From positions 896,001 through 960,000 of the forward strand of contig CAVSNY010000007.1 in assembly GCA_963729605.1 (NCBI GenBank): a DNA stretch of 64,000 nucleotides. The letters are read 5' to 3'. The number at the start of each line of letters is the position of its first letter. Position 1 is the stretch's first letter. This document shows, one piece after another, positions 1 to 64,000 of the stretch. The DNA is from an uncultured Gammaproteobacteria bacterium. GTDB lineage: Bacteria; Pseudomonadota; Gammaproteobacteria; DRLM01. Below the pieces are notes generated by a model. The model ran no database searches and was not told the DNA's origin. It saw only the letters and a program-made list of their open reading frames with translations. Made by a program: the position numbers and the translations under genes.

Positions 1-2
1 CC

Positions 3-68
3 CGCCTGATCGAAGAAGAAGACGGCTCGCACAACCTGATCTGGTCGCGCAGCAAGCCGGCGGCCTGA
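3..68 (+). CDS. 3' end of DUF736 family protein (partial)
   Basis: Reads RLIEEEDGSHNLIWSRSKPAA*; typical DUF736 C-terminus (LIWSR) at the expected Tn4371 position. Confidence 0.75.
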   Translation, partial: RLIEEEDGSHNLIWSRSKPAA

Positions 69-80
69 CGGCCGCCCCGG

Positions 81-104
81 CGCCCCGCCCACCGTGGCGG
101 GGCG
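81..104. terminator. GC-rich hairpin between convergent genes
   Basis: CGCCCCGCC-N6-GGCGGGGCG; no clear U-tract. Confidence 0.45.
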
Positions 105-131
105 CTGGCGGCGATAAGCTATCTCGCTACG

Positions 132-1877
132 CTAATCAATTAGATAACTCTCGTCCATCTCGGGATGAACTTCAAATTTCTCTGTTCCAAGATAAATCAG
201 ACCGACTTCCTTCGGAAGATTATCCAGCCTTTCGATTGCCGTGTTTATCCGCTTACATTGATCCGCATTGATATAGAAACGATGGCCGTCTAGCCAATTC
301 CGAGAATCGTGATAGTTGTCTAGGGTCGCTGATTCAAAAATTGCAACATGTCGCTCAATCACTCTACGACTGGCTAATCGTCGAAGCGGCGGAATTATAT
401 CGACTGTGCGATCATCCGAAACGACAATAGCCAGCCTTCGATGGCTGGCCGTTTCTACGTAGCGCACGCCAGAGTTGAATCGCGACCCCCTTGAAGGGGT
501 ACATTTATCATTCGCCTCACCATCCAAGATGATACCGATGGCATGGCAAACCCCCTTGGGGTCGAGCAATATGGTTCCGTCGATGCCACTGACACTCTGG
601 AGTAACGGCTCGGAAAACTGGACAGGCAGAATAGTTGTGCCTTGTTTGCTAAGACGGTGCGCTTCGCTGGCCGCATCCTCAGCAACAACGATCATGCTGC
701 CGTGCTCTTGCCGAATCTGAGCTAGTAGCAGGCCCCATAGATGTAGCCCATCCTGCTGTGAAGACTGAGGGAACAACCGTGCATAGTTTGCTAAGAAGGC
801 TGCTTTATCGAAAGGTTCCTGTGGGAGCCTTGGCACTGCATAGTGACTGCGAAGCAGAATTTGACTGCCACAACGTAACTCCCACTGATAATGGTCGACG
901 AAGGCAACCGTGAATGCATCTTGCTCGCAGGGGTTGTGCGAGTCTTTCAGATTCCCCAGACCATATATGTACTGACTGTTGGCAATGATTCCGACACCTG
1001 ACGTCGCCATCTGTAGAACCTTCCGAACCCATCGTGGCTGACGAAACGGCACCGGCTCAGCAAATTCCACGAGAAACTCGTTTGCCTCGTTTTCTGGATT
1101 TACGAGAATGAGATGGCCAATGCCTTTCGTTCTCTCGTACATGAGAGAAGAGACAAGGTTCAAGGCGTCAAAAAGGTCGGTGTGAATATATTGTTGCTCG
1201 ATGGCCAATCCCGGCGTGTGCAGGAAATCTTTCGCAGCAATGCGAACGATCTCTTCCGAAGTCCTCATACTGCGATGAGTAAACCGCCCTGGGTCTGGAT
1301 TGTGCAACTCTTCGGTAGCTTCGTGAAGAACAGCGTGCATTGCCGCATGAATTAGACTTCGAAACCCGGACCCCCGTCGTTTTTCATCAGCTTTCTTTGG
1401 AGGTAAGGGTGGGAATTGAACGAAGGTTGCGTTGGGGATTTGTACCACCGGAACCACATAATAATCATCTATGCGTCGAGCCTCACCACAAAAAGAGGTC
1501 ACGTCGTTGGCTGAATTGAAGGCTTCTAGCGCCTTAGCGACCCCCGTGCGAACGGAGTCGCGACGCATCCATTCCGGCTTATCACGCATGCTTGGCTCAT
1601 CGCCAAAAAAAATATTCTGTAAATCATGGCTGCGATAAGTCGATTCGACTGACTCTAGCAGACCATTAAATAGCGAAGGAGCCCATTTCCCGTCTTCCGG
1701 CTCTACACATACTTGATTTCGGTTGTTGCTATCGGGGCTGCGCACTCCAACTAAAAGCACCTCAGCATCCGCCTCCGCACCTAACTTCTTGAGGACATCC
1801 CGAGCCAGTATTTGGATATGAATTCTGTAGCTGGCCTGATAACCCCACATGAAGAGGTAAATGACACTACCTGCCAT
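132..1877 (-). CDS. DisA/diadenylate-cyclase (DAC)-fold protein with long N-terminal putative sensor region (DACNG/DACNH-like)
   Basis: C-terminal HGSMIVV...SGIDGTILLD...RGSRFNS...AIVVSDD matches DAC DGA/RHR/VS-E motif layout; N-terminal MWGYQ motif; RBS GGGAG. Confidence 0.75.
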   Translation of the reverse strand: MAGSVIYLFMWGYQASYRIHIQILARDVLKKLGAEADAEVLLVGVRSPDSNNRNQVCVEPEDGKWAPSLFNGLLESVESTYRSHDLQNIFFGDEPSMRDKPEWMRRDSVRTGVAKALEAFNSANDVTSFCGEARRIDDYYVVPVVQIPNATFVQFPPLPPKKADEKRRGSGFRSLIHAAMHAVLHEATEELHNPDPGRFTHRSMRTSEEIVRIAAKDFLHTPGLAIEQQYIHTDLFDALNLVSSLMYERTKGIGHLILVNPENEANEFLVEFAEPVPFRQPRWVRKVLQMATSGVGIIANSQYIYGLGNLKDSHNPCEQDAFTVAFVDHYQWELRCGSQILLRSHYAVPRLPQEPFDKAAFLANYARLFPQSSQQDGLHLWGLLLAQIRQEHGSMIVVAEDAASEAHRLSKQGTTILPVQFSEPLLQSVSGIDGTILLDPKGVCHAIGIILDGEANDKCTPSRGSRFNSGVRYVETASHRRLAIVVSDDRTVDIIPPLRRLASRRVIERHVAIFESATLDNYHDSRNWLDGHRFYINADQCKRINTAIERLDNLPKEVGLIYLGTEKFEVHPEMDESYLID

Positions 1878-1925
1878 GACAGACTCCCGTGCTCACTGAC
1901 TGCCACGTCCCCACGCCAAGTGCAC

Positions 1926-2819
1926 TCACCAGTTATTCCACAGCCTGATGGCGGATTGGATAAATGCCTCTGCGTTGGCTTTTTCCCACGACGTGTGAGA
2001 CCCCTCCCAAAGCAGATAATATTGTTCATTGGCACATACCAACTTGCTCTTGTCTGCTTCCGTTTGAATCCAGTTTATTGCGTTAACAAAGCAATCAGCA
2101 TAGCTAGATCCGAACTTCTCGGCAGGCACGTTGTAGAGCAGTCCTTCCAGATAATACGATGGCGCGATTCCCGACTTCAATGCGCCGTCAGCAACGAGCT
2201 TGCTTCGGAGATTCTTGAATACGCGAACCATGGGTTTCAGTCTCTTGTTGCTGTTCTGATGTTTCTTGGTCAGATTTTCCGAGTGCTGCTTTGGATAGTT
2301 GGCGATGCGCTCACCAGCTCCGTTAAAGAAGCAGATGCCCTCGTCATAGATCGCGTCGTAGGTGCTTTTGAACTTCCAATAGCGGCGGAACTGCGTCGCT
2401 ACGATGACGTCGACTTTCCGTCTGCTACCGTTCGCCGCTATGGCAATGGCCTTGTCTCCCACCTTGACGTCAGAACCAAAGCGGTCAGTGAGCGCCTTGA
2501 TGACATCCCTCTTGTACTGGTCATACGTATAGGTGGCCGGAACACGTGCGTGGTCGTATGCTGCTTTATCTTCAGGCGACAGAGATGTCAGATCGCTGTA
2601 GTAAACGTCATCAAGTCGTATGACCACATCCACGTCGCTTTCCGCATAGATGTTGGTGTCATTTCCATAGGAACCCTGCAAGAAGACCTTGTAACTCTTC
2701 CCGTGGTATTTAGCGCTCGTCGCTTCTAGAGCATTCTTGATTGTGTTGTAAGTCGTGGCGGACTGTGTGATAGATCCTTGATGAGACCAGACTTCAAGCT
2801 GCGATTCAGGTATCCCCAT
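1926..2819 (-). CDS. cdnE: CBASS CD-NTase, clade E (CdnE-like)
   Basis: [15 protein letters not shown] start, LQGSY-(N)DTNI..SDVDVV catalytic motif, [17 protein letters not shown]; closely resembles Rhodothermus CdnE. Confidence 0.9.
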
Positions 2820-2831
2820 ATTCCCCACCCT

Positions 2832-3794
2832 CTATACCAAGAAGTTCCTTAGCTGCTCCTCGCGTACAGCGAACGACTCGCTGCCTCGCTGTCGAAGAAT
2901 ATTCAGCTTATCAAGGTTGTGCTCCATCAGATCGGTTGCCATTTCTGGACGCTCAAAGGTGTCGCTAATCCGGATTGTCGCGATATCCTTAAACAAAATT
3001 TCACGCAATTGATCCAGTGATTGGGTGTTGATTTCTAGAGTTTTTTGAAGCAGCTGCACCGCAAGCCACTTCTTTGCGATCCTCATCAGAAACCCGGGTT
3101 TAGGGTCCGGGTATATGCCAACACCTACATTCACCACTCGGATGTCTTTGCGCTCCTTTCTCATGGCCACAGTCGCATCGGCAACTGCAAAAAGGGTTGG
3201 ATTGTTCGCGCAATAGCCACCATCGATCAACTCAATCTTATCTCCTGCGGAGGTAACAACAATCTTCCGTTCAAAAAACGGATAGGCTGAGCAAGACGCC
3301 TGTACAGCATCCGCGATGCTTACACCGAACCCTGGTTTGAAGGTTCCTTTGCGACCATGGGCCTGTGCGACACTCCCTTTGAAAATCATCGGCCGCTCTG
3401 TCATCCAACGAGTGGCGACGATACCGATGCCAGTCATGACATCTTCAAATGTTTTTTCCTTGAAAACCTCTTTTGCCAGACTTTGAAGTGCAGCCGTCTT
3501 GGCAGCAGCCGACTTGCAGGCCATGACTCTTGGCACATGTTCCTTGTAAAGATCGTGTATCTGGTCTACTTCGTATCCAAGTGCGATGAGTGCAGCGATG
3601 ATGGCGCCGGTGCTCGTCCCAAATACAAGATCGAACCTCTTGTACAGATGACAACCAAGCATGGCCTCAATTTCTTTGAGCACTCCAAGCGTATAGAAGC
3701 CCTTCGCACCACCGCCGTCGAGAGCAAGAATGCGACACACACCATCACCCGTGTACTCGGTGGTGAGCGAGGATGCCTGGCGGGAATTAGACAT
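2832..3794 (-). CDS. Patatin-like phospholipase, CBASS effector (CapE/CapV-like)
   Basis: LDGGGAKG, GTSTG nucleophile and DGG motifs; immediately upstream of the CD-NTase. Confidence 0.9.
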   Translation of the reverse strand: MSNSRQASSLTTEYTGDGVCRILALDGGGAKGFYTLGVLKEIEAMLGCHLYKRFDLVFGTSTGAIIAALIALGYEVDQIHDLYKEHVPRVMACKSAAAKTAALQSLAKEVFKEKTFEDVMTGIGIVATRWMTERPMIFKGSVAQAHGRKGTFKPGFGVSIADAVQASCSAYPFFERKIVVTSAGDKIELIDGGYCANNPTLFAVADATVAMRKERKDIRVVNVGVGIYPDPKPGFLMRIAKKWLAVQLLQKTLEINTQSLDQLREILFKDIATIRISDTFERPEMATDLMEHNLDKLNILRQRGSESFAVREEQLRNFLV

Positions 3795-4083
3795 GCTCTT
3801 TTTTCTCCACGATAGCGTCCAATTCTTGTCGAACTTGGTTCAGAAGCTGCTTGATATTCCGCGGTTGGTCGCCGGCATACGCCAGCGTCAGCAACGTAAG
3901 AGGATGGATCTCCATGACCTCGCACAACTCGGTCAGCTTGTTCAGGGTCGGGCTTTTCAGGTCGCGCTCCAGCGAACTCAGGTAGGTGCGGCTGGACACG
4001 TCCGAGAACGCCTCTTGGCTCAGGCCGCGTGCCTTCCTGATCCGTCGTAGTGCATCGGGCAACGATGGCTTGAGCGTCGTCAT
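3787..4083 (-). CDS. XRE-family HTH regulator (Tn4371 core)
   Basis: LRRIRKARGLSQEAF..SRTYLSSLERDLKSPTL; overlaps patatin start by 8 nt. Confidence 0.88.
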   Translation of the reverse strand: MTTLKPSLPDALRRIRKARGLSQEAFSDVSSRTYLSSLERDLKSPTLNKLTELCEVMEIHPLTLLTLAYAGDQPRNIKQLLNQVRQELDAIVEKKEHV

Positions 4084-4362
4084 TCTGGACTTTCCCCAAA
4101 ATCCAGAATGACAACTCATTGCATCCTATAGGGCTACAATCTATAGTGTTCATTTGATGCTGTGAACCGCCGCCTCTGTTCTTCCGTGCTTTTACAGAAA
4201 TCCGCTTCGGTGGATGTGTGCTGATCCGGGGAACCGCTTCTGTGCCTTTGATTCTTTCCACTGTTCCGGTTTCGCGCTTTCGCGCTTCGGCGTACAAGCG
4301 CATCCGTGCATCGTCGGCTTTGTGCGGTTGCCAGCCCGCCAGGAGGCAGCGCCCATGAAGCC

Positions 4363-5729
4363 CAATCCACCGAACTTAAGCCATGTCACCCCTTGTAGGC
4401 ATAGCGAGGATGAGGCTTGAAGCGGTCGGTGGGACGTGGCCGAGATCGACCGGGGATGAAGCGCTGGGTGTTGGCAGCCAGGAGTGCCAGGGTGTTGGCG
4501 ATGAGGTCGAGCACGTCGCCCACCATTAACAAGACGCTGGGCAGCATGCGGTGCAGGCAGACGGCGGCATAGCTGCGCGTGCAACGCCGCGCGGCGTTGA
4601 GTGGGGCGTGCTCACGCAGGGCTGCAGCACACATCAACGAGGCGATGTTGTCGGCCAGCACCTTGGCGGCCACGTCGATGATCAGCGCCTGCTGGCTCAG
4701 GCCGGAGACGGCCTCCAGGTGCAGCCGGTGCTTCAGACGCTTGAAGGCCTCCTCGATGCGCCAGCGCTGGTGGTACAGCGCGGCGAAGGCGGGGGCGTCG
4801 GCCTCGTGGGCTTGGAGGTTGGTGGCCAGCACGCGCACGGCGCCATTGGGGGCGACGTTGCGCACCAGGCGCACGCAGGCGGCCTGGCGGGTGCAGCCCC
4901 AGTCGGCGGCGTCCTGGGCCGAGGCGGCATTGAGGGTGGCCAGGCACTCGGACTGGCCGCTGCGGACGAACTCGCGCACCGCACGCCAGCCGCTGGTGTT
5001 GTCGCAGCGCATGATGAAGCGGATGCCGCGCTGCACCAGCAACTGCACCAGCCAGGCGGCCGGATAGCCGCGGTCCAGGAGCAGCACGTCGTCGGGGCGC
5101 AGCTTGTCCAGCGCCTCCATCAGCATGGCGCGCTCGGAAGTGGCCGCGCTGTGCACGGCCGCATGCAGGGTCAGTTCCGAGCCGGGCAGGTACAGGCAGA
5201 ACAGCCGCTGATCAGCGCAGGCGGCGCCGGCCGTGCGGTGGCAAGGCCGCAGAGCGGGCATCAGCACCGAGGCATCGCCGGCGACGAGGCGAAAGCCCTG
5301 CCAGCGAAGCACTGCGCCGGCGTGCTCGGCGCGATCGACCAGGCGGTCATTGAGCCAGGACAGCGCCGGCATGTGCAGCCGGGCGCGGGCCTTGGCGAAG
5401 GCGCGGTCGCTGAGGCCGCGCACCAAGCCGGGCGAGCCCAGCAGCGAAGCGAAGAAGGCATCGAGCGAAGCCTGCTGCGAGCCCGCACGCAGACTCAGCA
5501 GCGAGGCGACCAGCGCCGGCAGCGGCAAGCGCCGAGTGCGCCGGAATGCGTTGGGGTGGTCGGGATGGCGCGCGCGTTGCGCAAACCCGTCCGAAGTGAT
5601 CGTGTCAGACAGGTCCAGCAGCAAGGACTGGATAAATTCACAGGCTTGAGTTCATATTGAGAATTGAACTCGAAAAAGTCAATTATATCAACTACTTAGC
5701 TCAGGTTGGGGCTTAAGTTCGGTGGATTG
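4363..5729 (-). mobile_element. IS4-family insertion sequence, 1367 bp
   Basis: Perfect 20-bp terminal IRs CAATCCACCGAACTTAAGCC (4363-4382 / 5710-5729); 10-bp target duplication CCATGAAGCC (4353-4362 / 5730-5739). Confidence 0.95.
4386..5624 (-). CDS. IS4-family DDE transposase
   Basis: DAS, DRGY and YHQRWRIEEAFKRLK (YREK) motifs; true start uncertain. Confidence 0.92.
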   Translation of the reverse strand: MLLDLSDTITSDGFAQRARHPDHPNAFRRTRRLPLPALVASLLSLRAGSQQASLDAFFASLLGSPGLVRGLSDRAFAKARARLHMPALSWLNDRLVDRAEHAGAVLRWQGFRLVAGDASVLMPALRPCHRTAGAACADQRLFCLYLPGSELTLHAAVHSAATSERAMLMEALDKLRPDDVLLLDRGYPAAWLVQLLVQRGIRFIMRCDNTSGWRAVREFVRSGQSECLATLNAASAQDAADWGCTRQAACVRLVRNVAPNGAVRVLATNLQAHEADAPAFAALYHQRWRIEEAFKRLKHRLHLEAVSGLSQQALIIDVAAKVLADNIASLMCAAALREHAPLNAARRCTRSYAAVCLHRMLPSVLLMVGDVLDLIANTLALLAANTQRFIPGRSRPRPTDRFKPHPRYAYKG

Positions 5730-5731
5730 CC

Positions 5732-6079
5732 ATGAAGCCCCTCGTCACCGACGCGCAGCGCGCCCAGCTGCTCGCCACCGGCCACGCCCGCGCCGAAGGC
5801 CAGGCCCTCGACCCGTTGCCGGTGGTTCGCTTGTTCACCCCAGATGCGCACGCCACTTGGCTGCTCGCCACCCTCGATCCCGAGGATGGCGACACGGCCT
5901 ATGGCTTGTGCGACATTGGCATCGGCCTGCCCACGCTGGGCACCGTGCGGTTGTCCGAACTGGCGTCCATCGTCGGGCCACAGGCGCGGCCCATCGAGCG
6001 GGATCTGTATTTCGTCGCTCAGCGCACGCTGTCGGAATACACGCGGCTGGCACGCATTAACGGCTCGGTCATCGACTGA
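5732..6079 (+). CDS. DUF2958 protein
   Basis: PVVRLFTPDAHATWLL..DGDTAYGLCDIGIG; Tn4371 position. Confidence 0.85.
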   Translation: MKPLVTDAQRAQLLATGHARAEGQALDPLPVVRLFTPDAHATWLLATLDPEDGDTAYGLCDIGIGLPTLGTVRLSELASIVGPQARPIERDLYFVAQRTLSEYTRLARINGSVID

Positions 6080-6414
6080 GCAGCCCCAGCACAGCGCCGC
6101 CAAGCGCGGCGCACTGTGTCTATTTCGGTCTGGGTTCAGACCGCCCGCGCATCAATCGGCACTCATGCACCGGCGAAGTGCGGGCATGACCAAAACAGTC
6201 CTGATTGCCGATGCGGCTTGCGGCACCGTGTCCATTGCTGCGCACCATCATCGTTCGCGCAGCCGTCGCATTCGGACGACCTGTGCAATGTCCTGGAGCC
6301 AATCGGTCTTGACACCGCCAGCTTAGCGAGTACCCGTGACGATACGTCGATGAAGCCGTAGCTCCCCCTGACGCCCGTGGCGACGAGCCCTGTTGTTCGA
6401 CAGGAGGCTGCGTC

Positions 6415-7197
6415 ATGGCAGAGTCCGATCACTGGCGCCCCGGTGCCGCTTACCTTTACGTCCTGCACCTGGACGGCCCCGCGTTAGCGTGGGAATACCT
6501 GCGCCGTCACCCCGACTATCGGCGCGACTGGCTGCGCCGTCGCCGTCATCCCGGAGCGGCGCAGCACTGGGGCCTGCGCTTGCTGGAAGACCCGGCCCTG
6601 GATGCGCGCGACGCGCACCCGGCCTGGTTTCCCGATCACGACAGCGTGGTGCTGCTCTATCCCGATGCGGACCCGCCGCCCGATGCCGAACGCTTTGCGT
6701 TCTGGCATCTGCCAGGTCGCAAGCAACTGATCCACGACGGGCGGCGGTTGGTGCTGGCCACCCGCTGGGCCGGCTGCTGTCTGCGCCTGGCCTTCGCGTC
6801 CGATCTGGCGGATGGCATGGCCTACGCCTATGCCATGCGCGCATCGCCTGATCCCTGTTCGCGTTGCCGCGCGCTGGTAGGCGAACTGGACAAACTGGTG
6901 GCGGTCGCACCAACGGCACTGGCCGGGGCACGCCCTTCGGCGACCGCACTGTTGGAGCTGCGCACCTTGCAGGCGCTCGACGGCACGCTGGCCGGTGCAT
7001 CGCTGCGCGCCGTGGCTGACGTGTTGTTCGGCACTGCGGCGGTCGCCAAAGACTGGCACGCCGACGGCGCGCTGCGTGCCCGCGTGCGCCGCCTGGTGCG
7101 GCGGGGCCAGACCTTGATGCGTGGCGGCTACCGCCGTCTCGCGCAGCTTCATCCGCCCACGCAGGGACGTTTCGCATCCTTCGCAAAACGTCCCTGA
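6415..7197 (+). CDS. DUF2285-domain transcriptional regulator
   Basis: LAWEYLRRHPDY N-terminus; ALDGTLAGASLR..RVRRLVRRG..GGYR C-terminus. Confidence 0.85.
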   Translation: MAESDHWRPGAAYLYVLHLDGPALAWEYLRRHPDYRRDWLRRRRHPGAAQHWGLRLLEDPALDARDAHPAWFPDHDSVVLLYPDADPPPDAERFAFWHLPGRKQLIHDGRRLVLATRWAGCCLRLAFASDLADGMAYAYAMRASPDPCSRCRALVGELDKLVAVAPTALAGARPSATALLELRTLQALDGTLAGASLRAVADVLFGTAAVAKDWHADGALRARVRRLVRRGQTLMRGGYRRLAQLHPPTQGRFASFAKRP

Positions 7198-7265
7198 GCA
7201 CAGCGCCTTTCTTTTCTGAGACTGCCTCCATCCGGCCGCGCTGTCGCGGTCGGCGATTCAGACCG

Positions 7266-7571
7266 ATGGAGGTTCACGCCATGAGACCCGCACCGCTGCG
7301 GCCGCAAGCCGCTCCCGCTGCTCAGCAGCAACCCGCGCAGCCTTCGCGCTATCTCACCAACGACGAAGCCGCCGACTTCCTGCGCCTGTCGCCGCGCACG
7401 CTGGAAAAGCAACGCGTCATCGGCGGCGGCCCGCGCTTTCGCAAGTTCGGCCGCCGCGTGATGTATTCGGTGGCCGACCTCGATGCCTGGGCCGACGCGC
7501 GCAGCTTCGAGGCCACGTCCGACCCCGAGTACGCCGAGCGCCACGCCGGTGACTACCGCGATGGCCGCTGA
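7266..7571 (+). CDS. AlpA/excisionase-like HTH DNA-binding protein
   Basis: YLTNDEAADFLRLSPRTLEKQRVIGGGPRFRKFGRRVMY. Confidence 0.85.
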   Translation: MEVHAMRPAPLRPQAAPAAQQQPAQPSRYLTNDEAADFLRLSPRTLEKQRVIGGGPRFRKFGRRVMYSVADLDAWADARSFEATSDPEYAERHAGDYRDGR

Positions 7572-7585
7572 CAGCCGGCGCGCGG

Positions 7586-8425
7586 GTGGCCCTCGTCGTG
7601 TCCAGCCTGGAGAAGGAGCGCGAACAGCTCGACCTGTTCCGCGCGCTGCCGGGCGACATGGCGCCGCGCGACGCACAAGACCTGATGGCCTATCCGTTCT
7701 TCTCGCTGGCCAAGTCGCGGCGCACGGCGCCGATCGACTTCCGCTCCGGTGGCGTCACCGTGCGCGTGGAAGGCACGCAAGAGCACGGCATCGCCACCAT
7801 CTGGGATGCCGACATCCTCATCTGGGCCGCCAGCCAGATCGTCGAGGCGCGCGATTCAGGCATCCGCCCATCGCGCAGGATGCAGGCCACGCCTTACGAG
7901 ATCCTGCGATTCATCGGCCGCGGCACGTCGCTGCGCGACTACCAGCGCCTCAAGGCCGCGCTGGATCGCCTGCAATCGACCACCATTGCCACCTCGATCC
8001 GCGAGACCACGGGGCGGCGCCTGCATCGCTTCTCGTGGATCAACGAGTGGAAGGAGCGCGCGGATGCCAGGGGCGCGCCGCTCGGCCTCGAACTCATCCT
8101 GCCGGATTGGTTCTTTGCCGGCGTGCTGGACGAAGCCTTGGTGCTCACCATCGACCCGGCGTACTTCAAGCTCACCGGCGGCATCGAGCGCTGGCTGTAC
8201 CGCCTGGTGCGCAAGCACGGTGGCAAGCAGCGCGACGGCTGGCAGTTCGACTTCCCCTACCTGTATCGCAAGTCGGGCAGCCTGGCGCAGCCCCGCGACT
8301 TCGCCCGCGACCTGCGCACGTTGGCTGCTCGGCAATCGCTGCCCGGCTATGTGCTGTCCGTCGAGCGCTGGCCCGGCACGCCGGAAATCCTCGCCTTTCG
8401 CCCCGTGCCGTCCACGGCACGTTGA
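7586..8425 (+). CDS. repA: Replication initiator protein A
   Basis: QDLMAYPFFSLAK, GIATIWDADILIW, YFKLTGGIERWLY. Confidence 0.88.
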   Translation: MALVVSSLEKEREQLDLFRALPGDMAPRDAQDLMAYPFFSLAKSRRTAPIDFRSGGVTVRVEGTQEHGIATIWDADILIWAASQIVEARDSGIRPSRRMQATPYEILRFIGRGTSLRDYQRLKAALDRLQSTTIATSIRETTGRRLHRFSWINEWKERADARGAPLGLELILPDWFFAGVLDEALVLTIDPAYFKLTGGIERWLYRLVRKHGGKQRDGWQFDFPYLYRKSGSLAQPRDFARDLRTLAARQSLPGYVLSVERWPGTPEILAFRPVPSTAR

Positions 8426-8464
8426 TAACCGCGGGGATGAAAACGGGACAAGCTGTGAATGGGC

Positions 8465-8620
8465 TCGTGCTATCGGGCGCGCCGGGACTCGTGCTATCAG
8501 GCGCACCCGTATCGTGCTATCAGGCGCGCGAATCGCGCCTAACTTCAGTGGGCACAAGGATTTTTCCTGCGCTTAACTTTATATCTAACTTTAAAAGCTA
8601 TCTAACGAGTAACAAGACCT
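8465..8620. repeat. Three iteron-like 16-bp direct repeats plus AT-rich tract (putative oriV)
   Basis: TCGTGCTATCRGGCGC at 8465, 8489 and 8512, then an AT-rich stretch with TAACTT repeats. Confidence 0.7.
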
Positions 8621-8714
8621 TGTTATTGGGCCGGTGGATAACCGCCGAAGGTCAACAGCAAAGGCGTTTTTCAGGCCGTTCATCGAGCCGCTTTCCACTA
8701 GGGAGGGCTGCGCC

Positions 8715-9353
8715 ATGATCGTCGCCTTGCTCAACCAGAAAGGCGGCGTCGGCAAGACCACGCTCGCCACCCACATCGCGGGTGAACTCGCGCTGCGCGG
8801 TCAACAGGTCATCCTGTTGGATGCCGACCCGCAGGGTTCATCACTGGACTGGACGCAACGGCGCAGCCAGCAGGGGCTGCCACGGCTGTTCAGCGCCGTG
8901 GGCCTCGCACGCGAAACGCTGCACCAGGAAGCACCCGAACTCGCCCGGCGCTGCGATCACATCGTCATCGACGGCCCGCCACGCATCGCCGCACTCGCGC
9001 GCTCCGCGCTGCTGGCGGCCGACCGTGTGCTGGTACCGGTGCAACCGAGTCCCTACGACCTGTGGGCCAGCGCCGAGATGGTGGCGTTGATCCGCGAGGC
9101 GCAACTGTTCAGGCCGGCGCTGCGCGCCGCCTTCGTCATCAACCGGCGTGTGGTGCGCACCGTCATCGGACGCGAAGCGCGTGGCGCGCTCGCCGAACAG
9201 CCGCTGCCCGCACTGCACGCCGAAGTGCGCCAGCGCATCGTCTTCGCCGACAGCGTGGCCGCCGGGCGGCTCGCACGAGAAACCGCGCCGGACAGCGCCG
9301 CCGCACGCGAGATCACCGCGCTGGCCGACGAGCTGCTGAGGTGGTCGCCATGA
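8715..9353 (+). CDS. parA: ParA partition ATPase
   Basis: NQKGGVGKTT, DADPQGS, IDGPP. Confidence 0.92.
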   Translation: MIVALLNQKGGVGKTTLATHIAGELALRGQQVILLDADPQGSSLDWTQRRSQQGLPRLFSAVGLARETLHQEAPELARRCDHIVIDGPPRIAALARSALLAADRVLVPVQPSPYDLWASAEMVALIREAQLFRPALRAAFVINRRVVRTVIGREARGALAEQPLPALHAEVRQRIVFADSVAAGRLARETAPDSAAAREITALADELLRWSP

Positions 9354-9592
9354 GTGGCAAGCGCATCGCCATCGGCGTGCGACCGCCGGCGAATCCGCAG
9401 GCCGAAGCCTGGATTCGCCAAGGCGACGCCAACAGCGTCCAGAAAAGCGACCTCTACACCGCGCGCCTGACTCTCGACGTGACGCCAGCCATGCGCGCCC
9501 GCATCAAGGTCTCGGCCTTCACGCAGGGCGTGACGGTGGCCGAGCTGCTGCGCGCACTGCTGGAACGCGAGTTCCCGGAGCACACGCCATGA
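9350..9592 (+). CDS. ParG-like partition protein (RHH)
   Basis: ARLTLDVTPAMRARIK..TVAELLR; ATGA overlap with parA. Confidence 0.78.
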   Translation: MSGKRIAIGVRPPANPQAEAWIRQGDANSVQKSDLYTARLTLDVTPAMRARIKVSAFTQGVTVAELLRALLEREFPEHTP

Positions 9593-10134
9593 GCCCCGCC
9601 ACGCAGGCACAGATTCATAAGAGCGCGGCTGCACCGCCGCCTTCACCGCAGCCGCTCGCATCACTCGACAGTCGCGTGCCGCTCACCCGCGTATCGCTCG
9701 CCTACGTGGAGCAGCGCATCAATCTCTATCTGCGTTTCGGCAATCCGGCGCGCACCGTGCAGCTCGACCGCTGGCGGCGCTGCGCGGTGTTCTTGCCAAT
9801 AGCGATCTTCTGTCGCATCCGCTGGGAGTCGAACGACTACGGCACGACACGCTGGCAACTCATGGTGATGCAAGCCTGCACGCCGCTGGATGCCATGCAG
9901 ACCATTCCCGGCATTCGTCCCGGCGCGCGCCTGCTGCTGCACGCCGAAGGCGAACAGAAAGTGCGAGCTGTGCTCGCGCAGATCGACGTTATCGAAGCGC
10001 TGGGCATCGACGCCATCGACGTGTCGCCCGCGTACTGGCGCACGCTGGGCAACCGTCTGGCTGCGCGCCTGCCGCTGCCGGCGTACAGCGCCGAACGGCA
10101 CGCGGCCTGGCTGGCCGGGAGGGCGCTGCAATGA
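9589..10134 (+). CDS. DUF2840 protein
   Basis: LRFG..RWESNDYGT..SPAYWRTLGNRL. Confidence 0.82.
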   Translation: MSPATQAQIHKSAAAPPPSPQPLASLDSRVPLTRVSLAYVEQRINLYLRFGNPARTVQLDRWRRCAVFLPIAIFCRIRWESNDYGTTRWQLMVMQACTPLDAMQTIPGIRPGARLLLHAEGEQKVRAVLAQIDVIEALGIDAIDVSPAYWRTLGNRLAARLPLPAYSAERHAAWLAGRALQ

Positions 10135-10694
10135 CCGCGACGACCACAACCCTTCCTCGCTCGCGCCTGCGCGCCCGCTTCGCGTTGGCGGCACTCGCTG
10201 CCTGCGGCCTCGCTGCGCTGGCCTGGGCCGCCTTCGTGCAGCCATCGGCGCGCATCGTCTACAACCCGTCCAACAGCGTTCCAGTCGGCTGGTATCGCAT
10301 CGAACCGACGCACTCGCTGCCTGGTGCGTTGCACGTCGGCAGCATTGTGCTGACCACCTTGCCGGCAGACGCCGCTGCGCTCGCCGCGCAGCGCGGCTAC
10401 CTGCCGTCGCACATTCCGCTGCTCAAACGTGTTGGCGCGGTCGCGCCGCAACACGTCTGCATCGTGAATGGCATGGTGCGCATCGACGGCGTGCCGGTGG
10501 CCGCCGTGCTGCGCACCGATCGCTGGGGTCGGCCGCTGTCATCCTGGCCGCCGTGCAGGCAACTCGCCGAGGGCGAACTGTTCCTGCTCAGCATCACCAA
10601 CCCGGCGTCGTTCGACAGCCGCTACTTCGGGCCGGTCAGCGCCGCCGCCGTGCTCGGCGTGGCGCGACCGATCCGCCTGGAGACGCAGCCGTGA
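10131..10694 (+). CDS. traF: TraF-type S26 pilin-processing peptidase
   Basis: NPSNSVPVGWY, LLKRV, SFDSRYFGPV. Confidence 0.88.
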   Translation: MTATTTTLPRSRLRARFALAALAACGLAALAWAAFVQPSARIVYNPSNSVPVGWYRIEPTHSLPGALHVGSIVLTTLPADAAALAAQRGYLPSHIPLLKRVGAVAPQHVCIVNGMVRIDGVPVAAVLRTDRWGRPLSSWPPCRQLAEGELFLLSITNPASFDSRYFGPVSAAAVLGVARPIRLETQP

Positions 10695-10899
10695 CGGCGC
10701 ACGTCGTTGCGCCGTTCGGCATGTCGTTGCCGTATTCATGCCGGTGCAGTGCGGGTGCATTCGCACCGCGCATCGCCCGGCACTCCCCCGTGCAGACAGC
10801 TTGCCCCGAGCGCGCCATGCCGCAGGCATGGCTGGCGCTCGCCGGCGGCCGGGCTGCGCGTTGCGCAGCGCCGCCGGGGCATCGCACCCCCGTGCCGTC

Positions 10900-11000
10900 A
10901 GGCCGGGGGAAGATGCAGGGCAAGATTGAAGGGTGCGGCACCAAGGTGCGCACAAAGCCAGTCTGCACGTGGGGTTGGCGCGGCACGCGCCATATCGCGG
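10900..11000. other. Putative oriT region
   Basis: Intergenic, upstream of relaxase; ATCTTGC (nic-like, - strand, 10920-10926) next to short GGTGC/GCACC inverted repeats. Confidence 0.35.
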
Positions 11001-11094
11001 CACCGTGCCGCGAGCAGCGCCAATGCCGCGCGGGCATTGACGCAACCGCGTGCCACGCACGCGCGAGCGCGCTGGACTTCGCCGGAGCCACCGC

Positions 11095-13047
11095 ATGAGC
11101 CAGCGCAGCAGCGACGACGCCGACCGCTTCCGCATCCGCCCCGGCGCGCCGAAACAGCGCGGCGATGCCTTCGTCTCCAAGGTACTGCGCCAAGCCACCA
11201 AGGCGGCCAATGCCACTGGCGGCAAGCGCGGCAAGGCACCTGGATCGCGGCTGGGGCGCGGCCATGTAGCGGCGCGCTTCACCGGACAGTCGCTGTCCGC
11301 TTCTTCTCGCAGAGCAACGGTCAAGATGCGGCTGGTGTATCTCAAGCAGGCCGGTGCGCGCGCGACCATCACGCACCTGCGCTACATCGAGCGCGAGGGC
11401 GTTGGCCGCGACGGCGAGCCGGGGCAGGCGTACAGCACAACCACCGACGACGCCGACCTGGCCGCCTTCGAGGAACGCGGCCGCGAAGACCGCCACCAGT
11501 TCCGCTTCATCGTCTCGCCGGAGGATGCTGCGGAGCTGGAAGACTTGAGGCGCTACACCCGCGACCTGATGGCCCGCATGGAAGCCGACCTGGGCACGCG
11601 GCTGGAGTGGGTCGCGGTCGATCACTGGAACACCGACAACCCGCATACCCACGTCGTGCTGCGCGGCAAGGACGACACCGGCAAAGACCTCATCATCTCG
11701 CAGGACTACATCACGCGCGGCATGCGCGAACGCGCCGCTGAACTCGCCACCGAATGGCTGGGGCCGCGCACCGAGCTGGAGATCCAGCGCGTCATGCAGC
11801 GCGAAGTGGAACAGGAGCGGTGGACGGGGCTGGATCGCAGCTTGCAGCGCGAAGCGGTGGACGGCCTGGTGCAGGTCGAACGCTTCAACGAACCCCGGCT
11901 GCAACGCCAGCGCCTGCTGCTGGTCGGGCGCCTGCAACGCTTGCAGCGCATGGGGCTGGTCACCGAAACCCGGCCCGGCGTGTGGGCCGTCCACACCGAG
12001 GCTGAAGCCACACTGCGCGCGATGGGCGAGCGCGGCGACATCATCCGCACCATGCAGCGAGTGATCGGCGGCACACAGCGCGAGCTGGCGGTGTTCGAGC
12101 CCGGCGAGAAGGCGCGACCGATCATCGGCCGCGTCGCCGCCAAGGGCCTGGTCGACGAGCTGTACGACAAGGGCTACCTGGTGGTCGACGGCATCGACGG
12201 CAAGGCGCACTACGTCGCGCTGCCGGCCAGGACCGAGTTGGCGCCGTACCCGGTCGGTGCCGTCGTCGAAGCCCGGGGCGCCGGCGAAGTCCGTGCCGCC
12301 GATCGCAACATCGCCGCGCTGGCCACCGATGGCCTGTACCGCACTGATCATCACCTGACCGTCGCCACGGCACAGGCCGCACCCGGCCGCGACCCCGCCG
12401 AGGTGGTGGGGACCCACGTGCGCCGGCTGGAAGCCCTGCGCCGCGCCGGCATCGTGGAGCGCCTGGGCGAAGGCATCTGGCAAGTGCCTGCCGACCTGCC
12501 CGAGCAGGGCCGACAGTACGACGCGCAACGCGCCGGCGGCGTGGTGGTGGAGCTGAAATCGCATCTGCCCATCGAGCGGCAGGCTCGCGTGATCGGCGCC
12601 ACCTGGCTGGACCAGCAGTTGATCGGCGGTGGTGAGGGGCTGGGCGAGCTGGGCTTTGGTGGTGACGTGCGCCAGGCGCTCCAGCAGCGCGCCGACTTCC
12701 TCGCCGAACAGGGTCTCGCCGAGCGGCGAGGCGAGCGCGTGATTCTGGCTCGCAACCTGCTGGCGACGCTGCGCAACCGCGACCTAGCCCAGGCGGCGCA
12801 GAACATCGCGGCCGAAACCGGCCTGGAGCACCGTGCGGTAGGTGATGGCGAGCGCGTCAGTGGCGTCTACCGCCGCAGCGTAATGCTGGCCAGCGGACGC
12901 TTTGCGATGCTCGATGACGGCAAGGGTTTCAGCCTGGTGCCCTGGAAGCCGGTGCTGGATCACCGGCTTGGACAGTCAGTGGCTGCGACGATACGTGGAA
13001 CCAGTGTGTCTTGGGAGTTCGGGAAACAGCGCCGCCTGGCGATTTGA
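11095..13047 (+). CDS. VirD2-like MOBP relaxase with DUF3363
   Basis: HLRYIEREG, FRFIVSPED, DHWNTDNPHTHVVLRG (HUH). Confidence 0.92.
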   Translation: MSQRSSDDADRFRIRPGAPKQRGDAFVSKVLRQATKAANATGGKRGKAPGSRLGRGHVAARFTGQSLSASSRRATVKMRLVYLKQAGARATITHLRYIEREGVGRDGEPGQAYSTTTDDADLAAFEERGREDRHQFRFIVSPEDAAELEDLRRYTRDLMARMEADLGTRLEWVAVDHWNTDNPHTHVVLRGKDDTGKDLIISQDYITRGMRERAAELATEWLGPRTELEIQRVMQREVEQERWTGLDRSLQREAVDGLVQVERFNEPRLQRQRLLLVGRLQRLQRMGLVTETRPGVWAVHTEAEATLRAMGERGDIIRTMQRVIGGTQRELAVFEPGEKARPIIGRVAAKGLVDELYDKGYLVVDGIDGKAHYVALPARTELAPYPVGAVVEARGAGEVRAADRNIAALATDGLYRTDHHLTVATAQAAPGRDPAEVVGTHVRRLEALRRAGIVERLGEGIWQVPADLPEQGRQYDAQRAGGVVVELKSHLPIERQARVIGATWLDQQLIGGGEGLGELGFGGDVRQALQQRADFLAEQGLAERRGERVILARNLLATLRNRDLAQAAQNIAAETGLEHRAVGDGERVSGVYRRSVMLASGRFAMLDDGKGFSLVPWKPVLDHRLGQSVAATIRGTSVSWEFGKQRRLAI

Positions 13048-13113
13048 AACAAAGCTTGGTCAGGCGCCGTCTTTACGCAATTATTTAACGCACCGTTATT
13101 TTGTCTTTAGCCT

Positions 13114-14523
13114 TCATATAACGCGCGGCAACAAGATGTTGAACCGCGTCCGCGCGTCGTCGGATTCGACACCGACCTTGCCTCCGTGCGCCTCGACAAT
13201 CGACTTGACAATGGCAAGCCCCAGCCCGGCACCATCACCCTTGCGTTGTCGAGACGGGTCGCCGCGGTAGAAACGATTGAAAAGCCTTGGCAGCTCCTCC
13301 GCCGAAATCTTCTCGCCAGGATTTTCGACGCTGATGGTGGTGGTTTGCTCATTCTGGGACAGCGTCACGGTAACGGTTTCCCCGCGTGGCGTGTAGCGGA
13401 TCGCGTTAGAGAGAAGATTGCTGAGTGCGCGGCGAAGCATCTCCTGATCAGCCCGTATCGGTGCTGCTCGTCCCTTGAGCTGCGACGAGACGCCTTGATC
13501 TTCCACCCAGGCCTCGAAATACTCGAACAAGCCCTGGATCGTTTCGGTGAGATTCACGGTCTCCAGATGGAGATCGGCTGGAGCGCTCTCGGTCTGCGCG
13601 AGAAACAGCATGTCGTTGATCATCCGGTTCAGGCGTCCGAATTCCTCTAGGTTCGAGTAGAGAATTTCCCGGTACTCATCGGCGGAACGGGCCTGACCCA
13701 CTGCCACTTCCGTCTGCGTGGTCAAATTGGTAACTGGCGTACGCAGTTCATGGGCGATGTCGGCGGAAACATTGGCCAGTTGGGCGTATCCCTCCTCGAT
13801 ACGCCCGAGCATGGCGTTGAATGAGGAGATGGTCTCTTCCAGTTCGATCGGCACTTCCTTCGGGTCCAATCGCATGTACAACTTGGAAGAAGTAATCGCT
13901 CGAATCTTCTTGTTGGCCCTGCGGATCGGCTTGTGTCCCCAGCGAACTGCACCCCAGGCCACCAGGATCGCAATGCACATGACGACGCAGACCGTCCACC
14001 ACTGGATGCGTTTAAAACTGCTGATGAATGTGAGGTGGTGATCGATATCCATCGCAACGGCTATCGTGTACCTCTCACCCAAAGCGTCATCGCCGCCGAT
14101 CTGTAAAACGGCACCGCGATAGTGCGTCCCGTTTTCTTCCCATACCGACATTTCCTGCGCACTTGCGAGATCGATAGGACGCTCATTTGCGGTAAAGCGT
14201 GCCAGATCGGGACTACCCCTGGGGGCATAGAGTGTTTCTCCAGCAGCATTGGCTACATAGTAGTAGACCCCATGGTGCCCGCGGACTGCACGCTGCAAGG
14301 CCTGCGCATCGCTATTGTCATGCGCCTCACCTAGCGCCCGTATCACCGAACTGGCTATCACCCTCAATTCTTCTTCATCCATCTCGGCGAAGTGCTGATC
14401 CAACGATCTAACACTGATCCAGTTGAATATCAGGAATACCAGCAGCATCGCGACGCCGACTAACCCGGTCACCCGCGACGCGAGTGACGCTGGACGATGA
14501 GTGATAGCAGGTCTATTCGTCAT
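13114..14523 (-). CDS. cusS: Heavy-metal sensor histidine kinase
   Basis: 2 [28 protein letters not shown]. Confidence 0.85.
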
Positions 14524-15211
14524 CCGGGATATCCAGCGTATAGCCCATGCCCCGAACGGTATGAATGAGCTTGGGTTCGAAGTCATCGTCGATCTTTGCC
14601 CGCAGCCGACGAATCGCGACATCGATCACATTGGTGTCGCTGTCGAAGTTCATGTCCCAAACTTGGGACGCGATCAGCGAACGCGGTAAAACTTCTCCCT
14701 GACGACGCGCCAACAACTCAAGCAGCGCGAATTCCTTGTTAGTCAGATTGATGCGCCGTCCGCCACGGATCGCACGCCGCCGCGCCATGTCCAGTTCGAG
14801 ATCCACGATCTGCATGCGGTCGTGATGGGCAGGCATGGCGCCGCGACGCAGCAGAGTGCGCACGCGAGCGAGCAGCTCGGCAAAGACGAACGGCTTAATC
14901 AGATAATCGTCAGCACCCAGCTCCAGCCCCTGGACGCGATCATCCACATGTCCACGTGCGGTCAGGAACAACACCGGAACCTGGTTGCCCGCCGCTCTGA
15001 CCGACTGCAGGATGCGCCAGCCGTCTATATCAGGAAGCATGACATCGAGCATGATCAGGTCGTAGGCTTCCGTCATCGCCATGTGGTGACCATCGAGCCC
15101 GTTGCGCGCCAGATCGACTACAAACCCCGCTTCCATAAGGCCCTGACGAACATAGTCCGCCGTTTTGTTCTCGTCTTCGACAACCAGTAGTTTCATCGTT
15201 GCGTTGCTCAT
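14513..15211 (-). CDS. cusR: Heavy-metal response regulator
   Basis: OmpR family with [25 protein letters not shown]. Confidence 0.9.
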
Positions 15212-15301
15212 GCGGCGCCCGGCCCCTCATGACAGGTGAATCGAGCAGGTGGCTTTCAACTAGCACTCTATCTGACCGGACCTGCCAGAAAGATGACGCA
15301 T

Positions 15302-15321
15302 AGATTACAAAAATGTAATCT
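15302..15321. promoter_or_regulatory. CusR/CopR box
   Basis: Palindrome AGATTACA-AAAA-TGTAATCT between divergent cusR and DUF305 genes. Confidence 0.7.
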
Positions 15322-15552
15322 TCATGTCACCAGAACGACAGTAACAGCTCCATAGGATGACTACTGAAACTGGCGTGAACTCCGCCTTCAGACGCCGCGA
15401 CCATCGATGTCTCCTATGAGCAGTCAATTGGCTAAGAAGGTGGCTTCGCCGAGCAGCACGGATGCGCGCCGGCCTACATCGACAAATGGCCGTGTGGTAT
15501 TCCTTAAGCTGATGGGAACGGGGCACTGAGCAACCAGAGAAAGGGATCCGAT

Positions 15553-16047
15553 ATGGCGCACACTTCACACACGACTGATGATGGCCACGGGAAAGGAACA
15601 CATCGACCCTACCTGATGTTCTGGATCAACATGGGCCTTGCCCTGATCGTCATGTATATCGTCATGTTTTCGATGATCGACGGCATGCACGACTTCCGGA
15701 ACAATCTCAACATGTTCTATATGGCGATGACGATGTGGGCGCCTATGGGAATTTTCATGCTCGCAACGATGCCGCACATGTTTCCGAGGAAGGGCCTTAA
15801 CCTCGCGCTCTATGTACTTTTTGCCGTTTTAACGGTCGGATCGCTTACCGCGACGCGTGCACAAACTCTCATTGATGATCGCCAGTTCATTGATTCGATG
15901 ATCCCACATCACTCCGGCGCGATCCTGATGTGCCGCGAAGCCGATCTTAATGACGCGGAGCTTGTTGACCTTTGCACTGAAATCATGAGCGCGCAGCGAT
16001 CGGAAATCGATCAGATGGAGCGAATTAGAACGCGCCTGGGTGGATGA
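15553..16047 (+). CDS. DUF305 (CopM-like) Met-rich membrane protein
   Basis: FIDSMIPHHSGAILM..AQRSEIDQM. Confidence 0.8.
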   Translation: MAHTSHTTDDGHGKGTHRPYLMFWINMGLALIVMYIVMFSMIDGMHDFRNNLNMFYMAMTMWAPMGIFMLATMPHMFPRKGLNLALYVLFAVLTVGSLTATRAQTLIDDRQFIDSMIPHHSGAILMCREADLNDAELVDLCTEIMSAQRSEIDQMERIRTRLGG

Positions 16048-16206
16048 GCATCACGCTCACCGCAGTAGGGGCCCGGTCAATTTTGGCGCAGGCTTTCCCG
16101 ATGGCGAGAATTAGGTTCGAATTCCGTCCGAGGTGGCAGGCAAGTCGGTGGTTCAGTGGGCAGATCCTCGGTAGACCTTTCGTCGCCTCGCGATCACGAT
16201 CTATAT

Positions 16207-16596
16207 CTATTCGACCGGAACGATTTGAGTAATGGCCGCATCCATTCCCTTAGATTCGAAGTCAAACCGCACCGTCTGCCCCACCTGTACCGAGGCGACT
16301 TGCTCGGGCGTAGCCCGGAATCCCATGGTCATCGCCGGCCACTGCAGCGATGGCACCGGCTCGTGGGCAATCGTGATCTTCCCCGCCGCAGCGTCGATGG
16401 CTTCGATGGTCCCGGTTGCCGAGGCCTTCGTGGCCGTTGCGGCTTCATCCGCCCTGGCACCGGCGTCGCCAGCCATCTGCATTGGCTCGGAACCACGCTG
16501 TCCCGTATCCGCTGCCTCGTCGGGCGTCTCCGAGCAGCCGACCAGTAAAGTGGCAGTTAGCAAGAGTATGTGAATTTTCATAACGTAGTTCTCCAA
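16207..16596 (-). CDS. cusF: CusF-like copper-binding lipoprotein
   Basis: HEPVPSLQWPAMTMGF; lipobox LVGC. Confidence 0.85.
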   Translation of the reverse strand: MENYVMKIHILLLTATLLVGCSETPDEAADTGQRGSEPMQMAGDAGARADEAATATKASATGTIEAIDAAAGKITIAHEPVPSLQWPAMTMGFRATPEQVASVQVGQTVRFDFESKGMDAAITQIVPVE

Positions 16597-16689
16597 AGAA
16601 CATCGACTGCGGATTTGTTCGCAACGGCATTGCAGCCGACATGCCGTAGCAATTGCGAAATCGGTGATGAGTGATTGTCAGACCCTGTG

Positions 16690-19600
16690 TCACGTCATGG
16701 CGATGCCCTCCCTTGACTGACGGTGCTTCAGGGCTCGACCGCGCAACAATCGGTAGGCCGCCGGAATGACCAGCATCGAGAGCAGCGGAGCGGTCACCAT
16801 GCCGCCGATCATCGGGGCAGCGATGCGCTGCATGACTTCCGAGCCGGCACCGCTGCCGATGAACAAGGGAAAGAGTGCGGCGAGGATCACCGCAATGGTC
16901 ATAGCCTTGGGACGCACGCGGAGCACCGCACCTTCGCGGATCGCCGCGTCCAACGTGGTGATCGTTTCCGGTTCGCCCTGCGCCAGGCGGCGCTCCCAGG
17001 CCTGGCGCAGATACAGCAGCATGATCACACCGAACTCGGCCGCGACGCCGGCCAGGGCGATGAAGCCGATCAACGTGGCGACGGATACCGCATGACCCAG
17101 CATCCAGATCAGCCACAAGCCACCGACCAAGGCCAGCGGCAGGCTGAGCATGATGATGGCCGCTTCGTCAAAGCGTCGGAACACCAGATAGATCAGCAGG
17201 AAGATGATGGCCAGCGTGGCGGGCACCACCCATTTCAGCCTTTCCAAGGCGCGCTCCAGGTACTCGTATTGGCCCGACCAGGCAAGGCCGTAACCGGGCG
17301 GCAGCTCGACCTCCTGCGCCATGCGCTGCTGCAGATCGACCACCACGGAACCCAAGTCGCGATCGACGACATCAACGAAAACATAGCCCACCAAACGTCC
17401 GTTCTCGCTCTTGAGCATGGGCGGTCCCGGGCTCAGCGACAGGTCCGCGACCTGACCCAAGGTCACTTGCGCACCGCCAGCGGCGACGATCGGCAACTGT
17501 GACAAGGCGGCCAGCGAATCGCGTTGCGCGCGCGGATAGCGCACCACGATCGGGTAGCGCTCACGGCCCTCGATGGTTTCGCCGATCGGATCGCCACCCA
17601 CGATGGTCGACACCAGCCGTTGCAGGTCCGCCTGACTCAACCCGTACCGCGCAGCGTCGCCAGGTCGGATGCCGACATCGATATAGCGCCCACCAGTGAT
17701 ACGTTCCGCCAAAGCTGACCGCACGCCCGGCACCGTCCTGGCGACGCGCTCGACCTCGTTGCTGATCTCCTCGATGACTCTCGTATCGGGTCCGGAGACC
17801 TTGATCCCGATCGGACTCTTGATGCCGGTGGCAAGCATGTCGATGCGGTTGCGGATCGGCGGCACCCACAGGTTGGTGAGCCCCGGCACATTCACCGCTG
17901 CGTCGAGTTCCTCTCGCAGCTTTGTCATCGTCATGCCGGGCCGCCATTGATCGCGCGGCTTGAAGGTGACGGTGGTCTCGAACATCTCCATCGGAGCGGG
18001 ATCAGTCGCGGTGTCAGCGCGTCCCGCCTTGCCGAAGACGTGCGCGACTTCGGGCACCGTCTTGATCATTCGGTCGCTCTGCTGGAGCAGCTCCGCGGCC
18101 TTGCCTGCCGACAAACCGGGCAGCGCGGTCGGCATGTATAGCAGGGTGCCCTCGTCCAGCGGGGGCATGAATTCGCTGCCGAGGCGGCTCAGTGGAATCA
18201 GTGTGAGCATCAACAGCAGGCCACCCAGGACCAGGGTCAGGCGCGGGAAGCGCAGCACCCATTCCACCAGCGGTCTGTAGCCGGCGATAAGGACGCGATT
18301 CAGCGGGTTTTCCCTCTCCGACCGGATTCGTCCGCGGATCAGATAACCCATCAACACCGGGATCAGCGTGATCGACAGGCCAGCGGCCGCCGCCATCGCA
18401 TAGGTCTTGGTGTAGGCCAGCGGCGCGAATAACCGGCCTTCCTGCGCCTGCAGCGCAAACACCGGCACGAACGAAAGAGTGATCACGAGCAGACTGACGA
18501 ACAGCGCTGGACCGACTTCGATGGCGGACTCGGTGATCAACTTCCAGCGCTCCTCACCTTCGGGCTCGCATCCCTGCACACGCTGTCGATGTTCCAGATG
18601 TTTGTGCGCGTTCTCGATCATCACCACGGCGGCGTCCACCATAGCGCCGATGGCGATCGCGATGCCCCCCAGCGACAGCAGGTTGGCGCTGATGCCCTGG
18701 TAACGCATGACGATGAAGGCCGCCAATATGCCTAACGGCAAGGTAATGACCGCCACCAGCGCTGAACGCAGGTGCCAGAGAAAAAGCACGCAGATCAGCG
18801 CGACCGCAACGAATTCCTGTCCCAGCTTGAAGCTGAGATTGCGTACCGCTTCATGGATGAGTTCGGAGCGGTCGTAAACCGGGACGATTTCGACGCCAGC
18901 GGGCAGGCTGGTCTGCAACTGCTCCAGACGTGCCTTCACCGCATCAATCGCCCGCAACGCATCCTTGCCGGTTCGCAGCACCACTATGCCGCCAGCAACT
19001 TCACCTTGACCATCCAGCTCGGCGATGCCACGGCGAAAGGTCGGGCCACGTCGCACCGTGGCGACTTCGCCCAGCAGCACCGGCACGCCATCGGTCATGA
19101 TCGGAACCTGCTCGAATGCCTCCTGGCTGCGCAGGTAGCCCTCGCTGCGCACCATCAGCTCGGCTTCGCCCTGTTCGATGACCGAGCCGCCCGTAGCGCC
19201 ATTGGCAGCCTGGACCGCATCGATCAGCCGGGCCACCGTCAGTCCGCGCGCGGCCAACGCCTGCGGGTCTGGCACGATCTGCCAGGCGCGGACCATACCG
19301 CCGACGCTGGCGACCTCGGCGACGTCCGGGACAGTCATGAGTTCATAGCGCAGGAACCAGTCCTGCATTGCCCGCAACTGTCCCAGGTCATGTTGGCCGG
19401 TTCGGTCAACCAGCGCGTACTGGTAAATCCACCCGAGGCCGGTGGCATCAGGCCCCAATGCCGGGCTGACGCTTTCCGGCAAGCGATCGCGTACCTGGCT
19501 CAGATACTCCAGCACCCGCGAACGCGCCCAATACAGGTCGGTGTCGTCGTCGAACAGCACGTAGACGAACGAGTCGCCGAAGAAGGAGAAACCGCGCACG

Positions 19601-19842
19601 GCTCGTACACCCGGCACCGATAGCATGGTGGTCGCCAGCGGGTAAGTCACCTGATCCTCGATAATGTGCGGCGTTTGGCCGCTCCACTCGGTCTGGATAA
19701 TGACCTGGGTATCGGACAGGTCGGGCAGCGCGTCCAACGGCGTGTGCTGCACCGACCACAGTCCCGCAATCGCAAGCGACACCGCACCGATGAGCACAAG
19801 CGCCCGGTTGGCGACAGCGCCGCGAATGATCCGGGCGATCAT
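16690..19842 (-). CDS. cusA: CusA/SilA heavy-metal RND transporter
   Basis: [28 protein letters not shown]. Confidence 0.95.
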
Positions 19843-21105
19843 GGCCGGTTCTCCGTCGCATCGGGCAGTGCGGGTGCGGCGGGCGTTGGAGCCCCCAACC
19901 GCTGCAACGCACCCGACAGACTGGCTTCCGAATCAATCAGGAACTGGCCTGACGTGACAATGTGCTCGCCGCCCTGAAGACCTTCAAGGATTTCAATACG
20001 GCCACCGCCGCTGCGGCCGGTCCGCACTCGCACCGGCTCGAAGCCGCCATCGGAACGCATCACGATCACCCGGCTGTCGCTACCTGTGGCGATGAGCGCG
20101 TCGGCCGGTATCAGCGGCACCTGCTCACCCCCGGCGGATTGCAAGGTCAACTCGGCGAACATGCCGGGCACCAGTCGACCGTCCGGGTTGTGCAGCACGA
20201 TGCGAGCCCATTGAGTGCGACTGGTAGGCTCGATCTGCGGCAGCAGGGCTTCGACATCTCCCGCGAAGCGCCGCCCAGGCACCGCGCTGACGGTAGCTTC
20301 GACCTTCGTCCCCGGACCGATGCCGACAACGCGTGCCTGTGGGATCGCCGCTTCCAGCCACACCGTGGACGTACCGTTGACGCGAAAAAGCGGCATACCG
20401 GCCGTAGCGGCCTGACCTTCGCGCACCAGCACTTCTCTGACGACACCATCGCTCGGTGCGAGCAGCGTCACACTGCCATCGCGATTCAAGCGAACGTCGG
20501 ACAGCCCTAGCAGTTGCAGTCGCTGCATGGCCGCCGTGTGCAGACTTTTTGCCGCTGCCGAGCCCGCCTCTTCCAGAGCCTGTGCCTCGGCGACCGCACT
20601 ACTCCAGGCCGGGGCCAGTATGGTCGCAAGCGGTTGGCCGCGGCGTACGGATTCGAAAGGCGCCTTGACGTGTAGCTGCGGTGATGATCGCATCGACGCG
20701 CGCACTGACCACCGACTCCTGTCGTAAATCCCATGTCAGAGTGGCCGTTGCGCGAAGGGGGTCTGTCAGTTGGCCAACTTCGACTACAGCGGTGCGGATA
20801 CCGACGTTCTGCTGTACGCCCGGATCAATGCGCACGCCCGCAGTCGCAGTCTGGTCGGCATACCTCGGCACCAGTTGCATGTCCATGAATGGCGACTTGC
20901 CTGGCTGGTCGAAGTGCTGGTCCGGCACCATCGGGTCGTACCAGTACAGCACTTGGCGCTCCTGTGGCGCGGGCACGGCGGGTTGCAACACTTCTGCGTG
21001 GGTATCGGCATGTCGTTGCCCCCACCAGTAGCCGCCGCCGATGCCGATGATCAACAGCCCCAGAGCCGAGGCAACGAGTCCAGCCCGGATCATGATGCGA
21101 TTCAT
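19839..21105 (-). CDS. cusB: CusB periplasmic adaptor, split by a frameshift near 20680
   Basis: [17 protein letters not shown] in ORF 20599-21105; [12 protein letters not shown] in ORF 19839-20705. Confidence 0.85.
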
Positions 21106-22405
21106 GGCATGGTCTCCGTGACGGGCAGCAGGTAGGCGAGCCAGGCCCAGGTCCGGCCAAGTTCGGTGATGTGACGGGTATGCTCAATATGGAGTTCTAT
21201 CTCGTCACGGCGTGCATCGAGCCAGGGTTGCAGCGCACCGCCACCACCGTAGCCCGCGATAGCCGCCTGCGTCCTGTCGTGAGCCAGCGGCAGGAGTTCC
21301 TGTTCCTTGCGCGCGACCTGGCGTTTGAGTCCGTTCCATTCGGCCAGGGCGCGATGCACAGCCTCGACCTGCATGCGGCGAGCCTCTTCATGGGAAGCGG
21401 CCACGGCATCCCGTTCGGCGCGGCGCGCTGCGATGCCACGGTCTTGCCGGTTGGCTGCGAACAACGGCAAGTCCACAGAGATTTCCAGCATCAGCAGATC
21501 GCTGCGTGATCTGTCGCGCTGTCCGTAAGATGCGGCAAGGCGCCAGTCTGGACGTTTCTCCGCTGCGGCCAGCGCCAACTCGGCTTCGGCGACCGCCTCG
21601 CGCGAACGCCAGGGCAGCAACGGTCCCTGGCGTTCGACCGATGCCAGCAGCGTAACGGCATCGACGGGCAGCGTCGCCAGGTCCGGTGGCGCGCCGACCG
21701 TACCGACCTCCATCGGATCGGCCCCTAACCAACGAGCGAGCGTGCCACGAGCCGCCTCCACCTCGGCACGTGCTGCGTCGATGCGATTCTCCAGATCGAG
21801 CCCGGCAGCTTGCACAGCCAGAGCTTCGGCAGCGGTGCCGACACCGCTGGCCAGACGGACCTCGGCCAGTCGGATGGCCAATGCCGACTGCTCTCGCTGG
21901 GACGTCAGCACCTCTTGCTCACGCTCAGCGGCCCACAGGGCAATCCAAGCGCCTGCGGCGACCTGGCGCACCGCCAGTTGCTCGGCGGTGGACAGCGCCT
22001 CGGCTTGCTCGATACCGCGATCCGCCATGGCTTGGCGAGCTTGTCGCTTGGCGCGCGCCGGAAATTCCTGCATCAGGCCGATTCGCTTCATAGTCATGTC
22101 CTCAGCGCGCCAATCGAAGGCTTGGGCGCCGGTGACCGGCCAGTTGTCGAGGCCGAAAGTCAGCCTGGGATCGGGCAGCGCGGCTGCGCGAACGGCTTCT
22201 TCGCGCGCGGCCTGGGTTTGCGATTGCCGCGCGTTGAGCATGGGAGCACGCTCGACAGCCAACGCAGCGTCTCATCAAACGATACGCCCCTCGACGGGGC
22301 TGCTTCAGTGATAGGAGGTAAAGGATGAGAGGGCGAGTAGCAGCGCCGCCCAATAGCGAAAGTTGCACCAGTAGGACAATGGAGCAACGGGAACAAAATG
22401 GACAT
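21102..22405 (-). CDS. cusC: CusC/TolC outer-membrane factor, 5' end frameshifted
   Basis: ALPDPRL..MKRIGLMQEFP; upstream SFDETLR lies in another frame; start approximate. Confidence 0.78.
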
Positions 22406-22687
22406 AAGACCTCCGAACACGCAGAAACGAATGCGCTGCCATTGCACGGCAGCAAGCGTGGCGCGATATCGCTGTTTCTACAGCGTCTACCGCGCGCGGC
22501 GCAGTACTGCCCAAACGCTCACATGCCTCACCGAATGTCAGGAGAATGAAACAATCTGCCAACGACGTACTGCACTGGACGGCGAGCGAACGTGCATCCC
22601 GACATTCAATGAGGAACAGCAGGTAATCGTTGATGCATGTTCAAGATGACAGCCATAGCAGACTTCGCGGGCGCGACATTTTTCCGA

Positions 22688-23461
22688 CTACCCCCATCCC
22701 ATGCGCAGCGGCATCCATATGGCCATTGCAATCATGATGAGATTCTCCGTAAGAGAGACGAAGCCCAGTGGCACATTGCTGTTGCCGCCCACGCAAGCGC
22801 ATTTGAGCTTGCGCTTGTCGATGTAGACCGCCTTAAATACCGAAACGGTGCCTACCGTGCCGATGAACAGAGCCAGGGGCGATGCGACCCACATCAGGGC
22901 TCCGGCCAGCATCAGAACTCCCGCCAGCGTCTCGCCGAAGGCATAGAAATACGCATAGGGCACATAGCGACGCGCCAGAAGATCGTAGTTGAGGAACATG
23001 GTCGAGAAACTTTCGACGTTCTGGAGTTTCTGCACACCGAGCAAGCACATGGCAACGGCAATTGACGCTTCGACGGCATGGATGCTGAACACAGTTCCGG
23101 AGGCGAACCAGCTCACCGCAAACCCCATCAGGAGCGCAACGCTGAACAGCGCAATAATCGGCTGGTAGGTCGTCTCGTCCTTCCCCCGCAGTCGTTTGCC
23201 GAAGTGTTTGCGCGTATCGTCATAGCCGCCGATCCGCTCGCCTCCGATGAAAACTTGCGGTGTGGTCTTGACATCATGCTCCTGCATGAAGCGATCGGCT
23301 TCCTCCCGCGTCGTCAGCAGATGGTCTTCGACCGAGAAACCCTGTCGTTCAAGGAACGACTTCGTCTTCAAACCGTACGGACACAAATGATCGCTCGTTG
23401 CCAGGCGATAGAGCGATGCCGTCGTACCGCCGCTCCGGCTCGGAACAGTCTGCTTTGTCAT
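22688..23461 (-). CDS. Glutaredoxin + MauE/DoxX membrane protein
   Basis: CPYG, TTPQVFIGGERIGGYDD; CACVGG..VSLTENL. Confidence 0.82.
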   Translation of the reverse strand: MTKQTVPSRSGGTTASLYRLATSDHLCPYGLKTKSFLERQGFSVEDHLLTTREEADRFMQEHDVKTTPQVFIGGERIGGYDDTRKHFGKRLRGKDETTYQPIIALFSVALLMGFAVSWFASGTVFSIHAVEASIAVAMCLLGVQKLQNVESFSTMFLNYDLLARRYVPYAYFYAFGETLAGVLMLAGALMWVASPLALFIGTVGTVSVFKAVYIDKRKLKCACVGGNSNVPLGFVSLTENLIMIAMAIWMPLRMGWG

Positions 23462-23474
23462 GGTGGTTCTCCTC

Positions 23475-24674
23475 TTAGAACCAGATGCGGACGCCCGCGA
23501 CGACGCGCGTGTCCTCGATGTCGTCGCGCTGTTCGCGTCGGTAGTCGGCGGTGCCGCCGTAGGCGCGCTCCCACACCACGCCGATGTAGGGCGCGAACTG
23601 ACGATGGAACTCGTAGCGCAGGCGGAAACCGGCCTCCAACGTGCTCAGGCCGCTACCGATGCCGCGCTCCCGATCGTCCTGCCCCCACACTTCGGCCTCG
23701 ACCAGCCACGTCCCGATCAGGCGGTTGGTGAACAGCGTCTCGTACTCGGCCTCAAGCCCGAGACCGGTCTGGCCCGATTCGCCGAGGTAGGCGGTCGCCT
23801 CGACTTCGAACATGTACGGCGCCAAGCCCATCACACCGACGGCAGCAAAGGTTTGCGACGGCCCTTCCCCAAAGTCGTGGCGAACACCGGCGACGAGGTC
23901 CCACCACCGCGCGATCGCGCGGCCATAAAGCACTTCGACATCGGCCGACTTGTTACTGCCGTCGATCGACTCGCCCTCGCTGCGCACCCATACGCGGTCC
24001 AGGTCGGTGCCGACCCAGCCGCTGCCTTCCCAGCCGATCGCGTTGCCCTCGTCCGCGTCCCAGGTTTCGAGCCGGTTGAGCAGCGCGAACCAGTTTATGC
24101 CGTCGTCGTGCACAGTGTGTCCGGCGACGTCGGGGAATGCCGCCGCGCGATCGGAATCGGTCACCGCCGGAATCGGTTCGCGCGGTGCGGCGTTCGCCGG
24201 CAGGTCTTGTCCTTGCATGCCGGCATGTTCTTCCGCCGTCATGCTTTCCATGTCGTGGCCCATGGCGGAGTGATCCATTTCCTCGGTTGGCTCGTCGGGC
24301 GGCATGTCATGACCCATTGCCGAGTGGTCTATCGCCTCCGTGGGCGACATGTCGTGACCCATTGCGGCATGGTCGACCGGTGTGGCTTGGGCCGGGGCCG
24401 GCCTGGAGGTGGGCTTTGGCTTGGAATTTGGCGCCGGCATGACATGGCCGGCATGCGGATCGACCGCTGGCTTTGGCGCGGCGGTCGGAGCTGTAGACGG
24501 CTGCGGTTCGGGCTTGCGGGCCGCCGGCGCGGGTTCCGGTGCCGGCATCTGCATCTTCGAATGATCCATTTCCTGTGCGAAGGCTGGCGCGGACACCCCG
24601 CCCAGCACGATCGCGATCGCAACACCGAGTGCGCGCGTGCGTGTGATTGAAGGTATCGACTTCATGATGTTCAT
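23475..24674 (-). CDS. copB: Copper resistance protein B
   Basis: DHxAMGHDM repeats; GLAPYMFE, LRYEFHRQFAPYIG, GVRIWF. Confidence 0.9.
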   Translation of the reverse strand: MNIMKSIPSITRTRALGVAIAIVLGGVSAPAFAQEMDHSKMQMPAPEPAPAARKPEPQPSTAPTAAPKPAVDPHAGHVMPAPNSKPKPTSRPAPAQATPVDHAAMGHDMSPTEAIDHSAMGHDMPPDEPTEEMDHSAMGHDMESMTAEEHAGMQGQDLPANAAPREPIPAVTDSDRAAAFPDVAGHTVHDDGINWFALLNRLETWDADEGNAIGWEGSGWVGTDLDRVWVRSEGESIDGSNKSADVEVLYGRAIARWWDLVAGVRHDFGEGPSQTFAAVGVMGLAPYMFEVEATAYLGESGQTGLGLEAEYETLFTNRLIGTWLVEAEVWGQDDRERGIGSGLSTLEAGFRLRYEFHRQFAPYIGVVWERAYGGTADYRREQRDDIEDTRVVAGVRIWF

Positions 24675-26512
24675 TCCTCTATCCGCACTTCGCGGAACAT
24701 GCCGGCTTCCATGTGGTACAGCAGGTGGCAGTGATACGCCCAGCGTCCGAGCGCGTCGGCGCGCACGCGGTAGCTGCGTTTGCTGCCGGGCGGCATGTCG
24801 ATGGTGTGCTTGCGCACCTGGAAGTTGCCATCGGCGTCCTCCAGGTCGCTCCACACGCCGTGCAGGTGGATTGGGTGGGTCATCATCGTGTCGTTGACCA
24901 GTACGATGCGCACGCGCTCGCCATACTTGAGCACCAGCGGTTCGGCCGACGAGAACTTGATGCCGTCGAACGACCACGCGAAGCGTTCCATGTGGCCGGT
25001 CAGGTGCAACTCGATGGTGCGGCCGGGCTCACGCCCGTCGGGGTCAGGAAAGGTACTTTTCAGATCGGCGTAAGTCAGCACCCGACGACCGTTGTCGCGC
25101 AGGCCGATGCCGGGGTCATCGAGCTTCGCGGTCGGCGCCATGGTCTGCATGTCGACCAGTGGGTTGTTGCTCTCGCTGGCGGGGTGCTGTTGCATGCCGC
25201 CTGCGCCATGGTCCATGCCGGCCATGGCGCCGCCGGCCATCGCGGACATGTCGTGACCGCTGTGGTCCATGCCTTCCATGGAACTGTTTTCCATCGAGCC
25301 GCCTGACATCGACGACATGTCGTGACCACCACCGCCCATGCCGCCATGACCCATGTCGTCCATGGTCAGGATCGGTTTCGGATCGACTGCGGGCACCGGC
25401 GCGCGCAGGCCTTCGCGCACCGCGAGGGTGCCGCTGACGTAACCGGTGCGGCCCATATCCTGCGCGAAGATCGTGAAGGCATCCTGGCCGGTGGGCTCCA
25501 CGATCACATCGAACGTCTCGGCGGTTGCGATGCGGAACTCGTCGACCGACACCGGGCGCACGTACTGGCCATCGGCGGCGACCACGGTCATCTTCAGACC
25601 CGGGATGCGCACGTCGAAATGGGTCATCGCCGAGCCATTGATGAAGCGCAACCGCACCTTTTCACCGGACTGGAAAATCCCCGTCCAGTTGCCCAGCGCG
25701 GTGGTGCCGTTCAACAGGTAGGTGTAGGTGTTACCGTTGACGTCCGACAGGTCGGTCGGGGTCATCCGCATCTCGCCCCACGCCTTGCGGTGCCGCAGAG
25801 TGGCTGCCAGACCTTGTTCCTTCACGTCATCGATCCAGTCGCCGACCGTGAGCTTGGCGAAGTTGTCGTAGTCCGATGCCTTTTTGAGCCGCGCGAACAG
25901 ATCCGTGGGGTCCAGATCGGTCCAGTCCGACAGCAGTACGACATAGTCGCGGTCGTAGGTGAAGGGCTCTGGCTCCAGCGGATCGATCACGATCGCGCCG
26001 TAAACGCCGGCCTGTTCCTGGAACCCGGAATGGCTGTGGTACCAGTAAGTACCGTTCTGGATCACGTCGAAACGGTACGGGTACGTTTCACCGCGATTGA
26101 TGCCGTCGAAACTCAGGCCCGGCACGCCATCCATGTTGGCCGGCAACAGGATGCCGTGCCAGTGGATCGAGGTCTGGTGGCCGTGGATCGAGTCGGCCGG
26201 CAGTTTGTTGGATACCCGCAGATTGACCGTGTCGCCCTCGCGCCAGCGCAGCAGTGGTGCCGGCACCGATCCATTCACAGTAATGCCGGTACGGGTGGCG
26301 CCAGTGAAGTTCAGCGGTGTTTCGCCGATCGAGAGGTCGAATTCGGTGCCTGCCAGCACCGTCTTCTGCCCGTGCGATTGCAGCGCCCACACAGGTTTGG
26401 GCCACAGCCCGAGACCGAACAGCGCGCCGCCAGCTGCCAGCCCGTGGACAAACTGCCGCCGTGATAGCGCGAACTTTTCCTCGGCACCTGAACCGAAAGG
26501 TCTGGATGACAT
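24671..26512 (-). CDS. copA: Multicopper oxidase CopA/PcoA
   Basis: Tat SRRQF; HWH, YWYHSH, HPIHLHG, HCHLLYHM. Confidence 0.95.
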   Translation of the reverse strand: MSSRPFGSGAEEKFALSRRQFVHGLAAGGALFGLGLWPKPVWALQSHGQKTVLAGTEFDLSIGETPLNFTGATRTGITVNGSVPAPLLRWREGDTVNLRVSNKLPADSIHGHQTSIHWHGILLPANMDGVPGLSFDGINRGETYPYRFDVIQNGTYWYHSHSGFQEQAGVYGAIVIDPLEPEPFTYDRDYVVLLSDWTDLDPTDLFARLKKASDYDNFAKLTVGDWIDDVKEQGLAATLRHRKAWGEMRMTPTDLSDVNGNTYTYLLNGTTALGNWTGIFQSGEKVRLRFINGSAMTHFDVRIPGLKMTVVAADGQYVRPVSVDEFRIATAETFDVIVEPTGQDAFTIFAQDMGRTGYVSGTLAVREGLRAPVPAVDPKPILTMDDMGHGGMGGGGHDMSSMSGGSMENSSMEGMDHSGHDMSAMAGGAMAGMDHGAGGMQQHPASESNNPLVDMQTMAPTAKLDDPGIGLRDNGRRVLTYADLKSTFPDPDGREPGRTIELHLTGHMERFAWSFDGIKFSSAEPLVLKYGERVRIVLVNDTMMTHPIHLHGVWSDLEDADGNFQVRKHTIDMPPGSKRSYRVRADALGRWAYHCHLLYHMEAGMFREVRIEE

Positions 26513-26780
26513 GAATGATCTCCGATGATCGGTATGGATTGACCTCTGTGGCAGAGCACGCGAATCACTGCGGCACATGCCATCGGGTGTCTGCTGCACC
26601 CGACGTCGCTATGGCGGAAGGAGCCAATTCAGAGCATGCCGGATGTGGCAACCCGCAGCGGCTGCCATTCCCGGGGCCTTTCTGAACAGGCATCACATAG
26701 CGCACCGCCATAGAGCCACGTCTGTAGAACTCGCGGCATCCAACATAGGCGATGGTCACTGTCGCCGAGATGACTCATTC

Positions 26781-26796
26781 ATTACATTTGCGTCAT
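26781..26796 (-). promoter_or_regulatory. Cop-box upstream of copAB
   Basis: ATGACGCAAATGTAAT on - strand. Confidence 0.55.
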
Positions 26797-26838
26797 CCAA
26801 TAGTCATTTTTGGATGATCTTGAGGCTATGGGCTCTTG

Positions 26839-27140
26839 GTAGGCCTGATCGCTGTCGGCAGGATCGCGGCACAAACCAGTATCGTGGTGATGCGTCATCT
26901 TGTTGACCACACCTACCGTAACGTGCGGGAACAGAGTCGCCTGCGATCCGCTAGAACGTGGATGCGGCCATGATCGACGGCACCCTGAAATGTCTGTGCT
27001 TGATGCTGATGACCGTGGTGGCTTCCACCTTCGGATTGATGCCTCTGCCGTGGAAGCCGAACGTCAGTGCCGACATGTAGGCGCGCATCGCGAAGCCTGT
27101 CGTGGGCGGGATGTGGTTCTCCATGTTCCTGACTCTACTG
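26839..27140 (+). pseudogene. Decayed C-terminal fragment of a second CusA-type RND gene
   Basis: Manual translation VGLIAVGRIAAQTSIVVMRHL / VDAAMIDGTL..LMTVVASTFGLMPL..ADM*ARIAKPVVGGMWFSMFLTLL parallels the CusA C-terminus. Confidence 0.65.
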
Positions 27141-27245
27141 CGGCCTTTGCCATCTGGTGTCACTGGCAGCTCAGCCACTCCCCGGCCCGAGTAGGCGATC
27201 GCAAAGCAAGTCTTGCTGTGTGGAGCCCGCACAGATGACAAATCA

Positions 27246-27261
27246 ATGACGTAAATGTAAC
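27246..27261 (+). promoter_or_regulatory. Cop-box upstream of the DUF411-copZ-copCD cluster
   Basis: ATGACGTAAATGTAAC. Confidence 0.55.
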
Positions 27262-27396
27262 GCGCGGGTCATTTTCCTGACAGCCCAGCTCTTTAGCATT
27301 GGTATGAAGACGCATGGTGCATTTTAGGACCTCGAATCACACCCGAGCGCCATGAATCCCCCCTGTACCGACAATTAAAGAGTCACGGAGCCGAGC

Positions 27397-27864
27397 ATGA
27401 TGAATGTCTCTATCAAATACCGCGTCTGGTTGGCGGGCCTGTTTCTGTCGTCCATGCTCGGTACTAATGTGGCAACCGCATCGGAGCTGAGCGCAGAAGT
27501 CTGGAAAGACCCCAGCTGTGGCTGCTGCAACGAATGGGTCCAGCATCTTGAAGAAGTGGGCATCCAAGTCCGCACTTTCAATATCGGCAACACCGCTATA
27601 CGGGAACAGTTTGGCATCGCAAGACAGTTTGGCTCCTGTCATACCGCCAGAATCGGCGGCTATGCCATCGAAGGCCATGTACCCGCTGCCGATATCAAAC
27701 GTCTCCTGAAAGAAAAGCCCGAGGCGATCGGCCTGGCCGTACCAGGTATGCCGATCGGGTCACCTGGCATGGACGGCCCGCTCTATGGCGACCGCAAAGA
27801 CCCCTACGACGTTCTGCTGATCCATGTCGATGGCAGCACCAGCGTCTATCAAGCCTATCGCTGA
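27397..27864 (+). CDS. DUF411 metal-binding protein
   Basis: CGCC, SCHTA, EGHVPA, PGMPIGSPGM. Confidence 0.88.
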   Translation: MMNVSIKYRVWLAGLFLSSMLGTNVATASELSAEVWKDPSCGCCNEWVQHLEEVGIQVRTFNIGNTAIREQFGIARQFGSCHTARIGGYAIEGHVPAADIKRLLKEKPEAIGLAVPGMPIGSPGMDGPLYGDRKDPYDVLLIHVDGSTSVYQAYR

Positions 27865-27919
27865 TCGATGCGATGAAACGGCCAATGTCCCGCTTCGGGA
27901 TCAAGAGGAGAACACAATC

Positions 27920-28195
27920 ATGAACACAGTGGATCTCGACGTCCAGGGCATGAGCTGCGGCTCATGTATCGCGAAAGTCACCGATGCGCTGAAAGAGCTG
28001 CCGGGAGTCGATGCCGTGGAAGTGCATTTGGCCACCGGCCGCGTTCAAGTTCGAGGCAACTTCGATCAAGGCAATGATCCGCTGCTGTCGACGTTGCAAC
28101 AGGCCGGGTATCCCGCGCGTCTGGCAAGCGGCGACACCCTGTCCAGCCAATCAACAGAAGGCGGCGGCCGAAGTTGCTGCAGCCGAAATTCTTAA
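27920..28195 (+). CDS. HMA-domain copper chaperone (CopZ-like)
   Basis: GMSCGSC. Confidence 0.88.
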   Translation: MNTVDLDVQGMSCGSCIAKVTDALKELPGVDAVEVHLATGRVQVRGNFDQGNDPLLSTLQQAGYPARLASGDTLSSQSTEGGGRSCCSRNS

Positions 28196-28212
28196 ACATA
28201 GGAAGAGGTGTA

Positions 28213-28605
28213 ATGCACATGAACCGTACTACTCAATTTCGCTCTCTGATTGTTGGTGCCTGTCTTGCGACCGGCTTACTGATCACATCGGTCGCTCAGG
28301 CCCATATCTCCCTCGTCAAATCCATACCGACGGCCGATGCTGTTGTCACGACACCGCAGCAGATCGATCTCGTCTTCAGTGAACAGCTTGTACTTCGCGC
28401 CTCGCGCTTGGAGCTGAGCGTCATAAAGGACGGTGGGGCCGCGGAGAAAGTCGAGCACATCGACGTTGAACTCATCAACGACGGCAAGACGCTGCGCGCT
28501 ACGTTGCATAACCCCCTCGGAGTAGGCGTCTACCAGGTGCAATGGCGCGCCGTCGGTGATGACAACCATCCGATGACTGGCGAATACAGCTTCACCATCA
28601 AATGA
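28213..28605 (+). CDS. copC: Copper resistance protein CopC
   Basis: AQA|HISLVKSIP..WRAVGDDNH..GEYSF. Confidence 0.88.
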   Translation: MHMNRTTQFRSLIVGACLATGLLITSVAQAHISLVKSIPTADAVVTTPQQIDLVFSEQLVLRASRLELSVIKDGGAAEKVEHIDVELINDGKTLRATLHNPLGVGVYQVQWRAVGDDNHPMTGEYSFTIK

Positions 28606-28620
28606 GCGGGCGCCAACATC

Positions 28621-29565
28621 ATGTCCAGTCTTCCCGACTACACGCTTCGGTTCATGCAGTACCTGGACTTGATGCTGCTGTTCGGATTGCCGCTATTCGC
28701 GTGGTACGGTCCGGCCGCCTCAACGACCAGCGGCGATAAGCACCCACCCCTGCCCAGATGGGCCTTGACCCAGGGGCTCCTGATCTGTGGGGTGCTCGGC
28801 TTGGCGCTGGCGGGCATTGAGATTGTGCGCAGCACGGCTGGCATCATGGGGGTCGCGGTTTCCGATCTGGCGCGGGACGACTTGGCCTGGTATCTGTTCG
28901 ACACCCCCGCTGGGCGCGCCGGGCTGACGCGAGCATTCCTGCTGGTTCTGCTGCTTGCTGTACTCGGCTGGCAGTCGCAGCGCGCCGAGCGCCCATTCCC
29001 CATTCGGCGAGTGACCCTACTGGCCGGCGTGGCGCTGGTCAGCCTGGCGTGGAATGGACATGCTGCCAGTGGCGAGGGTGTGAGTGGTACGGTGCGGCTG
29101 GTGGCTGGTATGGCGCACCTGCTCGCTGCCGGCGGCTGGATCGGGGCCATCTTCGCCTTGCTGATTTTGTTCGTTCGTCACGGCAAGCCCGCCGCGGGTG
29201 AGGGCTTGCACATGCTGTGGCGGGCACTGCACACCTTTTCGCGGCCGGGCACGGTCTTCGTCGGCGTCCTGGTGGTGACCGGCATCTTTCACTACGGGGA
29301 TCTGGTCGGCTGGTCCATCGCACCGCTGTTTCACAGCCGGCACGGTAACCTGATGCTGCTCAAGCTGGCGCTGTTCGCTGCGATGCTGGGCCTCGCCGCC
29401 CTGCATCGCTGGTGGTTGGTGCCCCGGCTCGAACGTGACATCCATACCGGCGTCCCCTCGCACTCTGCACAGCACCTGCGACTGAGTGTGACCATCGAGG
29501 CGACGATCGCGCTCCTGATTCTGGTAAGCGTAGCGGTACTCGGCACCCTTAGCCCTCATGGATGA
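28621..29565 (+). CDS. copD: Copper resistance protein CopD
   Basis: Multi-TM; GHAA, HLLAAGGWIG, LGTLSP. Confidence 0.88.
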   Translation: MSSLPDYTLRFMQYLDLMLLFGLPLFAWYGPAASTTSGDKHPPLPRWALTQGLLICGVLGLALAGIEIVRSTAGIMGVAVSDLARDDLAWYLFDTPAGRAGLTRAFLLVLLLAVLGWQSQRAERPFPIRRVTLLAGVALVSLAWNGHAASGEGVSGTVRLVAGMAHLLAAGGWIGAIFALLILFVRHGKPAAGEGLHMLWRALHTFSRPGTVFVGVLVVTGIFHYGDLVGWSIAPLFHSRHGNLMLLKLALFAAMLGLAALHRWWLVPRLERDIHTGVPSHSAQHLRLSVTIEATIALLILVSVAVLGTLSPHG

Positions 29566-29644
29566 CAACACTTGGAGGCCAACAGGTGGACAACAACCAA
29601 CCAGGGACTTTGTGCATGCCATGCACGAGTAATGAAGGGGCCTC

Positions 29645-30574
29645 ATGGAGCTACGTCATTTACGGTGTTTCATCGCAGTTGCGAAAGAACTCCATTTCGC
29701 CCGCGCTGCCGAGCGGCTGCACATCGAACAGTCGCCGCTGTCACGCGCCATTAAGGAATTAGAAGAAGAACTCGGGGTTCGTCTGTTCGACAGGACGACC
29801 CGCAGCACGCGATTGACTCGCGCGGGGAAACTTTTCCTTGAGCATGTGCCACGTGTCTTTACCGCTCTGGAGCAGGCGCGCGGCAGCGTGAGGGCAGCGG
29901 CGGCCGGCTATCAGGGTCAACTGCGCATCGCGTTGTCCGATGGCATCACACCGCCGCGCTTCACTGCCTTGCTGGCGCAATGCCGACAGGACGAACCGGA
30001 GGTCGATATCCGGTTGTATGAGGTGCCGCTGTCGCAGCAGATCAGGGGATTGCACGACGATCTCTACGACGTAGGATTCGCGCAGTCCGCCGAGGTGGGT
30101 GAAAGCATCCTGGCCGAACCGGCCTGGAGTGATCCGCTGATGGTCGCCGTACCCGCACGGCATCCACTGCTGACGTACAAACGTATTCCGCTGGACGAAG
30201 TGCTGCGCTATCCGCTGGTGATGTGCGATCCGCAGTTATGCGAAGGCTATGGCCGGCAGATTGCGCGCATTCTTCGCACCGTGGACGCGGAACCGCTTGT
30301 CGCGGAACAAGTGGCGTCGCTGGACCTAATGTTGGCACTGGTGGCTGCAGGGTATGCACTGGCGTTGGTCGGAGCGTCGCAGCTCATCGCTTGCCGTAAC
30401 GCCGACGTGATCGGCAGGCCCCTGGCGGGACGTTCCCCCATGCTGACCACCTATCTGCTGCGGCGAGATGTTGAGCCATCCGAAACCTTGAGCCGCTTCA
30501 TTGATCGAGTCAGCCCGATTATCACGGACGCACCTTCGCACACCCCCGAATCCACGAAGGAGATCAACTCATGA
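29645..30574 (+). CDS. LysR-family regulator (Tn4371 TraR-like)
   Basis: MELRHLRCF..LHFARAAERLHIEQSPLSR. Confidence 0.9.
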   Translation: MELRHLRCFIAVAKELHFARAAERLHIEQSPLSRAIKELEEELGVRLFDRTTRSTRLTRAGKLFLEHVPRVFTALEQARGSVRAAAAGYQGQLRIALSDGITPPRFTALLAQCRQDEPEVDIRLYEVPLSQQIRGLHDDLYDVGFAQSAEVGESILAEPAWSDPLMVAVPARHPLLTYKRIPLDEVLRYPLVMCDPQLCEGYGRQIARILRTVDAEPLVAEQVASLDLMLALVAAGYALALVGASQLIACRNADVIGRPLAGRSPMLTTYLLRRDVEPSETLSRFIDRVSPIITDAPSHTPESTKEINS

Positions 30575-30819
30575 GAATACTCACTGCGCTTTCGCTCACA
30601 CTGGTGATGACCGCTTGCGGCGAATCGGCACCGACGGAGACGGTCGAGTCATTGGTCGCCAATCCAGAACGCCTGAAGGAACTGCGCGAACAATGCCGCG
30701 CCGACCGCGCCAAGCTCGGCGACGAGTTGTGCAACGCGGTTGCCGAGGCCACGCGCCAGCGCTTTATGGGGGATGGCGACGTGCCCCATACGCCGCCGAC
30801 GGAAGAACCGAAGTTCTGA
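30571..30819 (+). CDS. EexN-family entry-exclusion lipoprotein
   Basis: Lipobox TAC; ETVESLVANPERLKELREQC. Confidence 0.8.
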   Translation: MRILTALSLTLVMTACGESAPTETVESLVANPERLKELREQCRADRAKLGDELCNAVAEATRQRFMGDGDVPHTPPTEEPKF

Positions 30820-31039
30820 TTCAGCGCTTCGCGCAAAAGAATTTCATCCCATTGCTACACACGCCGCAGCGCGCTGTCGTTCGCGGCGTTTCTCTTGTAT
30901 ACGCCCCAGAGATAAATATTGCGTTTTTGCCTCGAATTGTGCCGATAACAGTCTTTGACCGGCACTGATCCGGCACCGAACCTGACACCTGCGGCACTCG
31001 CTTTGCCGCTCAACGTGCAGGAGCTATTCGGAGGCCGTA

Positions 31040-33058
31040 ATGCAGGCAACAGGCGTGCTGTTTGGTCAGGTGTTGACGGTGTTCGGCATTGTGATCGCCG
31101 GCGTGTGGACCGCCACACAATGGACCGCCGCAGCCTTGGGCTATCAGCTACGCCTGGGCGCGCCTTGGTTCGACTTCTTCGGCACGCCGGTCTATCACCC
31201 GTGGCGGTTGTTCGAGTGGTGGTTCTTCTTCGATGCCTACGCGCCCGACGTCTTCACCAAGCGGCGGCGCCATCGCCGGTTCCAGCGGCCTGGTCGCGGT
31301 GGTGGTCGCCATCGGCATGTCGGTGTGGCGCGCGCGGCAATCGCGCCTGGTCACGACCTACGGCTCGGCGCGCTGGGCCGACGCCGCTGACATCCGCAAG
31401 GCCAGATTGGCTCGGCCCGTCAGGCGTGTTTCTCGGCCTGCACGACGGCCGCTACCTGCGCCACGACGGTCCGGAGCACGTCATGGCCTTTGCGCCCACG
31501 CGCTCGGGCAAGGGCGTGGGCCTCGTCGTGCCGACCCTGCTGACCTGGCCCGGCTCGGCGGTCATCCACGACATCAAGGGCGAGAACTGGCAGCTCACCG
31601 CCGGCTGGCGCTCGCGCTTCTCGCATTGCCTGCTGTTCAATCCGACCGATCCGCGCTCCGCCGCCTACAACCCGCTGCTGGAAGTGCGTCGCGGCGCGCA
31701 TGAAGTGCGCGACGTGCAGAACATCGCCGACATTCTGGTCGATCCCGAAGGCGCGCTGGAGCGGCGCAACCACTGGGAGAAGACCAGTCCACGCGCTGCT
31801 GGTCGGCGCCATCCTGCATGTGCTCTACGCCGGGCGAGGACAAGACGCTGCGCGGTGTGGCCAACTTCCTGTCCGATCCGGCGTGCCCGTTCGAGCTGAC
31901 GCTGCACCGGATGATGACGACGCAGCACCTGGGTGATGCGCCCGCATCCGGTCGTCGCCTCCGCCGCGCGCGAAGTGCTGAACAAGAGCGACAACGAGCG
32001 CTCCGGCGTGCTGTCGACCGCGATGAGCTTCCTGGGCCTGTATCGCGATCCCACGGTGGCCGAGGTCACGTCGCGCTGCGACTGGCGCATCGCCGACCTG
32101 ATTGCCGCCGAGTCACCCGGTGTCGCTGTACCTGGTGGTGCCGCCCTCGGACATCAGCCGCACCAAGCCGCTGATCCGGCTGATCCTCAATCAGATCGGC
32201 CGGCGCTTGACCGAGTCGCTCGACGGCTCCGACGGCATCGCCCGCCGCCATCGAGCTGCTGCTGATGCTGGACGAGTTTCCGGCGCTGGGGCGGCTCGAC
32301 TTCTTCGAGACGGCGCTTGGCCTTCATGGCCGGCTATGGCCTGCGCGCGTTCTCTGATCGCGCAGTCACTCAACCAGATCGACAAGGCCTACGGGCCAGA
32401 ACCACTCGATTCTCGACAACTGCCACGTGCGCGTGGCGTTCGCGACCAACGACGAGCGCACGGCCAAGCGCATTTCCGACGCGCTGGGCACGGCCACCGA
32501 ACTGCGCGCCCAGCGCAACTACGCGGGCCACCGGCTCGCGCCGTGGCTGGGGCACCTGATGGTGTCGCGCCAGGAAACAGCGCGGCCGCTGCTCACGCCC
32601 GGCGAAGTGATGCAGCTCCCGCCGGACGAGGCGGTGGTGATGGTGTCCGGCGTCGCGCCGATCAAGGCGAAGAAGCTGCGCTACTACGCGGATCGCCAAC
32701 TTCACGCGCCGCGTGCTGCCGCCGCCGACGCTCGCGGCCGGGCGCTACGCCGATGCGCCGCCGTCCGGCCGGACGATTGGAGCAGTCTGATGATTCCGGC
32801 CGTGCTGCCGCGTACCGCCATGCTGCGGACCTCGCTGACGTCGCTGGACTGCCGTCGACGAAGGCGGCCTGCGCCGCCAGCCCGAGCTGTCTGAAACCGT
32901 CGCCTACAGCGCCGCACCCGAGCACGCGGCCAGCGACCTGGCGCTGCTCGATGACGAAGACGACCTGCCGCTTCCTTCGCCAGTCCCAGCTCGACCCGCG
33001 CTTGCAGCGCGCGGCGCGGCTGGCCGCCCTCGATCCTGACGACGGAATCCAGCTATGA
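31040..33058 (+). CDS. traG: TraG/VirD4 coupling protein, multiply frameshifted
   Basis: APTRSGKGVG, DIKGEN, TNDERTAKRIS and C-terminal DPDDGIQL spread over about nine ORF fragments. Confidence 0.88.
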
Positions 33059-33542
33059 GCCACGCATCCCGCCATCGCCTGAACCTCTTCATCGAACCCG
33101 ACCACGCCAAGCGCCTGGACGAGCTGGCCGCGAAGAAAGGCGTGTCCAAGTCCTCCATCGTCGCGGCCGCGCTGGCGTCCTGGCTGTCGCCGGATGCGGC
33201 CGACCAACGCGAAGCCGCGATGGCCAAGCGCCTGGATCGACTGTCGCGCCAGTTCGAGCAAGCTGGAGCGCGACCAGAACATCCTGATCGAGACGCTGGC
33301 GCTGTTCGTGCGCTACTACCTGACCGTCAGCACGCCGGTGCCGGAGGCGCATCAGGAAGCCGCGCGGGCACAGGGCAAGGCGCGCTTCGAGCAGTTCGTC
33401 GAACAGCTTGGCCGGCACTTGCTGCGCGGGCGCAGCCTGGTGCGCGAGGTGCACGAGGAGATCCAGCCCGAGCACGCAGCGGCTGGACGAGACGGCGGCA
33501 CTGGCCGAAGCGCAGGAACGTGCGCGGGAAGCTGCCGTATGA
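33055..33542 (+). CDS. CopG/RHH protein, frameshifted
   Basis: RLDELAAKKGVSKSSIV..; LERDQNILIETLALF in the next frame. Confidence 0.78.
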
Positions 33543-34558
33543 GTGCCATTCCGCAACAACCATCGTCCGCTGTCACTTCGCTGGATCGGCGCATGCGCAT
33601 GCTGCGCACGGCCATGGGACCGCTGATCGCCGCCGCGCTCGAAGACCCGGACGTGGTGGAGGTGATGCTGAACCCCGACGGCACGCTGTGGGTCGACCGC
33701 CTCTCCACGGGCCGCGCTGCCACCGGGCGAGTCGCTGTCCGCCGCGGACGGCGAACGCATCATCCGCCTGGTCGCGGCGCATGTCGGCACAGAGGTGCAT
33801 CGCGGCCGGCCCCTGCTGTCCGCCGAGCTGCCGGAGACCGGCGAGCGCTTCGAGGGCATCTTGCCGCCAGCGGCGCCAGGCGCCGGCCTTCGCCCTCCGC
33901 AAGCGCGCCGTCGGCGTGATTCGGCCTGGCCGACTACGTGCGTCGACGGCATTCTGAGTGCGGACACAGGCCGAGTTCCTGCGCCGCGCGGTGCGCGAGC
34001 GCCAGAACATCCTGATCGCCGGCGGCACCAGCACCGGCAAGACCACGCTCGCCAATGCGCTGCTGGCCGAGATCGCCAGCACTGGCGACCGCGTGATGGT
34101 GCTGGAAGACACGGTGGAATTGCAGTGCGCGGCCGACGACCACGTGCCGCTGCGCACCCGTGCAGGCGTGGTGTCCATGGCCGAACTGGTGCGCGCCACG
34201 CTGCGACTGCGTCCTGATCGCATGGTCGTCGGCGAGGTGCGCGGCGGCGAGGCGCTGGACCTCCTCAAGGCCTGGGGCACCGGCCATCCTGGTGGCATCG
34301 CCACCATTCACGCCGAGTTCCGCGCATGGCGCGCTGCTGCGCCTCGAACAACTGATCCTCGAAGTCGCCCTGACCGCCACCGCGCGCGCTGATCGCCGAG
34401 GCGGTGAACGTCATCGTCTTCATCGCCGGCCGCGGACGCGCCCGCCAGGTCCAGACGTCGCCCGCGTAACCGGCTTCGATGGTCAGGGCTACCAGCTCGA
34501 CGGCGCGCTCGCGCCGCGTTCTTCCCCGTCCTCAACCCACCTTGGAGAACTGCCATGA
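33539..34558 (+). CDS. trbB: TrbB ATPase, frameshifted
   Basis: EVMLNPDG, GGTSTGKTT, GEVRGGEA, WGTGHPGG. Confidence 0.88.
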
Positions 34559-34941
34559 CGCCTGCTCACGTTTCCCATGATTCCCGCTTTTCCGTAAATC
34601 CGCTTTCCCTGCTCGCACGCTTGCGATGCCTGGCCTGGCCGGCGCAACAGGGGCTGCTGCTGGCGGTCGTGTTCCTGCTGGCGACCGGCACGGTGCAAGC
34701 GGCCGGTTCCAGCATGCCCTGGGAAGCGCCGCTGCAATCGATCCTCGACTCGATCCAGGGGCCGGTGGCGCGCATCGTGGCGGTGATCATCATCATCGTC
34801 ACTGGCCTGGCGCTGGCCTTTGGCGACACCAGCGGCGGCTTTCGCAAGCTGGTCCAGATCGTCTTCGGTCTGTCGATCGCGTTCGCGGCGTCCTCGTTCT
34901 TCCTGTCCTTTTTCAGCTTCTCCGGCGGGGCCGTCGTATGA
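34555..34941 (+). CDS. trbC: TrbC/VirB2 pilin
   Basis: MPWEAPLQSILDSIQGPVA. Confidence 0.9.
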   Translation: MTPAHVSHDSRFSVNPLSLLARLRCLAWPAQQGLLLAVVFLLATGTVQAAGSSMPWEAPLQSILDSIQGPVARIVAVIIIIVTGLALAFGDTSGGFRKLVQIVFGLSIAFAASSFFLSFFSFSGGAVV

Positions 34942-35208
34942 GTGCGCCCGATGATTCGCCACGGCTTCGAGGTGCCGTTGCACCGCTCGCTGACCGAGCC
35001 CATCCTGCTGGGCGGTGCGCCACGCACCGTGGCGATTGCCAACGGCACGCTGGCCGCCGCTGTGGGGCTCGGCCTGCAACTGTGGATTCCGGGCCTGGTG
35101 CTATGGATCGTCGGCCATTCGCTGGCGGTGTGGGGCGCGCGGCTGGACCCGCAGTTCATGCAGGTGTTCGCGCGGCACATCAAGCACAAGTCGCTGCTGG
35201 ACGTGTGA
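34938..35208 (+). CDS. trbD: TrbD/VirB3, 5' frameshift
   Basis: PLHRSLTEPILLGGAPR..DPQF. Confidence 0.85.
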
Positions 35209-35218
35209 GGACGATGCC

Positions 35219-37661
35219 ATGTTGAACCTCGCCGAATACCGCCAGCGTCCCGCACTGCTCGCCGACTGGCTGCCGTGGGCCGGGCTGGTCGCGCCCGGTG
35301 TCGTGCTCAACAAGGACGGCTCGTTCCAGCGCACGGCACGTTTTCGCGGGCCGGACCTGGACAGCGCGACGCAGGGCGAGCTGGTCGCCACGTCGGCGCG
35401 GCTGAACAACGCGCTGCGTCGCCTGGGTTCGGGCTGGGCCTTGTTCGTGGAAGCCGAACGGCTGGCCGCTGCCGACTATCCGCACTCGGACTTTCCCGAA
35501 CCGCTGTCCTGGCTGGTGGACGAGGAACGCCGCGCGGCGTTCGAGGAAGACCAGAGCCACTTCGAGAGCCGCTATCACCTGACGCTGGTGTATCTGCCGC
35601 CGGAGGAATCGCGCGCACGCGCCGCGAAGCTGCTCTACGAGAACACGCCGCAGCGCGGCGTGGACTGGCGCGAGCACCTGACGGCCTTTCGTGGCGGAGA
35701 CGGATCGCTTCTTCGACCTGCTCGAAGGCGTGATGCCGGAGATTGCCTGGCTCGACGACAGCGAGACGCTGACCTATCTGCACGCGACCATCTCCACACG
35801 ACGCTATCGCGTGGCGGTTCCGGAGTATCCGTTCCATCTCGATGCGCTGCTGACCGACTGCCCGCTGACCGGCGGGCTGGCGCCGATGCTGGGCGATGCA
35901 CATTTGCGCGTGGCATCGGTGCGCGGCTTTCCGACTTCGACCTGGCCGGGACTGCTCGACGACCTGAACCGCTTGGGCTTCGCCTATCGCTGGAGCACGC
36001 GCTTCCTGTGCATGGACAAGGCGGAGGCAGAAAGAGAACTCGGCCGCCTGCGCCGCCAGTGGTTCGCCAAGCGCAAGAACGTCGTCACGCTGCTGCGCGA
36101 GACGATCTTTCAGCAGGAAAGCCCGCTGGTCGATACCGATGCCAGCAACAAGGCGACGGATGCGGACGCGGCCCTGCAGGAGCTTGGGAGCGATCAAGTC
36201 GCCTTCGGCTACGTCACCACGACTGTCGCGGTGCTGGATGCGGATGCCGCAGTCGCTGACGAGAAGCTGCGCATGGTCGAGCGCGTCATCCAGGGGCGCG
36301 GCTTCGTCACCATTCCCGAGACCTTGAATGCGGTGGATGCCTGGCTGTCCTCGATTCCCGGCAATGCCTACGCCAACGTGCGCCAGCCCATCGTCTCGAC
36401 GCTGAACCTGGCGCACCTGATGCCGGTGTCGGCGGTGTGGGCCGGGCCGGAGAAGAATGCGCACCTCGACGGGCCGCCCTTGATCGTGACACGCACCGAT
36501 GGCGCCACGCCGTTCCGGCTGGTGACGCACATCGGCGACGTGGGCCATACGCTGGTGTGCGGACCCACCGGCATGGGTAAGTCGGTGCTGCTCGCTACGC
36601 TGGCGCTGCAGTTCCGCCGCTATCGCGGCTCGCGCATCTTCGCCTTCGACATGGGGCACTCGATGCGCGCCACCATCCTGCGGCCTGAACGGCGAGCACT
36701 ACGACCTCGGCACGGACGGCGACATCGCGTTCCAGCCGCTGGCGCGTATCGACCAGGAGGGCTCCCGAACCTGGGCCGCCGAATGGCTGGAAGGCCGGAT
36801 GCTGCACGAGGGGGTGAGCATCGGCCCCGACGAGAAGGCCGCCATCTGGTCGGCGCTGGACAGCCTCGCCGGCGCGCCGGTGGAACAGCGCACGCTGACC
36901 GGCTTCTCCGTGCTGCTGCAGAACAACGCGCTGCGCCAGGCGCTCGCGCCCTACGTGCTCGGCGGCGCCCACGGCAGTCTGCTCGATGCCGACCACGACC
37001 GGCTGGGCATGGCCGACGTGCAAGGCTTCGAGATGGAAGAACTGATGCGCGAGCCGCGCCGCCGTGCTGGCGGTGCTCGGCTATCTGTTCGCCCGATTCG
37101 ACGAGCGTTTCGACGGCGCGCCCACGCTGCTGATCCTCGACGAAGCCTGGGTGTTCCTCGACGACCCGGCGTTCGCCGCGCGCATCCGCGAGTGGCTGAA
37201 GACGCTGCGCAAGAAAAACGTGTCGGTGATCTTCGCCACGCAGTCGCTGGCCGACATCAAGGACTCCAGCATCGCACCGGCCATCGTCGGAGAGCTGCGC
37301 GAGCCGCATCTTCCTGCCCAACCCGCAGGCCACTGAGCCGCAAATCCGCACGATCTACGAAGGCTTCGGGCTCAACGCCCGCCAGATCGAGATCATCGCT
37401 ACTGCGCAGCCGAAGCGCGATTACTACTACCAGTCGCGGCTGGGCAATCGCCTGTTCGATCTCGACCTGGGGCCGGTCGCACTGGCCTTCGCCGGCGCCT
37501 CGACGCCGCAGGACCAACGCGACATCGATGCGGTGGAGGCAGCGGCTTCTTCTTCCAGCTTCGCAGCCGCCTGGCTGCGCCATTGCGGTCTGGACTGGGC
37601 GGCCGACCTGCTGCCGTCCGCGCCTGCCACTTCCAACCCACCATAGGAGAACCCGTCATGA
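35219..37661 (+). CDS. trbE: TrbE/VirB4 ATPase, frameshifted
   Basis: NKDGSF, GPTGMGKS, LDEAW, FATQSL across several frames. Confidence 0.88.
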
Positions 37662-38389
37662 AGAGAACACTGCTTGCGACCGTTGCTGCCGCTCTGTTTT
37701 GCACACTGCCTGCCGCTCAGGCGCAGTGGGCGGTGATTGACCCGACCAACCTGGTGCAGAACACGCTGACCGCGATCCGCACGCTGGAGCAGATCAACAA
37801 CCAGGTGCGGCAGCTTCAGAACGAAGCGCAGATGCTCATCAACCAGGCGCGCAATCTGACGAGCCTCGACTACAACGTGGTCAACCGGCTGCGCTCGACG
37901 TTGGCGACCACCGAACGCCTGATCGCTGAGGCGCAGGGCCTGGCCTATGACGTGGCGAGCATGGACCGGGAGTTCGCCCGGCTTTACCCGCAGGAGTATG
38001 CCGCCAACGTCAGCGGCGACCGCATGGCGCAGGACGCGCGTGAGCGCTGGCGCCACACGCTCGACGGCCTGCACACCGCGATGCGAATGCAGGCACAAGT
38101 GTCACAGAACCTCGGTGAAGACGAAGGCGTGCTGGCCGATCTGGTGGGCCAGAGCCAGTCGGCCACCGGCGCGCTGCAGGCAGCGCAGGCGACCAACCAG
38201 TTGCTGGCCTTGCAGGCCAAGCAAACGATCCAGTCCCAGCAGCTCCAGTTGACGCAGGACCGCGCTGCGTCGCTGGAACTGGCGCGGCAGGCGGCGGCCA
38301 CTGAGCGCGCCCGCGAAGTGCGGCGGCGATTTCACGGCGAGGGCACGCCCTACACGCCGCAGCCCGTGCCGTTCTACGGCGGCGACTGA
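37658..38389 (+). CDS. trbJ: TrbJ
   Basis: DPTNLVQN..GALQAAQATNQLLA. Confidence 0.88.
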   Translation: MKRTLLATVAAALFCTLPAAQAQWAVIDPTNLVQNTLTAIRTLEQINNQVRQLQNEAQMLINQARNLTSLDYNVVNRLRSTLATTERLIAEAQGLAYDVASMDREFARLYPQEYAANVSGDRMAQDARERWRHTLDGLHTAMRMQAQVSQNLGEDEGVLADLVGQSQSATGALQAAQATNQLLALQAKQTIQSQQLQLTQDRAASLELARQAAATERAREVRRRFHGEGTPYTPQPVPFYGGD

Positions 38390-38400
38390 GGGCACGCGCC

Positions 38401-39769
38401 ATGAACGACATCTCGGTGATCGACCGCTTCCTCATCGTCTTCTCCACCTACATCGACTCGGGCTTCGGTCTGCTGGGCGGCGAGGTGGCGTTCCTCACCG
38501 CCACCTTGATCGTGATCGACATGACCATCGCGGGCCTCTATTGGGCGATGAGTCACGCCACCGGTCAGGGCGAGGACGTGATCGCCAAGCTGATCCGCAA
38601 GGTGCTCTACATCGGCGCTTTCGCCTACATCATCGGCAACTTCAACTGGCTGGCGAGCATCTTGTTCCGCTCGTTCGCGGGGCTGGGTTTGATGGCGTCG
38701 GGCTCTACGATCTCGCAGGCCGAGTTTCTGCAACCCGGTCGGCTGGCCAAGGTGGGCGTCGATGCCGCCGCGCCGATCCTCGAACAGATCAGCGACATGG
38801 CGGGCTTCCCCGAGGTGTTCGTGAACATGACCCCCATCGTGGTTCTGTTCCTGGCCTGGCTGGTGGTGATCGTCAGCGTTCTTCGTGCTGGCGATCCAGC
38901 TTTTCATCACGCTGATCGAGTTCAAGCTGACAACGCTCGCCGGCTTCGTGCTGGTGCCGTTCGCGCTGTGGAACAAGACCGCATTCCTGGCCGAGAAGGT
39001 GCTGGGCAACGTGGTGTCCTCCGGCATCAAGGTGCTGGTGCTGGCGGTGATCGTCGGCATCGGCGCCGGCCTGTTCGCCGAATTTCAGGTCGCGCCGGAT
39101 GAACCCTCCATCGACCACGCGCTGGTCATCATGCTGGCGTCCCTCTCGCTGCTGGCGCTCGGGATCTTCGGGCCGGGTATTGCTACCGGCCTGGTGTCCG
39201 GCTCGCCGCAGCTCGGCGCCGGTGCGATGGCGGGTGCCACGCTCGGCGCAGCCGGTACGGCCGTTGCCGTGGGTGCGGCGGCCACCGGCGTCGGTGGTGC
39301 CGTCGCGGCCGGTGCACGCATGGCGCCCGGCGCTGCCCGTATGGCTGTCGGCGGCGCCCGTTCGATGGCCTCCACTGCCGGCAGCGCGAGGCCAGCCTTT
39401 CAGGCAGGTTCCGCCGGTGCTGGCGGTGGTCTCAAGGGCGCGGCGGCCGGTCTGGGTAACGTCGCCCGGACCGGCGCGCAGTCGGTCGGGCAGCGAGTCT
39501 CTGCCGGTGCGCGTTCGCTGAAGGCGCGCGCCGCTACCGCCATCAATCCCGACACCTCCACGGCCGGCGCGGGTAGCGCTGCTGCCGGTTCGACCGCTCA
39601 GGGCGGCGCGGACGCCGCATCCGCCAGCAGCGGACAACCCGCCTGGGCCAGGCGCCTTCAACGCCGCCAGCAACTCACCCATGCCGCCACCACCGTCGCG
39701 CACACGCTGCGCGGTGGCGACGGCGGCGGCTCGGGTTCCGGCCCCAGTCTGCGCGACCCCTCGAATTAA
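38401..39769 (+). CDS. trbL: TrbL/VirB6, frameshift near 38875
   Basis: YIDSGFGLL; QLFITLIEFKL; Gly/Ala-rich tail. Confidence 0.88.
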
Positions 39770-39781
39770 GGAGACCTTGCC

Positions 39782-40486
39782 ATGCGATTCAAACGACCGC
39801 AGGTGCGCTACGCCGAATCACCGCAGCCGGCCACGCCGTACCAGAGCGCCGAACAGGTGTGGGATGAGCGCATCGGCTCGGCCCGCGCACAGGCAAAGAA
39901 CTGGCGGCTGATGGCTTTCGGCTGCCTCGCGCTCGCGCTGCTGATGGCCGGTGGCTTGGTGTGGCGCTCGGCGCAGTCCATCGTCACGCCCTATGTGGTG
40001 GAGGTGGACCACGGCGGGCAGGTGCGCGCCGTCGGCGAGGCCGCCACGCCGTACCGGCCCAACGATGCGCAGACCGCACATCACCTCGCGCGCTTCGTCA
40101 CGCTGGTGCGCTCGCTGTCCATCGACCCCATCGTGGTCCGGCAGAACTGGCTCGACGCCTACGACTACACCACCGACCGCGGGGCCGCCGTGCTCAACGA
40201 TTACGCCCGCGCCAACGATCCCTTCGCGCGCATCGGCCGCGAGACGGTGACGGTGCAGATCAACAGCGTGGTCCGCGCCAGCGACACGTCGTTCAACGTG
40301 CGCTGGACGGAGCGCCGCTACGTCAACGGCGCGGCGGCAGGGCTGGAGCGCTGGACGGCGGTGGTGTCCATCGTGCTGCAAACGCCGCGCACCGAGGAAC
40401 GGTTGCGGCGCAATCCATTGGGCATCTACGTCAACGGCTTGTCGTGGAGCCGGGAACTCGACTCGATCGAAGGAGACAGGCCATGA
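39782..40486 (+). CDS. trbF: TrbF
   Basis: WDERIGSAR..NPLGIYV. Confidence 0.9.
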   Translation: MRFKRPQVRYAESPQPATPYQSAEQVWDERIGSARAQAKNWRLMAFGCLALALLMAGGLVWRSAQSIVTPYVVEVDHGGQVRAVGEAATPYRPNDAQTAHHLARFVTLVRSLSIDPIVVRQNWLDAYDYTTDRGAAVLNDYARANDPFARIGRETVTVQINSVVRASDTSFNVRWTERRYVNGAAAGLERWTAVVSIVLQTPRTEERLRRNPLGIYVNGLSWSRELDSIEGDRP

Positions 40487-41472
40487 AACCGTCTTTGCGC
40501 TTTTGCGTGCTTGTACTGATTGCCACCACGCTGGCGGGCTGCGCCACGCCGCGCAAGCCGCCGACCATCTCGCTCGACGAGCCGGTGCAGGCGCAGCCAC
40601 TGCCGGAACTGCCCAAGCCGGTCGAAGTGGTCGCAGTGCCCGAACCCCTGCCGTTGCCAGGGCAGTTGATGCCGCTGCCACCACAGGGAGAGACGCCGCC
40701 AGCACCCGAGCCAGAGGACGAGCGCGTGCGCGTATCCCGTGCGAACGCAGAGGCGCGCGTCGCGCCGACCCGCGAGGGCTACATCAACGCGATTCAGGTC
40801 TGGCCCTTCACCGATGGCGCGCTGTATCAGGTCTACACGAGTCCGGGCCGCGTGACGATGATCGCCTTGCAGCCCGGCGAGGAACTGGTGACGGTTGCCG
40901 CCGGCGATACCGTGCGCTGGATCGTCGGCGACACGTCCAGCGGCGGCGGTGACGAGCTGCGCGTCAATGTGCTGGTGAAGCCCATCCGTTCCGGCTTGAA
41001 GACCAATCTCGTCATCACAACCAGCCGCAGGACGTACCTGATCGAACTAACCTCGACCGAGAAGGCGTGGATGGCATCGGCGTCCTGGGACTATCCGCGC
41101 GACCGCATGTTGGCTTTGCAGCGCCAGGCGCAGGCCGCGCAGACGGCGGCGCCACTCGATACGGGCCTGACGCTGGAGAACATCCGCTTCCGCTACGGGA
41201 TCAGCGGCAGCAATGCGCCGTGGAAGCCACTGCGCGCCTTCGACGACGGCGAGAAGGTCTACATCCAGTTCCCGGCCGGCATCGCGCAGGGCGAGTTGCC
41301 GCCGCTGTTCGTCATCGGCGCGCAGGGCGACGGCCAGCTCGTCAATTACCGCTTCCGTTCGCCGTACTACATCGTGGACCGGCTGTTCGGCGCGGCCGAA
41401 CTGCGCCTGGGTGGTGACAGGGGCGCCGTGGTGCGCATCGAGCGCACGGATGGCGTGACGCGGAGGAACTGA
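40483..41472 (+). CDS. trbG: TrbG/VirB9
   Basis: Lipobox LAGC; AGDTVRW, FDDGEKVYI. Confidence 0.9.
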   Translation: MKPSLRFCVLVLIATTLAGCATPRKPPTISLDEPVQAQPLPELPKPVEVVAVPEPLPLPGQLMPLPPQGETPPAPEPEDERVRVSRANAEARVAPTREGYINAIQVWPFTDGALYQVYTSPGRVTMIALQPGEELVTVAAGDTVRWIVGDTSSGGGDELRVNVLVKPIRSGLKTNLVITTSRRTYLIELTSTEKAWMASASWDYPRDRMLALQRQAQAAQTAAPLDTGLTLENIRFRYGISGSNAPWKPLRAFDDGEKVYIQFPAGIAQGELPPLFVIGAQGDGQLVNYRFRSPYYIVDRLFGAAELRLGGDRGAVVRIERTDGVTRRN

Positions 41473-41474
41473 CC

Positions 41475-42770
41475 ATGAGCCAGGACGACTCCCCGGACAT
41501 GCTTGGCGCCGCACCGAAGCTGGCGCCGGAACAAGTCGCGCTGCGGGCGCAGCCGCGTCCGGTCACGCGCCTGAACCGGCGCATGTTGGCGGTGCTGGTC
41601 GGCGGTGTGGCCACCGTCGTATTGGGCGCAACGCTCTGGTCGCTGCAAGCGCCGCAGCGCCGTGGTGCAGGCGAGGCGACCGAGCTGTACAACGTCGATC
41701 GCGTGTCGCGCTCCGAAGGGCTGGCGCAACTGCCCACCGACTATTCCCAACTGCCGCCGACCTTGCCACCGCTGCCGCCGGAGCTGGGCGAACCGCTGCC
41801 CGGCGACCTCGGCACGCCGATCCTGCGCGCCGAACAGCGAGCGCAGGGTTACTCACAACCGGGCTATGACCCGGCCGAAGCCGAGCGCTTGGCGCGGCTC
41901 AAGGAGGCCGAGGAAGCGGCGGCTTCGTCCGTGTTCTTCAGCACGGGCGGGCAGCGCGCCGCCGTAGCCGCTCCTGCTCAGAGCATGGCGGGAATCCCGC
42001 CGCTGACCGGGTTGGCGGGTTTCGATCCACTGGCCGCCGGGCCGGCTTCGACGGCTGCGCAGCCCGCCGATCCCACGGCTGTGCAGAACCGGCAGGACCA
42101 GAAGGAAGCGTTTCTGAGCAATGCCGGTTCTACGGAAACCCGTAATTCCGGCAACCTGCAAATGCCGGCCTCTCCATACCAGGTGATGGCGGGCACCGTG
42201 ATCCCGGCCGCGCTGGTGACGGGCATTAAGTCCGACCTGCCGGGCGACGTGATCGCCACGGTGACGGAGCCGGTCTACGACACGGCCACCGGCCGCCATC
42301 TGCTGATCCCGCAGGGCTCGCGCATCCTGGGCCGATACAACAGCCAAGTGAGCTACGGGCAGACCCGAATCCAGATGGTGTGGCACCGGCTGATCCTGCC
42401 GGACACCTCATCAAGCCAGCTCGACAACCTGGTGGGCACCGACCCGGCCGGCTACGCGGGCCTGGAGGATGGCGTCGATTGGCATTGGGACCGCATCTTC
42501 GCCGGCGCGGTGCTGACCACGCTGCTGGGCGTCGGCGCTGAGCTGGCCGCCCCGGAGAATCGCCAGGGCGGCGATCGCATCGTCATTGCCGGCCGCGACA
42601 GCGTGCAGGACAGCGTGAACCAGATTGGCCAGGAGATGACCCGGCGCAACATGAACATCCAGCCCACGCTGACGGCGCGCCCCGGTCTGCCGGTGCGCAT
42701 CATCGTCAACCGCGACCTGGTGCTGCGACCGTACCAGCCGCTGTTCTTCCAGAGGGGATCATCGCAATGA
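41475..42770 (+). CDS. trbI: TrbI/VirB10
   Basis: AGTVIPAALVTGIKSDLPG, LIPQGS, QPTL. Confidence 0.9.
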   Translation: MSQDDSPDMLGAAPKLAPEQVALRAQPRPVTRLNRRMLAVLVGGVATVVLGATLWSLQAPQRRGAGEATELYNVDRVSRSEGLAQLPTDYSQLPPTLPPLPPELGEPLPGDLGTPILRAEQRAQGYSQPGYDPAEAERLARLKEAEEAAASSVFFSTGGQRAAVAAPAQSMAGIPPLTGLAGFDPLAAGPASTAAQPADPTAVQNRQDQKEAFLSNAGSTETRNSGNLQMPASPYQVMAGTVIPAALVTGIKSDLPGDVIATVTEPVYDTATGRHLLIPQGSRILGRYNSQVSYGQTRIQMVWHRLILPDTSSSQLDNLVGTDPAGYAGLEDGVDWHWDRIFAGAVLTTLLGVGAELAAPENRQGGDRIVIAGRDSVQDSVNQIGQEMTRRNMNIQPTLTARPGLPVRIIVNRDLVLRPYQPLFFQRGSSQ

Positions 42771-43024
42771 ACACGAACAAGCTGCGGCTCGGGCCGCTGC
42801 CCAAGAGCGAGACCGTCAGGCTGACATTCGCGTGTCCGGCCAGCCTGAAGGCCGACCTCGACCGCTACGCCGCGCTGCACGCGCAGACCTACGGCGAGCC
42901 GGTCGATGCGATGACGCTGATCCCGCACATGCTGGAAGCGTTCATTGCGCGGGATCGGGGATTCAAGAAGGGGACGGCGGCGAAAGCGCCGTCAGTGCCC
43001 CGGCGGGACGCGCCGCCGACATAG
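42767..43024 (+). CDS. DUF2274 protein
   Basis: KLRLGPLP..LIPHMLEAFIARDRGF. Confidence 0.85.
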   Translation: MNTNKLRLGPLPKSETVRLTFACPASLKADLDRYAALHAQTYGEPVDAMTLIPHMLEAFIARDRGFKKGTAAKAPSVPRRDAPPT

Positions 43025-43298
43025 GCGTGGCCACATCGGCGGCGACACGAAAGCGCAGGTCAGTGGCCTGCGCTTTCGTGTTTTTGGGCTATGGCTCGCA
43101 GGAGCCTTGTCATATCATCTGCACGGACATTGCCGGATGCTTGCTCAGCTACGCCGAGACCCGCAACCGCCTTGCTCTTATGTGGCTCCTAGCCTGCCAG
43201 AGCAGGACTGCCCGATGGGCTGGTCCAGAAGCCAAAATCCTTGTCCGATATAGACTTAGGTGTTGTGCCTGTCAGCAGAGAGTTCTTGACAGGCGACA

Positions 43299-43306
43299 TT
43301 TTTTAT
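43299..43306 (+). other. Candidate attR of the ICE
   Basis: TTTTTTAT (Tn4371 target TTTTTCAT-like) just after IR CCTGTCA..TGACAGG, followed by an AT-rich stretch. Confidence 0.45.
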
Positions 43307-43517
43307 TCCTTCCCTTTTTCTATTCTTCTTTATCTATTCTTCGATTGCTCTTCGCCGACATCACCAATGGCCTGAGCGTACTAAAACCGGATTCACCCGA
43401 CCGGATTCGGCGTGCCTGCTAGTTGCGGTTGTATAGATCGACATCCGGTTTCAAGGCGGCCGATCTGATTGAGTCCAGAATGAATTACGGGTAAGTTGAG
43501 CGGACCCTCGGGCTAGG

Positions 43518-44210
43518 ATGTTCCGCATGAAGACCCAAGCTTTGGATTACCTGCTTTCCGCCGCCTTGATCGGCGTGCTTTGCCTGCTGGATTATGTACT
43601 GGTCGGCTGGGGGTTGCGGCCGATCACCGAGCGGGTGTTTGGTGCCTATCACATCCTGGTCGATGGTCTGCTCCTGTTGCTGGGCTACGGCTTGCTGGCG
43701 GTGTTATGCGCGCGCCTCATGCTGCGCCTGCGCCCTTTTACCCCCGCCACCTATTCCATGGACGACACGATGTTCACCTGGTGGAAGCTTTACACCGTCA
43801 ATTATGAATTCGGCCGCGGCGCCTTGTTACCCTACACGACGGTTTTCGCCCGGCCGCTGGTAGCCGTGTTATTCGGCGCCCGTATCGGCCGCGATATCGC
43901 GCTCGGCGGCCGCTTGGTGGACCCCGAACTCATCACCATCGGGGAAGAAGCCATCATCGGCCAGGATTCGGTGATTACCGCCCATGCCATCATCAGCGGC
44001 GCCCTCATTCTACGCCCGGTGAATATCGCGGCGCGCGCCACCATCGGCGTCAACGCCGTGATCATGCCCGGTGTGGACGTAGGTGCGGGTTCCATCGTCA
44101 CGGCGGGCGCGGTGGTGACCATGGATACCAAGATTCCGCCCGGCGAACTGTGGGGTGGGATTCCGGCGCGTAAGATTAAAGATGTGGATGCGGGCACGGT
44201 GCGCGGTTGA
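43518..44210 (+). CDS. Membrane-anchored hexapeptide-repeat (LbH) acyltransferase
   Basis: N-terminal TMs; IGVNAVIMPGVDVGAGSIVTAGAVV..WGGIPAR. Confidence 0.82.
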   Translation: MFRMKTQALDYLLSAALIGVLCLLDYVLVGWGLRPITERVFGAYHILVDGLLLLLGYGLLAVLCARLMLRLRPFTPATYSMDDTMFTWWKLYTVNYEFGRGALLPYTTVFARPLVAVLFGARIGRDIALGGRLVDPELITIGEEAIIGQDSVITAHAIISGALILRPVNIAARATIGVNAVIMPGVDVGAGSIVTAGAVVTMDTKIPPGELWGGIPARKIKDVDAGTVRG

Positions 44211-44446
44211 GTTTAAATTCCGCGGCTGTTTATCGACCGTAACCATGCAGATGTGCTTAAGCGTCTAGGTGAGAGCCGTGCCACCTTGAGCGTTGGAGTT
44301 TCCAAAGAAGGATTTTGAGATCGTTCACCAAATACTGCCTTATGAACGCGCTAATTCATTGAGATAACTCCCCGGCTCTATCCAGAACTCATCAGAGTTT
44401 GGCCTGTAAAGTTTGCCCTGTGCGGCGGTCGTTGTTTGTGATTTAT

Positions 44447-44616
44447 CCCCTCCTTGTCCCAAGGAGGGGTGGCCCGCAGGGCCGGGGTGGTTTGCTCTTT
44501 AGCCAAGAGAGTCGGCTGCGAAAGGGATGGGTGGTGTGATGAAAGGGGCGAGGGCCGGTGATTTCTGAATCGCACCACCTACCCCCTTCGGGGGCACCCC
44601 TCCTCAAGGGGAGGGG
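44447..44616. repeat. Inverted pair of REP-like palindromic elements
   Basis: CCCCTCCTT-N-AAGGAGGGG hairpin with ACCACCCC arm at 44447-44492 (-) and a variant at 44573-44616 (+). Confidence 0.65.
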
Positions 44617-44784
44617 AGAGTCATCGGTGCAACCGGCGGTGATGAAGCGGCCTGTATTTTAAAGCGCCTTTGAGGCGCTCATCCTACTAAGCTTCCGGTT
44701 TTGCCGATAACTTGATTCATTGCGCGCCGCGCTGATGTTTTCTCGCTACCCATGGTGTGTTTCGGTGATGCGGCCGGCGATCAA

Positions 44785-46023
44785 TCAATCCGCTATCACC
44801 TCTTGCACTATTTCCGCGAACCGCCGCGGCGCTGAATAATGCCCGCTGGTTTCGGCCATGGCCGCGGTGCGCTGGTTAAGGGCTGCATCCGTCAGCATGG
44901 CGCGGACCGCGTTTCGCAGCGAGGAGGGGCGCAGATGTTCACTGCGCAGGATGCGTCCTACCCTGGCCTTTTCCAGCGCGGCCATATTCAAATGCTGATC
45001 TAAATTGGCGGGGATGCCGAGCACGGGCACACCCGCCAGCAAGGCCTGCTGACTGGTGGGGCTGCCGCCGTTGCAGATCACCAGTTTGGCGCGCCGCGCG
45101 GCGTCGCCGCCGGGCAGATAATCCGCGATATAGGCATTGCCGGGTATCTCGTCCGTCATTTTCTGGCCCGCGCCGGCGGCGATGACCGTGACGGGCTCCC
45201 CCGCCAGCGCGGCGAGGATGCGCGGCAACAAGCCCGCGTTTCCGGAGCTGCCCAGGGTTACGTAGAGACAGGGTTTGTCGTTCGGCAAGGTGTCCCACCA
45301 GGTCGGCAAGGGGAGGGTCGGCGACCATAATACGGGACCCAAAAAACGGTGGGTGTCCGGTAGTGTTGATAAAGGAAACAGTTCGGGCGGATCGGCATAC
45401 AAGGTGTAATCGGCGTCGGTGTAGACACGCCGCAGATCACCGCCCAGGCTCGCCAGGCCGAATTCGCGCCGCACCTGATTGAGGGGGCGGCTGTGGAGGG
45501 CGAAGGCCAGCGGGCGGACCAGATTGAAAAGCAATTGCGCCGCCGTCACGCCGAGCAATCGGGTCAGGGGTAATTCGGGCACCGGATAGTGTTGTGCCCG
45601 GTACGGACTCCAATACGCGTTGCTGATGGTGAGGTAAGGAATGCCGGCCAGCCGCGCACTGATGGAGAGGGAGAGGCGGAAGTCGCCCACCACGACATCC
45701 GGTCGCAGTTCATGCAAAAGGCGTAAATCTTCTTCCACATAGGCCCGCAAGGTGGCGGTGTCGTATAAGACGCGGCCGCCGGCCAACGCGGCTTTGAAGC
45801 GCGCGGGCGAGAGTGAATGCAGGGTGTGGCGTTGGAGAGAAGTTTGGCCGATGAGAGACGCGTAACTCTCGGCGCAAGCCAGATGAATTTCGTAATGTTG
45901 GGTATCGAGTCCCGCCGCCAAGGCCAGGGGGCGGGCGACATGGGCGAGCGTCACCGCCTCGGCCAGGAACAATATCCGTCGGCGCGACGGTAGGCTGTCC
46001 TGGCCGGGCGCTGGCGCGCTCAT
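44785..46023 (-). CDS. GT-B glycosyltransferase (GT1/GT28-like)
   Basis: AHVAR, YVTLGSSG, ICNGGSPT, DQHLN. Confidence 0.85.
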   Translation of the reverse strand: MSAPAPGQDSLPSRRRILFLAEAVTLAHVARPLALAAGLDTQHYEIHLACAESYASLIGQTSLQRHTLHSLSPARFKAALAGGRVLYDTATLRAYVEEDLRLLHELRPDVVVGDFRLSLSISARLAGIPYLTISNAYWSPYRAQHYPVPELPLTRLLGVTAAQLLFNLVRPLAFALHSRPLNQVRREFGLASLGGDLRRVYTDADYTLYADPPELFPLSTLPDTHRFLGPVLWSPTLPLPTWWDTLPNDKPCLYVTLGSSGNAGLLPRILAALAGEPVTVIAAGAGQKMTDEIPGNAYIADYLPGGDAARRAKLVICNGGSPTSQQALLAGVPVLGIPANLDQHLNMAALEKARVGRILRSEHLRPSSLRNAVRAMLTDAALNQRTAAMAETSGHYSAPRRFAEIVQEVIAD

Positions 46024-46029
46024 GAAAAG

Positions 46030-48813
46030 TTAGCGGGCGGCCAGCTTGTCCAGCAGGGCCTGCGCTTCTTTCCGTTGAGGAAACGTCTGTTTTTGCGCCA
46101 AGGCCTTTTTCAATACGTCGCGGGCCTGTTCCGTCTGCTGCATGCCAACCAGGGCCTGGGCGTAGTGATAGGCGATACCCGCATCCTTGGGGGATTTTTT
46201 GTACGCCTGCTCGAGTGCCCGGATGGCGCGCTCAGGTTTGTTTTGGACCAAGAGCACCACGCCTTGGGTATCCAGTACAGTCGCTGATTCGGGCGCCAAC
46301 TCCACGGCCTGCTCCGCGTATTTGAGCGCGCGCGCCGGGTCTTTTTCACGGAGTAGCCACGCCAAATTGTTGAGGGAAGGGAGGTGCTTGGGGTTGAGCT
46401 TGATCACCTGTTCCATGCTGCGCACCGCGTCGGCTTCGCGTCCGGCCAATAAATAGAATTTGGCCTGCGTGTCGATGACCATGAGGTCGTCCGGATGTTT
46501 CTCCAGCCAAGTCTCGATGCTGCGCAGGCCGCCGTCCTTGTCGCCCGCCTGCCATTGCGCCATCGCCAATTGGGTGACGGTGAGGTTGTCGGGGGCCTTG
46601 GCCAAGGCCGCGCGCAAGGCGCGCACGGCGTCATCGGCGCGGTTTTCGCGCAAGGCGATGGCGGCTTCGGTAACTAAAACCTGGGGATGGTCCACATGGG
46701 ATTTTTTAAGTTGGGCGAGCGACTGCTTCGCGGCGGCCAATTGATCGTTGCCTATTTGTATTTGCACCTTGAGCAGTTGCGCGAGAAGGAAATTTTTATC
46801 CAATTTGAGGGCGATGTTGAGTTGTTCATCCGCCTTGCGTGTATTGCCGGTGCCGAGCAGGGCCCGCGCCAACAGGTAGTGGTTGGCGGGCAGTGATTGG
46901 CGTTGGGTCAGTTTGGTGAGGGTCGCGACGGCATTATTGGCATCGCCCAATGCCAGTTGCGCCTCGCCGAGCAGGGCGAGCGCGGTCGGTTCCGGTTCAG
47001 GCACTTCGGTGGCGGGACGGATCGTCTCCAAGGCCTGGGTGGCTTGACCGCGGCTGAGGTAAAAACGGCTCAAGGCCACCCGCGTGGTGACCAGTTTGGG
47101 GTTGGCTTCCAGCGCCTTTTTCAAACGCGCCTCGGCTTGGGCGGGTTGGTTCGCGATCAGGTCCAGATCGGCCAGTTTGGCGATGCTCAAGACATGATCG
47201 GGGTGTTTAGCCAGCACGCCTTCATACAGCTTGCGCGCTTGAGCGAGGTCTTTCGCCGCCAGCGCCAAGTCGGCCAGATTATGAGAGGCGGCCGGATCGC
47301 CGGGCGCCTTGGCGACCGCTTCTTCCCAGGCCTTGCGCGCGGCGGCTTCATTGCCTTTGGCGCGTTGGATTACGCCGATGATGTTGAGCGGCGCGGGGTT
47401 GTCGGCCATGGTCGCGCGCAGACGTTCCGCCACCTTGAGCGCCTCGTCGTATTTATGTTCGGAGAGATAGAACAAGGCCAGGGTGACTTGCGTCTGTTGC
47501 AACTCGGGTTTGAGTTGGATGGCCGATTCCAACTCCGCCACGCCGGCATTTTCCTCGCCTTGCACCAGCAGGCCTAAACCCAGCTGAGCCTTGATATCGG
47601 CTGAATCGGGTTGGATCTCGGTGGCCTTACGCAGATATTGCACGGCCTTTTGCGTGTCGCCGCTGGCCATCAGGGCGGAAGCCATCAGGCTCAGGCTGGT
47701 GTAATCCTCCGGCTGCCGGGCCAGTATGGTCGCCAGTTGTCTCTGGGCGAGGTCGGGTTGATTGTTGCGCAAGGCGATAATCGCGAGTAATTGGCGCGCC
47801 CGCATGTCGCCGGGCGCCGCGGTCACATAGGGCTGCAACTGTTCCAACGCCGAGGCGTCTTGCCCGCTCAAGTAATGAGTTACGCCTAGGTAAAATTTGG
47901 CGGGCAGGTATTGGGCGTCCAGCTTGAGGGCGTTCTGGAATTGCAGCGCCGCCTCGTTAAGGCGGTTTTTTTGTAATTCCAGCAGGCCTTGCGCGTAGGC
48001 CACCCCGGTGACATAGGCCGACCAGGGTTTGAGTCGGTCGATGTCTTTTTGCGCCTCCGGGTATTTTTTGAGCGCGATGCGCACCAGGGCGCGCCGCAAC
48101 AGGTCATGCCCTTTATTGGCCCTGGCCGCGATGGCTTTGCCGTAAGCCTCTTCCGCTTTTTCCAAGTTGCCGCTCTGGCGTTCAAGATCGCCCAGCAAAC
48201 TCCAGGCCGGCGCCGCGTCTTTATCGGCGGCGAAGGCCTCGGCCAGCCAGCGTCGGGCCTCTTCGTCCTGACCTTGAAAGGCGGCTAATTGGGCCTTGCC
48301 CGCCAAGGCCTCGACCGTTTTATTGTCCAGCGCCAGGGCTTCATCGTAGGCGGCCTGGGTGGCGTCCAGTTTCCCCAAACCCAGCTGCGCGTGGCCCCGC
48401 AGGGCGGCCAACTCCGCGCGTTGAGCGGTGCTGGCGGTGCCCGGTTGCGGCAGATCGAGCAATTCTTGAAATTTGTTCTGCAATAATTTCGATCGGGCTA
48501 CCAGGGTGGTCCATCCGCCGCCGCTGACCCCCAGTTCCTGCGCACGCTGCAGTTCCTTCTCCGCCGCCGCGCCGTTGCCGACATCCACGTACAAAGTACC
48601 CAGCAGCAGGCGCGCCTCGGCATTGTCCGGCGCCTGTTGCAAGGCGTTCTTGGCTTCGATGATCGCCGCTTGCAAGTTCTCTTTTTCTTGTAAGTCTTTG
48701 GCGCGCGCCAAGTGTTCTTGCGGAGTAAGAGTCGCTTTTCCGCAAGAAATAATGAGGGGAAATAACAGCGCGAGAACCAAGCCGCGGATAACCGCGAGGG
48801 ATGACAGGGACAT
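46030..48813 (-). CDS. prsT: PEP-CTERM system TPR lipoprotein PrsT-like
   Basis: Lipobox IISC; AIIEAKNALQ..EARLLLG..AEKELQRA; LNNLAW..LDTQG; 927 aa of TPRs. Confidence 0.82.
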   Translation of the reverse strand: MSLSSLAVIRGLVLALLFPLIISCGKATLTPQEHLARAKDLQEKENLQAAIIEAKNALQQAPDNAEARLLLGTLYVDVGNGAAAEKELQRAQELGVSGGGWTTLVARSKLLQNKFQELLDLPQPGTASTAQRAELAALRGHAQLGLGKLDATQAAYDEALALDNKTVEALAGKAQLAAFQGQDEEARRWLAEAFAADKDAAPAWSLLGDLERQSGNLEKAEEAYGKAIAARANKGHDLLRRALVRIALKKYPEAQKDIDRLKPWSAYVTGVAYAQGLLELQKNRLNEAALQFQNALKLDAQYLPAKFYLGVTHYLSGQDASALEQLQPYVTAAPGDMRARQLLAIIALRNNQPDLAQRQLATILARQPEDYTSLSLMASALMASGDTQKAVQYLRKATEIQPDSADIKAQLGLGLLVQGEENAGVAELESAIQLKPELQQTQVTLALFYLSEHKYDEALKVAERLRATMADNPAPLNIIGVIQRAKGNEAAARKAWEEAVAKAPGDPAASHNLADLALAAKDLAQARKLYEGVLAKHPDHVLSIAKLADLDLIANQPAQAEARLKKALEANPKLVTTRVALSRFYLSRGQATQALETIRPATEVPEPEPTALALLGEAQLALGDANNAVATLTKLTQRQSLPANHYLLARALLGTGNTRKADEQLNIALKLDKNFLLAQLLKVQIQIGNDQLAAAKQSLAQLKKSHVDHPQVLVTEAAIALRENRADDAVRALRAALAKAPDNLTVTQLAMAQWQAGDKDGGLRSIETWLEKHPDDLMVIDTQAKFYLLAGREADAVRSMEQVIKLNPKHLPSLNNLAWLLREKDPARALKYAEQAVELAPESATVLDTQGVVLLVQNKPERAIRALEQAYKKSPKDAGIAYHYAQALVGMQQTEQARDVLKKALAQKQTFPQRKEAQALLDKLAAR

Positions 48814-49137
48814 GGATGACCTCGGTTGTTGCCATGGTAATTACGGGCGACCGCGGCGAATGACGCGCCGGCCAGCGTAATTTAAGAGGCCCATAGTACT
48901 TCATCATCACGACGGCGACCAAGTTTTGGCTAAGCGGTGAAAAAACGTCTTCGTGTCGTCGATGCGCCATCGAGGCCGGTGATGTATCCGGTGTTATCGG
49001 ACAAGGAAGGCGGTAACAAGGGGTCTTAAATTTTGAGAGTCGTAAATCCGCTTCGCTCACTGGCTGGGCAACAACTTGAGGTTGTTCGACGCTAGGTTAA
49101 AACGGCTAGGCGAGGTTACAAATCCTCTGGGCCGGGC

Positions 49138-49233
49138 TGTCGGTAATTTTTACAAATCTATATTATTAATCTGTCTTGTAACAATTAAACTAATGTTAAT
49201 AAAAATTTTTTTTGGCATGGCAAGTGAATTGCA
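49138..49233 (+). promoter_or_regulatory. Enhancer site plus sigma54 promoter
   Basis: TGT-N11-ACA at 49138-49154, AT-rich spacer, TGGCAAGTGAATTGCA (GG-N10-GC) at 49218-49233. Confidence 0.75.
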
Positions 49234-49325
49234 CATGGACGCCTAATCCCATCAGTTCTGAATTAAATCAGCTTCAACAACAGGCAGTCATGTCTCGTTC
49301 CAGGAATCAAGAAGGAAAAATCTCT

Positions 49326-52300
49326 ATGAACCTCAAACGTCTCCTTCGCGCCGGTTTGATGGCGTGCGGTCTGGGGAGTCTGGCGATCCCCGCCCAGGCT
49401 GACACCATTCAATTCGATCCCGATGGTCCCGGTCCCCGCGCGGTGCTGACGGTCGAGGCCTTTGATCTGGATCCCAGCAACGAGTTGTGGGATCAGGGCC
49501 GGTTGGCCATAGGCAACGGGGGCGGGAGTTTTTCTAATTATATACAGACGCGGCTGACCAGCCTGATTGGCGTGGGCGGTTCCTCCATCCCGTCGTTGAC
49601 GTCGGGTCTCAGCCTGACTCATGAAGTGACCCTGGTAATGGGTTTTGGCAACCGGGTGACCGGGGTAGGCAATCTGGGCACCTCCACGCTGGTCAACTTG
49701 AGTTTCGATAATACGGTTGCGAACAATTACGTGGAGTTTTGGCAGGGATCGGCGCTGGACGCCATTCCCTTGGCGGGCACCGGTTTTAATAACGGCACCC
49801 GTATCCTGCGCGGTACGGTGATCAGCAGTCTAGGTTTTTTGCAGATCAGTAATGCGGCCCCAGTGGCCTTCGATCAGACGGGGGACGGCAACCAATATCC
49901 CGGCCAGCAAACCCTGCAAACGATCGGTAACACCTCTTCTTTCCAGATCCGGGTGGACAGTGTCGATCCGCTCTATTTCCCCGACCTCAATCCGGGCGAC
50001 ATCATCACTGTTTCGAACGCGTCTCAACAATTGCCTTTTCTATCAGTGAATCCTTCTCAGAGATTCGTCTCCCTGCCCGGCGGCGCGGCGCCTGCCCTGA
50101 TTCCGGCGCTGGGCACCGTGAACGGCCAGAACGGCGACGATATCCAGTTGCAGACCGACTTCAACATGACCTTCACCCGCCAGGCGCAACCCGCCGCCGC
50201 CTTGGGTGACTACGTATGGGAAGACAAAAACGGTAACGGCGTGCAAGAAGTCGGCGAGCCGGGTATCGATGGCGTGAGCGCGTTCCTGTACACCTGCGGC
50301 GCGGACGGCATGGTGGGAACGGGTGACGACGTCTTCGTAAATTCCACCAGCACCGACATCAACGGAAAATACTTGTTTCCCAATCTGCTCCCCGGCAGTT
50401 ATTACGTCGAATTCGATAAGCCGTTAGGTTTCGAATTCACGCTTAAAGATCAAGGCTCGGATGCCGCCGACAGCGACGCCGATCCGGCCACCGGCCGCAG
50501 CCATTGCGTCACCTTGGCGGCGGGCGAGACCAATCTGACGGTGGACGCGGGCGTGTATCGACCCGCTGCTTTGGGCGATTTCGTGTGGAACGACCTCGAC
50601 CGCGACGGTTTCCAAGACGTCGGCGAGCCGGGCATCCCCAACGTCAAGGTCGAACTTCTGGACTGCGCCGGCGTATTGGTGCCGGGCGTATTGCCCCTGT
50701 TCACCGACGCCAATGGCCTCTATCACTTCACCAATCTGGCGCCCGGCGGCTACCGGGTGCGTTTCACCGGGCCTGTGGGCTACCAATTCAGCCCGATCGA
50801 CAATGTGCCGGGTAACGACATTGCCGACAGCGACGCCGACAGTAACGGTTTGACCGTGGCCTGTACGGTACTGCAATCGGGTGACGACGATCGCACCATT
50901 GACGCCGGTCTCAATCAGCCCGCGACCGCCCAGTTGGGTGACTACGTGTGGGAAGACCTGGACGCCAACGGCCTGCAGAACGACGGTAATACCGGCGTGC
51001 CCAACGTCAACGTCAAGCTGTTCGTGTGCGGCGCGGACCCCAACGGTGCGCCCTTGGCGAGCATGCTGACCGACGCCGACGGCAAATACCTGTTCACCAA
51101 CTTGGATGCGGGCAGCTATTTCGTCCGCTTCACCGCCCCCGCGGGTTATCAATTCACCACCGCCAACGTCGGCGGCGACGATGCCCTCGACAGCGACGCC
51201 AACCCGGCGACCGGCATCACGTCTCCCTGCGTGATTTTGGCGGCGGGCGGCAGCAACCTGACCGTGGACGCGGGCATTTACCGCAAAGCCGCTTTGGGTG
51301 ACTTCGTGTGGAATGACCTCGACCGCGACGGTTTCCAAGACGCCGGCGAGCCGGGTATTCCCAACGTCAAGGTGGAACTGCTGGACTGCGACGGCGTATT
51401 GGTGCCGGGCGTATTGCCCCAGTTCACCAACGCCAGCGGCCTCTATCACTTCACCAACCTGTTGCCGGGCGGCTATAAAGTCCGCTTCACGGCGCCGGCG
51501 GGATATCAGTTCAGCCCGCTCGACAACGTGCCTGGCAATGACGTGGCCGACAGCGACGCCGACAGCAACGGTTTGACCGTGGCCTGTACGGTCCTGCAAT
51601 CGGGCGACGACAATCTCACCATTGACGCCGGGCTCAACCAGCCCGCGACCGCCCAGTTGGGCGACTATGTGTGGGAAGACGTGGACGCCAACGGCCTGCA
51701 GAACGACGGCAGTACCGGCGTACCCAACGTCACCGCCAACCTGTACGTCTGCGGTAGTAATCCGAACGGTGCGCCGCTGGCCAGCATGGTCACCGACGCC
51801 AACGGCAAATACCTGTTCACCAATCTGGAGGCAGGCAGCTACTTCGTCCGCTTCGATCTGTCGACGGCGGCCGGCGGCTTCCAATTCACCACGGCCAACG
51901 TCGGCGTCAACGATGCCCTCGACAGCGATGCCAATGTGCTGACCGGCGTGACCTCACCCTGCGTCACCTTGGCCGCGGGTGAGAGCAACCTGACGGTGGA
52001 CGCGGGCGTTTATCGCCCGGCCTCTTTGGGTGACTTCGTGTGGAACGACCTCAACCGCAATGGTGCGCAGAATAGCGGCGAGCCGGGTGTACCCAACGTG
52101 ACGGTGCGCCTGCTCGATTGCGCCGGCAATGTGCTGGACTCGACGGTGACCGACGCCAACGGGATTTACGGCTTCACCGGGCTGATGCCGGGTCAATACA
52201 TGATACAGTTCGTCAACCCCAACCCGGCGGTGTGGACCTTCAGTCCGAAGGACGCGGCGGCCAACGCCATCGACAGCGATGCCGATCTTGTTACGGGTCG

Positions 52301-53042
52301 CACCGTCTGCATCACGCTGGTCTCCGGTCAGCAAGACGTGTCGTGGGATGCGGGTCTTTATCAATCCGCGCCGTCCATCACTTTGAAGAAATACGTGTCC
52401 GTATCGTCTGATTCTAAAGACAAGCGGATTTGGGAAGACGCTAACGTCCCGACTGGCCCCATTGCGTCCATATGCAGCGATGGCAGTAAATATTCGGATG
52501 GTTCTTACTGGGGTGGTTACAGCAAGAATTCGAACGATTCTTCCGGTTGGTCCTACTACAAGATGAGTGGTTCGTACGGCGGTGGTGGTTCGTACGGTGG
52601 CGGCGGTTCGTACGGCGGTGGCGGTTCGTACGGCGGTGGCGATTCCTATTCCGGCACCAAGTGTATTGACTATGTGCACTTTAAGTTCGTGGTGACCAAT
52701 ACGGGTGATGTCACCTTGACCAACTTGGTGTTGACGGATGTTTCGGTCAATCCGGCGGATAAGGTGGATGTAAGCTCTTGCGTGCTACCTAGCAGTTTGG
52801 CGCCGGGTGCCAGTTTCACCTGCGTGGTCAGCCCGGTGAAGGCCGTCACCGGTCAACATACCAATATCGGTAAGATAACCGCCCTGGGTGGTTCGACCAC
52901 CGTGCAGGCGACCGATCCCGCTAATTACTACGGTAAAAAGTGCACTTCCTGTAGCGGGGATACCAAGACCTACAGCGACAAGGACGGTAGTTACAAGAGC
53001 TGTGGTGGCGGTAGCCACAGTGGCGGATCAAAATACTACTAA
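49326..53042 (+). CDS. Large secreted protein: N-terminal domain, six SdrD-B-like repeats, C-terminal Ig-like domain with Gly/Ser/Tyr insert
   Basis: Signal peptide ending AQA; six LGD(Y/F)VWxDxxxxG..DSDA..DAG units; VTNTGDVTLTN. Confidence 0.85.
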   Translation: MNLKRLLRAGLMACGLGSLAIPAQADTIQFDPDGPGPRAVLTVEAFDLDPSNELWDQGRLAIGNGGGSFSNYIQTRLTSLIGVGGSSIPSLTSGLSLTHEVTLVMGFGNRVTGVGNLGTSTLVNLSFDNTVANNYVEFWQGSALDAIPLAGTGFNNGTRILRGTVISSLGFLQISNAAPVAFDQTGDGNQYPGQQTLQTIGNTSSFQIRVDSVDPLYFPDLNPGDIITVSNASQQLPFLSVNPSQRFVSLPGGAAPALIPALGTVNGQNGDDIQLQTDFNMTFTRQAQPAAALGDYVWEDKNGNGVQEVGEPGIDGVSAFLYTCGADGMVGTGDDVFVNSTSTDINGKYLFPNLLPGSYYVEFDKPLGFEFTLKDQGSDAADSDADPATGRSHCVTLAAGETNLTVDAGVYRPAALGDFVWNDLDRDGFQDVGEPGIPNVKVELLDCAGVLVPGVLPLFTDANGLYHFTNLAPGGYRVRFTGPVGYQFSPIDNVPGNDIADSDADSNGLTVACTVLQSGDDDRTIDAGLNQPATAQLGDYVWEDLDANGLQNDGNTGVPNVNVKLFVCGADPNGAPLASMLTDADGKYLFTNLDAGSYFVRFTAPAGYQFTTANVGGDDALDSDANPATGITSPCVILAAGGSNLTVDAGIYRKAALGDFVWNDLDRDGFQDAGEPGIPNVKVELLDCDGVLVPGVLPQFTNASGLYHFTNLLPGGYKVRFTAPAGYQFSPLDNVPGNDVADSDADSNGLTVACTVLQSGDDNLTIDAGLNQPATAQLGDYVWEDVDANGLQNDGSTGVPNVTANLYVCGSNPNGAPLASMVTDANGKYLFTNLEAGSYFVRFDLSTAAGGFQFTTANVGVNDALDSDANVLTGVTSPCVTLAAGESNLTVDAGVYRPASLGDFVWNDLNRNGAQNSGEPGVPNVTVRLLDCAGNVLDSTVTDANGIYGFTGLMPGQYMIQFVNPNPAVWTFSPKDAAANAIDSDADLVTGRTVCITLVSGQQDVSWDAGLYQSAPSITLKKYVSVSSDSKDKRIWEDANVPTGPIASICSDGSKYSDGSYWGGYSKNSNDSSGWSYYKMSGSYGGGGSYGGGGSYGGGGSYGGGDSYSGTKCIDYVHFKFVVTNTGDVTLTNLVLTDVSVNPADKVDVSSCVLPSSLAPGASFTCVVSPVKAVTGQHTNIGKITALGGSTTVQATDPANYYGKKCTSCSGDTKTYSDKDGSYKSCGGGSHSGGSKYY
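52569..52640 (+). repeat. 4 x 18-bp coding repeat (GSYGGG)
   Basis: GGTTCGTACGGYGGYGGY x4. Confidence 0.9.
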
Positions 53043-53095
53043 GAAGAGCTAAACCCCGCCGGACGGAGTCATTCTTCCGGCGGTATTCAAAATAG

Positions 53096-53132
53096 AACAG
53101 GCGGTGGCCTTCCCGGCACCGCCTGTTTTTTT
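53096..53132 (+). terminator. Rho-independent terminator
   Basis: AACAGGCGGTG..CACCGCCTGTT followed by a T-run. Confidence 0.85.
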
Positions 53133-53515
53133 ATTTATAGGGTAGGCGAGTGCTACAGACTGACGGCGACGTGGCCTACGTTTGCCCCCAGTTCGGTCTC
53201 GTTAGCGCCCCCCTTGGCCGTCCCGGCGCCGGTATGACGAATAAAATCTCCTAATTTTGCCTTATCTTGAAGTTCTTTCCGCCGTTATGGTGGGAAGGGA
53301 AAGATGCACTACACTCAACATGCCTGGAAAGGGTCTTCATGCGTGGCCAAGGCGGCAAGTTTTGCTTGGGCCTCGCCGGGACCGGCGTTAAGCGGATGAC
53401 ATGTTTTTTCGGATATCAGCCGAAAAGGCGCTGATGTAAAGTTTTACAGCAAGCAAGGACGGGCTCGAAATGCATGAGTTAATTCCAATCACCGCAAGCG
53501 TGGAGAGACCGGACC

Positions 53516-54739
53516 ATGCCTGATGTGTTATTGGCCTTGCGCTCCTTGTTGCGCCAGCCGCGCCGCACGGCCATCGCCTTGTTCGCGATCGGCTTCGGGG
53601 TGGTCTCTTTGCTGTTGGCCGGCGGGTTCATGGAATGGATCTTCTGGGCGATGCGCGAATCCACCATCCAATCCCAACTCGGCCATGTCCAGGTGGTCCG
53701 GCCCGGTTACCTCGAGCAAGGGGCGGCCGATCCTTATCGTTATTTCATGGCCGAGGACGCCTCGCAGCGGACCTACCTGGAAAAACTCGACCACAGCCGC
53801 GAGGTGGTGCCGCGCATCAATTTCAACGGTTTGATCAGCCACGGCGATGCCACCGTGTCCTTCATCGGCCAAGGCGTGGACCCGGCCCGGGAGACGGTCT
53901 TCAGTCGCGATCTGGTGATACTCGAAGGCACGGCGCTGGCGGTGGGTGACGGACAAGGTTTGTTATTGGGCGAGGGTTTGGCCGCGAATTTAGGCGCCAA
54001 GCCCGGCGATACGGTGGTGTTATTGGCCACCACGCCTTCCGGCGGCATCAACGCGGTGGAAGGCGTCGTGCGCGGCCTGTTCTTCACCTCCAATAAGGAA
54101 TTCGACGACGCGGCCTTGCGCCTGCCCTTGAGCTTGGCGCAACAGTTGTTAAAAACGCAGGGCGTACACCGTTGGCTGCTGTTGCTCGACGATACCGCTT
54201 ACACCGATACCGCGGTGGCGAAGATCAAAATGCATTTCGCGGCGGAGGGCGCCGAGCTTGAGGTGGTGCCCTGGTATCGTCTCGCGGATTTTTACAACAA
54301 GACCGTGGCCTTGTTCGGACGGCAGCTGAGCGTGGTGGCCGGCATCATCGGCCTCATCATCGTCCTGAGTATTTCCAACACCATGATCATGAGCGTGATG
54401 GAACGGACCCGCGAGATCGGCACCCTGCTGGCATTGGGTAACCGGCGGCGGCAGGTGCTGGGGCTGTACGTGAGCGAGGGCTTGTGGCTGGGCATCATCG
54501 GCGGCCTGGGGGGGGTGGCGATCGGCGTGGTGCTGGCCCAGCTGATTTCGGCGGTGGGCATTCCCATGCCGCCGCCGCCCGGCATGAAACGCGGGTACAA
54601 CGGCGAGATCATGCTGACCTGGTCCTTGGTCGCGTGGACTTGGCTGCTGGCGGTGGCGAGCACGGTGCTGGCCAGCCTCTATCCGGCGTGGAAGGCCTCG
54701 CGGCTGGTCATCGTCGATGCGCTGCGTCATGGGCGCTGA
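53516..54739 (+). CDS. LolE/MacB-type ABC permease
   Basis: RSLLRQPRRT; ERTREIGTLLALG; SLYPAWKAS. Confidence 0.9.
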   Translation: MPDVLLALRSLLRQPRRTAIALFAIGFGVVSLLLAGGFMEWIFWAMRESTIQSQLGHVQVVRPGYLEQGAADPYRYFMAEDASQRTYLEKLDHSREVVPRINFNGLISHGDATVSFIGQGVDPARETVFSRDLVILEGTALAVGDGQGLLLGEGLAANLGAKPGDTVVLLATTPSGGINAVEGVVRGLFFTSNKEFDDAALRLPLSLAQQLLKTQGVHRWLLLLDDTAYTDTAVAKIKMHFAAEGAELEVVPWYRLADFYNKTVALFGRQLSVVAGIIGLIIVLSISNTMIMSVMERTREIGTLLALGNRRRQVLGLYVSEGLWLGIIGGLGGVAIGVVLAQLISAVGIPMPPPPGMKRGYNGEIMLTWSLVAWTWLLAVASTVLASLYPAWKASRLVIVDALRHGR

Positions 54740-54813
54740 AAACCGCGCTGATGACTCCCAGCGCGAAGGGCTCCGTACCGCGTCGGCTGAGGCCGCGAAC
54801 CGCTTCGAAGCAG

Positions 54814-55050
54814 AACCACCCCGTCCGCTTCGCGTCCACCCCTCCTTGGCAAGGAGGGGAAATAAATGGTGCGCTGTATCCGCGGGCATGCGCGTGAGTA
54901 AGGAGGGAAAATAGAGGTTGCGCTGCATCCCACCGGCATGCGCGTGAGCGATGATGCGTAATCGTCGGGCACGACTGGTCGGAATACATCCCGCCGGCAT
55001 CTGCGTGAGCGATGAGCCGCCCCGCTTGGGGAAGGAGGGGGCAGAGGTTG
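54814..55050. repeat. REP-like element plus degenerate ~50-bp direct repeats
   Basis: AACCACCCCGTCCGCTTCGCGTCCACCCCTCCTTGGCAAGGAGGGG; three copies of ATCC..GGCAT..GCGTGAG. Confidence 0.65.
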
Positions 55051-55221
55051 CTCTCTGTGGATTCGTGGAGATAAAGGTGTTTTTCCCTCACCCAGGAGGA
55101 GAGGTAGAAAACAGAACCGTATGCATACAACGCGGATACGTTTTTCCCTCGTCCATGGGGAGAGGTGCCCCGCCGGGGCGGTGAGGAGGATTTTATTGTC
55201 ATCTGATCTACGAAGGGGTGG

Positions 55222-56439
55222 ATGCGAATGTTGAACTTCGCCTTGCGCAATCTATTCCGCCATAAGGGCCGCACCGCGCTGAGTCTGGCGGCGGTGGTAT
55301 TCGGCGTGGTGAGCGTGATTCTCAGCGGCGGTTTTATCGAAGACGTGTTCTTTCAGTTGCGGGAAAACACCATTCACTCCCGGCTGGGGCATCTGCAAAT
55401 CTACAGCGCCGGTTATTACGAATTCGGCCGCCGCGAACCGTTCGACCACATGATCGAGCAGCCGGCGCAGCGGGCCGCGGAGCTGGAAAAACAACCGCAC
55501 GTGGCGGCGGTGATGCAACGGCTGCAATTCTCCGGTTTGCTGAACAACGGCCGGCGCGGCGAGGCGCCGGTATTGGCCGAGGGCGTGGAACCGGATAAAG
55601 AGGCCCGTTTGGGCAGCGCGGTGACCCTGATCGCCGGCCGGGGTTTGCGCAACGACGATGAGTTCGGCGTATTGATCGGCGAGGGGGTGGCGCGCGCCCT
55701 GCACTTGAAGCCCGGCGACAACACGACGTTGCTGGTCACCACGCCGGAGGGCGCGTTCAACACCCTGGATTTCGAAGTGGTCGGCGTATTCCGTACCATG
55801 TCGCAGGAGTACGACGCGCGCGCGGTGCGGGTGTCGTTGCCGGCGGCGCAGGATCTGCTCGGTATCGATATGGTGCACAGCCTGGTGGTGTTGCTGGATG
55901 ACACAGCATACACCGATGCGGTGTTGGCCGCGTTGAAAACGCGGCTGCCGTCCGGCTTCGAAGTGAAGCCCTGGTACGAACTCGCCGAGTTTTATCAAAA
56001 CGCGGTGGCGCTGTACCGCCGCCAATTCGCGGTGTTGCAAATCATCGTGGTGGTGCTGGTGTTATTGAGCGTGGCCAATAGCGTCAATATGGTGGTGCAT
56101 GAACGCACCGGCGAATACGGCACTTTGCGCGCCTTGGGCGATCGGCGCGGCGATGTGTTTCGTCTGATCGTGATCGAGAATGCCCTGCTGGGTCTGACGG
56201 GTGGTGTGGTCGGCGTCGTGTTGGGCAGCGGCTTGGCGCTGGCGATTTCCAGCGTCGGCATCGCCATGCCGCCGCCGCCCGGTATGAACGGCGGTTATCT
56301 CGCCGAGATCCGCGTGGTGCCGGCGGTGTTGGCCGCGGCGTTCGCGCTGGGCGTGGCGGCGACGGTGCTCGCCGCGCTGCGGCCCGCTTGGCGCGCGACG
56401 CGCGCGCCGATCAGCGAGGCCTTGCAGCAGAATATTTAG
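55222..56439 (+). CDS. Second LolE/MacB-type ABC permease
   Basis: RNLFRHKGRT; ERTGEYGTLRALG; RPAWRA. Confidence 0.9.
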   Translation: MRMLNFALRNLFRHKGRTALSLAAVVFGVVSVILSGGFIEDVFFQLRENTIHSRLGHLQIYSAGYYEFGRREPFDHMIEQPAQRAAELEKQPHVAAVMQRLQFSGLLNNGRRGEAPVLAEGVEPDKEARLGSAVTLIAGRGLRNDDEFGVLIGEGVARALHLKPGDNTTLLVTTPEGAFNTLDFEVVGVFRTMSQEYDARAVRVSLPAAQDLLGIDMVHSLVVLLDDTAYTDAVLAALKTRLPSGFEVKPWYELAEFYQNAVALYRRQFAVLQIIVVVLVLLSVANSVNMVVHERTGEYGTLRALGDRRGDVFRLIVIENALLGLTGGVVGVVLGSGLALAISSVGIAMPPPPGMNGGYLAEIRVVPAVLAAAFALGVAATVLAALRPAWRATRAPISEALQQNI

Positions 56440-56585
56440 GAGAGTCCTGAAAATCCATCGCGGCGTTTTTCAAGATTCCAATGAACGGCGATTTCATTTT
56501 TTCATCCGCCGATTGCCCCTGATGGCGCGCATCTCCGCATGCAGCGTAGCGCCACTGCAAGCGCGGATGCGCAAACCGCCGAAAC

Positions 56586-57395
56586 CTATTGCAGTTTCTT
56601 GAGGTAATCCTTGGTGAACATTTTGTCCGGCAAATCTTTGAGCGCCATGTCGCTGTAGTCCAGCGTGGATTTATTGCCCTGGTTTAAATTGTCGATCATC
56701 ACCAGCCGGGTCGGGCGTTGTTCGCCTTGCATCAGGGCGAAGTTTTGATAGAAGCAGGTTTTCATCAGCCGGTTGGAGCGGGTGTAAAACTCGGCTTTAT
56801 AGGGGCGGTTATCGGTTTGATTGACCCAGTACAACACGCGATCGTAAGTCACGCCGCGATCGACCGCGGTGAGTTCCAGCACCCAATACCAGGCGCCGTC
56901 GATGATTTCCTTGCGCAGGATTTTCGGATGGTAATCGCCGGCGAAGTTGGCCCGCGCCAGATCGCCGTTGGCCACCTGGCCGGTGAGCCGTTGCGCCAGC
57001 GGCAGGCGGATGGGTTGCGAGACGCTGGGCATGAAGGCCCACAGGTCGCGCCCCTTGAGCAGCAGGATGTGGCCGCGTTCGGTGGGCGGTTCGGTGGTGA
57101 TCACCAAGGTGTCTTCGTTGCCCTTGGACAGAATGCGGAATTTGCGCGATTCGGACGTGCCGTCGGCACCGCTGTTGTTGATGGTGACGTCCACTTGAAA
57201 GCTGGCGGCGGGGAAACGGATGCGGTCGGTCCGCTCGACGATTTGCCGGGGATCCTCGTCGCCGTTTTCCGCGCGCAACGCCGGCGCGGCGCCAAGGGCG
57301 CCGGCGGCGGCGATGCACAGGAACAATGAATTGATGACGCGCCGGGTCGGTGTGGCGAATCCGCCCGTGGCGGAACGGTGTTTCCCTGAAGTCAT
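56586..57395 (-). CDS. Outer-membrane lipoprotein-sorting (LolA-like) protein
   Basis: EPPTERGHILL..LWAFMP..RLTGQVANGDL..FTKDYL; RBS AAGGAGG. Confidence 0.8.
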   Translation of the reverse strand: MTSGKHRSATGGFATPTRRVINSLFLCIAAAGALGAAPALRAENGDEDPRQIVERTDRIRFPAASFQVDVTINNSGADGTSESRKFRILSKGNEDTLVITTEPPTERGHILLLKGRDLWAFMPSVSQPIRLPLAQRLTGQVANGDLARANFAGDYHPKILRKEIIDGAWYWVLELTAVDRGVTYDRVLYWVNQTDNRPYKAEFYTRSNRLMKTCFYQNFALMQGEQRPTRLVMIDNLNQGNKSTLDYSDMALKDLPDKMFTKDYLKKLQ

Positions 57396-57472
57396 GTCGC
57401 GGTGCCTCCTTTATGCTGGTTTTCACTGCCATGGCCATTCATAATGCGGGCGTGCTGCACGGAATGGTTGCT

Positions 57473-58147
57473 ATGAACGTAGTGCGTGTCGAAAATCTCC
57501 ATAAGGAATATCAATTGGGCCAGCAGCAGGTGCAGGCCCTCAAAAATATCAGCTTAACCGTGCGCGCCGGTGAATTCCTGGCCATCGCCGGCCCGTCGGG
57601 CAGCGGCAAATCCACGCTCCTGAATATTATCGGCTGCATCGATACACCCAGTAGCGGCCGCTTATGGATCGATGATGAGGACGTCAGCGGCCGCAGCCCC
57701 GACCAATTGGCGGACCTGCGCGCCCGCAGCATCGGTTTTATCTTCCAGACCTTCAACCTGCTGCCGGTGCTGTCGGCGGCGGAGAACGTGGAATACCCCT
57801 TGCGCCATTTCAAGGAACTGGACAAGGCCGCGCGCCGCGCGCGGGTGGGCCATTACCTGGAGGTGGTGGGGCTGGCTGCGTACGCCCATCACCGGCCCAA
57901 CCAGCTGAGCGGCGGCCAGCGCCAGCGGGTGGCCATCGCCCGCGCCCTGGCGACCCAGCCGCGCATGGTACTCGCCGACGAGCCGACCGCCAACCTCGAT
58001 CACAAGACCGGCGAAGGCATACTGGCCTTGATGAAGGAGATTAACCGCGGCGCCGGCACCACCTTCATTTTTTCCACCCACGATCCCAAGGTGATCGCCT
58101 TGGCGGATCGGGTGGTCGAGATCAGCGACGGTGAACTGCTTGCTTAG
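57473..58147 (+). CDS. LolD-like ABC ATPase
   Basis: [26 protein letters not shown]. Confidence 0.92.
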
Positions 58148-58148
58148 T

Positions 58149-59888
58149 ATGCGCCTGGTTTTATCGCTGGCGGCGTTGTTGCTGTGGGTCGCGGCGTCTT
58201 CCGCGCGCGCCGATTATGTGGTGCAGGTCGGCGTGTTCGAGAAGCCGCGTTTTGCCGGCGAGATCGCCCGCCGCCTGCATCTGGCGGGGTTGACGGTGAA
58301 GGCCCAACCCATCATCGACGTGCCCGGCGGTCTGATGGTGCGGCTGATGGTCGGACCGTATGTCACCCGCCGCGAGGCGGAAGACGCCTTGGCCCGCGTC
58401 AAGACCTTGGGTCAGGAAGGGTTCATCCGCAAATATGTCGAAGGGCCGGACGTGAAGCGGCCGGGGCCGCCGAGTTCCGTCCGCGCGCCTAGAGACACTC
58501 CGGCCGCGCCGCCGCCGGCCAAGGAACCGCCCATCGCCCTGGAGCGATTGCATACCGAGCCGCCGCCCCCGCCGGAATTGACCGAACAGCAGATCGAGGA
58601 ATTGCTGGCCCTGGCCCCGCCGGACATCCCCGGGCCGGCGGAAGATTTATTCGGCTTGGGCGAATTGCCGGTGGCGCGGCCGCCGCGCCTCATCGGCTTC
58701 TTCCAAAGCGAATTGGCCTATGCCTGGCCGGAACCGGCGCATCTGTCGAAATTTCGCCAAACCTTGGAGCTCTCCACTCAAGGGCGGTGGGGGGAATGGG
58801 CGAAATGGAAATTGAGCGGCCGCGCCGCCTATGACGCGGTATTCGATATCGATGATTTTTATTTACCCGCCGTGGAGGACGATCAGCGTCTGCAGGCCGA
58901 CGTGCGCGAGACCTACGTGGACTTCAGCCTCGGCGATTGGGATTTCCGTGTCGGCCGCCAACACATCATCTGGGGTGAGATGGTCGGCCTGTTCTTCGCC
59001 GACGTGGTGTCGGCCAAGGACCTGCGGGAATTCGTCTTGCCGGAATTCGAGATCCTGCGCATTCCGCAATGGGCGCTGCGCAGCGAATATTTCAGCGGCG
59101 ATTTTCACGGCGAAGCGGTGTGGATACCCTATCCCAGCTACGACGACATCGGTGTGCCCGGCGCGGAATTTTATCCCTATCCCTCTCCGCCGCCGCCCGG
59201 TTACGGCATCGCCTTTCAAGACGAGGAAAAACCGGCGGGGGAGTTGCGCCATTCCGGCTACGGCCTGCGGCTGTCGTATATTCAATCCGGCTGGGATTTG
59301 TCCGGGTTTTACTACAACAGCATGGACACCACCGCGACATTTTTCCGCGACGTGATTACCACGCCCGCGCCGACCGTGGTATTCCGGCCCACCCACGAGC
59401 GCATTCAGCAATACGGCGCCACCTTGTCCAAGGATTTTCTAAGCATGGTGTTCAAGGCGGAGGTGATTTATACCCAGGACCGCTGGTTTGAAGTGACGCG
59501 GCTGAGTGACGCCGACGGCGCGGTGCAGCAGGATCTCTTGGATTACGTGGTGGGATTGGAATATCCGTTGCCGGCCCGTTCGCGGCTCAATCTGCAATTC
59601 TTCCAGCGCTGGTATCCCGATCACGACCCGGACATGACCGCGGAAGAACTGGAGACCGGCGCCAGCGTGTATTTCAGCACCCATTGGCGCTCGCTGGAAC
59701 CGCAGTTGCTGGTGGTGGGCAGTTTGAACCGCGGCGATTGGTTGGCGCGGCCCAAGATCGTGTGGGACATGGGCCGGCAATGGCGCTGGGTGAACGGCGT
59801 CGATATCTTCGGCGGCAACCGCAGCGGTTTATTCGGCCGTTACGACCATCTCGACCGGGTGTATAGCGAGATACGTTATACGTTTTAA
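58149..59888 (+). CDS. SPOR domain + Pro-rich linker + outer-membrane beta-barrel (DUF1302-like)
   Basis: YVVQVGVF..RLMVGPY..A; RETYVD..RVGRQHIIWGE; C-terminal RYTF. Confidence 0.7.
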   Translation: MRLVLSLAALLLWVAASSARADYVVQVGVFEKPRFAGEIARRLHLAGLTVKAQPIIDVPGGLMVRLMVGPYVTRREAEDALARVKTLGQEGFIRKYVEGPDVKRPGPPSSVRAPRDTPAAPPPAKEPPIALERLHTEPPPPPELTEQQIEELLALAPPDIPGPAEDLFGLGELPVARPPRLIGFFQSELAYAWPEPAHLSKFRQTLELSTQGRWGEWAKWKLSGRAAYDAVFDIDDFYLPAVEDDQRLQADVRETYVDFSLGDWDFRVGRQHIIWGEMVGLFFADVVSAKDLREFVLPEFEILRIPQWALRSEYFSGDFHGEAVWIPYPSYDDIGVPGAEFYPYPSPPPPGYGIAFQDEEKPAGELRHSGYGLRLSYIQSGWDLSGFYYNSMDTTATFFRDVITTPAPTVVFRPTHERIQQYGATLSKDFLSMVFKAEVIYTQDRWFEVTRLSDADGAVQQDLLDYVVGLEYPLPARSRLNLQFFQRWYPDHDPDMTAEELETGASVYFSTHWRSLEPQLLVVGSLNRGDWLARPKIVWDMGRQWRWVNGVDIFGGNRSGLFGRYDHLDRVYSEIRYTF

Positions 59889-60044
59889 TTAAACATGCGG
59901 ATTGATTTCCGTTGGATCGCCAAGACGCCACGTTCACCAAGAAGTTTTATTGAACCGGCCCCATGAGAGCCGCGTTGATAAAGCCTCACGCGACAGGCCA
60001 GACGAACCCGTCGGCTTGGGTCGCAAACCCTCCTTGAAAAGCGG

Positions 60045-60090
60045 AACCACCCCGTCCGCTACGCGTCCACCCCTCCTTGGAAAGGAGGGG
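60045..60090 (+). repeat. REP-like element, near-identical to 54814-54859
   Basis: AACCACCCCGTCCGCTACGCGTCCACCCCTCCTTGGAAAGGAGGGG. Confidence 0.75.
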
Positions 60091-60176
60091 AGATAGATAG
60101 ATGTTTCTTCCCTCCTCCATGCACGTGACAGGTTAAAACGTCATCTGGCCGGATCAATATTACCCAGTTATTTTTT

Positions 60177-60291
60177 CTTGGCGCACTTGGCGCACTTGGC
60201 GCACTTGGCGCACTTGGCGCACTTGGCGCACTTGGCGCACTTGGCGCACTTGGCGCACTTGGCGCACTTGGCGCACTTGGCGCACTTGGCG
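60177..60291. repeat. Perfect 9-bp tandem repeat (CTTGGCGCA), 12 copies plus a partial
   Basis: Directly visible; intergenic. Confidence 0.97.
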
Positions 60292-60312
60292 TCTTGCGGT
60301 TGATGAGTTTGT

Positions 60313-62301
60313 TTACGACCGATCGATCATCAGTTCTTCCAGCGATTTGCGGGTGGAGCGGGAGGCGGGCGCGGTGCCGGCGCCGATGCGGCCCATGAAG
60401 ACCGCGCGCCGGCTCAATTCCACGCCTACCACCTCTTCCAATTGCCGGCTCACCCGTTGCGCGCGTGCCCAGCTCTTGTCGCTCTGGGTGAAACGCAGGC
60501 CTTTTCTCACGTAGTCGGCGAAGATCAGCGGGGTCATTTCCGGTTGCACGTGTAATCCCTGTTGCGTGGCGGTGAGCCAGAAGCGCTGGACGGCGCGGCC
60601 GGCCGTCACGTAGTCGTCGATACTGGTGGGCGGTTGTTGCGCGATGATGACGAAATGCGCGGCGCAGCGCAGTGCGGGAATCACGTCCAATTGTAGACGC
60701 GGCATCAAGGTGCCGGCGAGATAGCGATTGAGAAAGGTGACCCGCTCCCATTTTTGCAGCGTCCATTCCATGAGGCGGGTGGTGAGCGGATCGAGGCCGA
60801 CGGCTTGGTCGGGGATGCGGTCGGGGCTGAATTGGCTGCGCCATTCGATCACGCGGCGATGTACCTCGAAGGCCTCGGGGATGGTGAGGCGGATGGCGGC
60901 ATTGGCGGAGGTCAGGCGCGCCATGGCGAGTTTCTTTCGAGACTGGTCCAGCCATAACACGTGAAAGGCGGGTTTCACCGCGGTTTGCAGCGCCGCCCGT
61001 TCATGGCGGGTCAGCGGCCGGGTGCTGAGGGCGCGGCGCTGGGTGCTGCGCACGCGGATATAAGGCAGCAAGGGATCGGTGCCCGTGTGCAGATCGGCGC
61101 CGAGGGTCACGTCGAAAGTGGGTCGCGTATCCGGGGCATCGGTCCGCCGATTGATGTTGACGCTCAGTCCCTCGCCGCTGGCGGCGATGGTGAGGGTCTC
61201 CAGCAAGGCACCCAGCGCGATCTGGCTGGCGTGGCCTTCCAAGTCGTAGACCACGTGGTCGCGGGTGTCGAAGCCGTGAACGACGATGCGGCGCGGATCG
61301 CGGATTTCGAAACGCCAAGGTTGAGTGTTGTCGCCGCTGGGCGCCCAGCGTGCCAGGTTTAAAATACGTTCCGCGGTGCTGAGGCGTGGCGCCGGCGCCG
61401 GGGGAGGTCGCTCGCGCTCGCGGGCGCCGAATTGTTTGCGCGCGATGTGCAGGGCGAGGCGTTGCAGGGGGTGGCGGTTGCCGCCGGGACGCCAGGTTTT
61501 GGCCAGCTTGTTGCGATAGGCGTCGAAGTGCAGGCCGTAAGGTGCGGCCAAGACCTTGCCGCGATGCAGCAGCAACTTCAATGCCTGGGTGGCGGCCACC
61601 CCGGCGCACAGATCGCAGGCCATGGGCGTCGACGGGCCGCGATGGCGGGCGAGGTCCACCGTGCTCGGGTCCACCAGATAGCCGCGTTGCGGCATGGCGG
61701 GGGAGAGGCCTAGCAAAAAACGCAGCAGTTGTTCGTCTTCCGATTGGCCCGCCAGGTCGAAATAGTCTTCGAAACTCATGCCCCCCGGTACAAAAGTGAG
61801 CAGCGCCGCGCCCATGCCCAGCGGCGCGGCGGTGATCGCCGGGATGCCGGCCTCCGCGCACGCGGCGAACATGGCGCGGCGGATGTCTATCGCGAAGAAG
61901 TCGAGGCCGTCGACGTAGAGGTCCACCCCAGCGAGAAAGGCCGGCAGATTGGCGGTGCTGACGCCCTCGGGAAAGATGCGGAGATCGAGTTCGGGATTGA
62001 TGTCGCGGGCCAGGCGCGCGAGCACCTCGGCCTTGGGTTGTTGCAAGGTGGAGCAGGCCGCGCCCACTTGGCGGTTGAAGTTGGCCAATTCGAAGTGGTC
62101 GAAGTCGGCGATGTGAAACGCACCCACCCCCAGACGGGTAAGGGTGAGTAGATGGCTGCCGCCCACCCCGCCCATGCCGGCGATGGCGATGCGTTTGTGG
62201 CGCAAGATGGTTTGTTCGTCCCGCGTGATCCAGCCGGTGTTGCGGGAAAACGCGAGGCCGTAATCAAAATCGGCGCGTATCGGGTGAGTCTCTTGAGGCA
62301 A
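60313..62301 (-). CDS. ThiF-nitroreductase didomain enzyme (OxzB-like oxazolone synthetase)
   Basis: GMGGVG, DFDHFELANFNRQ, DGLD (ThiF); WAPSGDNTQPW (nitroreductase fold). Confidence 0.82.
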   Translation of the reverse strand: MPQETHPIRADFDYGLAFSRNTGWITRDEQTILRHKRIAIAGMGGVGGSHLLTLTRLGVGAFHIADFDHFELANFNRQVGAACSTLQQPKAEVLARLARDINPELDLRIFPEGVSTANLPAFLAGVDLYVDGLDFFAIDIRRAMFAACAEAGIPAITAAPLGMGAALLTFVPGGMSFEDYFDLAGQSEDEQLLRFLLGLSPAMPQRGYLVDPSTVDLARHRGPSTPMACDLCAGVAATQALKLLLHRGKVLAAPYGLHFDAYRNKLAKTWRPGGNRHPLQRLALHIARKQFGARERERPPPAPAPRLSTAERILNLARWAPSGDNTQPWRFEIRDPRRIVVHGFDTRDHVVYDLEGHASQIALGALLETLTIAASGEGLSVNINRRTDAPDTRPTFDVTLGADLHTGTDPLLPYIRVRSTQRRALSTRPLTRHERAALQTAVKPAFHVLWLDQSRKKLAMARLTSANAAIRLTIPEAFEVHRRVIEWRSQFSPDRIPDQAVGLDPLTTRLMEWTLQKWERVTFLNRYLAGTLMPRLQLDVIPALRCAAHFVIIAQQPPTSIDDYVTAGRAVQRFWLTATQQGLHVQPEMTPLIFADYVRKGLRFTQSDKSWARAQRVSRQLEEVVGVELSRRAVFMGRIGAGTAPASRSTRKSLEELMIDRS

Positions 62302-62507
62302 GGTCCGGTGCCTCCCTGGCGTTTTGCTGTGCTTGTGTCACACTGTAACGGCTATGGTTCGACTCACTCAAGGGGATGTGAGGCCGATCACAACTCTACA
62401 GTGCGTTGAGTGAATAATTAATAAAACGTGAACGGGGTCGCTGACGCGGGCTCTTTTAACCTTGCACCATACGATCTCAAGTGTAAACGGGTTTTAGCCA
62501 TGGTGAT

Positions 62508-63347
62508 ATGGCGCAGCGGAAAGGGGCAGCCGTTATGGACGCATTGGCGGATAACTTCGCGCGGTTTTTCGACGTTAAACCGGTGGTCACCGATGAGCAG
62601 CTGCGGCTGGCCATGGAATTGCGTTATCAAGTGTATTGCCTGGAAACCGGCTTTGAAGACGTCAATCAGCATCCCGGCGGCATGGAGCGCGACGAGTTCG
62701 ACAGTCGTGCGGTCCACAGTTTGTTGATCCATCGCGCCAGCGGGATAGTGGCCGGCACGGTGCGCCTGGTGCTGCCCGAGCCCACGAATCCGCAGGCGTT
62801 GTTTCCCATCGAAAAGCATTGCGGAGACGCGGTGCAGCGACCGGTTGCCGCCGCGGCGCGGGGCCGGGTCGCGGAGATTTCCCGTTTCTGCATCTCCAAG
62901 GAATTTAAGCGGCGCATGGCCGAACCGCATACCCTGTGGGGCAGTGTCGAAGGTTTGGGCGAGGAGGATATGAGCGAGCGTCGCTTGATCCCGCACATCA
63001 CCGTCGGGCTCTTTACCGCCATCGTACGCATGAGCGCGCAACATGGGATCCGGTATTGGTATGCGGTGATGGAGCCGTCGCTGCTGCGTCTGCTGAAACG
63101 TTTCGGCATCCACTTCACGCTCATCGGTCCCGCGGTGGAATACCATGGCGCGCGGCAACCCTGTTTTGCCGATGCCGATGAGGTGCTGGCCGAGATGCGG
63201 CGGGTCGCCCTCCCGGTGTGGGAATTGATTACCGAAGGGGGGCGTCTCTGGCCGGGGGATACTACCCAGCATCGGGAGACGAGTCCTGAACACACGGTTT
63301 GGCCGCTGCCATTTGGTGGAGGTAACTATGTCCTCGCGGGAGGGTGA
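62508..63347 (+). CDS. PEP-CTERM/exosortase-associated N-acyl amino acid synthase (OxzA/FeeM-like)
   Basis: LRYQVYCLE..ERDEFD, GTVRLV, EISRF, YAVMEPSLLRLL, VEYHGARQP. Confidence 0.85.
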   Translation: MAQRKGAAVMDALADNFARFFDVKPVVTDEQLRLAMELRYQVYCLETGFEDVNQHPGGMERDEFDSRAVHSLLIHRASGIVAGTVRLVLPEPTNPQALFPIEKHCGDAVQRPVAAAARGRVAEISRFCISKEFKRRMAEPHTLWGSVEGLGEEDMSERRLIPHITVGLFTAIVRMSAQHGIRYWYAVMEPSLLRLLKRFGIHFTLIGPAVEYHGARQPCFADADEVLAEMRRVALPVWELITEGGRLWPGDTTQHRETSPEHTVWPLPFGGGNYVLAGG

Positions 63348-63757
63348 GCGGGTCGGGCAGGGTACGTGGAGGACGCGCTTCTGGACTTCAAATTAAATTG
63401 TGCACGGGGAATGAGTCCCCCGCGCTTGCTCGAGGGGGAGAACCGCGCCCCGCTACGCTGTCCTCCTTGAAAGTCCCCCTCGCCTGTCCATGCGGCGAGC
63501 CGCAAGTTTAAAATTAATATAAATCAATAAATTACTATATTTCTTAGCCTGATCTGGGAAAGTCGGCTTTAAAACGTGAGCATTTCGGCCGTCCCCGCGG
63601 CTTCGAAATGCTCATGCCTTCCGCAAGGTTTTTTGCAAACGCCCCCTGACTGTAGGAACAGGGACTTGCTATAATCCGGCGCTCGCCTTAGCCGATAACG
63701 TCAGCAACAATACAAGGCTATTCTTAGCAGTAGCCTTCCCATCTCGAGAGTGATGCC

Positions 63758-64000
63758 GTGAAAAGACTGCAATCCATGATTCAAAATCTATTGGTTCTCG
63801 CGTTGTTTGCGGGGTTGGGGGCCTTGAGCGGCTGCGCGACTTCACATGCGCCTCTGCCGCCGTCCTTAGGGGCGCAACCTTCCACCTCGGATCCGGAGCG
63901 GTATAACTATTTAATCGGTCCGGGTGATTCCTTGAATATCTTCGTGTGGCGCAATCCCGAAGTTTCCACCACGGTCACGGTGCGGCCGGATGGGATGATC
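63758..64000 (+). CDS. Wza-like polysaccharide export lipoprotein, PEP-CTERM locus type (partial)
   Basis: Manual translation: lipobox LSGC; YLIGPGDSLNIFVWRNPEVS..VRPDG. Confidence 0.88.
   Translation, partial: MKRLQSMIQNLLVLALFAGLGALSGCATSHAPLPPSLGAQPSTSDPERYNYLIGPGDSLNIFVWRNPEVSTTVTVRPDGMI

Follow-up and report, generated by a model that had tools for sequence, protein, structure and literature searches.

A copy of the DS-2 anti-phage system, combining a type I CBASS pair with a DAC-fold protein, on an ICE of an uncultured gammaproteobacterium

What a protein of predicted DAC fold contributes to a CBASS is the question raised by three co-oriented genes on the minus strand at positions 132-3794 of the window, by which we mean the whole stretch of 64,000 nucleotides analyzed here. 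The first-pass annotation had read these genes as a patatin, a CdnE and a DAC-fold protein, had assigned the first two to a type I CBASS and had suggested that the third could be a new CBASS ancillary (a phage sensor, or a synthase of a second signal or a decoy) or an independent defence gene. The gene identities were confirmed by Pfam, PADLOC, NCBIfam and AlphaFold2/Foldseek, and the type I reading agrees with the catalytic residues and the adjoining patatin effector. The claim of novelty did not hold, since the three genes are the DS-2 anti-phage system, which is already in print and for which NCBIfam models of all three genes exist. DS-2 had already been characterized by tests in E. coli, and the locus adds one more copy of a published system rather than a discovery. 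All three proteins exceed the equivalog cut-offs of the corresponding NCBIfam models DS2_1, DS2_2 and DS2_3.

A low-GC cassette in an ICE backbone

The three ORFs on the minus strand occupy 2832..3794 (320 aa), 1926..2828 (300 aa when read from a GTG) and 132..1877 (581 aa). The alignments of the middle ORF with RmCdnE, with the NCBIfam DS2_2 profile and with the E. coli orthologue (297 aa) each begin at its residue 4, and its start was therefore placed at the ATG at 2819. With this start the gap to the patatin stop is 12 nt and the gap to the start of the DAC gene 48 nt, the values originally given for the locus. The block had also been described as lower in GC than its surroundings, and a GC content of 0.49-0.54 was observed across window positions 1-4000 (about 50% for the cassette), compared to 0.63-0.72 from position 4500 on and 0.65-0.70 in the 4 kb left of the window. 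Scans for promoters (4 versus 3.3 expected) and terminators (6 versus 4.9 expected) were both at chance level, and operon boundaries are therefore not claimed from them.

The surrounding ICE backbone, likewise noted before, was recognized by DUF932 and DUF736 genes to the left of the cassette and by DUF2958, DUF2285-like, RepA and DUF3363 relaxase genes to its right. The E. coli plasmid NZ_CP031135.1 carries an element that is collinear with this region and has no copy of the cassette; the ICE of the window is Tn4371-like. In the blastn comparison with the plasmid element, window positions -954..105 and 3868..4279 align while the stretch between them does not, and relative to this related backbone the low-GC cassette extends over 106..3794. 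At three loci in other genomic contexts (L004, L006 and L009), similarity to the window is limited to the interval from about 126-144 through 3747-3828. The DNA shared across unrelated contexts is exactly the three genes. The ICE of the window also carries a Lamassu system, and copper-resistance cargo accompanies the cassette on the ICE.

The gene preceding the patatin encodes an HTH_3 regulator of 98 aa (3787..4083, minus strand; Pfam HTH_3, E 1.7e-09), with an overlap of 8 nt between its stop and the start of the patatin gene. Over 94 aligned residues its product shares 70% identity with the HTH protein encoded at the same backbone position of NZ_CP031135.1 (gene order DUF736 / HTH / DUF2958), and a homologue was found upstream at only 6 of the best 80 DS-2C loci (tblastn). 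This gene is an ICE backbone regulator and not a general component of DS-2. A weak match to the PADLOC capH model (E 2.6e-05) had made it a candidate for a CapH-like DS-2 regulator, which was rejected because it is a backbone gene that is present without the cassette.

The CdnE-CapE pair and its predicted signal

The effector gene (DS-2A; 2832..3794, minus strand, 320 aa) encodes a CapE-type patatin phospholipase, as indicated by Pfam (Patatin, E 7.5e-30), the PADLOC CBASS phospholipase effector family PDLC00755 (E 6.8e-167), NCBIfam NF053870 DS2_1 (510.8 bits, cut-off 400) and the PDB entry 9iom, a "cUMP-AMP-activated phospholipase" (E 9.4e-183). It is 84.1% identical to the 320-aa E. coli CapE (WP_001593459.1), and its translation carries GGGxKG, GTSTG and DGG, which we take to be the patatin motifs. 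The PDB name of the match points to cUMP-AMP, and no mention of a response of CapE to c-di-AMP was found in the available text of the literature.

The second gene (DS-2B; 1926..2819, minus strand, 297 aa) encodes a clade-E CD-NTase, CdnE, predicted to be a 3'3'-cUMP-AMP synthase. It was identified as SMODS/NTP_transf_2 by Pfam, matches the PADLOC cyclase PDLC00788 (E 2e-132) and NCBIfam NF053871 DS2_2 (463.8 bits, cut-off 350), has RmCdnE (6e0k/6e0l, E 1.2e-57) as its top PDB match and shares 82.5% identity with the 297-aa E. coli protein WP_001593458.1. Residues G49, S50, D62, D64 and D137 (the G-S and DxD motifs and the third Asp) are invariant among 34 aligned sequences including that of the window. 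The Asn of its NYPK motif in lid-1 aligns with RmCdnE N166, as the first-pass annotation had stated in linking this residue to pyrimidine use, and in the available text of PMC10442399 the exchange N166S shifts the product of RmCdnE from cUA to cAA. This uracil-selecting Asn is kept in all CdnEs found beside DS-2C-type DACs (34/34), a pattern which hints that it may be specifically pyrimidine-type CBASS that is paired with c-di-AMP.

The donor pocket of CdnE reads T-S-W in place of (R/Q)xW, the motif restricting the donor to a pyrimidine, and RmCdnE C252 and E265 correspond to Cys and Thr, respectively. Of the two products suggested before, cUMP-AMP and c-di-UMP, the former appears more likely and the latter less so on sequence grounds, since CdnE lacks (R/Q)xW and the effector shares 84% identity with E. 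coli CapE and has 9iom as a match. The patatin adjoins the CD-NTase, and the flanks consist of ICE backbone genes and an IS without Cap2, Cap3 or Cap6-8; CdnE and CapE thus constitute a type I CBASS. The CD-NTase fold, the catalytic residues, the lid-1 Asn, the open donor pocket and the patatin effector are all shared with type I CBASS composed of an RmCdnE-like CD-NTase and CapE (6e0k/6e0l; 9iom), to which the window locus, in contrast, adds a third gene for a second cyclase of unrelated fold.

DS-2C and its relatives

The third gene (132..1877, minus strand, 581 aa) encodes DS-2C, a CdaG-type protein with the domain order DACNG-DACNH-DAC. Pfam places DACNG at residues 10-219 (E 1.2e-67) and DACNH at residues 234-336 (E 6.7e-29); these are followed by the DAC domain at about residues 355-500 and a C-terminal helical bundle. 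The protein scores 800.7 bits against NCBIfam NF053872 DS2_3 (cut-off 630) and is 75.6% identical to the 581-aa E. coli protein WP_001593457.1, designated EcDS-2C in the Figure 1 legend of 10.64898/2026.08.10.743927. PADLOC, which had been suggested as a check, recovers the patatin (PDLC00755) and the cyclase (PDLC00788) but holds no model for the DS-2C gene in v2 (0 families).

The Pfam DAC model PF02457 (DAC/DisA_N) did not match gene 3 at E<=0.01, and searches of the PDB sequences with phmmer and with a 94-sequence profile returned 0 matches each; a PF02457 match is precomputed for 10 among the 120 relatives listed. For the AlphaFold2 model of gene 3 (pLDDT 92.0, pTM 0.84), the matches listed by Foldseek were all chains of DisA, CdaA, DacA or CdaM (probability 1.00, E 2e-6 to 1e-4, with TM-scores on target reaching 0.66), and judged by this model the protein has the DAC fold. 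The motifs of DS-2C are D433-G434-T435, R466-F467-N468 and S487-D488-D489, with D433, G434, R466 and N468 conserved in 93-94 of 94 relatives that span 28-86% identity. At the position of the Ala of DGA, the window protein has Thr; among the 94 relatives, 60 have Ala and 25 have Thr. RHR reads R-F-N in the window and R-Y/F-N in the family (Arg in 93/94, Asn in 94/94), the Phe at residue 467 being shared by 26 of the 94 relatives. DisA and CdaA (PF02457) share the fold with DS-2C and the c-di-AMP product with its homologues, and their DG(A/T)-to-Arg-x-x spacing is similar to the 33 residues from D433 to R466. In contrast to these enzymes, DS-2C matches neither the Pfam model nor a PDB sequence, has R-(Y/F)-N for RHR and carries other partner domains. 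DGA and RHR are the canonical DAC motifs, of which "select residues" are described as conserved in DS-2C in the available text of 10.64898/2026.08.10.743927.

The N-terminal domains of DS-2C comprise about 340 aa and are strongly conserved. When the N-terminal 345 residues were modelled separately (pLDDT 87.6), no PDB match was obtained at E<=0.001, and the weak top matches (E 0.04-0.3) were again DAC enzymes. These weak matches agree with the remark in 10.64898/2026.08.10.743927 that DACNH is a degenerate DAC and are silent on the ligand of DACNG. Neither Pfam nor the AlphaFold2 model revealed an effector domain in DS-2C itself.

DS-2C homologues make 3'3'-c-di-AMP in vitro (Hymenobacter, LC-MS; 10.64898/2026.08.10.743927), and by homology the window DS-2C probably does the same. 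Because its RHR position reads R-F-N and the Pfam DAC model misses it, this predicted activity is drawn from homologues that are 27-35% identical or less, a range for which the species named in the preprint were gauged by surveyed loci of similar taxa. The window's own genome (94.5% complete) contains no PF02457 match, and by this search c-di-AMP is a signal for which the host has no other enzyme.

In E. coli, the phospholipase, CD-NTase and DAC genes (WP_001593459/8/7) have the same order and orientation as in the window, with 84.1%, 82.5% and 75.6% protein identity from end to end, and the whole cassette is present in 18 of 5,426 complete E. coli genomes at 73.3% nucleotide identity. The DGT motif of DS-2C and the T-S-W of CdnE are the same in both, whereas R-Y-N-S in E. 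coli (Tyr 467) corresponds to R-F-N-S in the window (Phe 467). E. coli DS-2 is chromosomal and adjoins a DncV-CapV-Cap2 CBASS, while the window copy lies on an ICE in a high-GC genome and, unlike its E. coli counterpart, directly downstream of and overlapping the ICE regulator gene. The E. coli system was validated in the DefensePredictor paper, according to which catalytic mutations in the DAC abolish defence (PMC13092281). For the window copy, the defence phenotype and its dependence on the DAC catalytic residues would be expected by analogy with that system. The mutations described in the available text of PMC13092281 are confined to the DAC, so a joint need for CdnE and CapE does not follow from them. 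The role of DS-2C is called undefined in 10.64898/2026.08.10.743927, as far as its available text goes.

The gene neighborhoods of DS-2C relatives, whose survey had been proposed along with the original annotation, were analyzed for the best 80 of 345 species genomes with such a relative; at the 37 loci without a CdnE match, 108 downstream ORFs were covered by six-frame HMM searches alone. Since 49 of these 80 loci carry a CD-NTase in their flanks, the linkage between DAC and CD-NTase is recurrent; in PMC13092281, 15 of 30 DAC homologues are reported to adjoin a CBASS. At 60% identity or more, a CD-NTase is present at 15 of 16 loci; for the remaining one, no more than 145 nt upstream are available. 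In 22 of the 27 patatin-type loci the genes follow one another as patatin, CdnE and DAC, separated by 12-285 nt. The identities of the three genes co-vary (Spearman 0.87 and 0.81). On the other hand, the fetched flanks of 25 of the best 80 relatives, most of which are less than 40% identical, are devoid of CBASS genes, and the DS-2C family is therefore not obligately tied to CBASS. At four loci (L021, L023, L024 and L030), a gene for a Cap15-like 2TM effector precedes the DAC gene by 3-12 nt, and a CD-NTase is absent from the surrounding 6 kb; a SMODS search of the four assemblies gave no match in three, and the match in the fourth was on another contig. No mention of 2TM effector and DAC pairs without a CD-NTase, or of the all-Asn pattern among linked CdnEs, was found in the available text of the DS-2/DAC literature.

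Possible roles of the second cyclase

On balance we lean towards DS-2 being a type I CBASS in which the c-di-AMP of DS-2C serves as a positive second input. In this scheme CdnE would most likely make 3'3'-cUMP-AMP, which would activate CapE and lead via membrane degradation to abortive infection. DS-2C would be a diadenylate cyclase of the CdaG type with two presumably sensory N-terminal domains, and its c-di-AMP would feed positively into the CdnE-CapE axis rather than act as a repressing decoy, either as a second signal that has a trigger of its own and is sensed by the effector, or as a stimulus for CdnE. The positive role is supported by the loss of defence in the DAC catalytic mutants (PMC13092281), and the reading of c-di-AMP by the effector by the four loci that pair a 2TM effector with a DAC without a CD-NTase. 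That c-di-AMP would be an orthogonal signal in this host is supported by the lack of a PF02457 match in its genome. Both the cUMP-AMP product and the way in which c-di-AMP would be read are what we infer.

Alternatively, constitutive c-di-AMP could saturate phage sponges or nucleases and thereby spare the CdnE signal, or could restrain something that is released upon depletion by the phage, as in Panoptes, Panoptoo and PanDA. We regard such a decoy or guard as unlikely, even though it fits the synthesis of c-di-AMP by DS-2C homologues in vitro without a phage component (10.64898/2026.08.10.743927), the negative regulation used by minimal DACs with 2TM-beta effectors (10.64898/2026.08.10.743927, 10.64898/2026.08.10.743972), the four loci where a DS-2C-like DAC accompanies a like 2TM effector without a CD-NTase, and a host without another DAC in the PF02457 search, which matches mutual exclusivity. 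If c-di-AMP acted by repression, inactivation of the cyclase should set the effector free, but in E. coli catalytic mutation of the DAC led to a loss of defence in cells that were evidently still viable enough for titring (PMC13092281). The conserved N-terminal domains of about 340 aa have no obvious need in a constitutive decoy synthase, and the effector at this locus is a patatin and not a 2TM-beta barrel. Activity of DS-2C homologues in vitro without a phage factor fits a constitutive decoy and a triggered sensor alike, and the CD-NTase-free two-gene loci could act by repression like Panoptoo, which would favor the decoy or guard over a positive input. With Panoptoo and PanDA, composed of a minimal DAC (PanS) and a 2TM-beta effector (PanE), the window locus shares a DAC-fold enzyme in phage defence and hosts without a housekeeping DAC. 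However, PanS has about 150 aa, lacks sensor domains, represses its effector constitutively and functions without a CD-NTase (10.64898/2026.08.10.743927), whereas DS-2C has 581 aa including DACNG and DACNH, stands beside a CD-NTase and a patatin, and loses defence in E. coli when its catalytic residues are mutated; the window locus falls outside Panoptoo and PanDA.

Less probable still is that DS-2C is a separate defence or signaling gene that travels with the CBASS pair and exchanges no signal with it. The 25 of 80 relatives without a nearby CBASS gene would be compatible with such independence, as would the E. coli experiment, in which the available text describes mutations of the DAC alone (PMC13092281), but the CD-NTase present at 15 of 16 close loci, the exception having only 145 nt upstream, the constant order and 12-285 nt gaps at 22 of 27 patatin-type loci, the co-divergence of the three genes, the restriction of the DNA shared between unrelated contexts to exactly these genes and the lack of an effector domain in DS-2C itself all argue against it. 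That DS-2C supplies c-di-AMP for osmotic or cell wall homeostasis unrelated to phage, as its DisA/CdaA fold might suggest, is very improbable for a gene whose low-GC cassette was acquired by horizontal transfer and lies in an ICE that also carries a Lamassu system, with only 18 of 5,426 complete E. coli genomes possessing the cassette, and it is contradicted by the published defence phenotype (PMC13092281).

Beyond the preferred reading of a positive second input, we tentatively consider it possible, if rather doubtful, that cyclases of the CdaG/DS-2C type generate their signal autonomously, bear sensors of their own and are able to drive CBASS-type effectors alone. In that case the loci with a 2TM effector and a DAC would represent a relative of CBASS that does without a CD-NTase. 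In DS-2, two dinucleotides of different chemistry, one made by CdnE and containing a pyrimidine, the other the c-di-AMP of the DAC, would be integrated by the effector or by CdnE.

As this locus shows, ICEs carry DS-2 between high-GC Proteobacteria as a compact cassette of three genes, together with Lamassu and copper-resistance cargo. Why a CBASS needs a second cyclase of unrelated fold is a question for DS-2 as a system and not for this copy, and three handles on it are provided by the best 80 loci: close relatives nearly always have a CD-NTase linked to the DAC, the linked CD-NTases all look pyrimidine-selecting, and some loci keep an effector and the DAC alone.

The cassette as a DS-2 system carried by an ICE

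The three co-oriented genes of the cassette, all on the minus strand, encode a patatin (2832..3794, 320 aa), a CD-NTase (ORF 1926..2828) and a DACNG-DACNH-DAC protein (132..1877, 581 aa). Since the alignments to RmCdnE, to the NCBIfam DS2_2 profile and to a 297-aa E. coli orthologue all begin at residue 4 of the middle ORF, the start of the CdnE was placed at the ATG at 2819. With this start, the ORF listing gave intergenic gaps of 12 nt and 48 nt, equal to those in the first-pass annotation, and the low-GC block that it had set against the ICE backbone was recovered as well (0.49-0.54 over window positions 1-4000 versus 0.63-0.72 from 4500 on and just left of the window). Gene 1 matched Pfam patatin (E 7.5e-30), the PADLOC CBASS phospholipase effector PDLC00755 (E 6.8e-167) and, over residues 4-320, the 'cUMP-AMP-activated phospholipase' PDB 9iom (E 9.4e-183). 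Gene 2 was recognized by the PADLOC CD-NTase cyclase model PDLC00788 (E 2e-132) with RmCdnE (6e0k/6e0l, E 1.2e-57) as its closest solved relative, while Pfam placed DACNG at residues 10-219 and DACNH at residues 234-336 of gene 3.

All three products scored above the cut-offs of the NCBIfam equivalogs DS2_1 (510.8 bits, cut-off 400), DS2_2 (463.8 bits, cut-off 350) and DS2_3 (800.7 bits, cut-off 630), and the locus is almost certainly a DS-2 system. In the available text of its description (PMC13092281), DS-2 comprises a phospholipase, a cGAS-like enzyme and a diadenylate cyclase, 15 of 30 DAC homologues adjoin CBASS, defence was lost upon mutation of two DAC residues predicted to be catalytic, and Galperin 2023 is credited with the earliest notice of the DAC-CBASS association. 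The available part of a preprint (10.64898/2026.08.10.743927) names the DAC protein DS-2C (EcDS-2C, WP_001593457.1) and reports c-di-AMP production by DS-2C homologues according to TLC and LC-MS. The entire cassette was present in 18 of 5,426 complete E. coli genomes (blastn, 73.3% nucleotide identity, 98% of the query), one of which annotates it as anti-phage phospholipase (WP_001593459.1), anti-phage nucleotidyltransferase (WP_001593458.1) and anti-phage protein (WP_001593457.1). Full-length identities between the window and E. coli proteins were 84.1% (patatin), 82.5% (CdnE) and 75.6% (DS-2C). The DAC gene beside CBASS had thus been read correctly, but the proposed ancillary is no longer new: DS-2 is already described, validated and represented in the NCBI naming models, and the window locus is not a new system. 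In E. coli NZ_CM194526.1 (L084:1-2575) DS-2 directly adjoins a type II CBASS (E2/UBC Cap2, DncV and the cGAMP-activated phospholipase CapV), so that two CBASS systems and one DAC share a single island.

The cassette is ICE cargo, flanked on the left by DUF932 and DUF736 and on the right by DUF2958, a DUF2285-like regulator, RepA and a DUF3363 relaxase. The same backbone order recurs in an E. coli plasmid element that lacks the cassette and has an HTH gene separating DUF736 from DUF2958; the alignment of its DNA covers window positions -954..105 and 3868..4279. The window HTH gene (3787..4083) overlaps the start of the patatin gene with the 8 nt at its stop end, and its product is 70% identical to the plasmid copy. 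This HTH gene was rejected as a DS-2 part and assigned to the ICE backbone because the plasmid element carries it without the cassette. At five other loci the cassette occupies the corresponding position in the ICE, and in three loci of other genomic context DNA similarity was limited to the three cassette genes.

Just past the HTH gene and before DUF2958 lies an apparently intact IS element (4363-5729). It is bounded by perfect 20-bp inverted repeats (4363-4382 and 5710-5729), encodes a 412-aa DDE_Tnp_1 transposase on the minus strand (4386-5624) and is missing from the related ICE copies used for comparison. Further cargo includes Lamassu, 6-13 kb left of the window in the same genome (L002:4736-11745 region, GC lower at 0.55-0.58), consisting of LmuA (8292-9380, PADLOC E 3e-134), LmuC (9365-9871, E 6e-57) and LmuB (9820-11745, E 5e-203), with a PDC-S02 / PD-(D/E)xK candidate (4736-6565) on the same element. 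Copper-resistance-type cargo spans window positions 13114-26599 with a CusS-like sensor kinase (13114-14622), an AcrB/CusA-type RND pump (16690-19842) and a multicopper oxidase (24671-26599). A 662-aa ORF with ThiF and nitroreductase domains (60313-62301, minus strand) is unrelated to DS-2.

Active sites and predicted products

Gene 3 had no match to Pfam PF02457 at E<=0.01 and none among PDB sequences by phmmer or a 94-sequence profile. Despite this silence of the sequence models, the DAC-fold label proved correct, as the PDB matches listed by Foldseek for the AlphaFold2 model built on the 94-sequence alignment (pLDDT 92.0, pTM 0.84) were all DisA, CdaA, DacA or CdaM chains (E 2e-6 to 1e-4, probability 1.00, TM-score on target at most 0.66). 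When residues 1-345 were modelled on their own (pLDDT 87.6), no PDB match reached E<=0.001 and the weak top matches were again DAC enzymes, in agreement with the description of DACNH as a degenerate DAC in the available preprint text (10.64898/2026.08.10.743927). Among 94 DS-2C relatives (28-86% identity), positions 433-435 were Asp (93/94), Gly (94/94) and Ala (60/94) or Thr (25/94; Thr in the window), and positions 466-468 Arg (93/94), Tyr (67/94) or Phe (26/94; Phe in the window) and Asn (94/94). These counts define a family motif of DG(A/T) and R-(Y/F)-N in contrast to the DGA and RHR of canonical DACs. EcDS-2C carries DGT at 433 and RYNS at 466. Judged by its residues, the window active site is typical for its family and not degraded.

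The Asn of the NYPK motif in the window CdnE aligns with residue 166 of the RmCdnE chain, which bears out its earlier equation with the residue for pyrimidine use. In the available text of PMC10442399, this Asn of lid 1 forms a hydrogen bond with the acceptor uracil, N166S yields mainly cAA in place of cUA, c-di-UMP synthases close the donor pocket with a C-terminal (R/Q)xW motif, and RmCdnE has Cys252 and Glu265 instead and accepts adenine. The window CdnE has Cys and Thr at these two positions (sequence T-S-W, as in EcCdnE). Because of these residues and the CapE-type effector, the predicted product favours cUMP-AMP over c-di-UMP, which retains the first of the two products initially suggested and disfavours the second.

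Neighbours of DS-2C relatives

A word-index protein search with DS-2C returned 634 proteins at E<=1e-5 (among the 120 matches listed, 62-96% identical, all with DACNG and DACNH), an exhaustive search 693 50%-identity clusters at E<=1e-30, and one-genome-per-species contigs 345 stretches encoding a relative. Neighbours were called for the best 80 of these 345 by tblastn with the window proteins, six-frame HMMs built from the hits and PADLOC on representatives. The fetched flanks contained a CD-NTase at 49 of these 80 loci, accompanied by a patatin (28), a Cap15-like 2TM effector (15) or both effector types (5) or, as a weak match, alone (1); six loci had a CBASS-type effector and no CD-NTase in the fetched flanks, and 25 had neither. 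A CD-NTase was found in 15/16 loci at DS-2C identity of at least 60% (the exception having only 145 nt upstream), 24/32 at 40-60% and 10/32 below 40%, as well as in 35 of the 53 loci among the best 80 whose flanks extend 3 kb or more on each side. The order patatin, CdnE, DAC was kept in 22 of 27 patatin-type loci, in which protein identities co-varied (Spearman 0.87 and 0.81). Because the DAC is recurrently linked to CD-NTases, the lack of linkage that the first-pass annotation held would speak against its proposal does not apply. A Porticoccaceae MAG (L018:6001-7035) has an in-frame stop inside the first 345 codons of its DS-2C-like gene, possibly the mark of a pseudogene or of faulty assembly. 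In Chryseobacterium (L073:696-7728), a co-directional arrangement longer than DS-2 comprises patatin, an other-clade CD-NTase (PADLOC PDLC00774), a 567-aa ORF, a 2TM effector, two small ORFs and a DS-2C-like gene.

The lid-1 Asn was kept in all 34 aligned CdnEs (alignment A4, window and loci L003-L079). The (R/Q)xW of the c-di-UMP type occurred in none of 27 CdnEs from patatin loci and in six of seven from 2TM-effector loci, the seventh being truncated in the alignment. At four loci (L021:5268-7731, L023:5309-7740, L024:5353-7746 and L030:5242-7722), a Cap15-like 2TM effector gene stops 3-12 nt ahead of a DAC gene whose product is 48-53% identical to the window DS-2C, and no CD-NTase was found within 6 kb by tblastn or six-frame HMMs. 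Of the four assemblies, whose completeness is unstated, three had no SMODS match, and the fourth had one on a separate contig. Among 119 upstream ORFs from 37 loci without a CdnE match (one 1,941-aa ORF left out), Pfam Cap15_CD_rec was present in nine, PADLOC 2TM effector models in up to ten, capP in three and capH in three. Neither the Asn pattern nor the CD-NTase-free modules were found in the available text of the published DS-2 accounts.

Role of DS-2C

The CdnE would make cUMP-AMP, activating CapE, and DS-2C would make c-di-AMP acting on the CdnE-CapE axis. We lean, with some reserve, towards a positive input, since the available text of PMC13092281 describes a loss of defence in DAC mutants and mentions no toxicity, and since the DAC bears large conserved non-catalytic domains and can occur alone with an effector. 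A decoy or guard role is possible but rather unlikely; it would fit the activity of DS-2C enzymes in vitro without a trigger (10.64898/2026.08.10.743927) and the repression by which minimal DACs act with 2TM effectors (10.64898/2026.08.10.743927, 10.64898/2026.08.10.743972), both as given in the available parts of these preprints. That DS-2C is an independent neighbour of the CBASS pair appears improbable, and a housekeeping cyclase hardly credible.

In the window host, c-di-AMP from DS-2C would be a private signal, as the genome (94.5% complete) had no PF02457 match. What remains of note is the role of DS-2C together with the two survey patterns, namely the lid-1 Asn and the CD-NTase-free modules.
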